From: Marsupella aquatica
Taxonomy: Eukaryota > Plantae > Marchantiophyta
Direction of reading: 5' to 3'
NCBI GenBank assembly: GCA_973895155.1
Contig: OZ316897.1
Coordinates: 6,337,327 to 6,401,326 of the forward strand
DNA length: 64,000 nucleotides
The translations under genes and the position numbers were made by a program. Within the stretch, counting starts at the first letter, position 1. Each line of letters starts with the position of its first letter. A model generated the notes under the pieces. That model was not told where the DNA came from and made no database searches. It worked only from the letters and a program-made list of their open reading frames with translations. This document shows positions 1-64,000 of this stretch, piece after piece.

Positions 1-5
1 ATCAT

Positions 6-1193
6 GTGTGGGCCAAGCTTCATCCTTTACTTGAAGGTGAAGATGCACCTAATCTTTTTTATTACTCTGAAGTGCAAACTAATGAGTTGGTGGTTGCAGC
101 CTTGAAAGAAGGATTTGAAGAAGCAAAAGAGCTCCTTAGAAGGTTGCAAATGTCTCCCCGAAGTGATCTGCCAGCATCAAGAAAGCGGTGGTGGACTCAC
201 CCTTGGCATGTGGAAGTTGAAACATGGCCAGATTCAGCTGTCATAGCAGAGGCAGTTATTGTTGACGATTCTGAAGACCATGTAGAGCATAGATCTCCAA
301 TTGGACCTCGTCCAGAAGGAGAGTTTCATGAATTTGAAGACCCTGAGGAAGATCTAAATCGAATTGATGCATGGTTGACAGATGAGCTAACCATTCCTGA
401 TGATGTTTTGCAGGATGGGGCTGAGTTAGATGTACCAGAATCTCATTCTGTAGAGGTAGATACTTTGGGGCATGAGGTTCGTCATGTGTTGTCATCTGTT
501 GTGGCTGATCTTACAGAGTCTATTCAAAGCCCTCTACAGGAAAAGAGGAAGGTGTTGCCTACAGTTACCTATGAAGGCAGAACAATTTACAAATCTACTT
601 TGGTGAGTCAACTAGTGGGCAACCCTCATTTGTCCAAGGATAGGCTCACAAGGGTGAAACAAGTGGCATATTATAACCTTGGTAAGAGGAAACAATGTGA
701 TCCAAATACTGTGACCTGTTTTGTTGATGTTGGGAGTGATTGTGGAGTAGCATTTGAATGTGCTAATGCTGCAGGCCCTTCTACAAGATCAAAGAAGGGG
801 AAAGGTAAGGGAAGAGGTAAAGCTAGGACTCAGGAACCAGAAGTTCAAGCCAAGAAAGAATTTTGGCTTGGTCGGATTATGATGATGAGACAGAAAGTTA
901 AGGGACAATGGACTAGAGTGAGATCTGCTATTGATTTGCTTGACAGGCCTACACCTCCTCATGGACACATAGGGAGTATTTGTCAGTTTTTATTTAATTG
1001 GTATAAGCCAACAAGCTCAAGCAAGGTTGAATTCACTTATGATACGACTGATTTACAATGGATTGATATAGAAATGGTGATGACTAATGTTACTCTGACC
1101 ATGAAACAAGGGATTGGCTTAGTGTATGTGTTAGATCGTGTTGACAAACAAGCTTTGGATACTTATCTAGAGACCATGTCTAGAGTTGAATGA
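6..1193 (+). CDS. C-terminal part of a putative DNA-transposon-encoded protein (5' end outside window)
   Basis: 395-codon intron-free ORF that runs off the window start. Contains an IYKSTLVSQL...LSKDRLTRVK motif that I recall from bryophyte/fungal transposon-associated proteins, an acidic linker, a basic KGKGKGRGK patch and a beta-rich C-terminal domain. Strongly CpG-depleted. Confidence 0.55.
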   Translation: MWAKLHPLLEGEDAPNLFYYSEVQTNELVVAALKEGFEEAKELLRRLQMSPRSDLPASRKRWWTHPWHVEVETWPDSAVIAEAVIVDDSEDHVEHRSPIGPRPEGEFHEFEDPEEDLNRIDAWLTDELTIPDDVLQDGAELDVPESHSVEVDTLGHEVRHVLSSVVADLTESIQSPLQEKRKVLPTVTYEGRTIYKSTLVSQLVGNPHLSKDRLTRVKQVAYYNLGKRKQCDPNTVTCFVDVGSDCGVAFECANAAGPSTRSKKGKGKGRGKARTQEPEVQAKKEFWLGRIMMMRQKVKGQWTRVRSAIDLLDRPTPPHGHIGSICQFLFNWYKPTSSSKVEFTYDTTDLQWIDIEMVMTNVTLTMKQGIGLVYVLDRVDKQALDTYLETMSRVE

Positions 1194-1748
1194 TGTGCCT
1201 GTACGTATCCATAGTCATGGTAGTGGTTTAAGTAGGTATAGGGGATAGGTTAGGGGAATAGGTTAGGGGGTGGTAGATTTGGATACTTGAGCTTCTTGCT
1301 CAATCAGGGGTTCAATTCCCCTCTGCCACATACACTCATTCAGATTGTTAACTCAATTTCCTTTTGGTGCACCTACCTTTCACATGAGACTGTAAGCATA
1401 GGAGATTGCAAATATAAACAACTCATATTGTATATTGCTGAAGCTTCTACTAGAATTGAGATTCTTAGTGGAAGCATCAACACTATATACTATAAGTTTT
1501 TTATGATGAGACATCATGAATGCCAAAGGAGCATAGGAGGGCTTGACTAAGACTCGAATAATCTTGACAAACACTAAAAAAAGGTGCGCATTTGAAAGAA
1601 CTTTTCTTTTCTTAGTAAGGTATGTTTAAATGAAGGCAAAACTTTACTTAACCTTTTTTAGGGGTCAAAATTTAAGGATTTGGAATTCTTCTAAGTATGA
1701 TAGGGAGGGAGAAAAAAATATTTTACTTAATAAGTTAGGGTCACAAGG

Positions 1749-1794
1749 GACCAAAACGTCGAGCGTGGTATGGGGTCCTCTGTATACTGAGGCC
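1749..1794. mobile_element. Possible right terminus of the DNA transposon carrying ORF 6..1193 (...GGTATGGGGTCCTCTG|TA)
   Basis: The AT-rich 3' region ends in a GC-richer tract finishing CTG followed by TA, just before an abrupt switch into Copia sequence. The partner end would lie outside the window. Confidence 0.3.
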
Positions 1795-1829
1795 CCCGAG
1801 GCCACGTCTCATTGCCCACTAGTCTTAGA

Positions 1830-2650
1830 GATGTTATGGTTGTCTTAGAGATAGTATTTGGAGAAGGCACTTGTCAAGTACGGGATGGAGAATACAAAAC
1901 CAGTTGGTAATCCATTGGCTCCCCACTTCAAACTCTCGAAGAATGATTGCCCTTCTAGTGAGAGTGATAGACTGACAATTAATTAGGTTCCCTATGATAG
2001 TATTGTGGGTAGGTTAATATATGCGACGATATGCACTAGACGTGACATAGCCCATGTTGTTAGCGTTTTGAGCAGATTTATCGCAAACCCTGGTAAGCTT
2101 CACTGGGAAGCAATAAAGTGGGTTTTGGTATATCTAAAAGATACCTTAGATTGTGAGATTTTATCTGATGGTAAAACAAACTCTACTCTAGATTTAGGAG
2201 GTTTTTGTAGATTCAAATGCTAGAAACTTGGATAACAAACAGTTTACTACAGCCTATGTATTTAGGCTTAGAGGTGGATTTTGTATTAGCTAGAAGTCAA
2301 CAACTCAAACCTGTGTTGCGTTGTCTACTATTGAGGCTAAGTACATGGTTACGTGTGCGGCAACCAAGGAGCTGATCTGGCTACAAAGATTGGTGAGTGA
2401 TTTGGGTTCTTCACCTTACTAAAAGACCGGTGCTACTGTGTGATAGTTAAAAGAGCTGATCTAGCTAAGAACCTTGTGTTCCACGCTAGGACAAAGCACA
2501 TTGACACTCATTATCACTTAATCTGTGAGGTGATTAAGATAAAGTAGATGTTTCTAGAGAAGATGGCTTCATAGGAGAACGCGATAGACATGCTTACCAA
2601 AGTTTTACTTACCAATAGCTTTAGTCATTGTGTGGAATTGGTTAATGTTA
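1830..2650 (+). pseudogene. Degenerate Ty1/Copia reverse transcriptase C-terminus and RNase H
   Basis: Reads YLEKALVKYGMENTKPVGNPLAPHFKLSKNDCP...VGRLIYATICTRRDIAHVVSVLSRFIANPGKLHWEAIKWVL and later ALSTIEA...KNLVFHARTKHIDTHYH. Multiple stops and frameshifts. Confidence 0.9.
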
Positions 2651-5161
2651 GGGCCAAATTGGAGTCCCTGGGCCCTCAGCTTACAAAATAACGAAACATA
2701 TGTGCAAACATCCGATGGATATTAAATATCAAATCCGTGAATAATATTATAACACCATTCTAAGCAACAAGGTCCTTGTTTATATTTGCAACCGATTAGA
2801 AGAGGTGAAGGGTTTTTTAAAATGTGTCTCAAAGTTAATGAACTGAAGGGCCATGGTAATACCTAATGACACACGTCACTTATTCATTGGACCACGTGTC
2901 ATCAAACCAATGGATTAGGGTGTTCTAATTTCAAGAAGGACAATAGTGAAGCCCAATGGGTTTGTGTTGAGTGTGATGATTCCAGTATTTGTAATATTTG
3001 CTCTCAGTTTTCAGAAGTGGATGCTCCCATCCCATATGTATGGAGTAACATTAAGAATCTATGGCCCAGTAAGATGTCTGGCATTTTACAGAGAGGAGTA
3101 GTGGATGACTTCTTTGGCTTGTTAAGTGCAATATCACCTCTAATGTCTTGTAGTGAGATTTTGTTGGAATCTTCTGGAGAACTTTGATATATGTAGTCCC
3201 GTATGTAGTTTAAATTGTGTGCTAAAGCCCCAATGGCTTTCACACATTGCCAAATATTATATGGCAATGTGTTTGTTTAGTGTACTGTCTTGCCACTTAA
3301 TGGTACATTAAATAAAATGTGCATTCATGATTGAATCTCTTCCCAACAGATTTTTTTTATAACAAATGAAGGGTGTTTTAAATCCTCAAATCTATCTGAT
3401 TATAATAACATAGGTAAATTTTATATAGGACTGAAAATTCTTTTTAGAACAAACAAGATACATTTTAATGTTCTTCCAAAATATAACAAGGGGTACCTGG
3501 GGGGCCTTCGGTCACAAGTATGTCTCATTACATTTCCCTTAGTGAGGGCCCAGGGATTGGAGACTATATACATATGTTACTTAGTTACATATAATTATTG
3601 TGTATCACCTGACTCATTGTGTGAACTAAAGTCAAGATGGAGATTGTTAGGAATTGACTGGAGTTCCTGGATTTACTTAGTTTGGCCCTACTACGGTTAG
3701 TTAACCCTGGATTACATTAAGATAAGATCCGCTTAGACTTAGGGGTATAGGTTGGAGGGAGAGCATTATCTCCCTCATTCTTCACATGTACTTTCTCATG
3801 AGCTATGGATCCTTCAAGAGTTTCTCCATTGTGGTGTCTTGTTAGTGTAGTGTGCGATTGAGTGCTCTCATGTTTCGCATTTGCTGTCTAGTCTGGAGCC
3901 GACGGTTTCTTACAAAGTTTGTTGGCCATACCAAGTATCCACATCTATCCCCGCATCTATCACATGACTCTGTAACAATAACTCCAAGTTTCACTCCCTT
4001 ACCAAATTTTGCTAGTGAATATAGGAGTAGCACATCTAACTTTGACCAAGTACTTGACTTTGGTCAGACTAATGATGGTTACAAAATAAGTGTACCTAAG
4101 AGTAAATGTCTAACACAAGACATTCATGGGATAGTGAGTTGGTGATTGAGACCTTGTCTGAGTCTGGTATCGCTGCCATATAGTGATGGAAATAAAATGC
4201 TATAGCACAATTGTGGCATACTTTGAATGACACCCTTCCAAATGGCGTTGTTTTGTATATTGGAAAGCATGTAATATAATAGTTTTGAGACGAGTTTTGA
4301 GAGGTATTATTGCCATAATGTACGCTTAAGGCATTAATACACTTAAAGGCCTAAGAAGTCTCTTATTTTACAAATCTGGACTGTACATTTGTACTTGTAC
4401 ATTTGTACATTTAGTCTAGTATGTGTCCTGCATAATTTTATTCTAACTACAATTAGACTCAGACAAGGTCAATTTTATTCATGTAAGTTTGTTTGCGAGT
4501 TAGTTTGTCCGTCAGTAGCCCTTTCTTGCATGACAGAGTTGTAAGTGCACAGCTTTTTGTGAATTCTGATTCTAAAATAAGGCAAAATTGGAGCATTGCA
4601 CTGATGATGATATTGGACGGGGACAGTCACTCATCCAAGATAGTGTTGATGACCAGAGCAGCAGCATCACCTCTTGATTTTCTGTGGGTGGTCTAATTGC
4701 AGTAGTTTTTATACCAATCTCTAGGATAGTAGTACAGGTTTCTTTCTACACTACTATAAAGGTTCACTATATTGAAGTATAATGGTATATGTTTTATCTA
4801 TACCACTTCAAATGTCCTTTATATTGTAGAATAATAATACAATGTTAATATCTATGCAATACTACAAAGGTTCTGCATATTGTGGAATAATAGTACATGT
4901 TTCTCCTACACTATTAAACCTTGACAGTCCATTTTCCAAGATTTTGGGAGTGGAACCGGTGGAACACCTCACCTAGGGCATTCGGATAGAACCTGAGAAA
5001 ATATGTCACCAATTCGTTTCCTCAATAGCGTTCCTCAAGGCATACTTTTGAAGGATTTCATGCTGTGTGTTGCTTCAAACCCAGAGAGTTGAGAGTTCTT
5101 CACGTCGTCAAAAGCACAACTCCTCTATGCACCCACCAAAATTGCGCAAATACTTTGTTTG

Positions 5162-5306
5162 TGTTATGAGTCATCTAGCCCCAGACTAGACTAGAGTCAC
5201 TATACCATGGTTATACCTTAACCATACCTGTACACACATATATATAAAGCAGAACCGTGACCCCTAATCGGTATCTGATTCATTCTCGATTCATTCTCTC
5301 TTAACA
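5162..5306 (+). repeat. 5' LTR (145 bp)
   Basis: TGTTATGAGTC...CTCTTAACA. Differs from 8112-8256 at three C/T positions. Contains a TATATAAA box. Confidence 0.92.
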
Positions 5307-8111
5307 CGTTATCAGCTCGACTCTCGGAGGCTGAGCACTTGAACTTTTTTTAGGGATTCGACAAGTGACAAAAATTAGACACTTGAGGGAATCCCAAGAC
5401 AAAATCCCTTCAAGGAAACCTTCATTTGAGAGTCCATGTCAACCTGGTGTTGGAAATTGATGGAGTGGATGTCTGTGAGAAACTGACTCCCAAGAAATTA
5501 GAAGAAACAAAATCAGAAGGAGAGGCTGATCAGACAAAGAGTTGAACCCCTGGATGGTCTGTGGGATCATTAAAGCTTTAGAGGAATTGATTCTGAAATG
5601 CAAGATTGAAAGTACGCAGCATGATTTATGGAAGGAGGAGAAGAAACACCGCAGCACAAAGTCCATAGAGAAACCAGGATAAAGCTTGGGCTGGAGTCAA
5701 TCAATCCAATCAAAGAGACCTGAAGAATAGAGGCAGAGCACAATCAACAAAATTTCAATCAAGGTGAGATCTGAAAAGGCACCACACCCTATAGAGAACG
5801 AATGTTGCATTAGGGCTCAACAACCGGAGGGTGAAAAGGACTGAAGGAAATTTGAGGGATGAAAACCTTATGAGAAGACAACACAGTGATCACGGACGCA
5901 GGGGGTATTTACAAACGACAGGAAATAGGAAACAGTAAAAGGAAACAATTACTAGTAACAGGAAAGTGGGTGGTAATTTTTTTGGATTTTTTTTTGGATT
6001 TTTTTTGGAAAATGTTTTTTGGGGGACAAAAAGTTTTTTTTGTTTTGGTTTGTCATCATCATATTGCTAGCGCCCGGAGCTAACAATAGCAGCGCTTGGC
6101 TCTCGCAAAAAAAACCCATGATTTTAATTATTCTGAAAAATAAGACTTTAAATGGTACATTTTTAGATCGTGTTTTTTACTGGTAATAGTAAAATTTTCC
6201 TGGTAACAGGAAACTTTTTGCTGGTACCAGTAATCCTGTTTTCCTGTTTCCTGTCTCGGTGGTGATGCCCACAGACGTAGCCGCGAAGCCATGCAAAAGG
6301 GGGAGAATCGATGCACAAGCCCAAAACGGCAAAATTTGGACCAGGCTTTTCGAGAAACCATCGACAAAACTTGATAAGTGCAAAACCCCCATACTTGCAA
6401 CTCATTATAAAGAGTATTTTTACTTACAAAAGAATCAGATCACTTAAAGCATCTTTTTCAAAGCTTTTAAATCACTTTAAGATACATGTGTAATCCTTAA
6501 CATAAACCTAAATCACAAGCTTACACTCTCATTTTACAAATGTGAATACTGTGCCTTTACACATTACCTACCAATACACATGTTGAGTTTACAAGCATTT
6601 ATACACATTGAATACATATAACATGGTTGTTACACCATTAATATCACTTTCCACCATAGGGGGAGGAAAGCACATTGTACCCACAACTATCTCCCACCTC
6701 CTAATGTCATTTTGGTTCATTCACCTTCTAGTACCATTTGAACTTATACACCTTCTGGTATCATTTGATCTCATAAGATCCAAACGGACTCAGATAAGGG
6801 ACTTTCCATGACTAACAAAGGTAAAGGTAGAGATGATTTGATAATGGGCAAAGCCCCTAATCTCATCTATACATGAGTTAATGAGGGAGTTAATATGGGC
6901 AAAGCCCGTAATCTAACCCCTACATTCTCTTGATTAGTGGGCATTCCTATCGGACCTTACCTATAGATGAGTTCCAAATTTCAGAGATATTCCTCACACT
7001 CACAATTTCAAGAGAAAATAACATGCATTTTATGCAGATCAATGGGAAGAAACTTCATTGTCTCTAACTTATCTACTCAAAAACTTAAACCAAACTCATA
7101 CACTACAATGGAAAGTACCTCTGTACTTGGCCATACTTGGCTATACCAGGAGTTTGCCACTCCATGACACTCTTGTCAAAATAACACAAAACATTGCAAA
7201 AGTGCAAGGCAAAAGTGCCAATTTTAAGACAAATCATGCACACCCCCTGGTGATGCCATTTTAAGCAAATTTATATATCTCTCACAAGGCACACCCTGTT
7301 CTACAAGAGAAAACAACTTTTCAATATACATGATTTCTCCACGTGCCCACTGCACATGCATCCATAGTTAAATCCCTCAAACTCAACTTGAGAAGGAAAT
7401 AGTACATGTATCTCAACCTCATGTTGAGGGGGAGATAACATCATTCAAACCATACATATCCAACATAGGATAAAATCCACGTAATATACACAAATCACAT
7501 ACAAATACCCAATTATATTCTCTTACAAGGAGTAGAAGTTATTATTTCTATCCCACACTTGACATTTGATAACACAAACCTACGACCACAAGATGTAGCA
7601 ACATACTATCATACCACTTTCATCTTTGAGGGGGAACAACACAATGTGATTTTCCAGCTACTAACCTAAGCTCCTCATTATATTGGACATGAACTTGACT
7701 TGTTTGTTGCCAGGCTTCATCTAAGATATTGCAAACTTCTGGAGACAATTGAAGTTCCTGTTGCATCTTAATACCTTTGACAACCCTACATACCATGCGA
7801 TTGACTTACAACACATGATATCTACTGATTGATGACTCCACCTAATGCTAATGCATTTTCCTTTATCGCCAAGAGGATCAACGGGCTGTACTTTTTTTCC
7901 TTTAGGGTCATATACTTTTTTCTCTACTACCCTAGTAGAGTTATTTTTTACCTCAATCTAGCCCCGCTAAAGGTTTTAACGAGGCAGTCCACCTCTTTGG
8001 TCAACGTAACATGCGTATCTATAAGCATGATGATAAATTATCATTTTTTGGTCTAGCTCTAGGACTAGTCTAGATTGTCTTCATAATTCCCATTATGTCG
8101 CCAAGGGGGAG

Positions 8112-8256
8112 TGTTATGAGTCATCTAGCCCCAGACTAGACTAGAGTCATTATACCATGGTTATACCTCAACCATACCTGTACACACATATATATAAAGC
8201 AGAACTGTGACCCCTAATCGGTATCTGATTCATTCTCGATTCATTCTCTCTTAACA
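8112..8256 (+). repeat. 3' LTR (145 bp)
   Basis: Direct copy of 5162-5306, preceded by a polypurine tract at 8103-8111. Confidence 0.92.
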
Positions 8257-8259
8257 CTT

Positions 8260-11050
8260 TGAGGTTTTAAACAATCTTGATGACTTATTCAACGTCCCTT
8301 GCATGCAGTAAAAACTATCCATTTTCTACCGTGGACTGTTCGCAACGAAGGAGAATTCAAACTATTTCAATTCCAATGGCTTCCTTCATCCAGAATCCGA
8401 TATTTGTTTTGACCTGGAAAAGTCACGGCCGCAAGCAAGAAGACTTTTCAAATCATATCCTAAGCTTAACAGGCCACACATCTCCAATTGAAACAGTGGT
8501 GAGTTCAAATTCAAGTGGAAAATCCTGATTTGCATCTTTCAGTATATGATCACACACTCCATAGACTTTTTAGTGGTCATTTTGACGATCCAAGCAATCA
8601 TCAGTGGGGGAGAGGATTGACAACCTAACACATACTCCTCAGGGGTAGCTGCCTGAGCTCTTATGCGACTTTCCAAGAGAGATCTATCTTTCAATCCCTA
8701 AACCCCCTCAAGAATTATTCTAGACACGAACTTACAAAGAGGTAAGCAGTTCTCTGCGTAACAGCAAATGATGTGCTTTCGATAGAACCCATACAAATGT
8801 CCAGAACCAGGACGGTTGAAAAAGGCTCCATTATTTAATTGGCTCAAGTGGAAACCACTGTCCAGATCCGTGACATCATTTGTGGGGACCATTTATGCGT
8901 AAATTACCAAGATTATAGGCATTCTTTATCCGACCTGACGGCTACACATGAAAAATAGGATGAGGAGATTTATAACACACTTCTACGGCAGGCAATTTGC
9001 AAGGATTCTTGTGCAAAACGTCTGACTAAGTATATACTAGTGCCCTTCTTTGTCTAGATGAGCTGCAAACATCCATGGATCTGTGATGCAACGTGTGATC
9101 TGATAAATGACATCCTCTGAGATCTCCTGACCCAGGCGATGTAATTCCAAATCCTAGGACGCTTCACCCTTGATTCTTCGAGGTGGACCTCCTTCCTGAC
9201 AAAAAAATGATTGAGAGTATAGCCTGCAGGTAGAGAACAAGAGTCAGATAGAGCGGATCATAAGAAGATAAGTATCGCAAATCGAAACTGCCAATAGTCC
9301 CGACAAGGATTACTCACCATGGAGGTCCATAAGACTAATCCAGATATGTACTGATTTGCCTAGATCCTGCGCCTTGGATGGACGGAACTATTGTTGGGAA
9401 TCGGAGTACAAGACACGCAGGTGGAAGACACCTTCTTGGGACGAAGACTTTACTATAGAGAGTTAGTAAATACTTCGAGGTTTCCACCACAGGAGACTTT
9501 ACTAAAATCGCAACACAACAAGACATGCAACCCCAACACGTTACTGATCAGTGCTGCAACTTTTTGGCAAATCCATATACATTAATTAATCTCGCCAGAC
9601 TGATTCGAGCACTGGGTCCAAGCAAAGTGATTAGAAGTCGATAATCATACTGAAATAAACAAAAAGTTTGATGGCATTTCAAAACCATGTGCAATATCTC
9701 CCCTTGTAACAAATTATTATGCTTTCTAGACCGACCCAAAGCTGCCGTGATTGTCTAGTAAGACACTCCTGTGGACCTAAAATTCAAGGAGAGGCCACAC
9801 CAATCATATGCTTTTCACTATTACAGTATTTTGGTGATTCTCGGACTACTGCACTGGCCAGCATCATTTTCCTGTTCTTCCCTTCTGGTAATGCTAATAG
9901 TCTAAATTTGCACTGACGCACAATTTATCACCGACAAGCTTGGTTACAATTTGAGTTCATTCCAAAGCCAACTTTGGAGATCAAAGATCATAACCTGTAG
10001 CTTTCATAAGAGTCGATACTTGCCATACCTCGGAGGACCGCATTTAGTTTTTTATAAGGTTCTATGTCTTTGCTCTTAGAGCAAGCTATGCCTCTTAGAG
10101 CAAAAGGAGCCCGAATCGAACGCTCAGAAGCACTGTCATCAACCAACGTTCCGGAAAAAGTTCTCTTTTTACATTCCTCAAGAGCAGAGTATGCAACAAA
10201 GAGCCCAACCTGAAGTCATTATTCCACGGTAGATATTTACTGCTGGACATTAAGGTGACTGAAAAACCCTTTCAAGATAGGAACCAAACAGCAAGTTTTT
10301 CCCAGTCACAAACGTACACCACGAGAGCGAGTTCTTGATAGACATCACCATACCTTCTTGTCTATGACAACCTACCCGAAGCTGCCATGGGCAACTGGCT
10401 TTACTCTATGTGGTTCCCATCGATATGGAACAACGTAGGAAGTTATTCTCAAACGATTGGGGAAATAGCCCTCGATCCAGCTACTGGTAACGTTCCCGGC
10501 CCCGAACGACACGTTCCTGTGTCTATTATGTCGTTCAAAAGCTTACGACCTATAAATAAGCAATTTCTTTTCATGATGAGTACTCTGATGTAATAGATCC
10601 TGCAAGCAATTTACACTTGACATTTTGCATTAAGCATTTTTGAAATTTAAATTGATCACATGCCTTGGGAATTCTGAGATTCTCACATCGACTATGTTTA
10701 TCAAGCTATTTCAGGTGTCCCCTTGATTTCGTGTGTTGAACACACTAAAGGAAAAATGAGACTCAAAATTATTCGGTCATGATTTTCACAGCCATCGACT
10801 CCCATACCAAATTCATTTGGTTTTTAGATCATATTTACAGTAGTCGTTCTGCAGACGTTAAAAACCAATCCATTTTTTTAGCGTTCCCATCACAGCATCA
10901 TTGTTTAAGCCCTTTCATGTCTCTGTGCTTCCCTGGAAATTCGGGGCTTAGAATTTCATCATCCATATAAACACAATGACTCCATCTCTGTGTCTGGGTC
11001 TCTGAAGTGTAAGTTCGAGTTCCGAGCCTCTCGACCAATAATTAACTCAT
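8260..11050 (-). pseudogene. Degenerate spliced gene relic, possibly encoding a ParB-like domain (LFHIDGNH); probably continues left of the LTR insertion (~4900-5160)
   Basis: Minus-strand protein-like stretches broken by stops (e.g. LFIGRKLLNDIIDTG...PTLFHIDGNH at ~10410-10424, YQELALVVYVCDWEKL, FVAYSALEECKKRTFSG), with splice-like signals. Confidence 0.35.
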
Positions 11051-11517
11051 TTCCTTCTTTTGATTCCGTATAAATTAGGGAACCAACGTACCTAGTTCAA
11101 ACGCACAAACGGGACTACACGGCTGTCAGTTGCTTCGGCGATTCAGTCCCGCAAATTTTAGATCTCTGCTCTTTCACAGAGCGCAGTTTAATCCAACATA
11201 TTTCTGGTTCATTCCAGAGTACATTGTCGTATGCGAGAGTCAATCCTTCTTAATCACCAACCTCCATTCCTCCGTTTTAAACCCAGATCCTTCGACATTA
11301 GTGAAACATAAAGAGCCATTCAACTTTTAGGTTCGTTCTAGTGTACATCCTCCTCGTCTGGATGTCCTTCCTTATACAACAAGACGCGCTAGCTCCTTCA
11401 TTCTGTAAACTCTCGCTCATTCCCTGATTGTCTTTATGCACAAATCATATTCTGGCGAATTTCCTCATCTTACCTGGTGTGAAGACGAGATAAGAATGCA
11501 CGGCGGGGAAGGAGATG

Positions 11518-11793
11518 TCAAGATGATCGGGACGCCAGGTCAATGGAAGCCTGCTCCACGGGATCTGTGCGCCCGGGCACACGACCGAGTTTCAAGTCCA
11601 TGAGAAACTTGTGATTATTCTTATCGGAGTTCCAATATCCGTAGGCCTTGACCGGCTGCGCCCACGCCTCCTTCAGCTTGTCACACTTGGCCTTGGTGCT
11701 GTACATGTGCTCTCTGAACTTGCGGTCTCTCTCCTCCGAATCCTCCATGCTCTGCCGAATCCAGTTTCCAACGAACTCCTTGATGAACGCCAT
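11518..11793 (-). CDS. Plant-specific mitochondrial complex I subunit P1 (11 kDa, At1g67350-like)
   Basis: MAFIKEFVGNWIRQSMEDSEERDRKFREH...WAQPVKAYGYW...VPGRTDP matches the recalled MGFIMEFAEN...EERDRK.REH...RPYGFW...GRRDPY family. Single coding exon. Confidence 0.85.
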   Translation of the reverse strand: MAFIKEFVGNWIRQSMEDSEERDRKFREHMYSTKAKCDKLKEAWAQPVKAYGYWNSDKNNHKFLMDLKLGRVPGRTDPVEQASIDLASRSS

Positions 11794-11910
11794 CGCACCC
11801 CCTCGATATAATCGACAAAGTGTGCGCCTTCAGCTAGTCTTTCTCTCTTCTTTCTACACGTTCGGTTTGTTCGCTGGCTCCCAAAACATGTCTTGTATGC
11901 TCACAAAGCG

Positions 11911-11950
11911 GGGGTAATTGTAACAGTAGAATTTTTGCTCGCACGGGCAA
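11911..11950 (+). repeat. Left terminal inverted repeat
   Basis: GGGGTAATTGTAACAGTAGAATTTTTGCTCGCACGGGCAA aligns to the reverse complement of 23267-23318. Confidence 0.85.
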
Positions 11951-12655
11951 GATGTCACCTTGTATTGGGGCCCAAAAAAGGTCTGGAATATTCCTCGCTA
12001 GCATGGAGACCGTGTTCGATCAATAAATATAGACGGCTACCCATGGACGATTCTAGTCCCGTGAACGCAATAGATCAAAATGACATATCTTCAGGCCAGC
12101 GAAATCGCTAGTCTAATGATGCCAACACATTGAGCCACTCATACGACGTACGGTCTCCACGTACAGGCTTCCACATGTGAAAATTCCCACCCGAGGAAGA
12201 GTAATAACAAAAAAGTACTTCGCGATTCCCGCGTGAAAAGAATCAACGTGTCATTACTACCGAGGAAAGGAGGATTAAGGCCGTTTGGACACTAATTAAG
12301 TCACTTGCAAGTGAACGGGACACTTACCGTTCGAACCAGACTCGAATCCAAGGCGTCGAACCGTCCACTTAAACAAATCCGCTAGCCCAAAAACCACCAG
12401 TCTTCCAAATCATTCTCCCGATCACTTCCACCGCGTCCGACTTGATCTCTTTCATTCGGAACTGCTATCAGTGTTCCAAGTTCTCAACACTCTCCAGATC
12501 TAGTTCAGGTAAGCACGGGTCTATTCTTTGAGCTGTTTTAAGGGAAGAACTCTCCGACAAGGCATGATATTCATCGTATTCCACCGTGAATAATGTTTCC
12601 ATTTGTTGAATCCTGTTCTCTTTAATCATTGTTTGGGTTTCGTAAGTGCAGAGAA

Positions 12656-13087
12656 ATGTCTGGTGTTCCAAGCAATCCTCCTCAGGGGAAATGGCGACTT
12701 GAGATCCGTCGTTACAACCCGGCGACAGATGGCCCGCTTGAAGATGACTCTCCTCCGAAGCAGAAACCCGATGCAGAGACTATGAAGGTCTCCTCAGGCA
12801 GCAGTGTCCCAACCGAACTCGGTCAATCTGTTGGATCGTCATCATCATTGAGGAGAACACCTACTCCTCCAAAGTTAATTCCAGTAGCAAAGTCTCCACC
12901 GAAGCCAAAGGTGGATACCACACAGCGCGAGGTTGTATCGAAGAGGAAGAGGCTCGCAGAAGAGGATCAGTATTGGATTGACAGGGAGATCTATGACTAC
13001 TGGACCGAGGAACGCCTCGCCTCGGGGGTCTCACTATATGGGGACCTCCCCATTGCCTGCGACGTTTTTAGGGCTCGGACCCCCTAA
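12656..13087 (+). CDS. Small orphan ORF inside the transposon (Pro/Ser-rich, KRKR NLS-like, acidic-aromatic C-terminus)
   Basis: ATG at 12656 opens a 143-codon frame, with an upstream AG|GTAAG donor-like site near 12509 and an AT-rich 3' region. Confidence 0.5.
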   Translation: MSGVPSNPPQGKWRLEIRRYNPATDGPLEDDSPPKQKPDAETMKVSSGSSVPTELGQSVGSSSSLRRTPTPPKLIPVAKSPPKPKVDTTQREVVSKRKRLAEEDQYWIDREIYDYWTEERLASGVSLYGDLPIACDVFRARTP

Positions 13088-13575
13088 AATGTAAGAATTT
13101 TTTTTTAATTTTTTAACCCCTATAAAGTTGGAATATTCTTGGAATATTCTAAAAATTGGATTAAAACGGCCCTAATGTTCTTATAAGTCTCAAAATTGAA
13201 TTTGAAAGACCCTATTGTTCTTCTACAAAAATTCTAAAGTCTTCCCTTAGAACCAATAAAATGACCCTATCCTTCGTCGCACGTGATATGCCATTTTTGT
13301 GGAAGTGAAACCCCCAAGCGCCTCGCCTCTTCGGATTACGATTCAGAGTCAGACACTGACTCCGATGCATCGAAGGCGTCCAGCCCCTGAGGGTAGAGTC
13401 AGGTTGTGGATTTACTGAAATTTTTGTAGTTACAAGCGAACCGCATGTCCTCATGTACTTTCAATATGTATGAGAAGTAAAGTTTGGGTGGTCCTTTCAT
13501 TTCTATGTGTTTCTCTGGAATGCCATTTCGCACATAGTACTTTTATTTTGAAATCACTGTTGGACCTTTCCCAGA

Positions 13576-13915
13576 CTAGCGATATCGCTAGTATAGAACT
13601 GTGTTCATCTTTGATAATCAATTCGATGGAGTATTACCATAACAACTTCAGGGGAAACTTCCCTCCCTAAACCCTAAACATCCTGTCACATCCTGTCCTA
13701 AATTCCGTTGATCAGACTAGCGATCTCGCTAGCCAAAAACTGGCATCATTTTAATGATCAAACCGTGAACTCTATAGAAACTTGTCGATAGATTAACACG
13801 TATGAAAGTAGGATGTTTCTGTCAGGATGCAGCAAACTTCCTAAGACTAGAGAGATCGCTAACGGTAAACAGAAAACTCAAACACCATAAAAGTTACCAT
13901 TGTGGACCTCGCTAA
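13576..13915. promoter_or_regulatory. Cluster of 16-bp palindromes CTAGCGA-NN-TCGCTAG (parS-like)
   Basis: Perfect sites at 13576-13591 and 13717-13732, a 2-mismatch site at 13847-13862 and a half-site at 13909, all between the convergent 3' ends of the small ORF and the transposase. Confidence 0.75.
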
Positions 13916-14013
13916 CATTATGATTCACTCGGTGAAAACAAATTGATATTTGTGAAACCACAAACTCGAGTAATCCATCCCACCACCCTATAATTAGCAT
14001 CTCCAATAAACGA

Positions 14014-17000
14014 CTAGTCCCCTATCTGTAACGGAATTAAACTCCTCACTTCCCCAACAGTCAGAATTGGTTGTTTGACAAGGTCGTCCTTCTCTAGGTT
14101 GAGTGAAAACTTGTTTAAATACACCCACAGCAGATGTTTACAAGACATGTATGGTTTCCCTCGTGTATGCCTCTTATAAAAGTCTTCACGAGAACACGAA
14201 GGGAAACAACAGATTTGCACCCAATATGTGTGCGGAACTTGTGAATCAGTCTCGTGAGTGGCGATCAAGTATCTCCAACCCCATCCATTTCCGGTAGTTA
14301 CCTTCTCATTTCCGACAACTCTCATGTATTCTTGTGTAGCGGAAACGATGCGCTTGAGCAACTCTGGAGTATTGCTGAAACGCTGTCTTGCAACCTTACC
14401 ATTTCGAGTTTTCAACCGACGGTCCACATTAGTTAGATCAATTCGTTCGGGGAATGAGTTAACATCAATTCGTAGGTTGACCCGATTGGGGGACGGGAAC
14501 TCTCCAACTTGATTTGCATCCACATAGGAGAGTCCACTGATCTGGAATCCTAATCCCAGCAGAAACTCTATCTCGGGATGGGAGAGGCAAGTCCCACGCT
14601 GAACCTTGAGCGACTCGGGTGGGGGGGGTAGTTGAGCTAGAGTTCTGCGTCCTCGGCTCTTGTGACACTTATTATTAGGACAGAAGTACAACAACTGGCG
14701 ATGTGGAGACGATAATCGCAACCCGTGAATGGCGACTCCAACAATTCCCCCTTGCGCGGACTTACATCCAGTCTCCTTGATGCGATTTCTACATTCATCT
14801 CTTCCAAAAATGCTTCGGTCAACCGACCCGTTGCAAACAGGTCCAGCACCTCTACCGCTCCGCCTGAGATGCCAGGTCCCATAAGGAACATCAACCTCTC
14901 GGATGGAAGGGATCCTTTGGGGGGCATCCCGATGGTCATCCCCGACATCACACTGAGGTTGAGTCCCCATCTTCACGGTATCATTGACATTACGACTTGC
15001 ATCATCACCATCATCATCTGAAATATGGATAACTCCAGCAGAACAACCTCCGACAGGTGTTGCCAAAGTTGTATTATTTGCTACTTCTGGGTCCGCAAAA
15101 GTCTCCGAAACATTGACGAAGCGAAATTCAGGATAGAGATTACGCCTTTTTAGTCCTGAAGGAGAAGCTGTTGTGCGTGACACCTTGTCATGTCTGTGGG
15201 AGTCATTCTCGTGGATTATAGCTGAAGCTTTCCCTTTCCTCTTCGTGGATGTTGTTCGGAGATCGCCATGTAATGGAACTGTTCTATAGAATTCATACTT
15301 AGTTGAAGACTCAAGCAAAAGATTTGCTGCCTTTTCGTAAGCATCCATGGATCCCATAGCATCAGCGTTCCTATATGCTAATTCAAAAATGGTCGGCCCC
15401 TGGCCTCTGTGAACACCTTCACTGTAGGCAGTAAAAGCAGCAATTTGCCCCGCAGCACGATTCTGGTCCACCTCACATGCTTCAATCAATCCCACTAGTT
15501 TCTTCATTTGGCAGGATCTCATGGATGCATGGACTGATTCCGCTCCAGTACAATTTGGCATCAAGGCTGACTCCATTGCGGTTTGCGTCTGCAAAAAGTA
15601 GTCCCCAGTCAGACCTGATATGCTAGCGAGGTCGCTAGCAAAAACAATGACGTCAAAGAGAAATGAAATTGGACACTTACAACGCGGATGAAGTTCCCCC
15701 ACTGCCTCCACCTCACGACCCACCAAGATAACCATCCTTGGAGAGACTTCAATTTCCCAGCATAGCAGTTTCCTTCCTTCCACCAACGATGGATTTCGTC
15801 AGCAACACGGTAGGCCTGAACATATGTTGGTGCTGTTCTTAGCCTTTCCCACAGTTTATAGTGCTCTCGATGGCGATCTTCCCGAATACCCTCCAATGTG
15901 TGACGACAAAGAGATTGAGCAAAGTGAAAGGCGTCACTGTGCTCCTTCTGTGGGTGACGGACACCTCCAAAAAAAACATTTCGAATGGCGATCCATCCAG
16001 CCTCGGCATTATCGGCAATAAATCCTCCAATGAGTGGGTCATGCACATCATGATCAGAGGCAACTTCAATCATATATCTCCATGCGGTTTCAAGAGATAA
16101 GGAGTCCTCCGCACGGAGCTCACAAGTGAAGATGGTACAAAGGGACCTGTAATTATGGTCGTACACATGGGCGCTGAAAGTCAGCCACCCAGTGCTTATT
16201 CTCCGCATTACATCAGAACTGACCCATGCTCCTTCCAGCTCACCTCCACTCTTCATCTGCCTGAGAATATCGACACCAGAACCTGGGCCATTTGTACTCA
16301 TTTTGAAGACATGAGCCCTATCGGTCTTGCTCCCCTGCCCAGGGAAAAGGTACCTCTGAACGTAAGGAAAATTATTCCGTGCTTGCATCTCACGAAGAGA
16401 ATCCAACTCACCCTTTTTTGGGTTATCCATTTTCACGCTCCGGAATATGGCCTGGAATTTCTCAACAGTAGACACAACCTTCATCGATTCCCAAATCTCT
16501 CTCTCTTCTTCTTTTGATAGTTCTGAAGAAGACTCTGGATGCAAAAGAGAAACCAGGTTTCCTATAGACTTGTTAAGAACACGCCCTGGCGTACACACGG
16601 GATTCGCTTTATGAACACCAGAAACTATCTCCTCCGCCTGCTTTTTTGCCAATCGAGATTTCCCCTTCCAAACAACGTGGTCATGGAAACCCATGTGAAC
16701 AGCCAATCGAGACATATGTTTCGCAACATTTGACTCAAGAGACGGCTTAGGATAGACGTACAAAAGCTTAGCCGGACATTCACGGATGCAGAGAGGCCTC
16801 TCCTCACAGAATCCGCACACCAACCCTCCTTCCTCCACAAGCTCACCAAGATGAAACGGCTCAGTAAATTGTCCCTTTCCTCGGAAGGAAGAGTCATTTT
16901 TTGAACCGGTGTGCTTCAACTTTCTACAGACCAGATTTTGGCATTCAAGTACACCGGCACATCTGACTTTTGACACAGACCAGTGATTGCGAGGTTTGAG

Positions 17001-17726
17001 ATTAGCTGAAGTTGTGAGAAGTCTCGTCCATGGATAGCCGTCATTATCCCTATCCATGTCCTGAAGACCATATCCTCGACGAAATTGACCTTCCACCGGA
17101 GGAAGCTCAAAAATGCAGTTTCCGTTGTATAAAGTGGGCAAAGTCTGCACTTGAATCTCCTTCCAATCGTTTCCCCTGCGGAAATTTGCCAACTCGCTTG
17201 ACCCAGTAATATTGAGAAAGGCATCATATGCACTAACTCGATAAAGAACTGGCTCAGATTGAAACTCGTTTTGACTCACTGCTTCAAAAACGGATTTCTC
17301 AGAAGACTTTGTCGACACAGAAGAGACATCCCTACCCACACTCTCAGGGGAGATGTCAATAATTTCTGGTACTGCAGGTGACGGTCGAGTCGGGGATTCT
17401 GGATCGGAAACATTGATATGTGCAATGTCATCCTTACATGAGACTAGCTCTACATCTGAACCACCCTTTAGGTCCCAAGCTCTTTCTGGCAATATTCCTG
17501 AACCATTATCCGACACCTCGTGACTTCTGGATCCATCCCGAGAGTAAAGAACGAACAACTTCCAGATGAAATCATCTTTCAAAAGCCCAAACCTCGATGA
17601 GAGAAAAGACTCCTTGACAGAGATAATAGTATTCTCCGGAACATCCAGAACAACAACATCACCCGTCGTCTTTCTCTCGATCACAACCTTCGATCCCAAT
17701 GAAGACATGCTGGAAGTTTTGGACAT
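14014..17726 (-). CDS. MULE-type DDE transposase with GCM/WRKY-like zinc domain and C-terminal SWIM; exons 17726-15681 and 15588-14014 (~1206 aa)
   Basis: GCM-like KVRCAGVLECQNLVC...CGFC...CPAK...HDH. Catalytic D (VSSD), D (FIADNAEAGWIAIRNVF) and E (NCTGAESVH); DAFH sits at the CxxH position; SWIM-like PSCSREDF...CKH. A phase-0 GT-AG intron at 15589-15680 joins the two long ORFs in frame. Confidence 0.85.
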
Positions 17727-17903
17727 TATAGTCTACAGCAATCCACAATGTGAGATACTTTGCTCTCTTCTTTCTCCAAATACATATGAGGAAATGTGCT
17801 TGTGTAGGTGTTGGACTCAACATATTTATTTAATAAATGCCTCTTATTCCCGTTATTTGACCGTTATTTTGTCTTATATGACTCTATTTGCGGAATGATA
17901 AAG

Positions 17904-18014
17904 CTAGCGATCTCGCTAGCTCAATGAACCAAGTAAAATTGTTCAAATCCTTACAAAACACCCTTCAGGAGTTAATGTATTTAGTGGTCATTTTTTGGCT
18001 AGCGATGTCGCTAG
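17904..18014. promoter_or_regulatory. Two perfect 16-bp palindromes in the divergent promoter of the transposase and ParB-MTase genes
   Basis: CTAGCGATCTCGCTAG at 17904-17919 and CTAGCGATGTCGCTAG at 17999-18014. Confidence 0.75.
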
Positions 18015-18410
18015 CAAAAACATTTCCTCATAAGAGACCATTGTGACCGTTTATATCCGTTGGAATTGGTCAACGGGTACCTACATGTCAACGGTACGGT
18101 ACAGTACTGGACACCTGTCTCATTGTCATTAGATACTTTTCTTTCAGTCGTGAGTTCGGTGGTTCGTATTTCCGGAAGTACATGTATACCTGACGTTGTC
18201 TGAAAAATGATTGCGAGAAGAGTCGTACAAAATATTTGTATCTCTTTTCACGACCGGGCGCAGCATTCAGGTGAAAGCAATAGACGAGGGTACGATTCTG
18301 TCTTTGATTGGAAGATCGATTCTCGGGTGTTTTTATGTTCGCAAAGTGTGTCGCCCTCGACCTTGACCTATTGATACCCTTATCACTTCACGGACCCCCT
18401 GATAGAGCCA

Positions 18411-21400
18411 TTGTCTTCACCCGAGAGCTTGTCATCAATAGGATCGTTCAAGTCAGTCGAGTCAAGCCGAAGGGAGACCAGGTCTATAGTGAACAAGAAG
18501 GCGCTCCAGGCGGGATTGAAAACACCGAGGAGGCCCAAGATGGTGAACCAAGTAGATGTTGTGAATCCTACGTTTCAACCTGGAGCTTCAGAACCCTATT
18601 CTGTTGTCATCAATCGCCATCTTTTCCCTTTTGGAAATGACGAATTTGGATTCCCGCTCGCTCCTCCGAGGATTCCCCTTTGCAGAATGCGAAACATGCA
18701 GATCGTTCGGTCCTTACAAACTAACTCGACTGCGATCGAGACACTCAAGAATGAATTCCGGACGCAGGGATACATCGAAGATGCGCCTCGATTTTACGTC
18801 CAAATGACCGGCGAAGATGGCCTTGTCCATATGTGCGAGGATGTGATTCGGGAGTCGTGGGATGACATGTGGATTCTTCAGAATGAAGAATTCAAGAGGG
18901 AATGTGATTCTCACGAAGCTTTCAAAATTTTGAAAGACAAAATGTTTTGTGTTTTCGATGGAAATCATCGTCTGTACTCATGGATGCAGCTTGCGGACGA
19001 GAATCCCCATGATGTCAAATATCATCCTCGAGTTGTTTGTCGAATTTTCAAGGGTGACAAGAACTCATTCGTGCAGATTGAGTCGGCAATGCATGCGCTG
19101 AATAGGTTTGTTTCTTTTCCTTCAAGCTGTGAATTGTATATAAAATTCTTTCATTTCCTCTTGTTAGCGATCTCGCTGACCTGTTTCTTTTGCTCAGGTT
19201 GACTCAATGTCACGTTGAGAATTCTTGGGTCCTTGAAGCAGAGAGAGTCCACAAGGTTCTCAGTAATGACCTTTCTGTATACAAAGATATCATCGATGCA
19301 GACAACTACAAACTTTTCCAGCAGAAGATGGCAAATATTAGGAAACCGGCTTGGTATTCGAAGAACATGACACTCGATGCCTACACGTACATTCTGTCTG
19401 CTGCTAATATTGCAGCGCAGACGGAAGATTTGAAGAAGAAGTTTCAGTTGAAAGAAGCGCAAGGAGAACCTCTTTCAAAAGCTGCACAAGACATGGCAGT
19501 CAAAGACATGATGAAGGAGCAACTGGCAGATTGGAATGTGAAGGTGCCAAAGATTGGAGCTCTCCTGAATCCTGAGTTTGGTGACTTTTTCCAGAAGTGT
19601 GTTGAGATGCACAACTACTGCGAACATGAGAGGAAGGAGGCCCAACGAACAGACGATAAAGGAAGGGGTAATGTGTCATGTGGTCTCGATCGTGCGAGGC
19701 TATTTACGGGTGTCTCATCGTTGACTCCCCAGCTCAGATGTGTACTCCTCGAGGCACAATGCAGACCTGAGCTTCGCAAGAAGTACTTCCACCCTGGTCA
19801 ATTCTCGGACAGCGAAACAAAACTTTGGCTTCACCGATGGGCTGTTTGGGAGCAGGTTGAGTCAATTTGTTCTTCGCTCATGTCTGAGATTATTTCAGAG
19901 TTGATCCCAACTGTTCCAGATGCAAGGATCCTTACTTCGTCTGAGAAGACAAAGCCATCGCTGATCCTTGACATAGAGGAGGACTTTGAAGATTTCCAAA
20001 CGAGAGTGAAATCTCGTTTTTTCAAACAGATTTGGCCACCAAAGTCGGGTGAGAAGATTGACATCTCACTTTTTCGGAGGAGGGCGAAGAGATATACGTA
20101 TTGTTTTTTTGTGGATAGAGAAGTTGCTGACAAAACATATTGGTGGTCCTATCCTGCTTGCTTCTCGCCTTGGATAGCAGGAGTGAAAGAGGATCCAACC
20201 TCTGTTAAATATGGAGAGTACTCGATGTACCCATGTGAGGGAGTGGAGGCTCCAAGGAAGATGAGTGAGTGGGAAGTCCTTCACTGTCCATGGTATTTAG
20301 AATCAGACAAATGGGCAGTGACATTTGACACAGCAGAGAAGGCAGCATTTCATATGATAAATCAAGGCTTGATACCAGAGTCGTACATTACAGAGTCCAA
20401 ATTAGCTCCTGCAGAAGCCGAGGCTGGCGGATGTGATGCAATGGAGAAAGCTGTTCTTGGTGTAGCTACCATTGTGGACCGGAGTAGATCGAGGAGACCT
20501 CGGAAAGTGCCGGTGAAGGACACGTCCAAAGATGGATCAGTCTTGTTTGGGAAGCAAAGTAAGTCTTTTTCTCCTCTTTTTTTCATACCTCATTCGGAGT
20601 AATTTTGTCTCAGTCACCTGTCTGACATTAACATGTTTTTCAGAGAAGAGAAAGGCTGCAGCCTCTGGCAGTTTGAAGAGTGGGGCGGATGATGGAGAAG
20701 AACCCAAGTCTCCTGATGTTGAGGTCACAACAAAATCTGCTGTGGACCTGGGTTCAATCAAGCGTTTAAAGAGGAAGCGCAATGTCCAAATTCTCTCCGA
20801 CTCGGATGAGGAGGAAGCATGCGTCGCGCAAGGAGTAGCACGAATGTGTGGTCTTAAGAAGGACGGTGAGAGGCATTTCTTGGCGAAGAGCAATCTCACG
20901 GAAACTGCAAACTCAATTAGCCAGAGGAAAGTAAGACCTCCCTGGATGGGCGATGCGGATCAGTGGTTGTCTGGAATGAGCAAATCGAGCGAACACCCAA
21001 ACGCCGTGATGATCAACGGAAAAAATTACGCTGGAATTGGTGCTCACTTGGGTTTCATATTCCTTCCCACGGGTCATCGAACAAGCGTCACAGACCGGGA
21101 GGTCCCGAAGTGGAATGTTTGGAGTGAGAAATTACCATATTATTTCTTTGGAGTCATGCGTCCGATGCTTGCCGATGATGGTTATGTCGCAGTTCTTCAC
21201 AGCTCTGACTATAACCATATGAGGCAAATTTTTTCTGCAGTCGAACAGAAGAACAAATTTAAACATGTCCGACAGTATTCGGTTTTGCTTTCATCTCCTT
21301 TGTATCAAGCAGATATGGACATTGAGGTAAGATATCCTCCATATTTTTTGTGCAATTTTTGCTAGCGAGCTCGCTAACCAAAAGTGCCCATTTCTTACGT

Positions 21401-21926
21401 ATTATCGTTTTCAATTCAGGTGGTTACTCTCATTATGGATGTCTTCTGCAAGGTGGAATTCTCGGCAAAAGTCCCGAAACATACAGGATATGTTCCAATG
21501 ACTTCCTCGGAGGATGCCTGCCATAAATTGATGTTGAGTGTTTGCTACCCAAAAACTGATCCCAGTCCCAGGGCGGCTTTCGCAGGTTCCAATAGATTGT
21601 CAGTTGGGTTCATGCAAGCCGTAATGGAGATCCTTACTTTGCCAAAGGACATTGTCATTGACTGGACTGTTGGAGATGGAAGTGCTTTTGCCGCTGGGGA
21701 ATACGCTGGGAGATTTGTTGTGGGTGTTGAAGATCGAGACATTCTTCATCTGTGTGCACAAAGAACTTTGGCAAATGTGTTGGATAGACATGCCCAGAAG
21801 TTGAAAGGGGCCGCAGACCCAAAGAACGATGATCCCAAAGATGAAGGGTCTGATGATGAGTTCACCATCCCAGGAGATGATCAGGGAGGACCTTCAGACG
21901 AGAAGGATGAATTCGACCTGGAGTAA
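18411..21926 (+). CDS. ParB/Srx-like domain + helical region + N6A/N4C DNA methyltransferase-like fold; exons (18411 or ATG 18540)-19105, 19198-20558, 20644-21326, 21420-21926
   Basis: Four ORFs join in frame through canonical GT-AG introns (19106-19197, 20559-20643, 21327-19 bp before 21438, i.e. 21327-21419). ParB-like RIPLCRM...IETLKNEFRTQGY...FCVFDGNHR. MTase-like PMLADDGYVAVL and MEILTLPKDIVIDWTVGDGSAFAAGEYAGRFVVGVEDR. The true start is uncertain (in-frame stop at 18372). Confidence 0.8.
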
Positions 21927-22004
21927 AGCACTTGGCCTTTGATGTAGAACTCCCTATTTGGTGTTTTTCTTTTGTTTGTAGAATTTTCGGATGTTTAGTA
22001 TTGA

Positions 22005-22367
22005 TCCGATTCTGGTGATTTCTTCAATGATAGGCGTTCGGATTGGTTTTCGGAGGAGAGATTCCGTCTTCGGAAAGAAATCGAGGATCATTTTCTTGTG
22101 ACCCCTGACAAGGGATTTGCGCTTCCATGCTATGCTGAAAAGACTGCAAAGGAGGTTGATGAAGCGCCCGTCGTTTTGACTTGGGAGGGGAAAGGTCTAC
22201 TGTCAGTGAGGGGTGTTCGGAAAGCCCTTTACTGTCCTCAGTTCATAGATGATGAGGCTGGGACTGTAGCACAGTATGTTGACGGTTCGGCTGAGGAGAC
22301 TGGTAGGGAGTCCAGTAGCGATCCTAGTAATTCCTCAGATGATTTGGAATCAGAGGATTCTCAATGA
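22005..22367 (+). CDS. Small acidic orphan ORF (or last exon of a spliced gene) inside the transposon
   Basis: Open frame from 22005 to stop at 22367 with no ATG (SDSGDFFNDRRSDWFSEERFRLRKEIEDHF...). Coding-like composition. Confidence 0.3.
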   Translation, partial: SDSGDFFNDRRSDWFSEERFRLRKEIEDHFLVTPDKGFALPCYAEKTAKEVDEAPVVLTWEGKGLLSVRGVRKALYCPQFIDDEAGTVAQYVDGSAEETGRESSSDPSNSSDDLESEDSQ

Positions 22368-22639
22368 CTCATGGTCAATTTCAGATGCAATCTCATTCCA
22401 GAAGATATTTGTCATACCAAAGTTTTATTAAAGATGGATTGTGAAAGGTTTTTTGACCTGGTTTTGTTGACAGTGATGATGCCTTTTCATTCAGTTCAGT
22501 GTAGTGAAGATCTCGATTTTTGAGTTTGTGAATATTTAAGTATCTGCATTTTCGTTTTCCTTAACTGTTTCACAGTATATATTGACAATCTTACTTGGGA
22601 ATGCGCCTTAACTACCCTCAAATTACGCGCAAACTTGCC

Positions 22640-23172
22640 TCGCTAGCCTGCTGTCCTCGCTAGCAAAACTCCTGTTTGCTCGCACAATAGAATACCTCTT
22701 GACTAGTGCTGTTCCAAGTCACTACAATAAATTCTAGCAAAAATGAACGCAGTCCTTCGAACTGTGGTCGGTTGCCACGGCTGTCGTTTTTATCTTCTTC
22801 CTGGACAGCATCAGGCAGTGTTCAAGACAGCATCAGGTAGTGTTCAGGCTACACCATGCGCTAATGTTATTTCTTTGTTGCTCGTTTTACATTTCTCTCC
22901 CGACGAAATAGTCTGGTTGAGTGGCCCTTGAGAGAATTTTACTAGTTAGTCGCTAGCAAAACCTTCTGTTCCCAGCTATGGTGTGGAGTTAAGCCTATGG
23001 ACCATGAGGTATTCTATGTTGCAAGCAAACAGGGGATTTTGATAGCGAGGAGATTTGATAGCGAGTAGATTTTGATAGCGAGACAATAATGGTTCCACAT
23101 TTCAGTTACTTTTTGGTGCCTTTACATTTTTGTGTTTTTTTAAAGGCTGCAGATGGCTAGCTAGCTCGCTAG
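22640..23172. repeat. Subterminal cluster of palindrome half-sites and degenerate sites
   Basis: TCGCTAG at 22640, 22657 and 22950; three tandem TTTGATAGCGAG units at ~23038-23082; CTAGCTAGCTCGCTAG at 23157-23172. Confidence 0.7.
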
Positions 23173-23266
23173 CAAAAAGGGAGTCCCCAAAAGGGATGTT
23201 ACCAACCAGGTAGTTGATAGCAAGGCAGTTACATGTAGAAAAATAGGGGTCATGCAGGATTTGTTT

Positions 23267-23318
23267 TTGCTCGTGCGAGGAAAATTTTTACTCTTTGCTC
23301 GCACATTACAATTACACC
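23267..23318 (-). repeat. Right terminal inverted repeat (with 12-bp insertion)
   Basis: Reverse complement reads GGTGTAATTGTAA[TGTGCGAGCAAA]GAGTAAAAATTTTCCTCGCACGAGCAA. Confidence 0.85.
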
Positions 23319-24069
23319 TGGACCATGACTATGATGACATGACTATGATGTACCAAAAATTGGGGTGTGGGTGGAAAATGACAAGGGGGCAGTGAGGTGA
23401 GTATACACAGTGACTAAAGGTTGAATGCAAATCTGTGAGCTAGATGGATTGAGCTAGATGGATTGAACCGGCAACCGGTCTATATTGACATCCAAACCAA
23501 GAAATTGAGGAGTAGGTGGTGGTGCTAGGGACCTAGGGAATGCATGGGAGGATGCACTTCTTTGTCCTCAACTCTATTCATGGTCAAAGAACTGGATGCA
23601 AATCTATCTCAACAAGGTATTAATTTTGCCAACACTACTCAAATGAAGGGCTAGTTCAATCTAACTAATAAAGCTACTGTTTTGCAGTAACAATACAGTT
23701 AACTCTTTCTAAGTGCACTCTCATGGGAAGATGGCATTTAAACCCTATCCAGCATGCACTTAATCAGGTATTGCATTCCTTGATAAGCACACACCCCCTA
23801 AAACATGCACTTATTAATAAGCGTGGTTGATATAGATTCATTGTTAAATGTGTAATTATCCAGGGTTCACATGGATTTGACACCAAGGTGTGTTGGTCAT
23901 GGCAGATTGAGCACCATCCAGTGAATAAACAGCAATATGGACTCTGAAGCTCCCCATGCACATTGTAAAATACCATAATATACCTAGATCACACAAAGAA
24001 TTCATGTTTAAAATAAAATTTATTACAAAATGACAACATTATGTGTCAATCCTTAGTAAAAAGAAGTGG

Positions 24070-26277
24070 GGGTACACAGTTCCTACGTGGTCCCTGACTA
24101 CACAACTTCTTCAGTGCCGATGGCAGTATGGATTGAGGTGCACCGCGTACCCCTCGACTGAGGAGCTTCCTGCCTGATCTACTTCACCCTCCACTGCCTC
24201 AACATTGCATTTCCCATCAACATAGGTTCCTTTGCCATCTGGACTAAATATCCTGTTCAATTACTTCCACCTATCAAGCTGACCAAAACATTTGTCATCC
24301 AGATCAAGCCAAAAATTGAACCCTCCAACCTGGCAAAGTGTTGTAAGGCAAGCAGTCACCCAATCCCAGGATACACAAGGGATGCTTGAGGATAATCAAA
24401 ATGGACACTTTCAGCAGACACATTGTTTCTCAATGATAGTTGACCACAAAAAGGTCACAATTTGGGTGGTACTGGGGTTCAACTATGTGGCAAGGACTCC
24501 CTCCAAAAGCTTGAATCTGTTGCGCAGAACCGTGTACCATGTCCATCCCATCTTTCCATCAAACATGAAGCATGAAGCATGCACTGACCCCCAAAACCAT
24601 TGAGCTTCCAAAGGTGCTACGAGCGGCACAGGCTGCTCTTATTGTGGCATAGCTAAAAATTGCTTTGGCACTACTCTTTGCTGCGCTCAAACGAGCCTCG
24701 CCCTGTTTGCCTTGTTGCCCTTCAAACAACAATAACAACTGCTAAACCTTCTAAAAGAATACAATGAAGGAAAGTCCATTGCCTTGTAGGTCTTATGGCA
24801 CCAAGGGGAAACCCAGGGCTATCCTTCCCGCCATATGTCACCCTGGTTACTTAAGTGCATAAAACAAAAAAAAAACTTAACAGTTCCAACTCAATCAAAA
24901 ATTATGAATCTAAAACTATGCATGTAACTTGACCGTCATGATCAAAGAAGCTATTGAGACTTGATTGAACAAGGGTCCTCAGGTGCTCCTTTGTGCAAGC
25001 TCTCATCATCTTCCTCTGTCATCTGCTTATCAAACAATTAAGACAGCAAATACCGCTTTTCTTCCTCTTTAATAATTGTTTGTATCATATGACATGGACG
25101 TGGAGGGACGCTATATGGATTAGTTTACTACTAAGGATGAGTAGATTTGTTTCTGCTCCCAAAAATGTATTTTTTGATCAAGTCTACCAACTATACCCGT
25201 ATTCTATACTTTTGATCAAGTCCGGTGGACTGTTATGTTCATGCTCCTACTGGCCGATAGAGTGTTGGCCGGCACCACTCCCACTCACAAGGTTGACCAA
25301 ACCATGCAAGTTTCTCTAAACAATCATTCTAGGGGAAGAACACAATTGGGAAAAAGAGAGACAACACTACACAAAAATGGTGAGAATCAACCGAATCCAT
25401 ATCTTTTGGTGGCCAACACATGGCATGGGCAACCCGGCCTCCTACCGTCTACCCAACTTGTGCCTCATAGGACAATGAGCACCTCTCCACCTCACTACTC
25501 CGGATTGATTCCATATTCTCACTAAATACAAATCTCAAACTGAACACTCAACTAAGTTCCCCCTGCTCCTACCAGGGGATGCCAATTAAATACCCAAAAA
25601 TAACAATGCATGAGCACACAAGCCCTAGGGGTGTGGTGGCAGCCACTACCCTGGCTGGCCACTACCCTGGCTGGCCACCATCCACCCCGCCATCTACTAG
25701 CGGCACTACTAACCTAAAAATTCCTACACATGCACTCCTAACCCTATTGCTACCTATAGGCGGCCAACGGTGCCTTTGTCAACCACCACTACAACTAAGT
25801 GAAACCTAGACTAAGTCCTATTTACTCTATGGTTTGCCTTCCTACTACATGGTTGCCCCGCCTGCCTAAACCCTCACTGCCCTTTTGTACGGATGTGGAC
25901 ACACTTCCCCTCCTCTTTGCTGGAGTGGTCTTCCCAAATGTTTGCCTGACCCAAATTTCCTTGCTTCGATAAAGTGGCTAGGGCCTTCCACGCCTGGATG
26001 TACCCCTGGCTGATGGTATCCTTCCACAGAGTTGTCTCCTCACCTGATTGCAACTCCAATGGCAAAACCTGGCCGGTGGCCGCATGTGTCCCCTGGTTCA
26101 CCAATCTGGGTGGCATTCCTAGTATTTACAGGGCCTCATGGCTAGTCAGTGCATCTCGTAGTGACTTACGGGCCGATCCCCCTCAATTTCTTCTCCAGAC
26201 TCTTGCACTTTTCCTTGTCCAGCCTTCTTGGCTGCCTCCATCACTGGTCCATACTTTTGGGTCACCTCCATGACCAC
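24070..26277 (-). pseudogene. Highly degenerate Ty3/Gypsy internal region
   Basis: Faint protease-, RT-, integrase- and chromodomain-like fragments on the minus strand. A PBS-like TGGTCATGGAG lies next to an LTR-end-like TGTGACGCC at 26278. Confidence 0.45.
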
Positions 26278-26749
26278 TGTGACGCCACCAGCACGGCTGG
26301 TAATCAGTAATATGGCTTAATCCATATTTAGACTTACGTACAATATAGACGTAGGAGTTTGTAGTTATTAGCATAATGACACTAAATTAGTTAGTCATGA
26401 TGATTAGGCCAGTAATGACGGGAGTTCATGCTCAAGCTGGCGGCGCGACACCCGACGTATTTCCAGATTAGGAGCGTGTTATGGCTATCAACATCGGGTC
26501 CGTATAACTGATCTGGAAGTAGCTCTCTGGCATGCTCCAACCCGGACTAGAGGAGTGATTGGTAGGCTTTGGGCTTGATAAATTTTGCCTATCACGAGCA
26601 AGAGGAGCCAATTGTTCAACACACTATGGGGGTATAAAAGGCAAGCTTTCCCTGCCTCCATCTCACTAGTCACTCCTCGTGCCAGCTTTGAGCTTGCCTC
26701 CTCCTCTCCGCCCTTAGCAATTCAGCCGGTCTGTTGATAATCCACCACA

Positions 26750-28877
26750 TGTCTGTCACTATTATGTCCAGTTTTGCTATCCAGTTTTGGTATTAATTCC
26801 TCTCCATTGCTAATCATCTTGCAGCCTCACTTTCTCAGCACAACCTGCAAAATTACAAAGCTGAAAAATATCACAAACGGTTTATTCATTTAAATGGGCA
26901 TTCTCATTACAACAACGACCTCAACCTTCCATTTGAGAGCAAGTACTGTAGAGATGCAAAGATTTCCGAGTTCTTCTTTGAGGGAACCAAGTACCTCAGT
27001 TTTGGAGAAGCACTCCTCCAACTCTCGGATAAGGTTTTCAAGATCCCTAGCACAGTAGACTTACAACAACACCACTTTGATGATGTAACCGTCAGGGTTC
27101 AGACACACTTGTACTGTTGGTTTGAGCTAGTGCATCTAGAACTCTAACTTCCATGGCACCTCCTCCAGCGGCACCACAACCAACCTTCTAAAGCACGGCC
27201 AGGCTCAAACGCCACTTGGGCCCCCTCAAGCCGCTCCCCACCACCGGTTGCACCGCCCGCTCAGGTGAAATCTGTGGTAAATGCGGTCAACCTGAGCTCA
27301 GAGGATGAGGAGGTTGTCCCCCTTGTCCGCAACCCACCTTCTACCCAACAACACGCGACGGGTACCACGCCACCTCCCCAACAAGCACAAACCCGAGAGA
27401 CAGCCTTGATTGACACTACAATCATGGTTGCAGCCCCATCGCCCATATTGATGGCGGTAGAAATACCGTCACCACCATGCATTAAATGGGGGAGAATGTC
27501 CACAAAAACATTCTCCACCCAAAACATACATGTCACTTGAAGACCCAAGGGTTTGAGCACCTCTTCGCTTTTCCTTGGAACAATTGCAGGTACTATGGAT
27601 AGGACATGACGCAATTTATCCAAAACTTTGACGAGGCCAGCCAAAAAACCTGTGCACAAGGACGACTGATGTCCTTAAACAAAGCACGACTCAAGCTCAT
27701 CTTTGGCCTACCCGAAGGAAAGGATCGGATAGAGTCACAGGCACCAGGGGGCAAAGGAGCCAAGTACCATTCGTCTAGCTTCACACCCAATGGGTCAGTA
27801 GACAATGGCTTCCTTATGTGGACATGTATCATCCCGCAGGTAGTAGAGCGACTAGAGTTCCAACAGTATGCGCTCCACATGATGGAACCACGGGAGAGAT
27901 CCGCTGCCCAGGTAATTCAGGTAGATAATTACCGGCCTAGGAAGTGGGCTTCGTTCTTCGTCAAGAAATTCCACAAAGACATGGAGCGACAAAGAAAGAC
28001 TCTATTTCTTGGGGGAAAGGTGTACTTAGCCAGCCACATAGAAATCATTATGGAGTGGTACGCCTGTTTTGATCGTCGGATGCTTCCCTGGTGCAATGAG
28101 CCCAAGCTCATCTAGTGCAAGTGGGTCTTCCCAGCCCAGGAGAGGTGGGCCCAACCCGAGGCCCAAGACCTAGTACTCATGGCCCCCATCCTCCCTTCGA
28201 CCCCAAAGCCAACTACTAGGGCTTCCTCTTCCTTGCCAGAGACAACAGTTATTGCGGCCTTGGAAGCTCAAAACCAAGTTCGGGCAACCACTTTGAACAG
28301 CCCCATGATAGCTGACCCCGAGCCAAAAGCCCTCGCAGCAGAGGATCCCGCATCCCCCGCACCAGTCCAACAGATCTCCTCCCCTCATTGGACCTACCTC
28401 ACCCTGTCCATGTCACCCCAAAACTGGACTTGTCTACCCCTAACCCCAACCAAATAAAGGTAGGTCCTTGCCCAAACCCTAGCGGGCATAGCTTGGTGAA
28501 CCCAAAATTCTTTGGTCCGGGTACGTATTTGAATGGGTTGCTTAGCAACTTCTCCTTGGAAGTTGGTCAAGATATGGGGGAGTTTATGGCCCACAAGGTG
28601 GCTTACTTCTTTAGCCAAGCATTGGTTGCAGCAAAATGGCAGGGCATGCCCAGTTTGAAGTCATGAAGAGAATAGAGCAGTATCGGGGAGAGGCAGCCCA
28701 ACTATTAAACAAAGCCTCAGCCCAAGAAACTAAGCTATCACTTCTTTGGCCCCAGCTTGCAACCGCCCTGGCCCAGATCGCCGACGCTGAAGCCAAGGCA
28801 GACTTGGCCGCACAAGCTGGAGCCAGAAAGGATGCAGAGATCGCACAACTTTGGACATAGATTGATAGCTTGAAGGG
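26750..28877 (+). pseudogene. Retrotransposon accessory ORF, copy 1 (frameshifted, truncated at 28877)
   Basis: Fragments LMSLNKARLKLIFGLPEG...KWASFFVKKFHKDM and a coiled-coil tail. TATA-like TATAAAAG at ~26633. Clearly homologous to 29883-31960. Confidence 0.6.
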
Positions 28878-29500
28878 TGTCACGCCATAAGCTTTGTCCT
28901 TGCACGGATTTTGGCTTAGACGGGCATAATCTTTATTAGTTTTGAGGGTTCAGGCAAGGAGGGATGAGCGAACTGAACCTTATTCCCGTAATCTAGCGCT
29001 AAGTGCGCCTATTCCTTTGTATAGAAATATCATGGGTATGGTTTGTGTTCCGCCTCCAGAACATACCTTAAGTCGATAGCTAGATCGACCCCGGCTTAAG
29101 GGCTTCTAAGCCTTTGTACTATTCGCCTCCAATCCGGATCAGATAATACGGGTATCCAACCCGGGCTCGCAACCACTATCCGCAGCCTACACCCCGTGCA
29201 CGGCTTGGATGATGCGTTCGGCCAAGCATTCTCTACCCATATACAAGATTCATACATGCAACTGAAATCACGCACATACAATCTCGGTTTACATGAAGGA
29301 AATGGTGGGAACATACTTTACTTCAGAATCCGTCTTACACATATACACGATTGACTCGAAATCTCTTGAGTAAACAGGCCCAACGGCAGAGCGGCGTACA
29401 CTACAACGGAGCCCGGCTCTGCACTCGCCCAACGACCTTAGTCCTACCCTCCATCCTTGGTATCTTTTACTCACAAAGGCCGGGACTCCCCGCACATCCT
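28878..29500. mobile_element. LTR-like segment beginning TGTCACGCC
   Basis: Starts abruptly inside copy 1 of the accessory ORF and resembles the TGTGACGCC end at 26278. Right boundary uncertain. Confidence 0.4.
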
Positions 29501-29882
29501 ACGGATACCCGATTCTGAAACTAAAATCCCCTTGCCTCTATCGGGGGGTGCACTAAATACTAAGAGTTGGGGTCCGGACCGACCACGTGCTTGAATCTAA
29601 GCTATCCCAGATTCTAAACTCTGCTAATGGTCAGGCCGTAAAATGACGTGTCTTATTCTAAGATTCTAACTACAAAGGTTGGATAGGACAGCGCTGCTAA
29701 CTAGTTTTGGCGCTTGTCCTTATCGCCTAACTATCCTATTCCTAACTCTATCCTAAACCTATCCCACTGCTAATGTCTGGCACGCTTGCTAGATCCGCCA
29801 GAGTTGGACTTGGAGCGGCCATCCCGCTGCCTTTGGCGTCCTGCTTGAGGAGCTGGACCTAGTCTAGTAGAGATTCGTTCTC

Positions 29883-31960
29883 TCACTTTGCCGCATCCGT
29901 CTCCTCTGTGGCTTCCTGGCATGCCTCTTCCAGTTGCTGGACGTTGCTCGTCAGCTTGTCCACCAACTGGGCCTGCTTCATGGCTTCTCCTCGAAGCCGT
30001 GCCACTTCCGCCTTTAGGAAGTCTATCTCGGTTGTGTCCCGCTGGGCCCGAGCGTCGGCCTCCTCCACATCCTTTTGCCAGATGACGGCTTGTCCCTTCA
30101 AACCGTCAATCTGGGTTTGGAGCCGTGCGATCTCGGCGTCCTTCCCGGCTCCGGCCTGCTCTACCAAGGCTGATCGGACCCTAGCTTCGGCCACCTGATC
30201 TTCAATGGCCACTACCTGAGGCCACAACAGTTGGAGTTTGGTCTCCTGGGCTGCAACTTCATCTTTCAGGTGGGCAGACTCAATCCGATACCGCTCTATT
30301 CTCTACATAGCCTCGGCTTGCGCATGTCCTACCCGCACGGCTGCAACCAATTCCTGGTTGACGAAGTAGGCCACCTTCCTTGCCATGTACTCTCCGGTAT
30401 CCCGTGCAATTTGTTGAGAGAAGTCTCCCAACAACCCATTCAAAAACGTGCCCGGTGCAAAGAGTTCCAGGCTTTCCAGACTATGCCCCTCTGGGTTTGG
30501 GCAAGGACAGACCTCAGCTTGCGCGGGAGTTGGAGTGGTGACATCCAGCCCTTGAAGTATGGTGATAGAGGGGGCTGGGTTTGCTTGGGCTGGGCGGTTC
30601 TCCTGAACAGTCGTGGAGGTTGGCGGGACGTCCTCTGCAACTGCAGTCTCGGGCTTGGGTCCGGCCTCTGCCAGCCCGGCTTCAATCGCGCTGACTTGGT
30701 TGATCGCGTCTAGGGTCGCGATAACTGCATTGTCTGGTACATTCGGAGGGGCGGCAGCGGCTGATTGCGGGGCCGGGGTAGTAGGTCTCACGGCCGCCAG
30801 ACTTTGGGCCTTGGGCTGAGGTCGCCTCTCCTGGGCCGGGAATACCCATCGCGATGGGGTCAGCTCAGGCTCGTTGATCAAAACGGGTGTACGACTCAAT
30901 GATTATTTTGATGTGGCTAGCAAAGTATGCCTTCCCGCCGAGGTACAAAGTCTTCCTTCTCCGCTCCATCTCCTCGTGGAACTTCTTGGCAAAGAAGGAC
31001 GTCCACTTCCTAGGCCGGTAGTTCTTGACCTGGATGACCTGGGCGGCGTATATTTTTCCCCTCAGTTCCATCATGTGGAGGGCGTACCGCTGGAACTCCA
31101 GCCGTTCTGCTACCTTCAGGATGAGGCATGTCATCAAGAATCCGTTGTCCACTGCTCCCTTGGCCCCGGGAGCCCGTGATTCCACCCGATTTATTCCTTT
31201 GGGTAGGCCGAAGATCATCTTAAGACGTGCCTCATTGAGGGACATCACTCTCCCGTGCGCTCGGGTTTGTTGGCGGGCTTCGCAAAGTTCGGGATGAACT
31301 CCGTCATGTCCTGCCCGTAGTACCTGCTTCCATTCCAAGGGAGAGAGGCGAGGTGCTCAAACCCTTGGGTCTTCAGGTAGCATGCATGATTGGGGTGGAG
31401 GATGTTCTTGTGGACATTCTCCTTCATGCGATGCATGATCAGCTTGGCCACCGCAACCGTGGCCAAAGGCAGCCCGGATACGGCTGCAGGTTCCTTTCTC
31501 TTCCTACCCTGAGACTGGTTCTCGGGGTGACTTGAAGAGGGGGACATCTCCCCATCCTCTCTATCGGGCGGCGGCAGCGCTACCGCCATAAGCACTAGTG
31601 CTGGGGATGCTACTGTCACCGTGTCATCCACCCGGGCTTGTGTGAGTGGTGCTGGGTTGCCCGGCGTATGCTGATTTGCACCTCGAGGTCACCGGTTCAG
31701 GGGAGAGTGAGCTTCCTCGTCTTCGGAACTGATGTTCACCGCGTTTACCATGGATTGCACCCGGAGGGGTGGTGCGACCGGTGGTGGAGATCGGCTTGGC
31801 TGAGGCCGAGGTGGTGTTGGTGCGGGCACCGATGAGTTGGCGACAGTTGTAGCTGGAAGAGGCGCCATATGATTCAGCAAGTCTGAGGGGAAGCCGAGTG
31901 AGGTTAAAATAGATGTCTCGCCCGTAGCTGCGGTACCAAACGGGTTTGTTGAACACCACC
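29883..31960 (-). pseudogene. Retrotransposon accessory ORF, copy 2 (inverted relative to copy 1)
   Basis: VMSLNEARLKMIFGLPKG...KWTSFFAKKFHEEM, CPNPEGHSL...PGTFLNGLL and a coiled coil (DAEIARLQTQIDGLKG). Several frameshifts and stops. Confidence 0.6.
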
Positions 31961-32220
31961 ACAACAATTTTACTTTGCCTTGACATATTGTTTTGACATC
32001 TTCTTTCCATGATGTTGTGTCAAGGTGTCATTAAGAGGTGCCTTAATGATATCTTGGGCAACATCACATATTTGTTTTTAACTGTATCTTGGGTGACACA
32101 ATATCATTTTTTTCTTAACAATATTTTGGGTGACACTACATTTGTTTTTAACAATATCTTGGAAAACCTACATCTTATCTTGGACAACATAAAGTATTTT
32201 TTCTTCAGTATATCTTTTGT

Positions 32221-32382
32221 GCAATGCATGGATATTGAGCTAGTATGTAAATAATCGAGAGCATAGTAATTAAAAGTGTGCAGAAGGAGATGACTCCAGG
32301 CGCAATGCATGGATAATATTGAGCTAGTATATAAATGACGAGCATAGTAATTAAAAGTGTGCAGAAGGAGATGACTCGAGGC
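32221..32382 (+). repeat. ~81-bp tandem duplication upstream of the FHA-PBZ gene
   Basis: GCAATGCATGGAT...GAGCATAGTAATTAAAAGTGTGCAGAAGGAGATGACTC occurs twice (32221-32301, 32302-32382). Confidence 0.85.
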
Positions 32383-32532
32383 ACAGTGCACGAGATTCCG
32401 CCATTGCTTGAGATTCTGCCAGTGCTTACATCTGCTCTCGAAGATAGTTTGTTTTCTCTGCTGTTATCGTCCTGTACTTGACTAGTCATTCTCAATGGAA
32501 ACACAGATTGGATTAATTGATGGCCCTTAGGA

Positions 32533-34572
32533 ATGGAGCTTGTGCGGGAGGACGGAGGCGTGATCGAGCTAAGGGAGGGGGAAAGACATGAACTGGGCAG
32601 GGGCTCTGCTGGGTTTGTTGATGTCAAAAGCCTGGACAAAAGTGTTTCCCGACTTCATGTAATTGTGGAACTATTGAGACCTGCGTCCAGAAAAGGGAAA
32701 GAGGTTGTTGGCAAATCCACTGCCCTGAAACTTCATGTGCAGGTAGTGGGCAGGAACCCCATCTGTATCATTACTAGTCAAGAAGGAGCAGAGGACAGGA
32801 AGTCGTCCCGTGCTAAATTCGTTGGAAAGGGTGAGATTGATTGGCTGTCTCCAGGTGATAAATTTGCCCTCTCCATCAGGCGGCCTTTGTTTTTTGTAGT
32901 GGGGGAATGCTTTCCCGGAAGCTTGGTGGGTGATAAATTGACAATTGATTCTCAAAGGGGAGGGAGAACGACTAAACCTGTTGAGAACAATTTAATTGGC
33001 GTGTTAGAGAAGAATGTCAAAGAGTTGGAATCAAATTCGCTGGACGAGGAAGAAGGAATTGCTAGGGCTGTGGCCAGACGTCAACGTAGGAAGTTGGAGA
33101 GAGAAGCGCGGCAACAGAGAACGCATCTGAGTGAACAACGACACTCATGGGACGGCGGGGGGCTAGAAGAAGATTCTGACCAAGTCAAACCGGATCTAGA
33201 AAGCCTTGAAAATGAAGAATCTATTGTGCCTCACCAACCAAACCATGAAGTGTATCCGGTTGATCCTATTTCAGGTATGTCTCGTCTTCTTCTAGAATGG
33301 AGAGGGTACACAGACACTGCATGATGAATTATCAATACACAAGTGTCGATGGATCATGTAGCCTCAAAGGATTGTGAAGAGCGATTTCTATCTGATGATA
33401 AGGATTTGATAGGACAAGAGCTCCAAGAGCTCCAATGAGAACGATGGATGATGATGGAAATGAGATTCCTGGAACCTGCCCTCTATCTCTTACAGTACGG
33501 CATATTTGATATTGTCCGCTGCGATGTGACCTTATGAATGAAAGAATCCACTGTCCCGCAGCTATAAGCCGGTAAGGTGATTATGAGACGATTAAACCAA
33601 TGGAATATGTAAACCAGGAAAGCTCAGTAGTAACTCTAATTCTGACCATCATACACAATTTGTTCAACCTTCATGCAGAATTTGGCTTCGTTGTTAAAGG
33701 ATTAGAGTTTCAGGCTTATGAGAAGCGGAGCAAGACTGGGAACGGGCTTGCATGGAACTGGAAAATTGATAAGAACGAAGAAACTGGAGATGATAGTTTT
33801 GATGCCAATGTTTTAGATACGGAAAGTAAGATGAACACTGGAAACCTGGTGAAGAACGCAAGGTTAGAACAACAAGACGAGGAATGGGCAGGTGACACGA
33901 AGGAGGAGAAGCAAGTTTTCACGGCCATAGGACCAAATGCTAAAAACAAGGTCTCGACAAGATCAAGCAGATCAAACATCTCAGACCAGAATCGGAAACA
34001 TCGACAAACTCTCAATGCACCACTTTCAAATCGTTCTGGAAGGCTATCGACGGATGATGCAGACTTGAGTGGGTTTATAGTTGGGGATCATGATCCGATA
34101 GAGGAAGATGACAAGGCTGAGGGGGAGAATCAGTGGATGGATGCCGATGAAGTAGTTGCTCATCAACCAGAAAATAGACCTACCAAGGAGGAAAAACAGA
34201 AGCCGGCGTGCAAATATGGCAGCAAGTGCTACAGGTATGGTATCTCACCTCTTGTACAGACTTGAGCATTTCATAGAATCAGCATTCATGCTTCTTAATG
34301 AAGGAATTAGAGGACATCATTTTACTTTTGGACCATTTCGCTAAAGCCCGTATACTTTCATTTGGCATCATCCACACAAATTCGATCGGAATCTAAAAAA
34401 TTAACTCCATCCTAATGCAAGCCATCCTAAGATTTTTCTCAGTTAATTGACTGGATTCTAGATGTGAATAAATCGTAGCCGCTCTGATTGCATGATCATG
34501 ACTAACATTCTCCATTGCAATTCCAGGAAGAATAAGGAGCACCTAGCACAATTCTCTCATCTACAAAGATGA
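32533..34572 (+). CDS. FHA-domain + PBZ zinc-finger protein (APLF-like); exons 32533-33274, 33679-34234, 34527-34572
   Basis: N-terminal FHA (ELGRG...DKSVSRLH...VGRNP), acidic middle. A spliced C-terminal CKYGSKCYRKNKEHLAQFSH matches the PBZ consensus. Confidence 0.8.
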
Positions 34573-36940
34573 CTTCGTGATTTAAGTCCACAGCTTCGTA
34601 ATTGCTGGGGTGTACCTGCCTCAAGGGTGGGGCTTTAGAGTATGCATTGGAAAAAAATTGGAATCGCAAGTCAAACCAGATGCAGTGATAGTGAGTTCTG
34701 CAGAATGAAGTTGGTCTAAAAACTTACATGACTGACCTTCCCTCTTATCGTACTATTGGGCTGGAGTCTCGATTACAATATATTAAGACCCAAGGGATTC
34801 AGTCAGTTTCAGGCCAATGCTGGATTTCTTGTAGATATGAACATCCCGGTAACCCGAATAGTTAAGGGTTCATGCTCTGTAAGTAACTTGCTACACTATT
34901 TGACGCGTGTTGTGTGGCCGACATTATCTCACGTGTGACAATAATATGGGGAAAACACATTTTCAACAAAGACAATTGGATAAGGGACACTGGGTCGAGA
35001 GACAGCAAACAGAGTTAGAAAAGGAAGGTACCATGATTCTGCAGTATTTTCAGTGCTCAAAGAAAATCAGGTACCCATTACACCAGGGTACCCAGACTAT
35101 ACCGTTAAAAAGTGTGTTCTAGACAATGGCAGGATGGTATCCTAATGCGCTTGGGTTGTAATATCAACATGAATGACTTTGGCAAACTTTGTTAACACAT
35201 GTTGACGTCGCCTCTTCATTAGTGGGCAAGATCAGGCTCCAACAGTCCATTACGATAATGGAGGTCTTCTTCGGTTAGCAGTCTGAGGATGCTGCAGTAG
35301 TGGGGCCAGCCATGCAAGTCTGACACTTGAGTTACAGGGAAGCCGCTACTCATAGTAAGAGCTAGATGTCAAGATTTACCTTAAATCATACGACTCGGTG
35401 GTTTGCAGGTTGAGTTATTTATCCAAAATTCGTTGATTGTTTGCAAGTCTCTAGTCGAGTGGTCCCATCTAAAAGTTGATCGTATCACTTTGTAATGAGC
35501 ATATGCTTGATTAGATTCTTTATATGCTAAAGATTGCCTCCTACTTGTGATGTAACCAAAATCGACGTGATGCCTGAATCATGGAAATTTTGAGTTGTCT
35601 GACTAAATTTTGGCCTCAAGACTTTTTATTCAATAGCTCACAATTCCTTAACAGCTGCGTGAGTCACTACTGCACATCGAACAGCAGCGATTCAAGCTCG
35701 ATAGATCACAATTACTTCACGGCTGCTTGAATCACTGATGCACGTCAAACGGCAGTGATTCAACCAGCCGATTCTCCCATTCGATTTCTTAGCCGGCTAC
35801 TACAGAATGACCAGGCATCTAATTGAATTGGTACGAGTTATCTCCGCGTCAATTAACATGATGCTCCCTGGGATTGGGTGACAGACAACATATGGTCTGC
35901 CTGGAAATCAGAAACTTGATCAAAGCTTATGTTTGAGGCAGCTCTTTGTCAGTGCGATCTTGCTACTCCTTCCGAGTGAAAGGAAGTCCCATATCAACCA
36001 GCTGGTATAGTATGCTTCCCTCGCGGGGGATTGGGCAGCCAGGAATATTATTGTACCCTTCAAGCACATTATCTCTAATGACTATCACATTTGTTGTAAC
36101 CACACATATCCACTTCAGTGCTTTTGATGTCAGAGAAACCTGTTAGATTCGAGTCTTCTTAAGAAATGGAAGTTTACACTTCTAAATAGAAATAAATTGA
36201 GGAATCATCCAGAATCGTACCAAATGAATGTTATGATGGTCCAGACGTTATTTGGCAATTAGTAGTGCAAATCTCTACAACCCCCAAGAAGCTGTGAACT
36301 GTGGCGGTCAAGGTCCAGGAAATTAGCGCCGGACAACCCGACGGTTTATTTCATGACCACACTGAAAAACATGACAGCAATTTCTAGTAACCAGGAAAGA
36401 AACAATCACCAGAGTACCACACTGGTAGAGTTGTTCTGCTGTCTAATATACATCGGTGCCTATAAGATTGTACTTTCATTTGAACGCGTTAGGATTGTGA
36501 GATAACGATCCTCCAACAGCTCCAACCTGAAACCTCGCCGAAATCCTCTCAATGATAAACTGTAATGACAGTGGAGGACCAGAAATCCTCCTCTGTGCCT
36601 TCCCGCATTAACAAATCCTTCCTCTGAATCCAGCTTGTTGAGGGACCAACATTTCCAGTGTCCGATGATCTGAATATCTTAATTCCACCATGACAAACTA
36701 GAGTGAACGGGTTTCTAAGGGAAAGGGTAAACGAAAGGGCCCTGACGAAGACCAATAAATTAGCATAAATCTCATTTACCTGGCTGCCAACCAACGATCT
36801 ATTTCCGCTGCAACACCGTTAGTATCTCCAATGAGATGGGACCTAGCGTCAAGAATCTCTTTTACTTGCCCGGGAACTTTTCCCACGAGATGGAACCTCC
36901 AGACACATTTAATGATCCGCTGCTTTTAAATCGAACTAAA

Positions 36941-39900
36941 TCATGGTACAAAAGAAGGCGACGTAAAACGATGAGCATCTGCAAATTCTCGCAGCACACG
37001 TTTCAATATGCGGCCCCCGTCACCCTGCATGTAGCCAGCTACCCCTGCTCTTCCCCCATTGCATGTTACTCTATTTTTATAACAATCAGAAGCTGCAGCC
37101 TCTAGTGCACTAATCCATACTCTAGTCAAAATTTCAACTTCTCCTTGCTTCAAGTACTCTTGTGGCAATGCTCGTATCTGCCAGTCAAAAAGAAAGTCAA
37201 CACAAGTTCTGTTCACAAATATTCCGTACCAGCTTGACAGCATTCGTTTAAATCATAAGGCAGTATCAAATAGACAATCGGTAGTGTTCCGGATAGTACC
37301 GCGGCAACAAGCCAGCCCTGCAGTGAGCTCCAATTCAATGATAACTTATCGTCACCTCCACCAATATAACACAAAGCAGCAAGCTGTTGAAGAATAATGG
37401 TGGATTTATGAACCTGTAGAGAGCAACGGCAGTCACAACACATGTGTGAGACCCAGTAAATGGCTTCTAAGAAAGCGTTTTCCGCTCCCAGGCCATTGCC
37501 AACGGTTACCCGAAAAACTGTCAATGACCTATTCAGTTGAAAGCATTGTCTGGATGACTGACAAGATAGACTTCACCTTTGCTAGCTAATAAATTACTGG
37601 ACAGAACAAAATCAAATTTATCGAAAGGGAGCAGAATTAGCATACCCTTGCCATAGCTGAAACACCCAGTAAGGCGTACAGTATGCCCGAAATCACGTTC
37701 TCCCCATTTGAGTGGCATATTTTTACAGTCACTGAAGCGAGCAAAGGTACCGATGCGTCTGAAGCTGAGTCCAAGAATGCTGACAAACCAACTCCTAAGA
37801 AGCCTGCAAGACACACACAAATGAGATTCTACTTGAGTCACGTCAGTAAAATGGATTCTCCGAGCCTGATAGTTGCAGTGACAGTTTTGTATCCTTGGAA
37901 GACATTTTCCACAAGTAGTGAGCCAACACAAAGCTCATTAATGCCCCTAAGCTTGCTAGCGCTCATGCTTGAAATACACAGGCCTGTAAGAAGCAGAGGT
38001 GATTGTATGACAGGAACAGGTACTGTCCACTGGCAAGAATGACAGCAATGAATCACATTGAATGGAACGAAAAAAGTATCGGAGGAGACCAACTGACATG
38101 ACATAGAAGACATTGCCGCTATTGCAGCTCCACGATGCATGGCAGTACAGCAAATGGTCGCTTTACTGAAGGAAATTTCCAGCAAGTCTTCAGCAGCAGC
38201 TACAACTTCCTACTCACCAGGGCAAATAAGATTAAATATTCACATTGTGTCATTTGTTGATTTCCGAAATAGTCAAGGTCTATTGCCTAGTATCCATGCC
38301 ATACGATGAAATGGACTGACGAAACATTTTCCTATGGACATTGTGTAAGACCAGATCATGTCTCTTTGTGCAGTGCCCACCACTGACGTCAGCCCTTACT
38401 GATATTAGACTTAAATTCCTCAGATCTCTCCATGAATCCTCCTGGTTAAAAAGCCACTGATCATCCATTCTCTCCACTCTTTTCGTATATTTCACATCTT
38501 TCACTTGAATTGTATTGAGCCTCGCACTTTCGACGTACAAGGCTGTGCTTGTCTTATTCATTCTTTATCAATTCAGTAAGAAACCGTCCACTTTAGAACC
38601 CAAGAGGGTTGGATGCGAGATTCCAAGTGTATGGGAAACATTTTAAGATGCCACTCAGAAACGCTCTGCAGATAAGATAAGGAAAAATGCGCCCATACAT
38701 ACAATGACGACCCAATCAACCCATCGGAATGAATTTTGCCAGTAAAGATATGTACCTTTGGGCAACAGCGCACAAATATCGAAGTGAAATTCATATAAGC
38801 TTCAGCAAGCTCAGGCTCTTGATCACATGTATATGAACTGCTCATGGCTGACATTGCTTCTGAAACGGTGAAGACTCGCAATGTCTCAATGAACAGAGGA
38901 CCGTATTCAACTTCGTGTCCAAATTCTTCCACTGCTGTTGCAGCTGATGGCTTGCCACAGAATACAATAAACACGATCAGCTCAGAATACCCTACAGAGA
39001 ACCATGTCACTATATCGGTTTCTTCGACTTGCACGGCCAGCACGAACTCACGACGCTTCCTAATTTGGCATTACTAATAGAATTTTCGTTCATAATATCT
39101 GTACGGTTGACGCTTTGTTAGCAGAAATCAAAGACATACCTGTTCTTATAAAGCAAACATGAGACGGGAAATTTATAAAATTCGTTGATAGAGCACTCAT
39201 AATGCCAGGCAAAAATGTATTGCAATTCCGCCCTGCAAGTGGGAGGCATCCAGTACCTTATCCTTAGAAAAATTTCAAATCAAGAAAAACAACTTCCCAC
39301 GTTCACAATCAAGCTATCCACTAAATGTCAATGATTAATACAATAACACAATTGCTAAATAATGAAGAAGCAGACGAAAGCAGTACAAGGCATTGTTGAG
39401 ACTATTTGAAGCAATATAAACCTGTCGCTTGAATGGCATGAGACAGAGTTTTGCTTGCTGCCAATGCCAAGCCATTATCTTCCATATGGCGTGACAAGAG
39501 CAAGCGCTCTATCAGTGGCCAAAAGTGAGCCAGGACTCTAAGTACAGGTTTCTCTCCACTAGGACTGTCTGCATTCGATAACGATAATTGGCTGAAGTAG
39601 ATCCCAAGTCTGTGGCACATTCAATTAGAAACGTAAGGTTCACGTCTTCACCGCGAAACGACTGCACTAATAGACAATTAATGCAGTTCAGATTGAAGTT
39701 TTGGTTGTTGACATTCAAAGTCAGTTGGGCATCGCAGAAATTAGTTTAAAGAAGTCTAAAGTATACAGGCTCTATTACCCTTGAGAACATGAATGGACGA
39801 TTATGACTTTAAAACCCAGCTGAATTCTTTCGTCCAAATTATAAACTCTGATGATATCATGCTACTTATTAATAGCGACGTGTAATTCTTATTACTCTGC

Positions 39901-42900
39901 TCCTGATAACGGAGCACCAACTATTTGAACAGGCCCAGTTTCATAATTTTGTCCTTCACAAATCTAGATCGTTCCTTCCGATGAAAGCAAAAGTCAACCA
40001 AATATTCTGATGAATCTCATCTGCCAGCCAGCAGAATTGATCGCTACATAATGCCATTACTTGAATTTTCTGGTCATACCTATGCAACGCTCGTATTCCA
40101 GCCTCGAGAGATGCTGCATATGCTGCCGAATGGAGTTTGAGAGATCCTTCACTGTTTGACTCAAGCTGTGATACAAATGCACGGAACATTGTGAACTGTT
40201 TGAACTTCTCAAACAACGCAACAACCTTTTTGGTTAAGAGTGCCATAGCAAAGCACAATATATCAGAAGCTGAAGTATAAAATAGAGTGCAGGGAATCAA
40301 CGTACCAAAGAGTTGATAGCCTCATGACTGGGCTTCAAAAGCCTCTCTAATGCTTGGTTCAAGCGCGAACTGTCAGTCAGATTGGACAACACAGAACCAA
40401 TTGCAGATACAACGTCTTCCTCCTCTTGAAGAAGTAAACGGACAGTATATAGTTCCTGAGATTTTTCAGAAAAGCGCAAATCAAGACATACATTTACATC
40501 GAAATAAATATCCAAGATTTAGCACATACTGCATGCTGCTACAAGCAACTTGAACATATAATAATCTAGTGTACATGCAAGGGGAAGAGAAGAGTTCCCG
40601 AAAAACCTCAATTCATGTGGCGACCACGAGAGAGAACTAGCAGGATTGTATATTAAAGTCAGCGAGACAAGACAAGTCAGTAGAGCCTCAGAGTGCATAC
40701 ACACCAGGCAGGTGAAAACAGAGTACAGTATTGTGTATTGCTGCTAAATGAGATGGTCTTTCAACTTAAGAGATCAGGTTCTCCATGATAAGTTATGCCC
40801 TACTTACATATTCATAAAGTGAAGATAGGTGATGATAGAGGAGCAAATACAGCTTTGGCGAAAATAGAGTTAAAAAAACAGGCCTAAAATATCACCTCTC
40901 CAATTCGCAGCAATCCTTCAAAGGTTGAAGGATCAGTTGCTATACTGGCAACATCTTCACACATCTTCCTTAACGCTGCCGCACAAGCACCAGCTGCAAC
41001 TCGTGTCATGAGACCTGATGCTAAATATGAACTGCCAAACACAAGTTGAATCAGCATCATCCATAAGTTTACCTTCTCGAATCAAACACATCTTACTTAG
41101 CATAAATCTGTTCAATTGAAGAGCTAGCTATATTGAACTAGTTCACATGAATAGTCACGTTGGCCGAGCCTGGCAACTTGACGTACACTAGCCCAGAGCG
41201 AAAACAGATGGATAACGAAAATCTTGAATAGAGAGCCTCACTGTTAGATGGACAACGGGATAGGCAAGGTTGGGAAGTTCACTCACAGCAATGGTAATAT
41301 TGCGTTCGGATAGCTGCAGATCCATGTTGAATATGATCCGACAACTTGAGCACCTGCTTTATGAACCTGTACCTTCCGGCAGCACTTTAACATTTCACTA
41401 ATACATACTTACAGAAAGTGACGGTTGTAGAAAATACACAAAAATAGACGCATCCCAAAATCATTGACCTCCATAATAAACAAAAAATTCATGAGCCTTA
41501 GTCGTTGAGGAAGCAAGACAGACGAAGCATGAGCGAATTGCGTCTCTAATCTAGCTCATCCCCAAGAATGGAAAAAGGAACAGAGACTACAACAGGGTCA
41601 ATGGCCAGGGACAAGAAAAATGATTGTTCAATGAGAAGAAAAAAAAGTGCGGCGATACGAGTTAATCCTCGTTCCTTGGTGAGAGTCCTCACATTGAATG
41701 CCATGCCAGCCTCAAAGACAAGGAACATCTCTACCACTCATGCTCATAGACAGTGCAATTGCGCTTAAGAGCAGGTACAAAGAAGGTATGGAAAAAATCG
41801 GAAAGACTTTCATGGGCTGAACATTGAAGATAGTTTCCTTAAATATTAAGGCTCTAATAGACAGGATCACTTACTGGCTATCCAGAAAATATCCACATAT
41901 GGAATATCATGAAGAAATGTTACATGAGAAACACATAGATTATTTTTCGGAGACCACGTGAAAAGGTCCTGTAACTCGAGTTGCAAGCGTAGAAGAAACA
42001 ACAAGATATTTGTAAACTTTAGACCATTACAATGATCAACAATGTATTCATGGTCTTCTTAAAGGCAGTAACACGTCGACAAAGTAAAAAGTAAAAGAAG
42101 AACCTCCGCTTTGCCTTTCTTGAATACTGACACAACTTAAGAAACCCATCATTTCGGAAGAGTGACATGTTCTCAGGAAAAGCCTCAGTGATGTCTAGAA
42201 AGATGTACTATAACAAGCCTATATTCTTACCAGATGCATTAATATCGGTTCTCTGCAACAAGCACGCGACTGCAGAAAGACTAATAGCTGCATCACAGGA
42301 GTAAGATCTAGCCCTTGCCCTTCTGAAAGAACCACATCAGCAACCTGCACATGTATCTCTCTTTTAGTAAGAGGACCTCGATATCAATGTTAAATTGTCG
42401 ATCAGCTGCCAGTAACTTGAGATATAGAATTTAGCGTAAGAGCAATAGCACAAGCAAGAGCAACCTACAACATGTCTTAGAGACAAAGATGATACCATGT
42501 TCAGTGCGAAGAGTGCAGCCTCAACAACTTGCCACGGAACATCCGAGTCAAACGAATACCATGCATCGGCTCCGCTAAGTAGCTTTCAAGACAACCGATT
42601 TGAGTTAGGGACGTGGATCATATCGTAAGAGCCTTGGTCATAGATCACTCAAGATATCACACAACTATTTTCTTCAAGTCACAGTCATAGTTCCGATCTT
42701 ACCTTAGATAGGAATTGTGCTGGACTCAACAGGCGACAAATATCTGCCAATGGTTCATCCAGGCTCATTCTAAAGTGTGCGAGGCCATCCGGAAGGCCTG
42801 TATTTCCATCAAGGTCATCCTCAACATAGTCACCCGAGCCAACCTACAAAAAGGGTATGACACGTATGTGATAACGAGGGAGATGAATTTCACTTCAGGA

Positions 42901-45900
42901 CTCCAGAAAAAGGAGTGATTTGAACACCCTGAGTAGCGAGATTTCTCCACGACTGCAGTTGAGTTAATTTCTTTAGAAAGAAAATCAACTTACCCCCGAC
43001 TTATGGGCTGTGATAAAGTCTTAATATGCATAACAGTCCGCAAGCCAAAATGCAAAAGTGCAATCCCATTCCGTCTGCCTCGAGACAAGAAGCATACTCC
43101 ACACGTCCTTGGAAATAGGGTTCAGGAAGTCAGAAGTTTTGACCAAACTTTGGTTCTTCTTCTTCGAAGTTTACTTCTGGCTCTAGATTGTCCAACGTCA
43201 ATTTAACCATCCATTATCCAAATAACTAGTGGTGAAAAAAACCAAGGACTTATGATCCAAGTACACAGACCCTTACATATGGAGGATACAGTGCAACAAC
43301 TCATAGACCCGAAATATATCTGATTTGAGGTCCTGAGGATCTCAATTCATGCCTCGCACAAACAGGAGCCAGAAAGTGTGCAGTTGCAGGCAAGGGAGGA
43401 GTAGGACAAGTGGTCTGTGTCTCTTTGGTTGACGAACACACGTCTCTAGCTGCACGCGCGTTTTGTCCAGTTAGAGCGAATCAGAAAAGTGTGAATGGGT
43501 AATAGGAGGGGCCCGACCACATCAAGAATGTTAAACAAATAGATACATGGGTGAGCAGATCATAGAGCCTGCAGAGAAGCACGAAGAGTGCCTTACCTGC
43601 GCTCGCATCACCAAGGCATCGAGCAAGGCTATGAAGACTGGTACAAAGGTCACAAGGGCCTGCTGCTTATGACGGCCCCTTTCGGTGCCTTCCATTTTGA
43701 GCAAATATTCTGCTAGTGTGCACCTGCACATCCCAGAACTTCTTAAATGAGAATCATAAACCATCGACAAAACCACATTATTGGGGTACTGCAGTAAACT
43801 GAGGTAGAAATTTTTTATCTACTAGTCAATTTCCTGCCAAGCGCACATACTTAAGTGACTCTTATCAATAACCTTTTGCTTGGTCGGGTTGATTGTCACA
43901 AGACTGGTCCTGGAACATCATCTCAGAATTTCTTTCTAGCAGTTCAAAAACACTTCAATTTCGTTGCCAGCTCAAAAAAATAGCAAAGCTCCCCTAAATA
44001 ATGTACTATTTCAGGTTCTTGCGACTCATGCGTCCAATAGTACAGAATCAATAATTGCAGCACCAAATCTGGAACTTGAAATGCAAACAGTACTTACCAA
44101 AACTGGAGAGTTGATTCTACTATTTCATATTCCGGGGAAGGGAATGCAGCACATCTGCATGTCAAGAACGATAAAATGCTCACGAACCAAATATGTTATC
44201 TCAAAAAAGTCACGCCAGAGTAACAGGCATTACTAATTCATGATAAATTTGCAAAAATAAAAACGATAGGTGCTGCACGCAAGAACATCATACGTGGGAT
44301 CCAAGTGATATGCTTGTACTCTGACCTAACAACCATTTGATGACTGGATATCATTTATAGGCTGTGCAATGTCAGAAGGAAATCACTGAGACATCCTTTC
44401 CACCAATCCATCCATTTTGAAGAACGCACAGCGGAGATGAGAGGTTTCTGACCTTAGAAGAGCATCTGCCAGAGCAAGTGCTTCATTACTACCATTCGCA
44501 ATCAAAGATGGAGCCTGGAGGAGGAAAAAGGACCATAAGAAGACTCTCTGCAACGAAATATGACTCGAAATAGAAAAAAAAACCCAGAACTACTGCAGTC
44601 CTTGACACAAACAGCCATCAATATTTACCATTGCTTTCCTTTGTCAGCATGTGCAGACTGAGCTATTTTTCAAATTAAAGATAGTCTCCACGAATCAGGC
44701 CCAAGACGGTATGGCCAACACAAATCCAATCCAGTATGATAGAGAGGGTACTCACCGCTTGACCAAGTTCTGCCATCAAGCACACAAGGCCGCTGATAAT
44801 GTTTTCATTCCCAGCTGCTAACGCTGGCATCAACAGCGCCTCTTTTATTGAAACCATCTCGGGTAACAGTACCTCTGGTAAGCTCTGCCATAGTCAAAGA
44901 TCACAATTCACTACGTCCGACCAAGAGTGTTTTTAATTATGTCCGTACATTTCTCAGGGTTACATGACCGAATGTGCACAACGTACACTTCTAGAATTCA
45001 TTTCTCAAACGGATCGTATAAGCGAAGCGAATTGACAGGGTTTACCTCATGTCGACTGACGAGTTCAGTGAGGACTTCCACCGCTAAAGCAAAAGTGCTA
45101 GGGTCCTGATCGCCCACAAGACAAAAGCAAGTGCACCGGCGATTAGAAAAATTGAGATTTTTACAATTAGGCTGTTGCGGATATGTTCACCTCGAACATG
45201 GAAAGATTGTTACGACAGCGGAAATCTTTCTAATCAAGGCCTTCCTCTCCCACTAATAGGTTCTCTATTTCCCAAACGTATGCTCCATTCGACTCACTAT
45301 GATATCAGTAGACAACATGAGTGAATGACACTAACGGCAATCTCCAGATAAATCTCAGACAACATGAGCTTGTTCATTGGAGATGTGCAGCTACTACAGT
45401 AGGCTATGCAAAAAGGTTGTCTCTGCCGTATGATCTTACGGAATCCAGCCTCTCCATTAATATATGCAACTAGTCTGAGGAATTGACCAAAGTAAGGAAG
45501 CAACTACTACCTGGAGTGAATTGTACACAAAACTTAGAAGAGGGTGGCTAGGTAAAGAACTTTGTGGGATCTCCAAAAAGCAGCCTACCTTTACCTGCCA
45601 CAAAAAAGAAACAGCAGTCAACACGTTTGACATGTCCTCTGTCTTTCAAATGCTTATAACTATCGTGGACTGACCCAATGAATCAGTTCTACTTCAGGTA
45701 AATGTACCGAAACTCTAGCTTTATGCAAGTACACCCATGTTATTCCAGTTCCAAATCATACTGATAGCAAACTCTAAAGTATATAGGGGGTTACCCAAAC
45801 CCAATTTTTTCATCACCGCCAGCACTGTCCTACTAGCTGAATGAGTATCGATGCAGGCCTTTGTGACCCCCATGATCGTAATTGTCCTCAAAGGTCACTT

Positions 45901-48390
45901 AATACCAAAACTCTTCACCTATTTCCTCTTACAAGTATGGCTGATCAGGGGCAGGATCGAAAAGGCTTGTCTAAATATGAACAGGGTTAAATTTTGAACC
46001 TCTATGCTCAGAAACGTTAGAGACTTATTTGAAATCAGAGCACTCATCTCAAAGCTTCACAGTGATAATTAAAATGCCCTAATAGACCCATCTTAAGCGG
46101 AATGCACCGTCTCAACACCGAAACAAAACAAAGTGACCTCTCCTAGCCAAAATGGTCTGGATCAAAAGTACTTGCTTCGCAAACGAGTGCTACCTAGTCC
46201 AAAAGCCCATTAGCAGTCAGCTCCTTCCCGGAAATCACTTTACTTCCCTGGCTTATCGCAAAAAGTCACCCTTCACTCCGCTTGAAAGAACACATTCTTT
46301 GATTTAGACTTGGACTTTCCCCACCGAGTTTAAGATTTGCGTCAAACGACTTTAGCTACTGTCACACTCAGGGTGGCCAACATAAGGAGGCAGTTCATCA
46401 GATCCTGTGTACCATAACAACCTCCTTCAACACACAGAGGTCCGTGCGGCTTACAATGTGGTTGGAAAACAAGGAAGCCCCGGAGGTTGACACAGAAATA
46501 ATCATAGAGAGTGCTTATTAGAGTAAAGCAAACTACTTAATTGTCACACAACTGAGGCAACACTCCACTGTACATTGCTCAGTGGTGAATCAACTGTGCA
46601 TGGTAAAAGGCTGCGTTCGGAACATACCCAACTCAAAAGACAACGCAAAACTTTACGCTGCTTGTCATGCAGTTGCGAATTTTCCATGTTCTCAGTTTTA
46701 GTACTTTGAAGAAGGAACTCCAACACAGCACCCGTATGAGATAGAAGCTGCCCAAATATAGTCAAGAGCAAACGAGAATATATTTAGTTGGCTCTTGCAG
46801 ACATCGAGCTTGTACTCCGCATGTGCTTGAGCTTAAGGATTCACAAGGCTGCACCATTGCGGACCGTAATGAAGCCACTAGATTCCAGAGAAACAAGATC
46901 TTGCAGAGAACTGATAAGACTCAAACTAATTCAGAGACATGGCCAACCAACCAGGAGACTTGCCTCTTGAGTGAATTCCCTTCTCCTTGAGGAATCCACA
47001 CTCGCATTCACAACTTGATCCTCAATGACCTCTTCTGGCAACACTCTTAGTAACTCAAGAATTCCATTGCTTCCAGTTCCTTGCCCTTGCAGCTCAGACA
47101 AACTTGCAAACAATTGTTCCACTGGCTTAGACCACTCGACAGCTCGCAATACCAGTGCAGATAGAGCTAGACATATCTGGGTCAACACCTGCAAAAAAAA
47201 TTCACGACACCTCAACTTGTTACAATCATACTCCAATCAGACTCACACATTGGTTATCCGACTAAACCGACAAGAAGGTGGACCACGTTCGTTGATTACC
47301 ACAAATGGTATTTATGAACAACGTTTCACACTCATAGATAGGCATGACAGAAAGATACTGACAAGTCACAAGAATTTAAATACGAATCAGATTATTATGT
47401 ACTCCGCGTGTATTCTCTTGGGTTGAACATAAAGGTGGACCCACTTGCGAGGCTCCAGAACCCGCTTGCGAGGATCCAACACTGAACTTCTTTGCTGCCA
47501 TCAGCAGCGCATTTTGGAGAGCACTTCTGTCCTCTGGATTCAAACTAGCAGCGTCACTTTGGATCTGACAGACCGGGCATTTGAAGTCAGTCAAGTTAAA
47601 TTAATTAGTTGTTACCCTAACTACTGAACATGAACAAGGATAAATGCTGTCATGGACTTTGTCGCTCGTGAGTACTCTTATACATCTCTAAAACTCCAAT
47701 GTCCACTCCCATTGATGTGGCAACTATTGTCCTATGAATCGGTGTTCTAATCTCTCAGTTTGACAACATGGGCGCATTTTTCTGTTTACAAGTAAAACTT
47801 CCGTGCCTAGTCGCTCAAGTTTCACGTCCTGACAGAGGAGTGGAAATGATGCGAATTTTACTTCAATTTTAGGTCACCTTGACTATCAGCCAGCGAGAAC
47901 TCTAGCGATTTACTGGCTCCGACACCTGCCACTGGACAAACACCTACAAAACCGGAATGAAGCTTTGGTATTCTGTCCCAAAGCGAAACGACCAAACTTA
48001 CCAGCAATTTTCTCAAGAGTTCTCTTGCCTTCTGTAGCCTATGTTTTTACCATAAAGACGAGAGGTGAAAATGCCAATACACCGGAGGACTACTCTGAGG
48101 TTGAATTACTGCTCGGCACTGCCGCTCTATCAAGTAGTGTATGTTCTGTACTCGCTGAATTCTCGACATTGAAAACGTACCTTCCGCTTCAAGACCTGTG
48201 CCGCGAAGAGCTCCACCCCATAGTCCAGTGTTTGACCAGAATCCGAGGCCAAAATGTTGGTGGCTACTTCCCACGCTGCATCCGTTTGTTGAAAGTGAAC
48301 GAGCCATTGGTTCGCCGAAACTCTATTGCACGACTGCAAGTCGTGGTTCAGCACCTGCACTGCGTGCGCCACCTGACTTTGCAAGTCCAT
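36941..48390 (-). CDS. Importin-beta family karyopherin (TNPO3/importin-13-like, At1g12930-type), multi-exon
   Basis: [17 protein letters not shown]...[34 protein letters not shown]...[10 protein letters not shown], many short exons, and a terminal [23 protein letters not shown]. Confidence 0.88.
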
Positions 48391-50065
48391 TACAGTCTGT
48401 AGTCGAGGAAATACCCCAGAGCTGCTCGTTGCACCACCCAGGTCGCTTGGCTCCACTTAACATTAACGAAAATGCCAGTTGATGACCCCGTTTGGGCAAC
48501 CTGAGTGCACTTCGTCGGAGGAGGAGGAGGAAGTAAAGAGCACCCGATTTTCTGAAAACATCACTTTCCGTTCCAGTAGATACGGAGCATGACGAAAACT
48601 CAACCACCTCATCATTTCGACAGCAATTTCTTCAGTCAGTTGACAGCCTCCTTCCCAGAAAAATTCGAAATTGCCAGCACCCGACCAAAGTAGCCAGCCA
48701 GGCCGATTTTGGGTGTGTCTCAGTAACGAAGTGATCGTTGGTGAATTCTACCCGTGATCGTTTCATCATACCACGAAAAAAAAAGGTAACGACACGCCAC
48801 CAAAGGAGACAGCTTTCCGTGGGGAATGGCCAAGATTGTTGTTGAACGCAGACGAAGGGCAAATCGACAGGCAGCTGCCCAAGCCCATCACAACAAAGAG
48901 CATCTCTGGCCGGTTGGCTGGCAATTTCGTTCCGAGCGCGATACAAGGACCTTAACTTAATGACGATCAATCCACCAAATTCACTTGACCGGGAATAGTC
49001 ACATCAATGTCTTGCAGCAGAGCTACCTCCTCTTCATGATTCCACTTTCCACATGATGTTTTCAGCAAGAAAATCGAAGCCTTCCCCATCCCAAATTTCA
49101 GAGTTCGATTGCATTAGAAAATCGCACCCTCCCGAGCCAAACCAAACACAACCAAACCAATTCCGAATCGAAGTAGCGCAAATCTCACCGCTGCTGCTCG
49201 AATTTTATTGACAGTCGGCGACCGAAGTGCAGTAGCTGCTGCTGTGGATACTATAATCTAATTTTCGTCTGCCTCACTAAACTTCCCAGCATTCGCTCCT
49301 ACTCTGATGACCGAGCCTGCAGCCAAGAGGATTCCCGTTCTTTCAGGTTACTACTGCTCGTCGAGAAAGCTTCAGCTCCCGCAAACAGCAATGGCTTGCT
49401 GCGCCTCACTTGAGGTCCGGTAGTCACATGTAGAAACACTAACTCCACCCCCGCCCCGCCCCCCCCCGGAAATTTATGAGCAGCTCCATCTACTACACAT
49501 TCTGCCTTGCTACTTGGATCCTCGACTGGAGACTAACGTTATGCTCACTGAACAATCGCGCTCGCTCGATTTAGAGAATCCCTCCACTCAAAAGACAGGA
49601 TTGGAGCAGAACTGCGAGCTTTCTCGGACGTGTGGTAAACACGGGTGCCGGATAACACCAGCCAGTCGGTGCGAATTGGTGGTACAGTATGCGCCTACTC
49701 TAAGTTACTCTAGGACAAGAGTACGGTACCACGCTGGCAAGGAAGTCATGTTCGTCTCCCCCTTTTTGTTGCCATTTGGGACTCCATCATGTTGGGGATC
49801 TTTGTACTTTGGGGTGATATGTATGGTCAGTGGATGACTATATATCATACTCCCAAAGAACAATGCGCCAAATGGGGAGACATGGTCCCAAAAGGGAAAA
49901 AACCCAATGAAGTGGGGAAAGCTGGGAGTCCCCGAGGAGACCAAAGAAACCCAATAAACCAGAGTCCCTCCCACTACAAAAGAACCAAAAGCCTACAAAG
50001 GAAAGGAGAAGACAAAATTCCTACTCAATGGAAAACTGGAAACTAAGGTGGAGGTTTGGAGTAAA

Positions 50066-50524
50066 TCACTTGAGAGGGTTAGGCACAAGATCCTGTCTAG
50101 AGGCCCTAAAACCTACAGCCTCTGGCCCATGAAGGATAGGACCCTGAGCCCTCTGAAGTGCAATGGACACCTGCTGCCTAAAGAAGGCCATGAGGACCGA
50201 TAGAGGGGGATATAGCCTCCACTCCATACAAAGGACCCCACAGGCCCTCAAAAACTGTTCAAAGCTATGGTGAAGAGCTTTAAAGATCTCCAAAGCAAAA
50301 GGGTAGTATAGATCCCCAGGGTAACAAGGTGCAAAGCCTCCTCCTTGAACAGGTCTACCTTGGGGTGCAGCATGACCAGGGACATGGGTGACAACCGCAA
50401 CGTGGCTTCCAAAAGTAGGATCAGCAACCACCACATCACCAAGGGCACAAACACCCACCCTTGAAAAAACCAGATCAGCCCGCTTCTGGTCAGGAACCCC
50501 AGGGCGGAAGCACATGGCATTGCT
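50066..50524 (-). mobile_element. 3' fragment of a non-LTR retrotransposon with a restriction-like endonuclease (CRE/NeSL-type)
   Basis: KRADLV...DVVVADP...YPFALEIF...FFRQQVSIALQRAQ, typical of RLE C-termini. The probable 3' UTR extends to ~49730. Confidence 0.65.
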
Positions 50525-50545
50525 CACTAGAAGAAAACGCCCGAT
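50525..50545 (+). repeat. CACTA-type left terminus (CACTAGAAGAAAACG)
   Basis: Canonical CACTA..AGAAAA start exactly where the RLE fragment is truncated. Matching right end not found. Confidence 0.45.
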
Positions 50546-53148
50546 TTTGAGACCCTCCCCTGTGTGACTTGTGCTAGACCTTCAGAAATATGCAACTCCA
50601 ATTTGTGAGTGTCATTTTGATTACACCCTATCAACCGAGTTTTCCTAAGGTTTATAAAGTCATTTATACCACTTTTGGGAAAGTTGCATTTGAGACACTA
50701 AGAGGTCTCTAACATGCAAGGTACATAAGTTACTCTACAGTAGAGTAGACTGAATGAGAGCATATGCATGCAACAAGTTTTACACTACAATGAGGCCTGG
50801 CCCTGAACATACAAGTCTTACTACCACATGACTTTTTACCCTGACTGTAGTTAAGTAATGACAATTTTTTCCATCTTTACCAGTTCTCACCTATACCATG
50901 TGGTTAAGTAATGGCAATTTTCCATCTTTACCAGTTCTCCTCTATACCAGCCATCCAACATTCTATGACCACCGGCCTACTGTATTTAAGCTCTCAACAG
51001 GTTTTTTTCAAGGTTGGAGACAAGTAGCCATTGTGGCTACTGCCCATTGGCTTGCCTAAGAAGAGGTGGCAACCCCATGGATCAATGACTTGGGATCCGT
51101 TTGCATTGATCTGTAGAAAGAAAGTGATGGCAAGAAGGCAAGAAGATGTGGTACAAAGTAAAGTTCTAGGCAGAGTCTACACTGGGATTGGTTTTTTGCT
51201 GGTTGGGTTGGGTTATTGGGATGAGTACTTGAATGTATTACTTGATTTCTTTTCAGTCAGCACCTTGGAGGCTTGGGGAGGGGGTTGGGGGTGACTCTGC
51301 TTGGCAGCATGTGTCTTTGGACGCATGGAGGGGTTAAATTCTCTCCAGAGAAGTACTTTACATTTGCTTATATTATGTTTTTGGTCAATTGCTTCTTACA
51401 TAGCCCAATCTCTCTTTGCTTCTTCTTCTTACATGTTGTGGGTTGAACTCACAGATCAATGACTATTGAATGTGTGAAAGTTTGAAAATGGATATTCCAT
51501 CCCCAAGAGGAGAATGATAGTCTAAGATAAGCCCCCAAGTGAATTTTTGAAACTGATTCAAATCTGGGAATCCCCAAAGGCTGGCAAAGCGTTCAGTACG
51601 TGGCCTCACCTGCAGTACTATGCCCCAAAACCTTAAACCAATTAACAAAGAAAAAGTCAGGATGGGGGTTTACAGGCAGGGAATCCATGGGTTGCAGGGT
51701 GTTATAGAGTGGAATCCCTGAGGGCGCTGAACCAAAGGGGCTGGTTACAGCCCATAAGCCCTTTACAACCCATGGTTATCGAGCGTAATCACTCATTGTA
51801 AGTCTTCTAAATCCATGCTTCCGAGTCATGACCCTGATCTGTCCTAGTACTAGTCAAGCTTGCAAGGGGGTTATGGTCCATAACTTTCAATGAAAATACA
51901 AGAGATGACTCACAGGGAAGATGTACTACCTATAACTCAATAGAAATACAAAGGAACTCACAACAGAAGTATACTGATATTAAACTCATAAGTAAAACAA
52001 ATTAGCCTTAGGTGCAGACTCAGAAGACAGATTTCTAACAATAACTCATAAGAAAATGAAATAGGCAGGCATGGCAAGAGAGGATAGGCAGATGCACAGT
52101 GAGGCAAGAGTTTGGGCAAGCAAAGGAGAATAAAAAGTGAAAAGTACAAAATCTATCCAATAAAATGTGATCTAAAGCTAGGGTAAAGTGCCTGTGATCT
52201 AGAGTGAAGTCAGTACTCACCATATATTTTTTGAGCTCTATTCTAACTATATAATGGCGATCAAAAGCTACTCTCAAGGTCGATGATCTAGAGTGAAGCT
52301 TCTCAACCATGACTTATAGGCATAAATGAAGTGGGGTTGCAGGCGGAAATCAGAATTGGAGGCAAGTCACTCTAAAACATTTGGAGGTGAATAGGTGAAC
52401 TTTAGTGTCAAGTGACAAGTGAGGTCTGTTTTTTCAGTAGGCCTTTTTTGCCCTCACGTTCAGGAAATAAGGCTTGTAAAAATGAACTGCAGAATGAAGT
52501 TACCGTAATAAGTGTAGGATAATGGCCATCCGGTCTGGGTTACTAGCTTTCTCGGAGCAGGGTTCAGGCTAGAACCATGCCCAGACCTTGCCGTAATACT
52601 TAATTATTGTACAAAGAAAGGATAAACCACAAGTTCCCCTATATAAGGGGAAGTGTCCAAGACCTCCTCTTTTTTCCACATTTCAATCACTCTTCTCCTT
52701 TAGCATGTCAGTTTGCTTCACAATTTCACTAAAAATCTTTTTTTAATGGTAAGTAGGGGTAACCCTTAGCTTTTGAAGGGCAGTTGTGCTCCAAACAAGA
52801 AATTATTTAAATTATGTGAATAGTAAGTACCTCCACCCGCATTAGGCACAGAAACTAAGGTGAACAAAAATGAGAGAATGGGGGAGAATTTGAGACAGGG
52901 TGCAATTTGAATTGAATTTCACTTTTCCATCTCCAAAATAACGCCTCCACAGGCGGGAAACCCCGCGCCTTCTTGCAACAGCCGAGAGCTCAAGCCAACC
53001 CGTTACGGAGCTGATCACAAACCAGAACCACAATACCGAATTCCCGAGGAGACGATTTCAGCATGTCCAATGTATTTGAGAAACTCGTTAGGTTGAATTG
53101 AGCAGTGTACTTCTTCACACCGTTGTTCGTGGCAAAGGCAGACTGCAC

Positions 53149-54407
53149 ATGGCGTACAGGGGGAAGAAACGGAGACAGGAGGACGAAGATTTCATCGATG
53201 ATGATGACGAGGGCAGTGATTCCGGAAGCGCCGGGGCAGCTCGAAAGAAGCCAACTAAGAAGGAATCCAACAACAAAACGCAGGACGGGACAGCTGTGTG
53301 TGAGGTGAGGTTTCCTTGTGACTCGATCAGAGTTCTCCAGGATTTTCTACTTCTGTGATTGGATTTAACATTGTTTTGAATCCTCTGTAGAAAACCTTGC
53401 CTCAAGGTGGACTGCGTGTATGTTTCGTGTGGCCGTAATGCATTATCATTCTGTTGCGATCGTGGCGTCACGCTCACCCTTCATACCTCCTCTTTGGTAC
53501 TTTTTGTGGTTATTCTTCATTTTTATCGGATAGACTGTAAGATTCGTGTGAATGTGTTGTCCACAATCATGGCGCGGGAGGAGGCAGATTATCGCGTTAT
53601 TCTAAGACTTCTTGTTCAGGATTTGTTGGATATCGTGTTCGTTCTTAGAAATACTTCCCGGCATCTACCAATTTCATGTTAGTGACCAGTTGGCAAGATG
53701 ATTCTTAGTATTGAAATCCTACTTTGACAAAGTTATTCCGATCGATCGGGTATCATCGCAAAGGTATGACTTAAGTCTGTGCTGCGAGTGAGCATCGCCT
53801 GAAGAGTTCACTACTTCGAGGTGGGATTATGTCATTTGTGTTTTTGTAATTAAAGAACGTTGTGAGGTTAATCGTGTGTTTGTTTCTGTACTCCCCATTC
53901 TCTCAGCTATCGAAGAATCGCAAGGTGACTGTAAGGGCATTCAAATCTATGATTTTAGTTGACATTCGGGAGTACTACAGCAAAAATGATGGAGATTCAA
54001 TGCCCTCCAAGAAAGGTCCGTTCCTGAAAAATTCTAAAAGCCTTGAGACCTGTTTCGGAATGTGGATTCGCGTTCGTTGTTGTTCCATAATCAGTACTCG
54101 TCCGGGAAAATCCTCGTCCTTCAGCAACATGTTCTTTGACTCTGATATGCCGGTATTCGTTTCTGCTGTTATGGCAGGAATATCATTGACGCTAGACCAG
54201 GTATGTGACCACTTTACGTCATGAGCAGATCCCACTTGATTTCTTATGTGTGCATGAAGGCATTGTTAACTATCCTTGTTATTTTATACAATTAGATGAG
54301 AATGCAACTCTGACAGCACTTGGAAATACACTTGGCCATAGCAGTGGAAAATACTGCGTGATCACGCCGAGGATATCGATGGGGCCATTGCTACGTTGAG
54401 CAAGTAG
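53149..54407 (+). CDS. KIWI: Transcriptional coactivator PC4/Sub1 family (KIWI-like); exons 53149-53304, 53907-54015, 54178-54200, 54345-54407
   Basis: LSKNRKVTVRAFKSMILVDIREYY...PSKKGISLTLDQWKILRDHAEDID, assembled through GT-AG introns. Confidence 0.88.
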
Positions 54408-57400
54408 CAGCAGTGCCCGGTCTTTTGATATCTAATCGCTACTCCGTTTTGCAATTTTGTTATAAATTCGGAGAACCTGGTTTACGGTTAGTCCTCGACA
54501 GTGTAATGACCGAGGCAGGAGAATCTTAGCGTCAGCGCCACAGTCATGCAGAACCCGCCTGCGCTCCCTGAACCTTCGACAACCCGGTGTAGATATAGTG
54601 AACCGCTCTACAGAAATGTCAGGAGAAAAGCATTTAGCGCACAAGAACCCGTAGATAATGCGGAAGGTGGTGTAATTTTGTGAATACTTTGTCGCCTCAA
54701 TATGTCAGATGTCTACAAATCCTGTCCGTGCTGAACATGGACGGCCTCAACAAGTTTAGAGTTTGCGCTTGATTGATTTGAGTCAGGGAAATATGAATCA
54801 CAAGACGCATGTAGATTCCAAAAGAACTACATCGTTCTGAAAGTTTCCATCCGGTAACGAAATCAGCTTTACAATTTTTGTTTCGTCGAGAAGTACATTC
54901 CCTGAAGGCGTAGCCAGGGGATGAGATTGTTATGAAATTCTACATCCTGTTTTTGGTATATCTTCGAGATTCTCCGGCGAGTTCAATGACCTTGCATGCG
55001 ATGTTAAGTAGTCGGCCAAACTCAAGGAAGATCGACGCCAACTACTGTATATCGCAACTGCCACCTGAACTGTCTTCAACAAAGATTAAGCGACAGTTCA
55101 TAGCTTTATGTCTTCCCATGCACACAGCGCCGGAATCCGCGTTGACAAGAAAAACATTTGATTTTTCAATCGAAATTTCATCTCGGTCGACAATCGAAGC
55201 ATCATTTACACCATGACTTGACCAAGAGTCCTGAGCAATGATTGATATCGTCGACAATCACACACAAAAGTTCCTGACTGACAGTGTAGACAGGTGATCG
55301 TTCTCGGACCAACTACTCTAGTCGGTGACTTACTGCTAGTAGAGCACAGCCGGTCGGCCAAAATTTCCTACCTTTCTATTATGGCAAACCATGGGTACCA
55401 TTTTTGTTCATTATTTTATGTTAGCATAAATTAGAGTGTGAATGTGCTGTTAAGGTACGACATTTATCAGGATGATTACCTTGGGTAGGCAGTCTTCCAA
55501 GCACAGTGGGGAAGCTAAAGCAGGAACCAGATAGATGGTGAGCCTCTTGACTTTAATTGCTGTGGGCAATTGCCAACTGTAAATCAGAGTTGCATCTTCT
55601 AGTATAAATTTAGATTGCGTTTGTGTTGATCCCACTTGATTGTTGATGGAGAATGGGTTAGAGAGGGTCTTTCAGGACGAGAATGCTAGCGAGAGTAGAG
55701 GTCTGAAACAACAACAGGCTGAAACAACAGCAGCAATGAACAAACCACTGATGCCAAAAGTGGAGCACAGGAGCGAGCAGCACTCTGCCAAAAAAACTAT
55801 AGGCAGGACCGATCAAGGCCAAATCCGAACCTCAGACAGTGCACTGAGACCAAAACAAACACACAACCGTCGACACATCCAAGGCCAAAAATTGAGCACA
55901 GCCTTCAGGAGAAGCTGAGGCACACTGCCAATATCAAGCGCATTCCTCACGAGCAACAGGGCACTTCAGAAGCAGCGAGGCCAAAATGAGCTGAAAATGC
56001 CAAAACGAGCATTGAGCCAGGCACGAGCAGCCAAGACTGAAACAAGCAAAGCTGAAATGAACTGAAATGAACCCTTAAACAGCTGAGAGGGCCAAAAAGT
56101 AAGCCAAGAAGATCAAGAAGACGATATGAGCACACAGATGAAACAAGCTGAAAGAGCCCAGCACACCATGAGAGCACGGCACCAAGAGCCAAATCTAGGA
56201 GAGAGTGAGGAGGTGAGAGGAGGAGCTTTAGCATGTTGACTGTGGAGTGGGTGTAATCGCGTTGAATATTAATGGATTTTTCTTACAATTGTGGACGTAG
56301 TACAAACAAGGTGAACCTCATACTTTCAATGTCAGAGTCTATGGATCTTGTTCACATGTGATGACATTGTCTTGTTCACTCTAGATTTGTTCCCACCATG
56401 TTTTACTTAGCTCAGTATGGATGAGCATCATCAAAACCTTTCATTACGGACACCCATTAGGGGTCCTTTGCAAAATTCCTGGGTCCACAGCATGCCACAT
56501 CATCATGGCACGTTGCAAACAGGAAGAGACTTGTTTTTGGATAAAATTAACTTCTGCATTCGTGTGTGTGACAAGTTTGCTGTAAAAACTAGTATGCCAT
56601 GCCATAAAAAAGAATGTAAAAAAACTGACATACAAATCAAAAGACAAAAAGATTGAGGTAAAACTGCTTCCAATAACTGTTTTATTTACATTTTGATTTT
56701 ATTCAAAACATGAAATTTTCCCGGTAGCAATTTTTGATTTCACATTGCTAAGTCAAATCATAATGAAAATTCACGTATAATATGGCCTTAGAAAGATCTT
56801 GAAGAGACGGTCCTGATGAGCTCAGCATTGTCATCATTCGGTGAGAATTGAATAAATAATATGAAAATTAGATTTTACCCGTGATTTCATAGTTTCTAAC
56901 GTGAATATAAATCTTTGTTGTACAACCTTCCATGAGTGGCTGGGGTTGTGTAAGGAGCCAAAAGTCATGGTCCTGAATAGATGTGGTTTGAGGACCGTAT
57001 ATAATAGACCAAAGCTAGTCCATGCGTAACAGGTTCCAAAGAAATATATGGGAAGAGTATGTGTTCAAAAAACTCTCCAAAACCATAAGTCATGCAATGC
57101 GAGGATAAGAAGAAAAAGTCAATATAGCCGGCCCGATCTAAAACACACATATTTTAACTTATTCACAATAAAGTCTAGTCTATGTATCTAGTTTAAGAAA
57201 CACAAGCTATCATATCCTATTCAAGAATATTGAAAAAATAATTATAAAAAAGTATAGGGGAAAAAATATCATCAAAGTGAAGAGTAGGGTACTTTGTGGG
57301 TGAAACACAAGTATATTAAGTTGAATGTACAAGTCAATGTACCTTGTAGATACAATATTTTGTGGTTGAGAGCCAAGTAAACTAATTTTGTACCTTTCTA

Positions 57401-58534
57401 AAATTTGGAGGGCTCTTATTTAGGTAAGGGCTCTCTGTTTAGGTGACACCTATTGACCTATAACCATAAGCATTGGATTTTTTAAAACAATAGACATATA
57501 AGGTACAGGCCATTGGATTGAGTCCTAGTTGGGAGGTTGAGTTTGGAGAGTTATACCTTATCAATGCATTCTCATGAAAAGGAGAAGTGCCTATAGCATA
57601 AAAAAAACTAGAGGAATAAGATAAAGTATCATAACAAAAAGATTAAGAGAAGTTTGAGCATGTCTAGTTAAAACTAAGGACTTGAAAAATTAAAGGGGTT
57701 GAAAGAAATTACTTAATTCAGAAAAAAACAAATGGAAAGCATAGAATAGACCAAATTGACATAAAAATATGTAACAGACAATTCTAATAAGACAAGATAA
57801 CCAAAGTGTGTCCCGCCATATAGCAGCATCAAAAACTACAATCTTTTTAACAACTTGATGGTGTTTCTGTTAAGAGTGGATGAGATCCAAAAGACAATTT
57901 AAGCTCATTTTGAGAGTTTTAAACCAACATATTCCAAGTTGGAGGAACATTTACAGACTTTTCCATGTTTGGAGTAATTCAACCACTAAACTAGTCATAT
58001 GGGTGATATCCACATCCATATGCAATCATCAAGATTAAATGGTTGATCCATGTTTTGCATGCCCCGGATGCATTCCTTAGTTTGCATCTTCTGGCACATG
58101 GCACCTGACTTTGTTAAGACTTCCTTGCTCATGCATGTTAGGGAGGGAGGGCAAGGCATAACCGGCAAAGTGTGTCAAGGAGGGCATATACAGGGAAGCG
58201 CAGCCCCCATGAGGCCATGCAATGGCAAGCCAGGAGGAAGGGAGTAGCCGAATAGGATGGATTTATTTTGCAGGATTGAATACCGGACAAATATGGCTTC
58301 AGTTCATGTCCAGGATTGCTTAGTGCCCAAATTGCATTTTGTGCATAGACTTACCAGAACAGGATGAGACCGGATGTGACAGTTCTACTACAAACTTCCC
58401 CAACAAGTGAAACTAAGAGAAGCCAATTACTCGTCCAAGGCTTACCTTTCTCATTATTCGCAAACTAATCAAACTCATGAGAGACCTGTATCGAGTTATC
58501 GTAGATGAAAGAACGTTCCAGACGCGAGCACTTT

Positions 58535-58568
58535 AGCCCAAGGGCTGCTACCTTTAGGGTTAGGGTTT
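58535..58568. promoter_or_regulatory. Site II element (AGCCCA) and telo-box (TAGGGTTT) in the ribosomal protein promoter
   Basis: AGCCCA at 58535-58540 and TTAGGGTTAGGGTTT ending at 58568, about 150 bp upstream of the RPL6 ATG. Standard for plant r-protein genes. Confidence 0.7.
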
Positions 58569-58717
58569 GTGTTAACAAGGAACGCACACGGTCTGTGCGC
58601 CGTTAAGCTTTTTCCTCTTCGACCATCCTTTCGCTTGTTCGACTGTATCTGAGAGTGTTGTCGCAAAGCCAACTTCGTTTCACCGACTAAGGAAGGAGCT
58701 CCTGTCGAGGTTTAGCG

Positions 58718-59828
58718 ATGGCACCGTCAGCGAAACCGAGGACTTCGTCGAGAAACAAGTCTATCGTTCGGGGGGTAGGAAGGTTCTCGCGCTCCAAAGT
58801 GTATCATAAGCGAGGCTTGTGGGCGATCAAGGCCAAAAATGGCGGCTCCTTCCCCACGCATGGGAAGGTTGCGGCTCCCGAGGCCAAGGAGGTTAGGGCC
58901 CCCAAATTCTACCCCGCCGACGACGTGAAGAAGCCCCTTCACAAGAACAAGGTCGTTAACCCCCCGAAGCTCCGGTAAGCCACTTTTGCATTGCGTGGCT
59001 CTGTAAATCAGTTTTGGTTGATTTGGATTGAACTGTGAGAATTTCGAGGGGAGAGTAATTTGTGTCTATGCTCCAGTGCTCTTTCTCGGAAGAGAAATAG
59101 GTCAATATTGATGATCCTCTATGTACACTTGCAAATTCTGTGCAGGGCAAATATTACCCCCGGGACTGTCTTGATCCTTTTGGCTGGTCGCTTCAAGGGC
59201 AAACGAGTTGTTTTCTTGAAGCAGCTCGAGGGTGGTCTGCTTCTTGTCACAGGTATGCCGTCCTCGCTGAATTGGCGATGTTGTGCCGGTTGATTTGAAC
59301 CTGTAAGTATCTATGTGTGTATATGCCTGGCAAATTCGTCTATTAATTTTGGATTGTCCAAACAGGGCCATTTAAGGTCAACGGCGTTCCACTGAGACGG
59401 GTAAATCAAACCTACGTAATTTCCACCTCGACAAAGCTCGACATTGGTTCCGTGGATTTGTCCAAGTACACCGATGCCTACTTTACGAGAGAGATCGTGA
59501 AGAAGAAGAAGGGAGAGAGTGAGTTCTTTGAGGCAGAGAAGGAGGTACGCTTTTCGCCAATCACTCTAAACCACCCATGACATATTTCCCGTTTGTGGTT
59601 TGAGGCAAGGACATTCGGATTCGTTTTGCGTAGAATTTCTGACGCCCTGATACTGATCTTTTCGTGCAGAGGGAGGAGAAGGTCGTCCCTGAAGAGAAGA
59701 AGGACGATCAAAAGGCTCTTGATGCCTTTTTGATCCCCATTATAGAGAAGACCCCCGACCTGAAATCGTACTTGAGTGCTAGATTTAGTCTCAAATCTGG
59801 TGTGAAACCCCATGAGCTGGTATTCTGA
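58718..59828 (+). CDS. RPL6: 60S ribosomal protein L6 (eL6); exons 58718-58974, 59146-59252, 59366-59544, 59670-59828
   Basis: [69 protein letters not shown] and a terminal KPHELVF. Confidence 0.97.
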
Positions 59829-60139
59829 TGAATGGGAGATCTCCCTCTGTACATTGGTATGGACGGTGGCTGCTTGAGTCGTTAAGATCTACCTCTGACG
59901 ACTTGCAATGTAGAGGTTCCGTTTTTAAAATTTTGTATTGCGGATTGACAGTCAAATCGCATACGGGTCTAGTCTCTCGAAATTGTTGACGGCCCTGAGT
60001 TCATTGAGACCGTTATGATCGTTCTGTTTAGATGACTGTACGCGGGTTTATTCTTGAAAAACCAATAAGTCTACATCATTACTAAATGGGTGTCTTACAG
60101 CTCGATTTAGTATTTAATCAGTATGTATCTGTTGTTAGT

Positions 60140-63100
60140 TCATGTCTCTGTCACTTTTCTAGGGATTCTGTACTTTGGCAGGTCTTGCCCGTGTTCTTTC
60201 AGAAATCCCATCAGCTTGTTATCGATAATCTCTCCACTGAGTTTCGTCAGTCGTGGTTCCAAGGACTTGATCTTTCCACTTGCCAATTCGGTTAGGACTA
60301 TAGTCATGCTCGTTCTGCTGTTCCTCATTATCTCCCTTACCTTGTCACTAACACCTTGGAAGAAATCCAGGAATTTGTCGTGGAAAGTAATCATAGCCCA
60401 TGGTCGGAGGAGAAATTCTGCAATGTCTGGTACTTGATCGTTTTCCCATCTGCCCATGTGAATCCAACATTTTCAGAAAATTGAGGCCCTATAGTTTGAC
60501 CTTGATAATGTGTAGTGGCGGAAATGCAACCTTAATGATCGATTGTTGAATGTGAGCGGCCCTTCCTATAATAGGTCAGGGAAGTCTATATGGATAATAC
60601 ACCTTGAACTTAGATGGGGCAAAAGTCCGTAACGGGGTTACCTCTCTACTAAATCTTGAAGCAACGTGTCGGGAAGTCCAATCAAACATACTAGTTTCCA
60701 TTCCTCCAAACGAACTTTCCCAAAGTAAATTATTCTTCCGACTTCTTTGCTGTCCATGATATCGAGTCTGCAGTATGAGTCTGCCGTTCTGCTTTGCAAG
60801 GTCAGGGCCGATGGATCTTCACAGTAACAACAAACAACAGAAAATTGTGTTTTTAGTTGTCGTTAACACAGCCGGGTCGTTAAACTCTTGGGCTCTGGAC
60901 TGTGAGCAAAGTTGCCTACGGCCTCTAGGCATCCAACTCAGAACAATTTTCCTACACAATGGGATGTTCAAACAGGTTTGGCCAATTCTAGATGGTCGTT
61001 CCAAAATGAGATGGAATGGAATTATCCAGGAAGCACCCCGAATGCTAGTTTTTATAGCCAGTGAAGTATGAAAGATCCCCTTGCTAGACTTTACTTGCTT
61101 GGACTTGGGACTGACGAATAGGTTTACTACAGAAGTCGCTTTCAGGTACCGTATGACATTAGCTGAATGCGGCTTATTTCAATTATGTGAGTCAAGTCAC
61201 AGCTTACTTTCGAATGCAAATGTTGGAAAGAGCAAGTTTGTCTACACGATCCCTACGGGCATTGCCCTCGAAATCATGTGCAGTCAATCTACCGACCTAA
61301 TTAACAGTCAATCACGTCAAACGACCTCCCAAACAAGCTTCCTTTCCACAAAAGTTTTCGTAGCTGAACAGTAAAAATTGAGCTATGGATGAGTGTTGTA
61401 ATTTTGAGTACGAGTTTTTCTTTTCAGTTGATGTTGTGATCACTTGTCATCTAACAAATGAAATTTTTCCCAGGGGTACATGAATTGCAATGGCCTAAAA
61501 TTGGTTTTGACAGATTATTGTTTACAAAGAGAGGCTGACGTTGTTGATGTTTTCATGTCAATTTTGTAACTGAAAGCTTTTTGGGCGTGTAGACAAGATC
61601 GAAGGCCTACTTGCTAACTGTGTGGAAAACTTTGGAGCAGTTGCAGAGAAAAACCATTCCTCCCCTGGCAGAAGTCCTCTAATGCATCTTGGTTTCTTCA
61701 GGGATGGCAAGTTTGGTCGGGGCCACTTGTGTGGCTTCAATATTTCAACATATTCCTCTGACGCGCAACGTGTCGTTGATCCATATATAGCTGTAACGAT
61801 TACCGCCTTCACAGCAGGAGCCAAAGCTTCTCCAACCTCCCAAGGGCAAAATGCTTCACATTTGGGCAAATCATCCCCACAACGACGACTAAATTTGGAC
61901 AAACTTCCGGCCGCAAAAATGAAAGGGTCATTGGTTTGAAAGTATCCATCGACCACGATCCGACCATCAAAGATCAGTGCTTCCTGATATGATCACACGC
62001 GGTGCATGATTATGTGCACTTACATGACACAGTTAAGATGGTGTTTAGAGAACAAGTTTCAGATGACAGAAGTGCCCAGGATAATAAAACCCAATAACAC
62101 TTTATGACACAGTTAAGATGGGTTTTACCAAAGAATCTCCAGATGACAGAAGTGCCCAGGTTAATATTCCAATAACTCTTTAATGACACAGTTCAGATGG
62201 GGTTTACAGAAGAAATTCCAGATGACAGAAGTGCGCAGGTTTATGAAAACCCAACAACATAGAATCTGCTAGAGAATCTAGATGTCATTTACAGGGATTG
62301 ATAAACGGTATTCTCGCATCACCAAACAAAGTAGGAATTCTGTCCAATTGGGGTTTACGAATGTTCCAAGTAAAATGAGTTCATGGAGATGGATCGTTAG
62401 TGCCTTAGCAATAATTCCTCTTAACTGAAGTAACGAGTCAACGAGAATTTGAGTATATTTGCTCCCAACGATGAGGAATTCGCTATTTCCTTGTAATTTG
62501 CAGAAATCATCCCTAAGAGACCCAGGCAACTGTCCTGACAGTCTTGCATTGACAGCTTTGAATTCCAGCCTGGTATGCACTCAGTCAAGAAGGGTGCCTG
62601 CACTTTTGGTCACCTCACTAATGGTAGAGCGGTAAGACAAGTACACAAAAAGGTGAGTACCATCCTTCAATGAACCAGATGGGTTCTTCATAATCCCTAG
62701 TCACAGAATTCACCTATGAAGCTAAAGCTGACAACACCACTACGAGTTAGTGTGGTGTGGAAATGGCCTTAAGAAAGGTGCCCTCAAAGTCTTGGGGCTC
62801 ACACTGGGTTGCATAACCTCTCCATGGGATCTTGAGTAGCATGAAATAATTAGTGATCTCATTCTTCTGGTAGCTCAACTAGTAGGTGTTAACAAGTCGG
62901 AAGACATGTTTTAGAGGAGGTTATGACAATAAGTGTACCTTATGAATGGCCCGGAAAAGGGGGAGATCAACTTGTTGTTTGTTGCCTGTCACGAGCGTCG
63001 AGCAAGGGACTTTCAGTTTTCTTTCAGGTCTCTCCGACTTATCCATCACATGGATACTTTTGAGAACCTCTCTATGGTCTACCATGGGTACCTTGTGGAT

Positions 63101-64000
63101 AGGACACTTGGGATGTTCCAGCAATTCTTCCAGTGCTTCCACAGGTTGTAAGGCCTTGGCAGCCAACTTCTCCAGAGATGTAGGAACCAAGCTCATTCCA
63201 TCTAGGTTTTCATCAGGGACAAGATCCTGAAACTCCAGGGCATTGATCCAACCAGTAGTTGCGTCCATCTCTGCATGTATCAACTTCATGCCAGACTGGA
63301 TAGATATACCCGCCTGAATCAATGTTGCCAAAATCATCTGAGAAGTCTCCGTATCTCCCAAACACTTAGTGACTGATGTTTGTATACTTACAGTTTCAGG
63401 GTGCACTAGTAGCAGATTCTTCCCTTCCAATCCTTCCTTCAGAAGAGCTTGAATGGCACCGAACGCACTCAGTGTTGCCCCATATACGACAACAGGACAA
63501 ATGCTATCTGCCTTACCAGCAGCAGAGGCTATAGCTCTTTTCACAATCTCAGGAGCGTTCAAAAGAAGTTCATCGATCTTGACAACCCCTCCTTCAAGTT
63601 TACACATCATGGATTCCTGGAGACTTTGCTTTGTCTGATCTTGTAAACCAGAACTCAACACGAGCCAATCATAAGGGAGATCCTTACCAGTTGAGAGGTG
63701 GACAGTACGGCCTTTTCGGTTGATGTCTTTCACCATAGCCTCGATAATTTTAATCTGACAGTCTAAACCTAGCTTTGGAAAGGAGTACTTAGGACCTAAG
63801 TCTGCAACAAGAGAGTTCAAAGAGGTGGATGAGAGATCCTGGAAGCCGACTCCAGACACCATCATTAGATTCGTGAACTGCAATTCATGGGATGCAAGGA
63901 GCTTATGGAGGAAACCTGCTGTTGTAGTTGAGGAACCCACAACAACGACGCGGGCATTTATGACTGTTTTGTACCGGTACAAGTTCCTGCGGGTTATAAC
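60140..64000 (-). CDS. CFAP61: Cilia- and flagella-associated protein 61, 3' exons (5' part outside window)
   Basis: [11 protein letters not shown]...[11 protein letters not shown]...[37 protein letters not shown] and [11 protein letters not shown] match the CFAP61 FAD/NAD-binding-like C-terminal region. Exons at about 62936-64000, 61570-61985, 60643-60790 and 60140-60450. Confidence 0.85.
62024..62259 (+). repeat. Three ~79-bp tandem repeats in a CFAP61 intron
   Basis: ATGACACAGTTAAGATGG...CAGATGACAGAAGTGCCCAGG starts at 62024, 62104 and 62183. Confidence 0.85.

What the first reader, a model, noticed from the sequence alone, without database searches (positions are those of the whole stretch)
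18540..19105. ParB/Sulfiredoxin-fold domain in a eukaryotic nuclear, intron-containing transposon gene
RIPLCRMRNMQIVRSL...AIETLKNEFRTQGY...RFYV...FCVFDGNHRLYSW...VVCRIF reproduces the order of ParB N-terminal elements, including the G-x-x-R nucleotide-binding motif. The protein also has basic NLS-like patches (RSRRPRK, KRLKRKR). Nucleotide-gated DNA clamps of this fold are essentially a prokaryotic concept.
Basis: partly seen in the sequence, partly recalled or inferred. Interest (0 to 1): 0.75.

Follow-up and report, generated by a model that had tools for sequence, protein, structure and literature searches.

The report
Plant transposon's ParB–methylase accessory gene
A repeated 10.8-kb jumping gene, likely from a liverwort-like plant, carries a second spliced gene whose protein joins a predicted bacterial ParB-type fold to a worn DNA-methyltransferase domain and likely binds a private palindrome scattered through the element, a design already reported in algae.

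Summary
The quoted motifs lie at 18540-19105, and a confident model (pLDDT 96.6) matches only ParB/sulfiredoxin-fold chains among its top eight structural hits, although no Pfam ParB profile scores. The domain begins a four-exon protein of 1038 aa (about 1084 aa in sister copies). A helical middle and a beta-class N4/N6 DNA-methyltransferase domain with a degenerate catalytic motif follow it. The gene lies head-to-head with a Mutator-type transposase inside a multicopy element at 11911-22698. Nine copies of one palindrome sit in the element's non-coding DNA. Related elements keep the layout (8 of 14 informative clusters), the intron position and their own different palindromes. Best reading: a transposon accessory protein that likely recognises its own element through these sites to control its chromatin or expression. 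Sliding-clamp action, NTP binding and methylation are untested. The kind is in print: a 1104-aa ParB plus methyltransferase protein in an Ectocarpus Sola element, and PAG3 with inverted repeats in red algae. My searches did not find the land-plant, Mutator-borne version with clade-specific palindromes. New variant; moderate interest.

The parts
11911..22698 (.). Whole Mutator-like DNA transposon, about 10.8 kb, multicopy, with imperfect short terminal inverted repeats; no target-site duplication left at this copy
   Evidence: Summed contig depth in run X1 is 12.7 to the left of about 11950 and about 420-1040 inside, apart from the nested insertion. Loose ends with unrelated flanks lie behind 22698/22699. 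The four end sequences are alike.
18402..19105 (+). Exon 1 of the accessory gene: basic disordered N-terminus and ParB/Srx-fold domain. The family start codon is at 18402 (ATA in this copy); the first ATG here is 18540
   Evidence: start codon
19198..20558 (+). Exon 2: conserved all-helical middle domain of unknown fold, then a basic patch
   Evidence: Homologous to Riccia proteins at E down to 4.5e-38 in a local search; model pLDDT 75.5; no fold match
20644..21326 (+). Exon 3: low-complexity linker with KRLKRKR, then the first half of the methyltransferase domain; motif IV reads FLPT here instead of DPPY
21420..21926 (+). Exon 4: second half of the beta-class N4/N6 methyltransferase (SAM-binding motif I region kept) and an acidic tail
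   Evidence: NCBIfam PRK13699 E=1.3e-4; family profile hits DpnA 9e-5 and CcrM 7e-4
14014..17726 (-). Transposase, 1207 aa as read here (intron 15680-15589): Cys/His zinc-finger region resembling GCM (recalled pattern), MULE-type DDE core, C-terminal SWIM-like finger. A further intron near 14955 is possible
   Evidence: 28 homologs; ESM Atlas MULE clusters 0.94-0.92; conserved D505, D572 and C/D-x-x-H
12096..21377 (.). Nine copies of palindrome CTAGCGA-N2-TCGCTAG at 12096, 13576, 13717, 13847, 15623, 17904, 17999, 19164 and 21362. All are non-coding: left end, 3' of the transposase, between the two genes, and in three of the four introns
   Evidence: 9 matches in the window (8 here plus 23157) against 0.11 expected. 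19164 added at a looser cut-off. Placement.
23006..23318 (.). 313-bp non-autonomous derivative with the same two end sequences, an 8-bp target-site duplication (TGGACCAT) and one full palindrome at 23157
13013..13318 (.). Unrelated very high-copy insertion of about 300 bp with a flanking 11-bp duplication; it interrupts a small acidic ORF that starts at 12656
   Evidence: Joint 13012->13319 skipping 306 bases in all four runs

Best explanation
The domain is the front end of a transposon accessory protein, made of a predicted ParB/sulfiredoxin fold, a helical domain and a beta-class DNA amino-methyltransferase domain, that likely binds the element's own palindromes and so likely acts on its own copies only. 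Shown: the gene, its place head-to-head with a Mutator-type transposase in a multicopy element, the methyltransferase homology, the palindromes, and a different palindrome in each related family. Predicted: the fold. Inferred: a dimer reads the symmetric site, probably through the helical middle domain; the ParB pocket binds an NTP and gates loading or release; the methyltransferase-like domain then marks or shields the element's DNA to keep its two divergent genes expressible, or to regulate them. My odds for the steps: binds its own palindrome 0.6; binds an NTP 0.7; closes and slides as a clamp 0.25; active methylation by intact family members 0.3.
For: Fold: the top 8 of 16 VIA rows are ParB/Srx-fold chains (KorB Z 7.3, rmsd 2.6, 91 aligned; PadC 7.0; Srx 6.3) and the best clearly unrelated row is Z 2.2. 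Pocket residues are conserved: R57 69/76, G77 63/79, R144 68/79, N188 61/68. The KorB alignment ends at model N188 against KorB 146, a residue needed for CTP hydrolysis (PMC11790492). Layout: the same transposase lies upstream on the opposite strand in 12 of 20 loci with at least 4.2 kb upstream (8 of 14 clusters) and on the same strand in none. The intron donor two bases after the terminal Asn codon is kept in 17 of 18 loci examined. Palindromes: 9 against 0.11 expected; all non-coding, where non-coding DNA is 28% of the element. Ten of 32 related loci have 3-17 copies of their own palindrome against shuffle maxima of 1-2 for those ten; three control stretches of the window give 1 each. The motif-by-locus table is nearly diagonal, and the L016 motif recurs 8-11 times in L023/L025/L038-40, whose ParB exons are 80-84% identical to L016 where compared (L025, L040). 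The same hypothesis was proposed independently for algal elements.
Against: No binding, NTP or methylation data. Palindrome and gene are inherited together, so their co-variation does not show binding. 22 of 32 loci had fewer than 3 palindrome copies (many are short or decayed), and L005 and L046 owe their counts partly to tandem arrays, L050 probably to low complexity. Six of 14 clusters showed no transposase upstream. Motif IV is D-[LMVF]-[PS]-[STFI] in all 23 stored relatives that matched my pattern and D-Y-P-E or D-V-P-S in four loci, never DPP(Y/F/W); this copy has F in place of D, so catalysis is doubtful. No Pfam ParB hit, Foldseek E>0.05 against PDB, and Z<8 can reflect a common arrangement (tool note). 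The half-site resembles the terminal-repeat motif CTCGCAC, which favours the transposase as reader.
Confidence: 0.55

Rival explanations
1. The palindromes are transposase-binding sites (internal and subterminal repeats read by the zinc-finger region of the transposase), and the ParB-methyltransferase protein acts without sequence specificity or through the transposase.
For: Half-sites cluster near both ends and in the non-autonomous derivative, and resemble the terminal-repeat motif. Subterminal repeats bound by element-encoded proteins are common in DNA transposons (recalled).
Against: Full palindromes lie mostly deep inside: in introns of both genes and between the genes. In relatives the arrays flank or interrupt the ParB gene (L005, L002). 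In algae ParB-like genes and inverted repeats travel together across unrelated transposase types.
Confidence: 0.2
2. It is a true ParB-like sliding clamp: loaded at the palindromes in an NTP-dependent way, it spreads over the element and carries the methyltransferase domain along about 10 kb (KorB-like long-range action).
For: Best structural match is KorB, with the R and N pocket residues kept. The 16-bp palindromes are parS-like in size (PMC8494293 listing). All three domain positions of a clamp (NTP domain, central domain, C-terminal domain) are filled.
Against: GNHR replaces GERR, and orphan ParB folds often bind ATP or nothing in assays (17 of 28 purified showed no binding; PMC12704722). 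In phage ParB-dioxygenase pairs NTP-pocket mutations did not matter (PMC13229309). This is a sub-case of the best explanation, not an exclusive alternative.
Confidence: 0.25
3. The methyltransferase domain is a catalytically dead DNA- or SAM-binding module, and the protein is an anti-silencing or self-repressing DNA-binding factor (VANDAL/VANC-like in effect).
For: Motif IV is non-canonical across the family and lacks the acidic residue here, while the SAM-binding motif I region is kept. One fern homolog (P0126) carries an added NIF phosphatase-like domain. Inactive MTase domains are known in DIRS1 elements (PMC4738411). CpG o/e is 0.77 in the element against 0.48 and 0.60 in the flanks (weak, confounded by coding content and age).
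Against: The D and P of motif IV are conserved in nearly all relatives, which suggests selection on the pocket. The F may be a private lesion, since this copy has others (start codon, SWIM Cys).
Confidence: 0.35
4. The gene is a passenger (captured host or phage gene) with no role in the element.
For: No expression data were obtained.
Against: Fixed head-to-head linkage with the same transposase in 8 of 14 clusters at about 30% protein identity, conserved intron and pocket residues, and many copies in the Riccia proteome.
Confidence: 0.05

Closest known systems
ParB-like + N4/N6 methyltransferase accessory protein of Ectocarpus Sola1-1_Ec32 (PMC12477816; passages read)
   Same: About 1100 aa, N-terminal ParB-like domain, C-terminal N4mC/N6mA-type methyltransferase, transcribed opposite to the transposase; proposed to bind and modify its own element
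   Different: Brown alga and a Sola transposase there; a land plant (inferred) and a Mutator-type transposase here. Sequence homology between the two was not tested. The passage mentions no palindromes.
PAG3 and PAG2 of red-algal Plavaka, Mutator and Zisupton elements (Petroll et al., bioRxiv 10.1101/2025.02.11.637652; passages read)
   Same: ParB-like domain with no InterPro hit, found only by remote homology; adjacent inverted-repeat arrays; a PF01555 methylase in the same element
   Different: There ParB is fused to a 2OG oxygenase and the methylase is a separate gene with a SET domain. Here ParB and methylase are one polypeptide, and the palindromes are dispersed, including in introns.
Phage/prophage ParB-N6_N4_Mtase fusions (PMC12704722 section 7)
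   Same: Same two domains in the same order; beta-class methyltransferase; viral structure matches include a ParB-bearing DNA methylase
   Different: About 450 aa of helical domain plus a linker between them, spliceosomal introns, non-canonical motif IV; no prokaryotic or viral sequence relative found
KorB / canonical ParB CTPase clamps (PMC11790492; passages read)
   Same: N-terminal fold, GxxR arginine and Box III asparagine positions; palindromic sites on the same mobile element
   Different: No HTH detected, no ParA gene in the element, GNHR instead of GERR/GARR, 45-aa insertion; clamp behaviour untested
DUF3723 (PF12520) cargo proteins of fungal Starships (bioRxiv 10.1101/2021.12.13.472469; passages read)
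   Same: Top ESM Atlas neighbour cluster (0.95; 31% of members carry DUF3723); also a conserved accessory gene of a eukaryotic mobile element
   Different: A lead only: no alignment and no Pfam hit; different element class
MpDN4MT1 of Marchantia (bioRxiv 10.1101/2021.02.12.428880; passages read)
   Same: Prokaryote-type beta-class amino-methyltransferase in a liverwort
   Different: Has the canonical TSPPY motif and is a host gene; this family has D-x-P-x. Direct homology was not tested.

Membership tests
ParB/Sulfiredoxin fold superfamily | Overall fold | tested here: met
   Model pLDDT 96.6; top 8 VIA rows ParB/Srx-fold, Z 7.3-5.0 against 2.2 for the best unrelated row; BFVD best E 6e-3, prob 1.00. 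Atu1540's assignment to the fold is recalled.
ParB/Sulfiredoxin fold superfamily | GxxR phosphate-binding motif at the start of a helix after a strand | tested here: met
   DGNHR at the strand-helix junction; G 73/79, R 68/79
ParB/Sulfiredoxin fold superfamily | Pfam ParB_N/ParBc profile hit | tested here: not met
   None in 79 members at E<=1; only DndB (5 members, best 0.066) and DUF1015 (4 members, best 0.0056)
Canonical ParB CTPase clamp | Central HTH that reads parS | tested here: inconclusive
   Middle domain is all-helical; no significant match
Canonical ParB CTPase clamp | CTP binding and hydrolysis, N-domain closure, sliding | not testable with these tools
Canonical ParB CTPase clamp | Linked parA gene | tested here: not met
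   The element's large ORFs are the transposase and this gene only
Beta-class N4/N6 DNA methyltransferase (PF01555) | Motif order IV before I; homology to DpnA/CcrM | tested here: met
   PF01555 precomputed on 4 of 26 Riccia relatives
Beta-class N4/N6 DNA methyltransferase (PF01555) | Catalytic (D/N/S)PP(Y/F/W) motif IV | tested here: not met
   FLPT in this copy; D-x-P-x in relatives
Mutator/MULE superfamily | DDE transposase with (C/D)xxH signature (signature recalled) | tested here: met
   ESM Atlas top four clusters carry PF10551; conserved D505, D572, C/D598 and H601. Direct Pfam support is weak: one member at E=0.034.
Mutator/MULE superfamily | Terminal inverted repeats and 8-11 bp target-site duplication (range recalled) | tested here: inconclusive
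   Short imperfect repeats; 8-bp duplication at the 313-bp derivative, none at the full element
Algal ParB-type transposon accessory genes (PAG3; Sola1-1_Ec32 protein) | ParB-like N-terminus plus a DNA-modifying domain inside a DNA transposon | tested here: met
Algal ParB-type transposon accessory genes (PAG3; Sola1-1_Ec32 protein) | Sequence homology to the algal proteins | not tested
   Their sequences were not retrieved; they may be in supplements that I did not see

The most novel reading that the evidence does not exclude
Mutator-like transposons of non-seed land plants run a private ParB/parS-like system in the nucleus: an NTP-gated clamp loads at family-specific palindromes, slides over the element and deposits or protects an epigenetic mark, so each family recognises only itself. 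This would be the first eukaryotic nuclear sliding clamp of the ParB type.
Probability: 0.2. Interest if true: 0.85.

Novelty: new variant of a known kind. Interest (0 to 1): 0.45.

Why it matters
ParB-like accessory genes of eukaryotic transposons were noted in algae in 2025, and the passages I read report no functional test. This element extends them to land plants and to a Mutator-type family. It supplies what a test needs: a compact element, a defined 16-bp site, and sister families whose sites differ in step with the protein, which allows specificity-swap experiments, possibly in Marchantia. If binding is confirmed, it would be a second case, after VANDAL (as stated in the Bostrychia preprint), of a transposon that addresses its own chromatin.

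Tried and rejected
Profile and sequence searches for ParB failed: Pfam, NCBIfam, PDB sequences (the galectin-8 hits at E 0.04 are chance), and the first word-indexed protein search (none). No relatives were found in viral contigs (55 candidates, none confirmed) or prokaryote genomes (7 candidates, none confirmed); both scans used one narrow pattern, so absence is weak. The middle domain matched no solved fold; absence of an HTH is not shown. No RNA holder was listed, so expression and splicing rest on GT-AG sites, frame restoration and homologs. No whole genome is held, so copy number was not counted; contig depth is not a copy number. I first took 23318 as the right end of the element and rejected it after one search showed low depth at 22706-22960 and separate ends. 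No Rfam family lies in 11000-24000. The two small ORFs near the ends are unrelated. Zisupton/KDZ was considered (8-bp duplication, SWIM) and set aside: no KDZ Pfam hit and MULE-type neighbours. A KorB sequence for residue-level alignment was not obtained. Literature: searches found the algal reports but no paper on this family in liverworts, ferns or mosses; the library lacks most subscription papers, and Iyer et al. 2011 (cited by PMC12477816) was not seen.

Full report
1. Observation. Three GT-AG introns of 85-93 bases join four exons into one open frame of 1038 codons ending at 21926. The frame is open upstream of 18540. At 18402-18404 this copy reads ATA, while essentially all other laid contigs in four runs read G at 18404, which gives an in-frame ATG; homologs have a similar N-terminal extension. 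The family protein is therefore about 1084 aa and needs no further 5' exon. Residue numbers below count from 18540.

2. The domain. Profile searches do not call it ParB: Pfam gives nothing for the window or for 79 aligned members, apart from weak DndB and DUF1015 hits, and PHROGs 'ParB-like partition protein' scores E=0.12. An exhaustive HMMER search found 214 relatives at E<=1e-3, of which 150 were listed. Of 10 looked up, 5 are Riccia sorocarpa and 3 Adiantum proteins, and 2 have no organism. I aligned 78 of the 150 with the window and folded the domain: pLDDT 96.6, pTM 0.90. Foldseek gave no E<=0.001, but its leading rows are PadC, ParB-CDP, sulfiredoxin, Noc and KorB. VIA-align over 48,161 chains gave 16 rows at Z>=2; the first eight are KorB (Z 7.3, rmsd 2.6, 91 aligned), PadC, Srx, SerK, a ParB-N domain, Atu1540, Srx and SbnI, and the best clearly unrelated row is 2.2. 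Viral models give the same answer (best E 6e-3, prob 1.00). The Z values are modest, so the case rests on the unanimity of the family and on motif placement. R57 (69/76), G77 (63/79), GNHR (73, 78, 73, 68 of 79) and N188 (61/68) are conserved, and the KorB alignment ends at N188 against KorB residue 146, which is needed for CTP hydrolysis (PMC11790492, passages). ESM Atlas neighbours were clusters with DUF3723 (0.95, 31% of members) and ParB_N (0.92, 11%).

3. The rest of the protein. Exon 2 encodes a conserved all-helical domain (model pLDDT 75.5) with no significant structural match. Exons 3-4 encode a beta-class amino-methyltransferase: NCBIfam PRK13699 E=1.3e-4, and a 22-row family profile hits DpnA (9e-5) and CcrM (7e-4). 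Riccia P0153 (1207 aa) has all three parts in one chain. The SAM-binding motif I region is kept. Motif IV is not canonical: D-[LMVF]-[PS]-[STFI] in the 23 stored relatives that matched my pattern, similar in four loci, and FLPT here. I could not tell whether the F is private to this copy.

4. The element. Laying four DNA-type runs shows single-copy depth (12.7 in X1) up to about 11950 and about 420-1040 from there to 22700, apart from a nested very high-copy insertion; this points to tens of copies but is not a count. A second laying shows loose ends with unrelated flanks behind 22698, low depth at 22706-22960, and a separate piece from 23006 to about 23318. That piece has the same two end sequences and an 8-bp target duplication; the full element has no duplication left. 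On the minus strand, head-to-head with the ParB gene, is a 1207-aa transposase with 28 homologs, one named from the liverwort Calypogeia fissa. Its nearest ESM Atlas clusters carry the MULE domain, and it keeps D505, D572 and a C/D-x-x-H signature; the GCM-like and SWIM labels are recalled patterns. This copy is slightly decayed: a lost start codon, Arg for Cys at SWIM position 1149, a shortened left end and the nested insertion. Most other copies read TAG at transposase codon 894, so a further intron there is possible. The host is inferred to be a non-seed land plant, probably a liverwort, from the named homologs only.

5. Relatives keep the layout. A metagenome scan gave 72 loci in 48 clusters. 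Among the 20 loci with at least 4.2 kb upstream of the ParB exon, 12 (8 of 14 clusters) have this transposase upstream on the opposite strand and none on the same strand. The first intron's donor is at the same position in 17 of the 18 loci whose match reaches the end of the exon and that I examined. Methyltransferase fragments lie downstream in several loci (L007 at E 6e-4 before iteration; L011, L038-40, L065 and others after seeding). No prokaryotic or viral relative was confirmed.

6. The palindrome. CTAGCGA-N2-TCGCTAG occurs 9 times in the window at up to 2 mismatches against 0.11 expected, all between 12096 and 23172; a tenth, looser copy is in intron 1. All nine in the element are non-coding, where non-coding DNA is 28%. 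Half-sites number 25 in the 11.4 kb and 9 in the other 52.6 kb. The motif is absent from all 72 related loci, but 10 of 32 loci tested carry 3-17 copies of a different palindrome near their ParB gene, against shuffle maxima of 1-2 for those ten and 1 in three control stretches. Some counts come from tandem arrays (L005, L046) and one is probably low complexity (L050). The cross-table is nearly diagonal, and the motif learned from L016 recurs 8-11 times in L023, L025 and L038-40, whose ParB exons are 80-84% identical to L016 where compared (L025, L040); as an AT-rich motif it also has 2-3 background hits in a few other loci. Co-descent on one element explains this as well as binding does.

7. 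Mechanism. The most likely reading (0.55) is self-recognition: the accessory protein binds its family's palindrome, an NTP in the ParB pocket gates that binding, and the methyltransferase-like domain marks or shields the element. The gene, layout, homologies and palindromes are shown; the fold is predicted; binding, NTP use, dimerisation, sliding and methylation are inferred. The rivals are transposase-read sites, a full sliding clamp (a sub-case), and a dead methyltransferase. Published cautions apply: 17 of 28 purified orphan ParB-fold proteins bound no NTP (PMC12704722, passages and section 7), and pocket mutations did not affect a phage ParB that activates a DNA dioxygenase (PMC13229309, passages).

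8. What is known. The Ectocarpus transposon paper describes a 1104-aa ParB-like plus N4/N6-methyltransferase protein on the strand opposite a Sola transposase and proposes self-binding and self-modification (PMC12477816, passages). The Bostrychia preprint describes ParB-like PAG3 beside inverted-repeat arrays and a PF01555 methylase gene in Plavaka, Mutator and Zisupton elements (passages; its supplements were not seen and may bear on homology). ParB-N6_N4_Mtase fusions are common in phages. Searches found no account of this family in land plants. Eight earlier notes of this scan shown for another genome describe a similar layout with other transposases; they are unchecked and not used as support.

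9. Verdict. Real, and correctly recognised as a ParB/Srx fold, but a new variant of a recently described kind. What is added is the land-plant range, the Mutator-type carrier, the non-canonical methyltransferase motif and clade-specific palindromes that make the self-recognition idea directly testable. Interest 0.45.

Noticed in passing
window:27148-31800: Two inverted, about 77% identical gene-like blocks facing each other (arms 27227-28166 and 30804-31798) with coiled-coil ORFs between them; the paired ORFs are 66% identical and have no Pfam family. Possibly another repeat element.
   Followed up: partly
window:13013-13318: Very high-copy insertion of about 300 bp (summed depth about 35,000 in X1) with short inverted ends and an 11-bp duplication; absent from other copies of the host element.
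   Followed up: partly
window:12656-13391 and 22005-22367: Two small acidic ORFs just inside the ends of the element, unrelated to each other and without a family; the first is interrupted by the insertion.
   Followed up: partly
L005:1755-3960: Tandem array of about 138-bp units, each with GAGGTGCC-N6-GGCACCTC, between the transposase and ParB genes; further copies lie in a downstream intron.
   Followed up: yes
P0126 (Adiantum capillus-veneris, 1176 aa): Homolog with a C-terminal NIF/FCP1-like phosphatase domain (Pfam E 2e-12) after a partial methyltransferase region.
   Followed up: no
window:5161-5310 and 8111-8260: 150-bp direct repeat, 97% identical, 2950 bp apart; the 7000-8330 region is multicopy in all four runs, possibly the ends of another element.
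   Followed up: no
window:53850-54221: Host exon with a PC4 transcriptional coactivator domain (Pfam E 2e-16).
   Followed up: no
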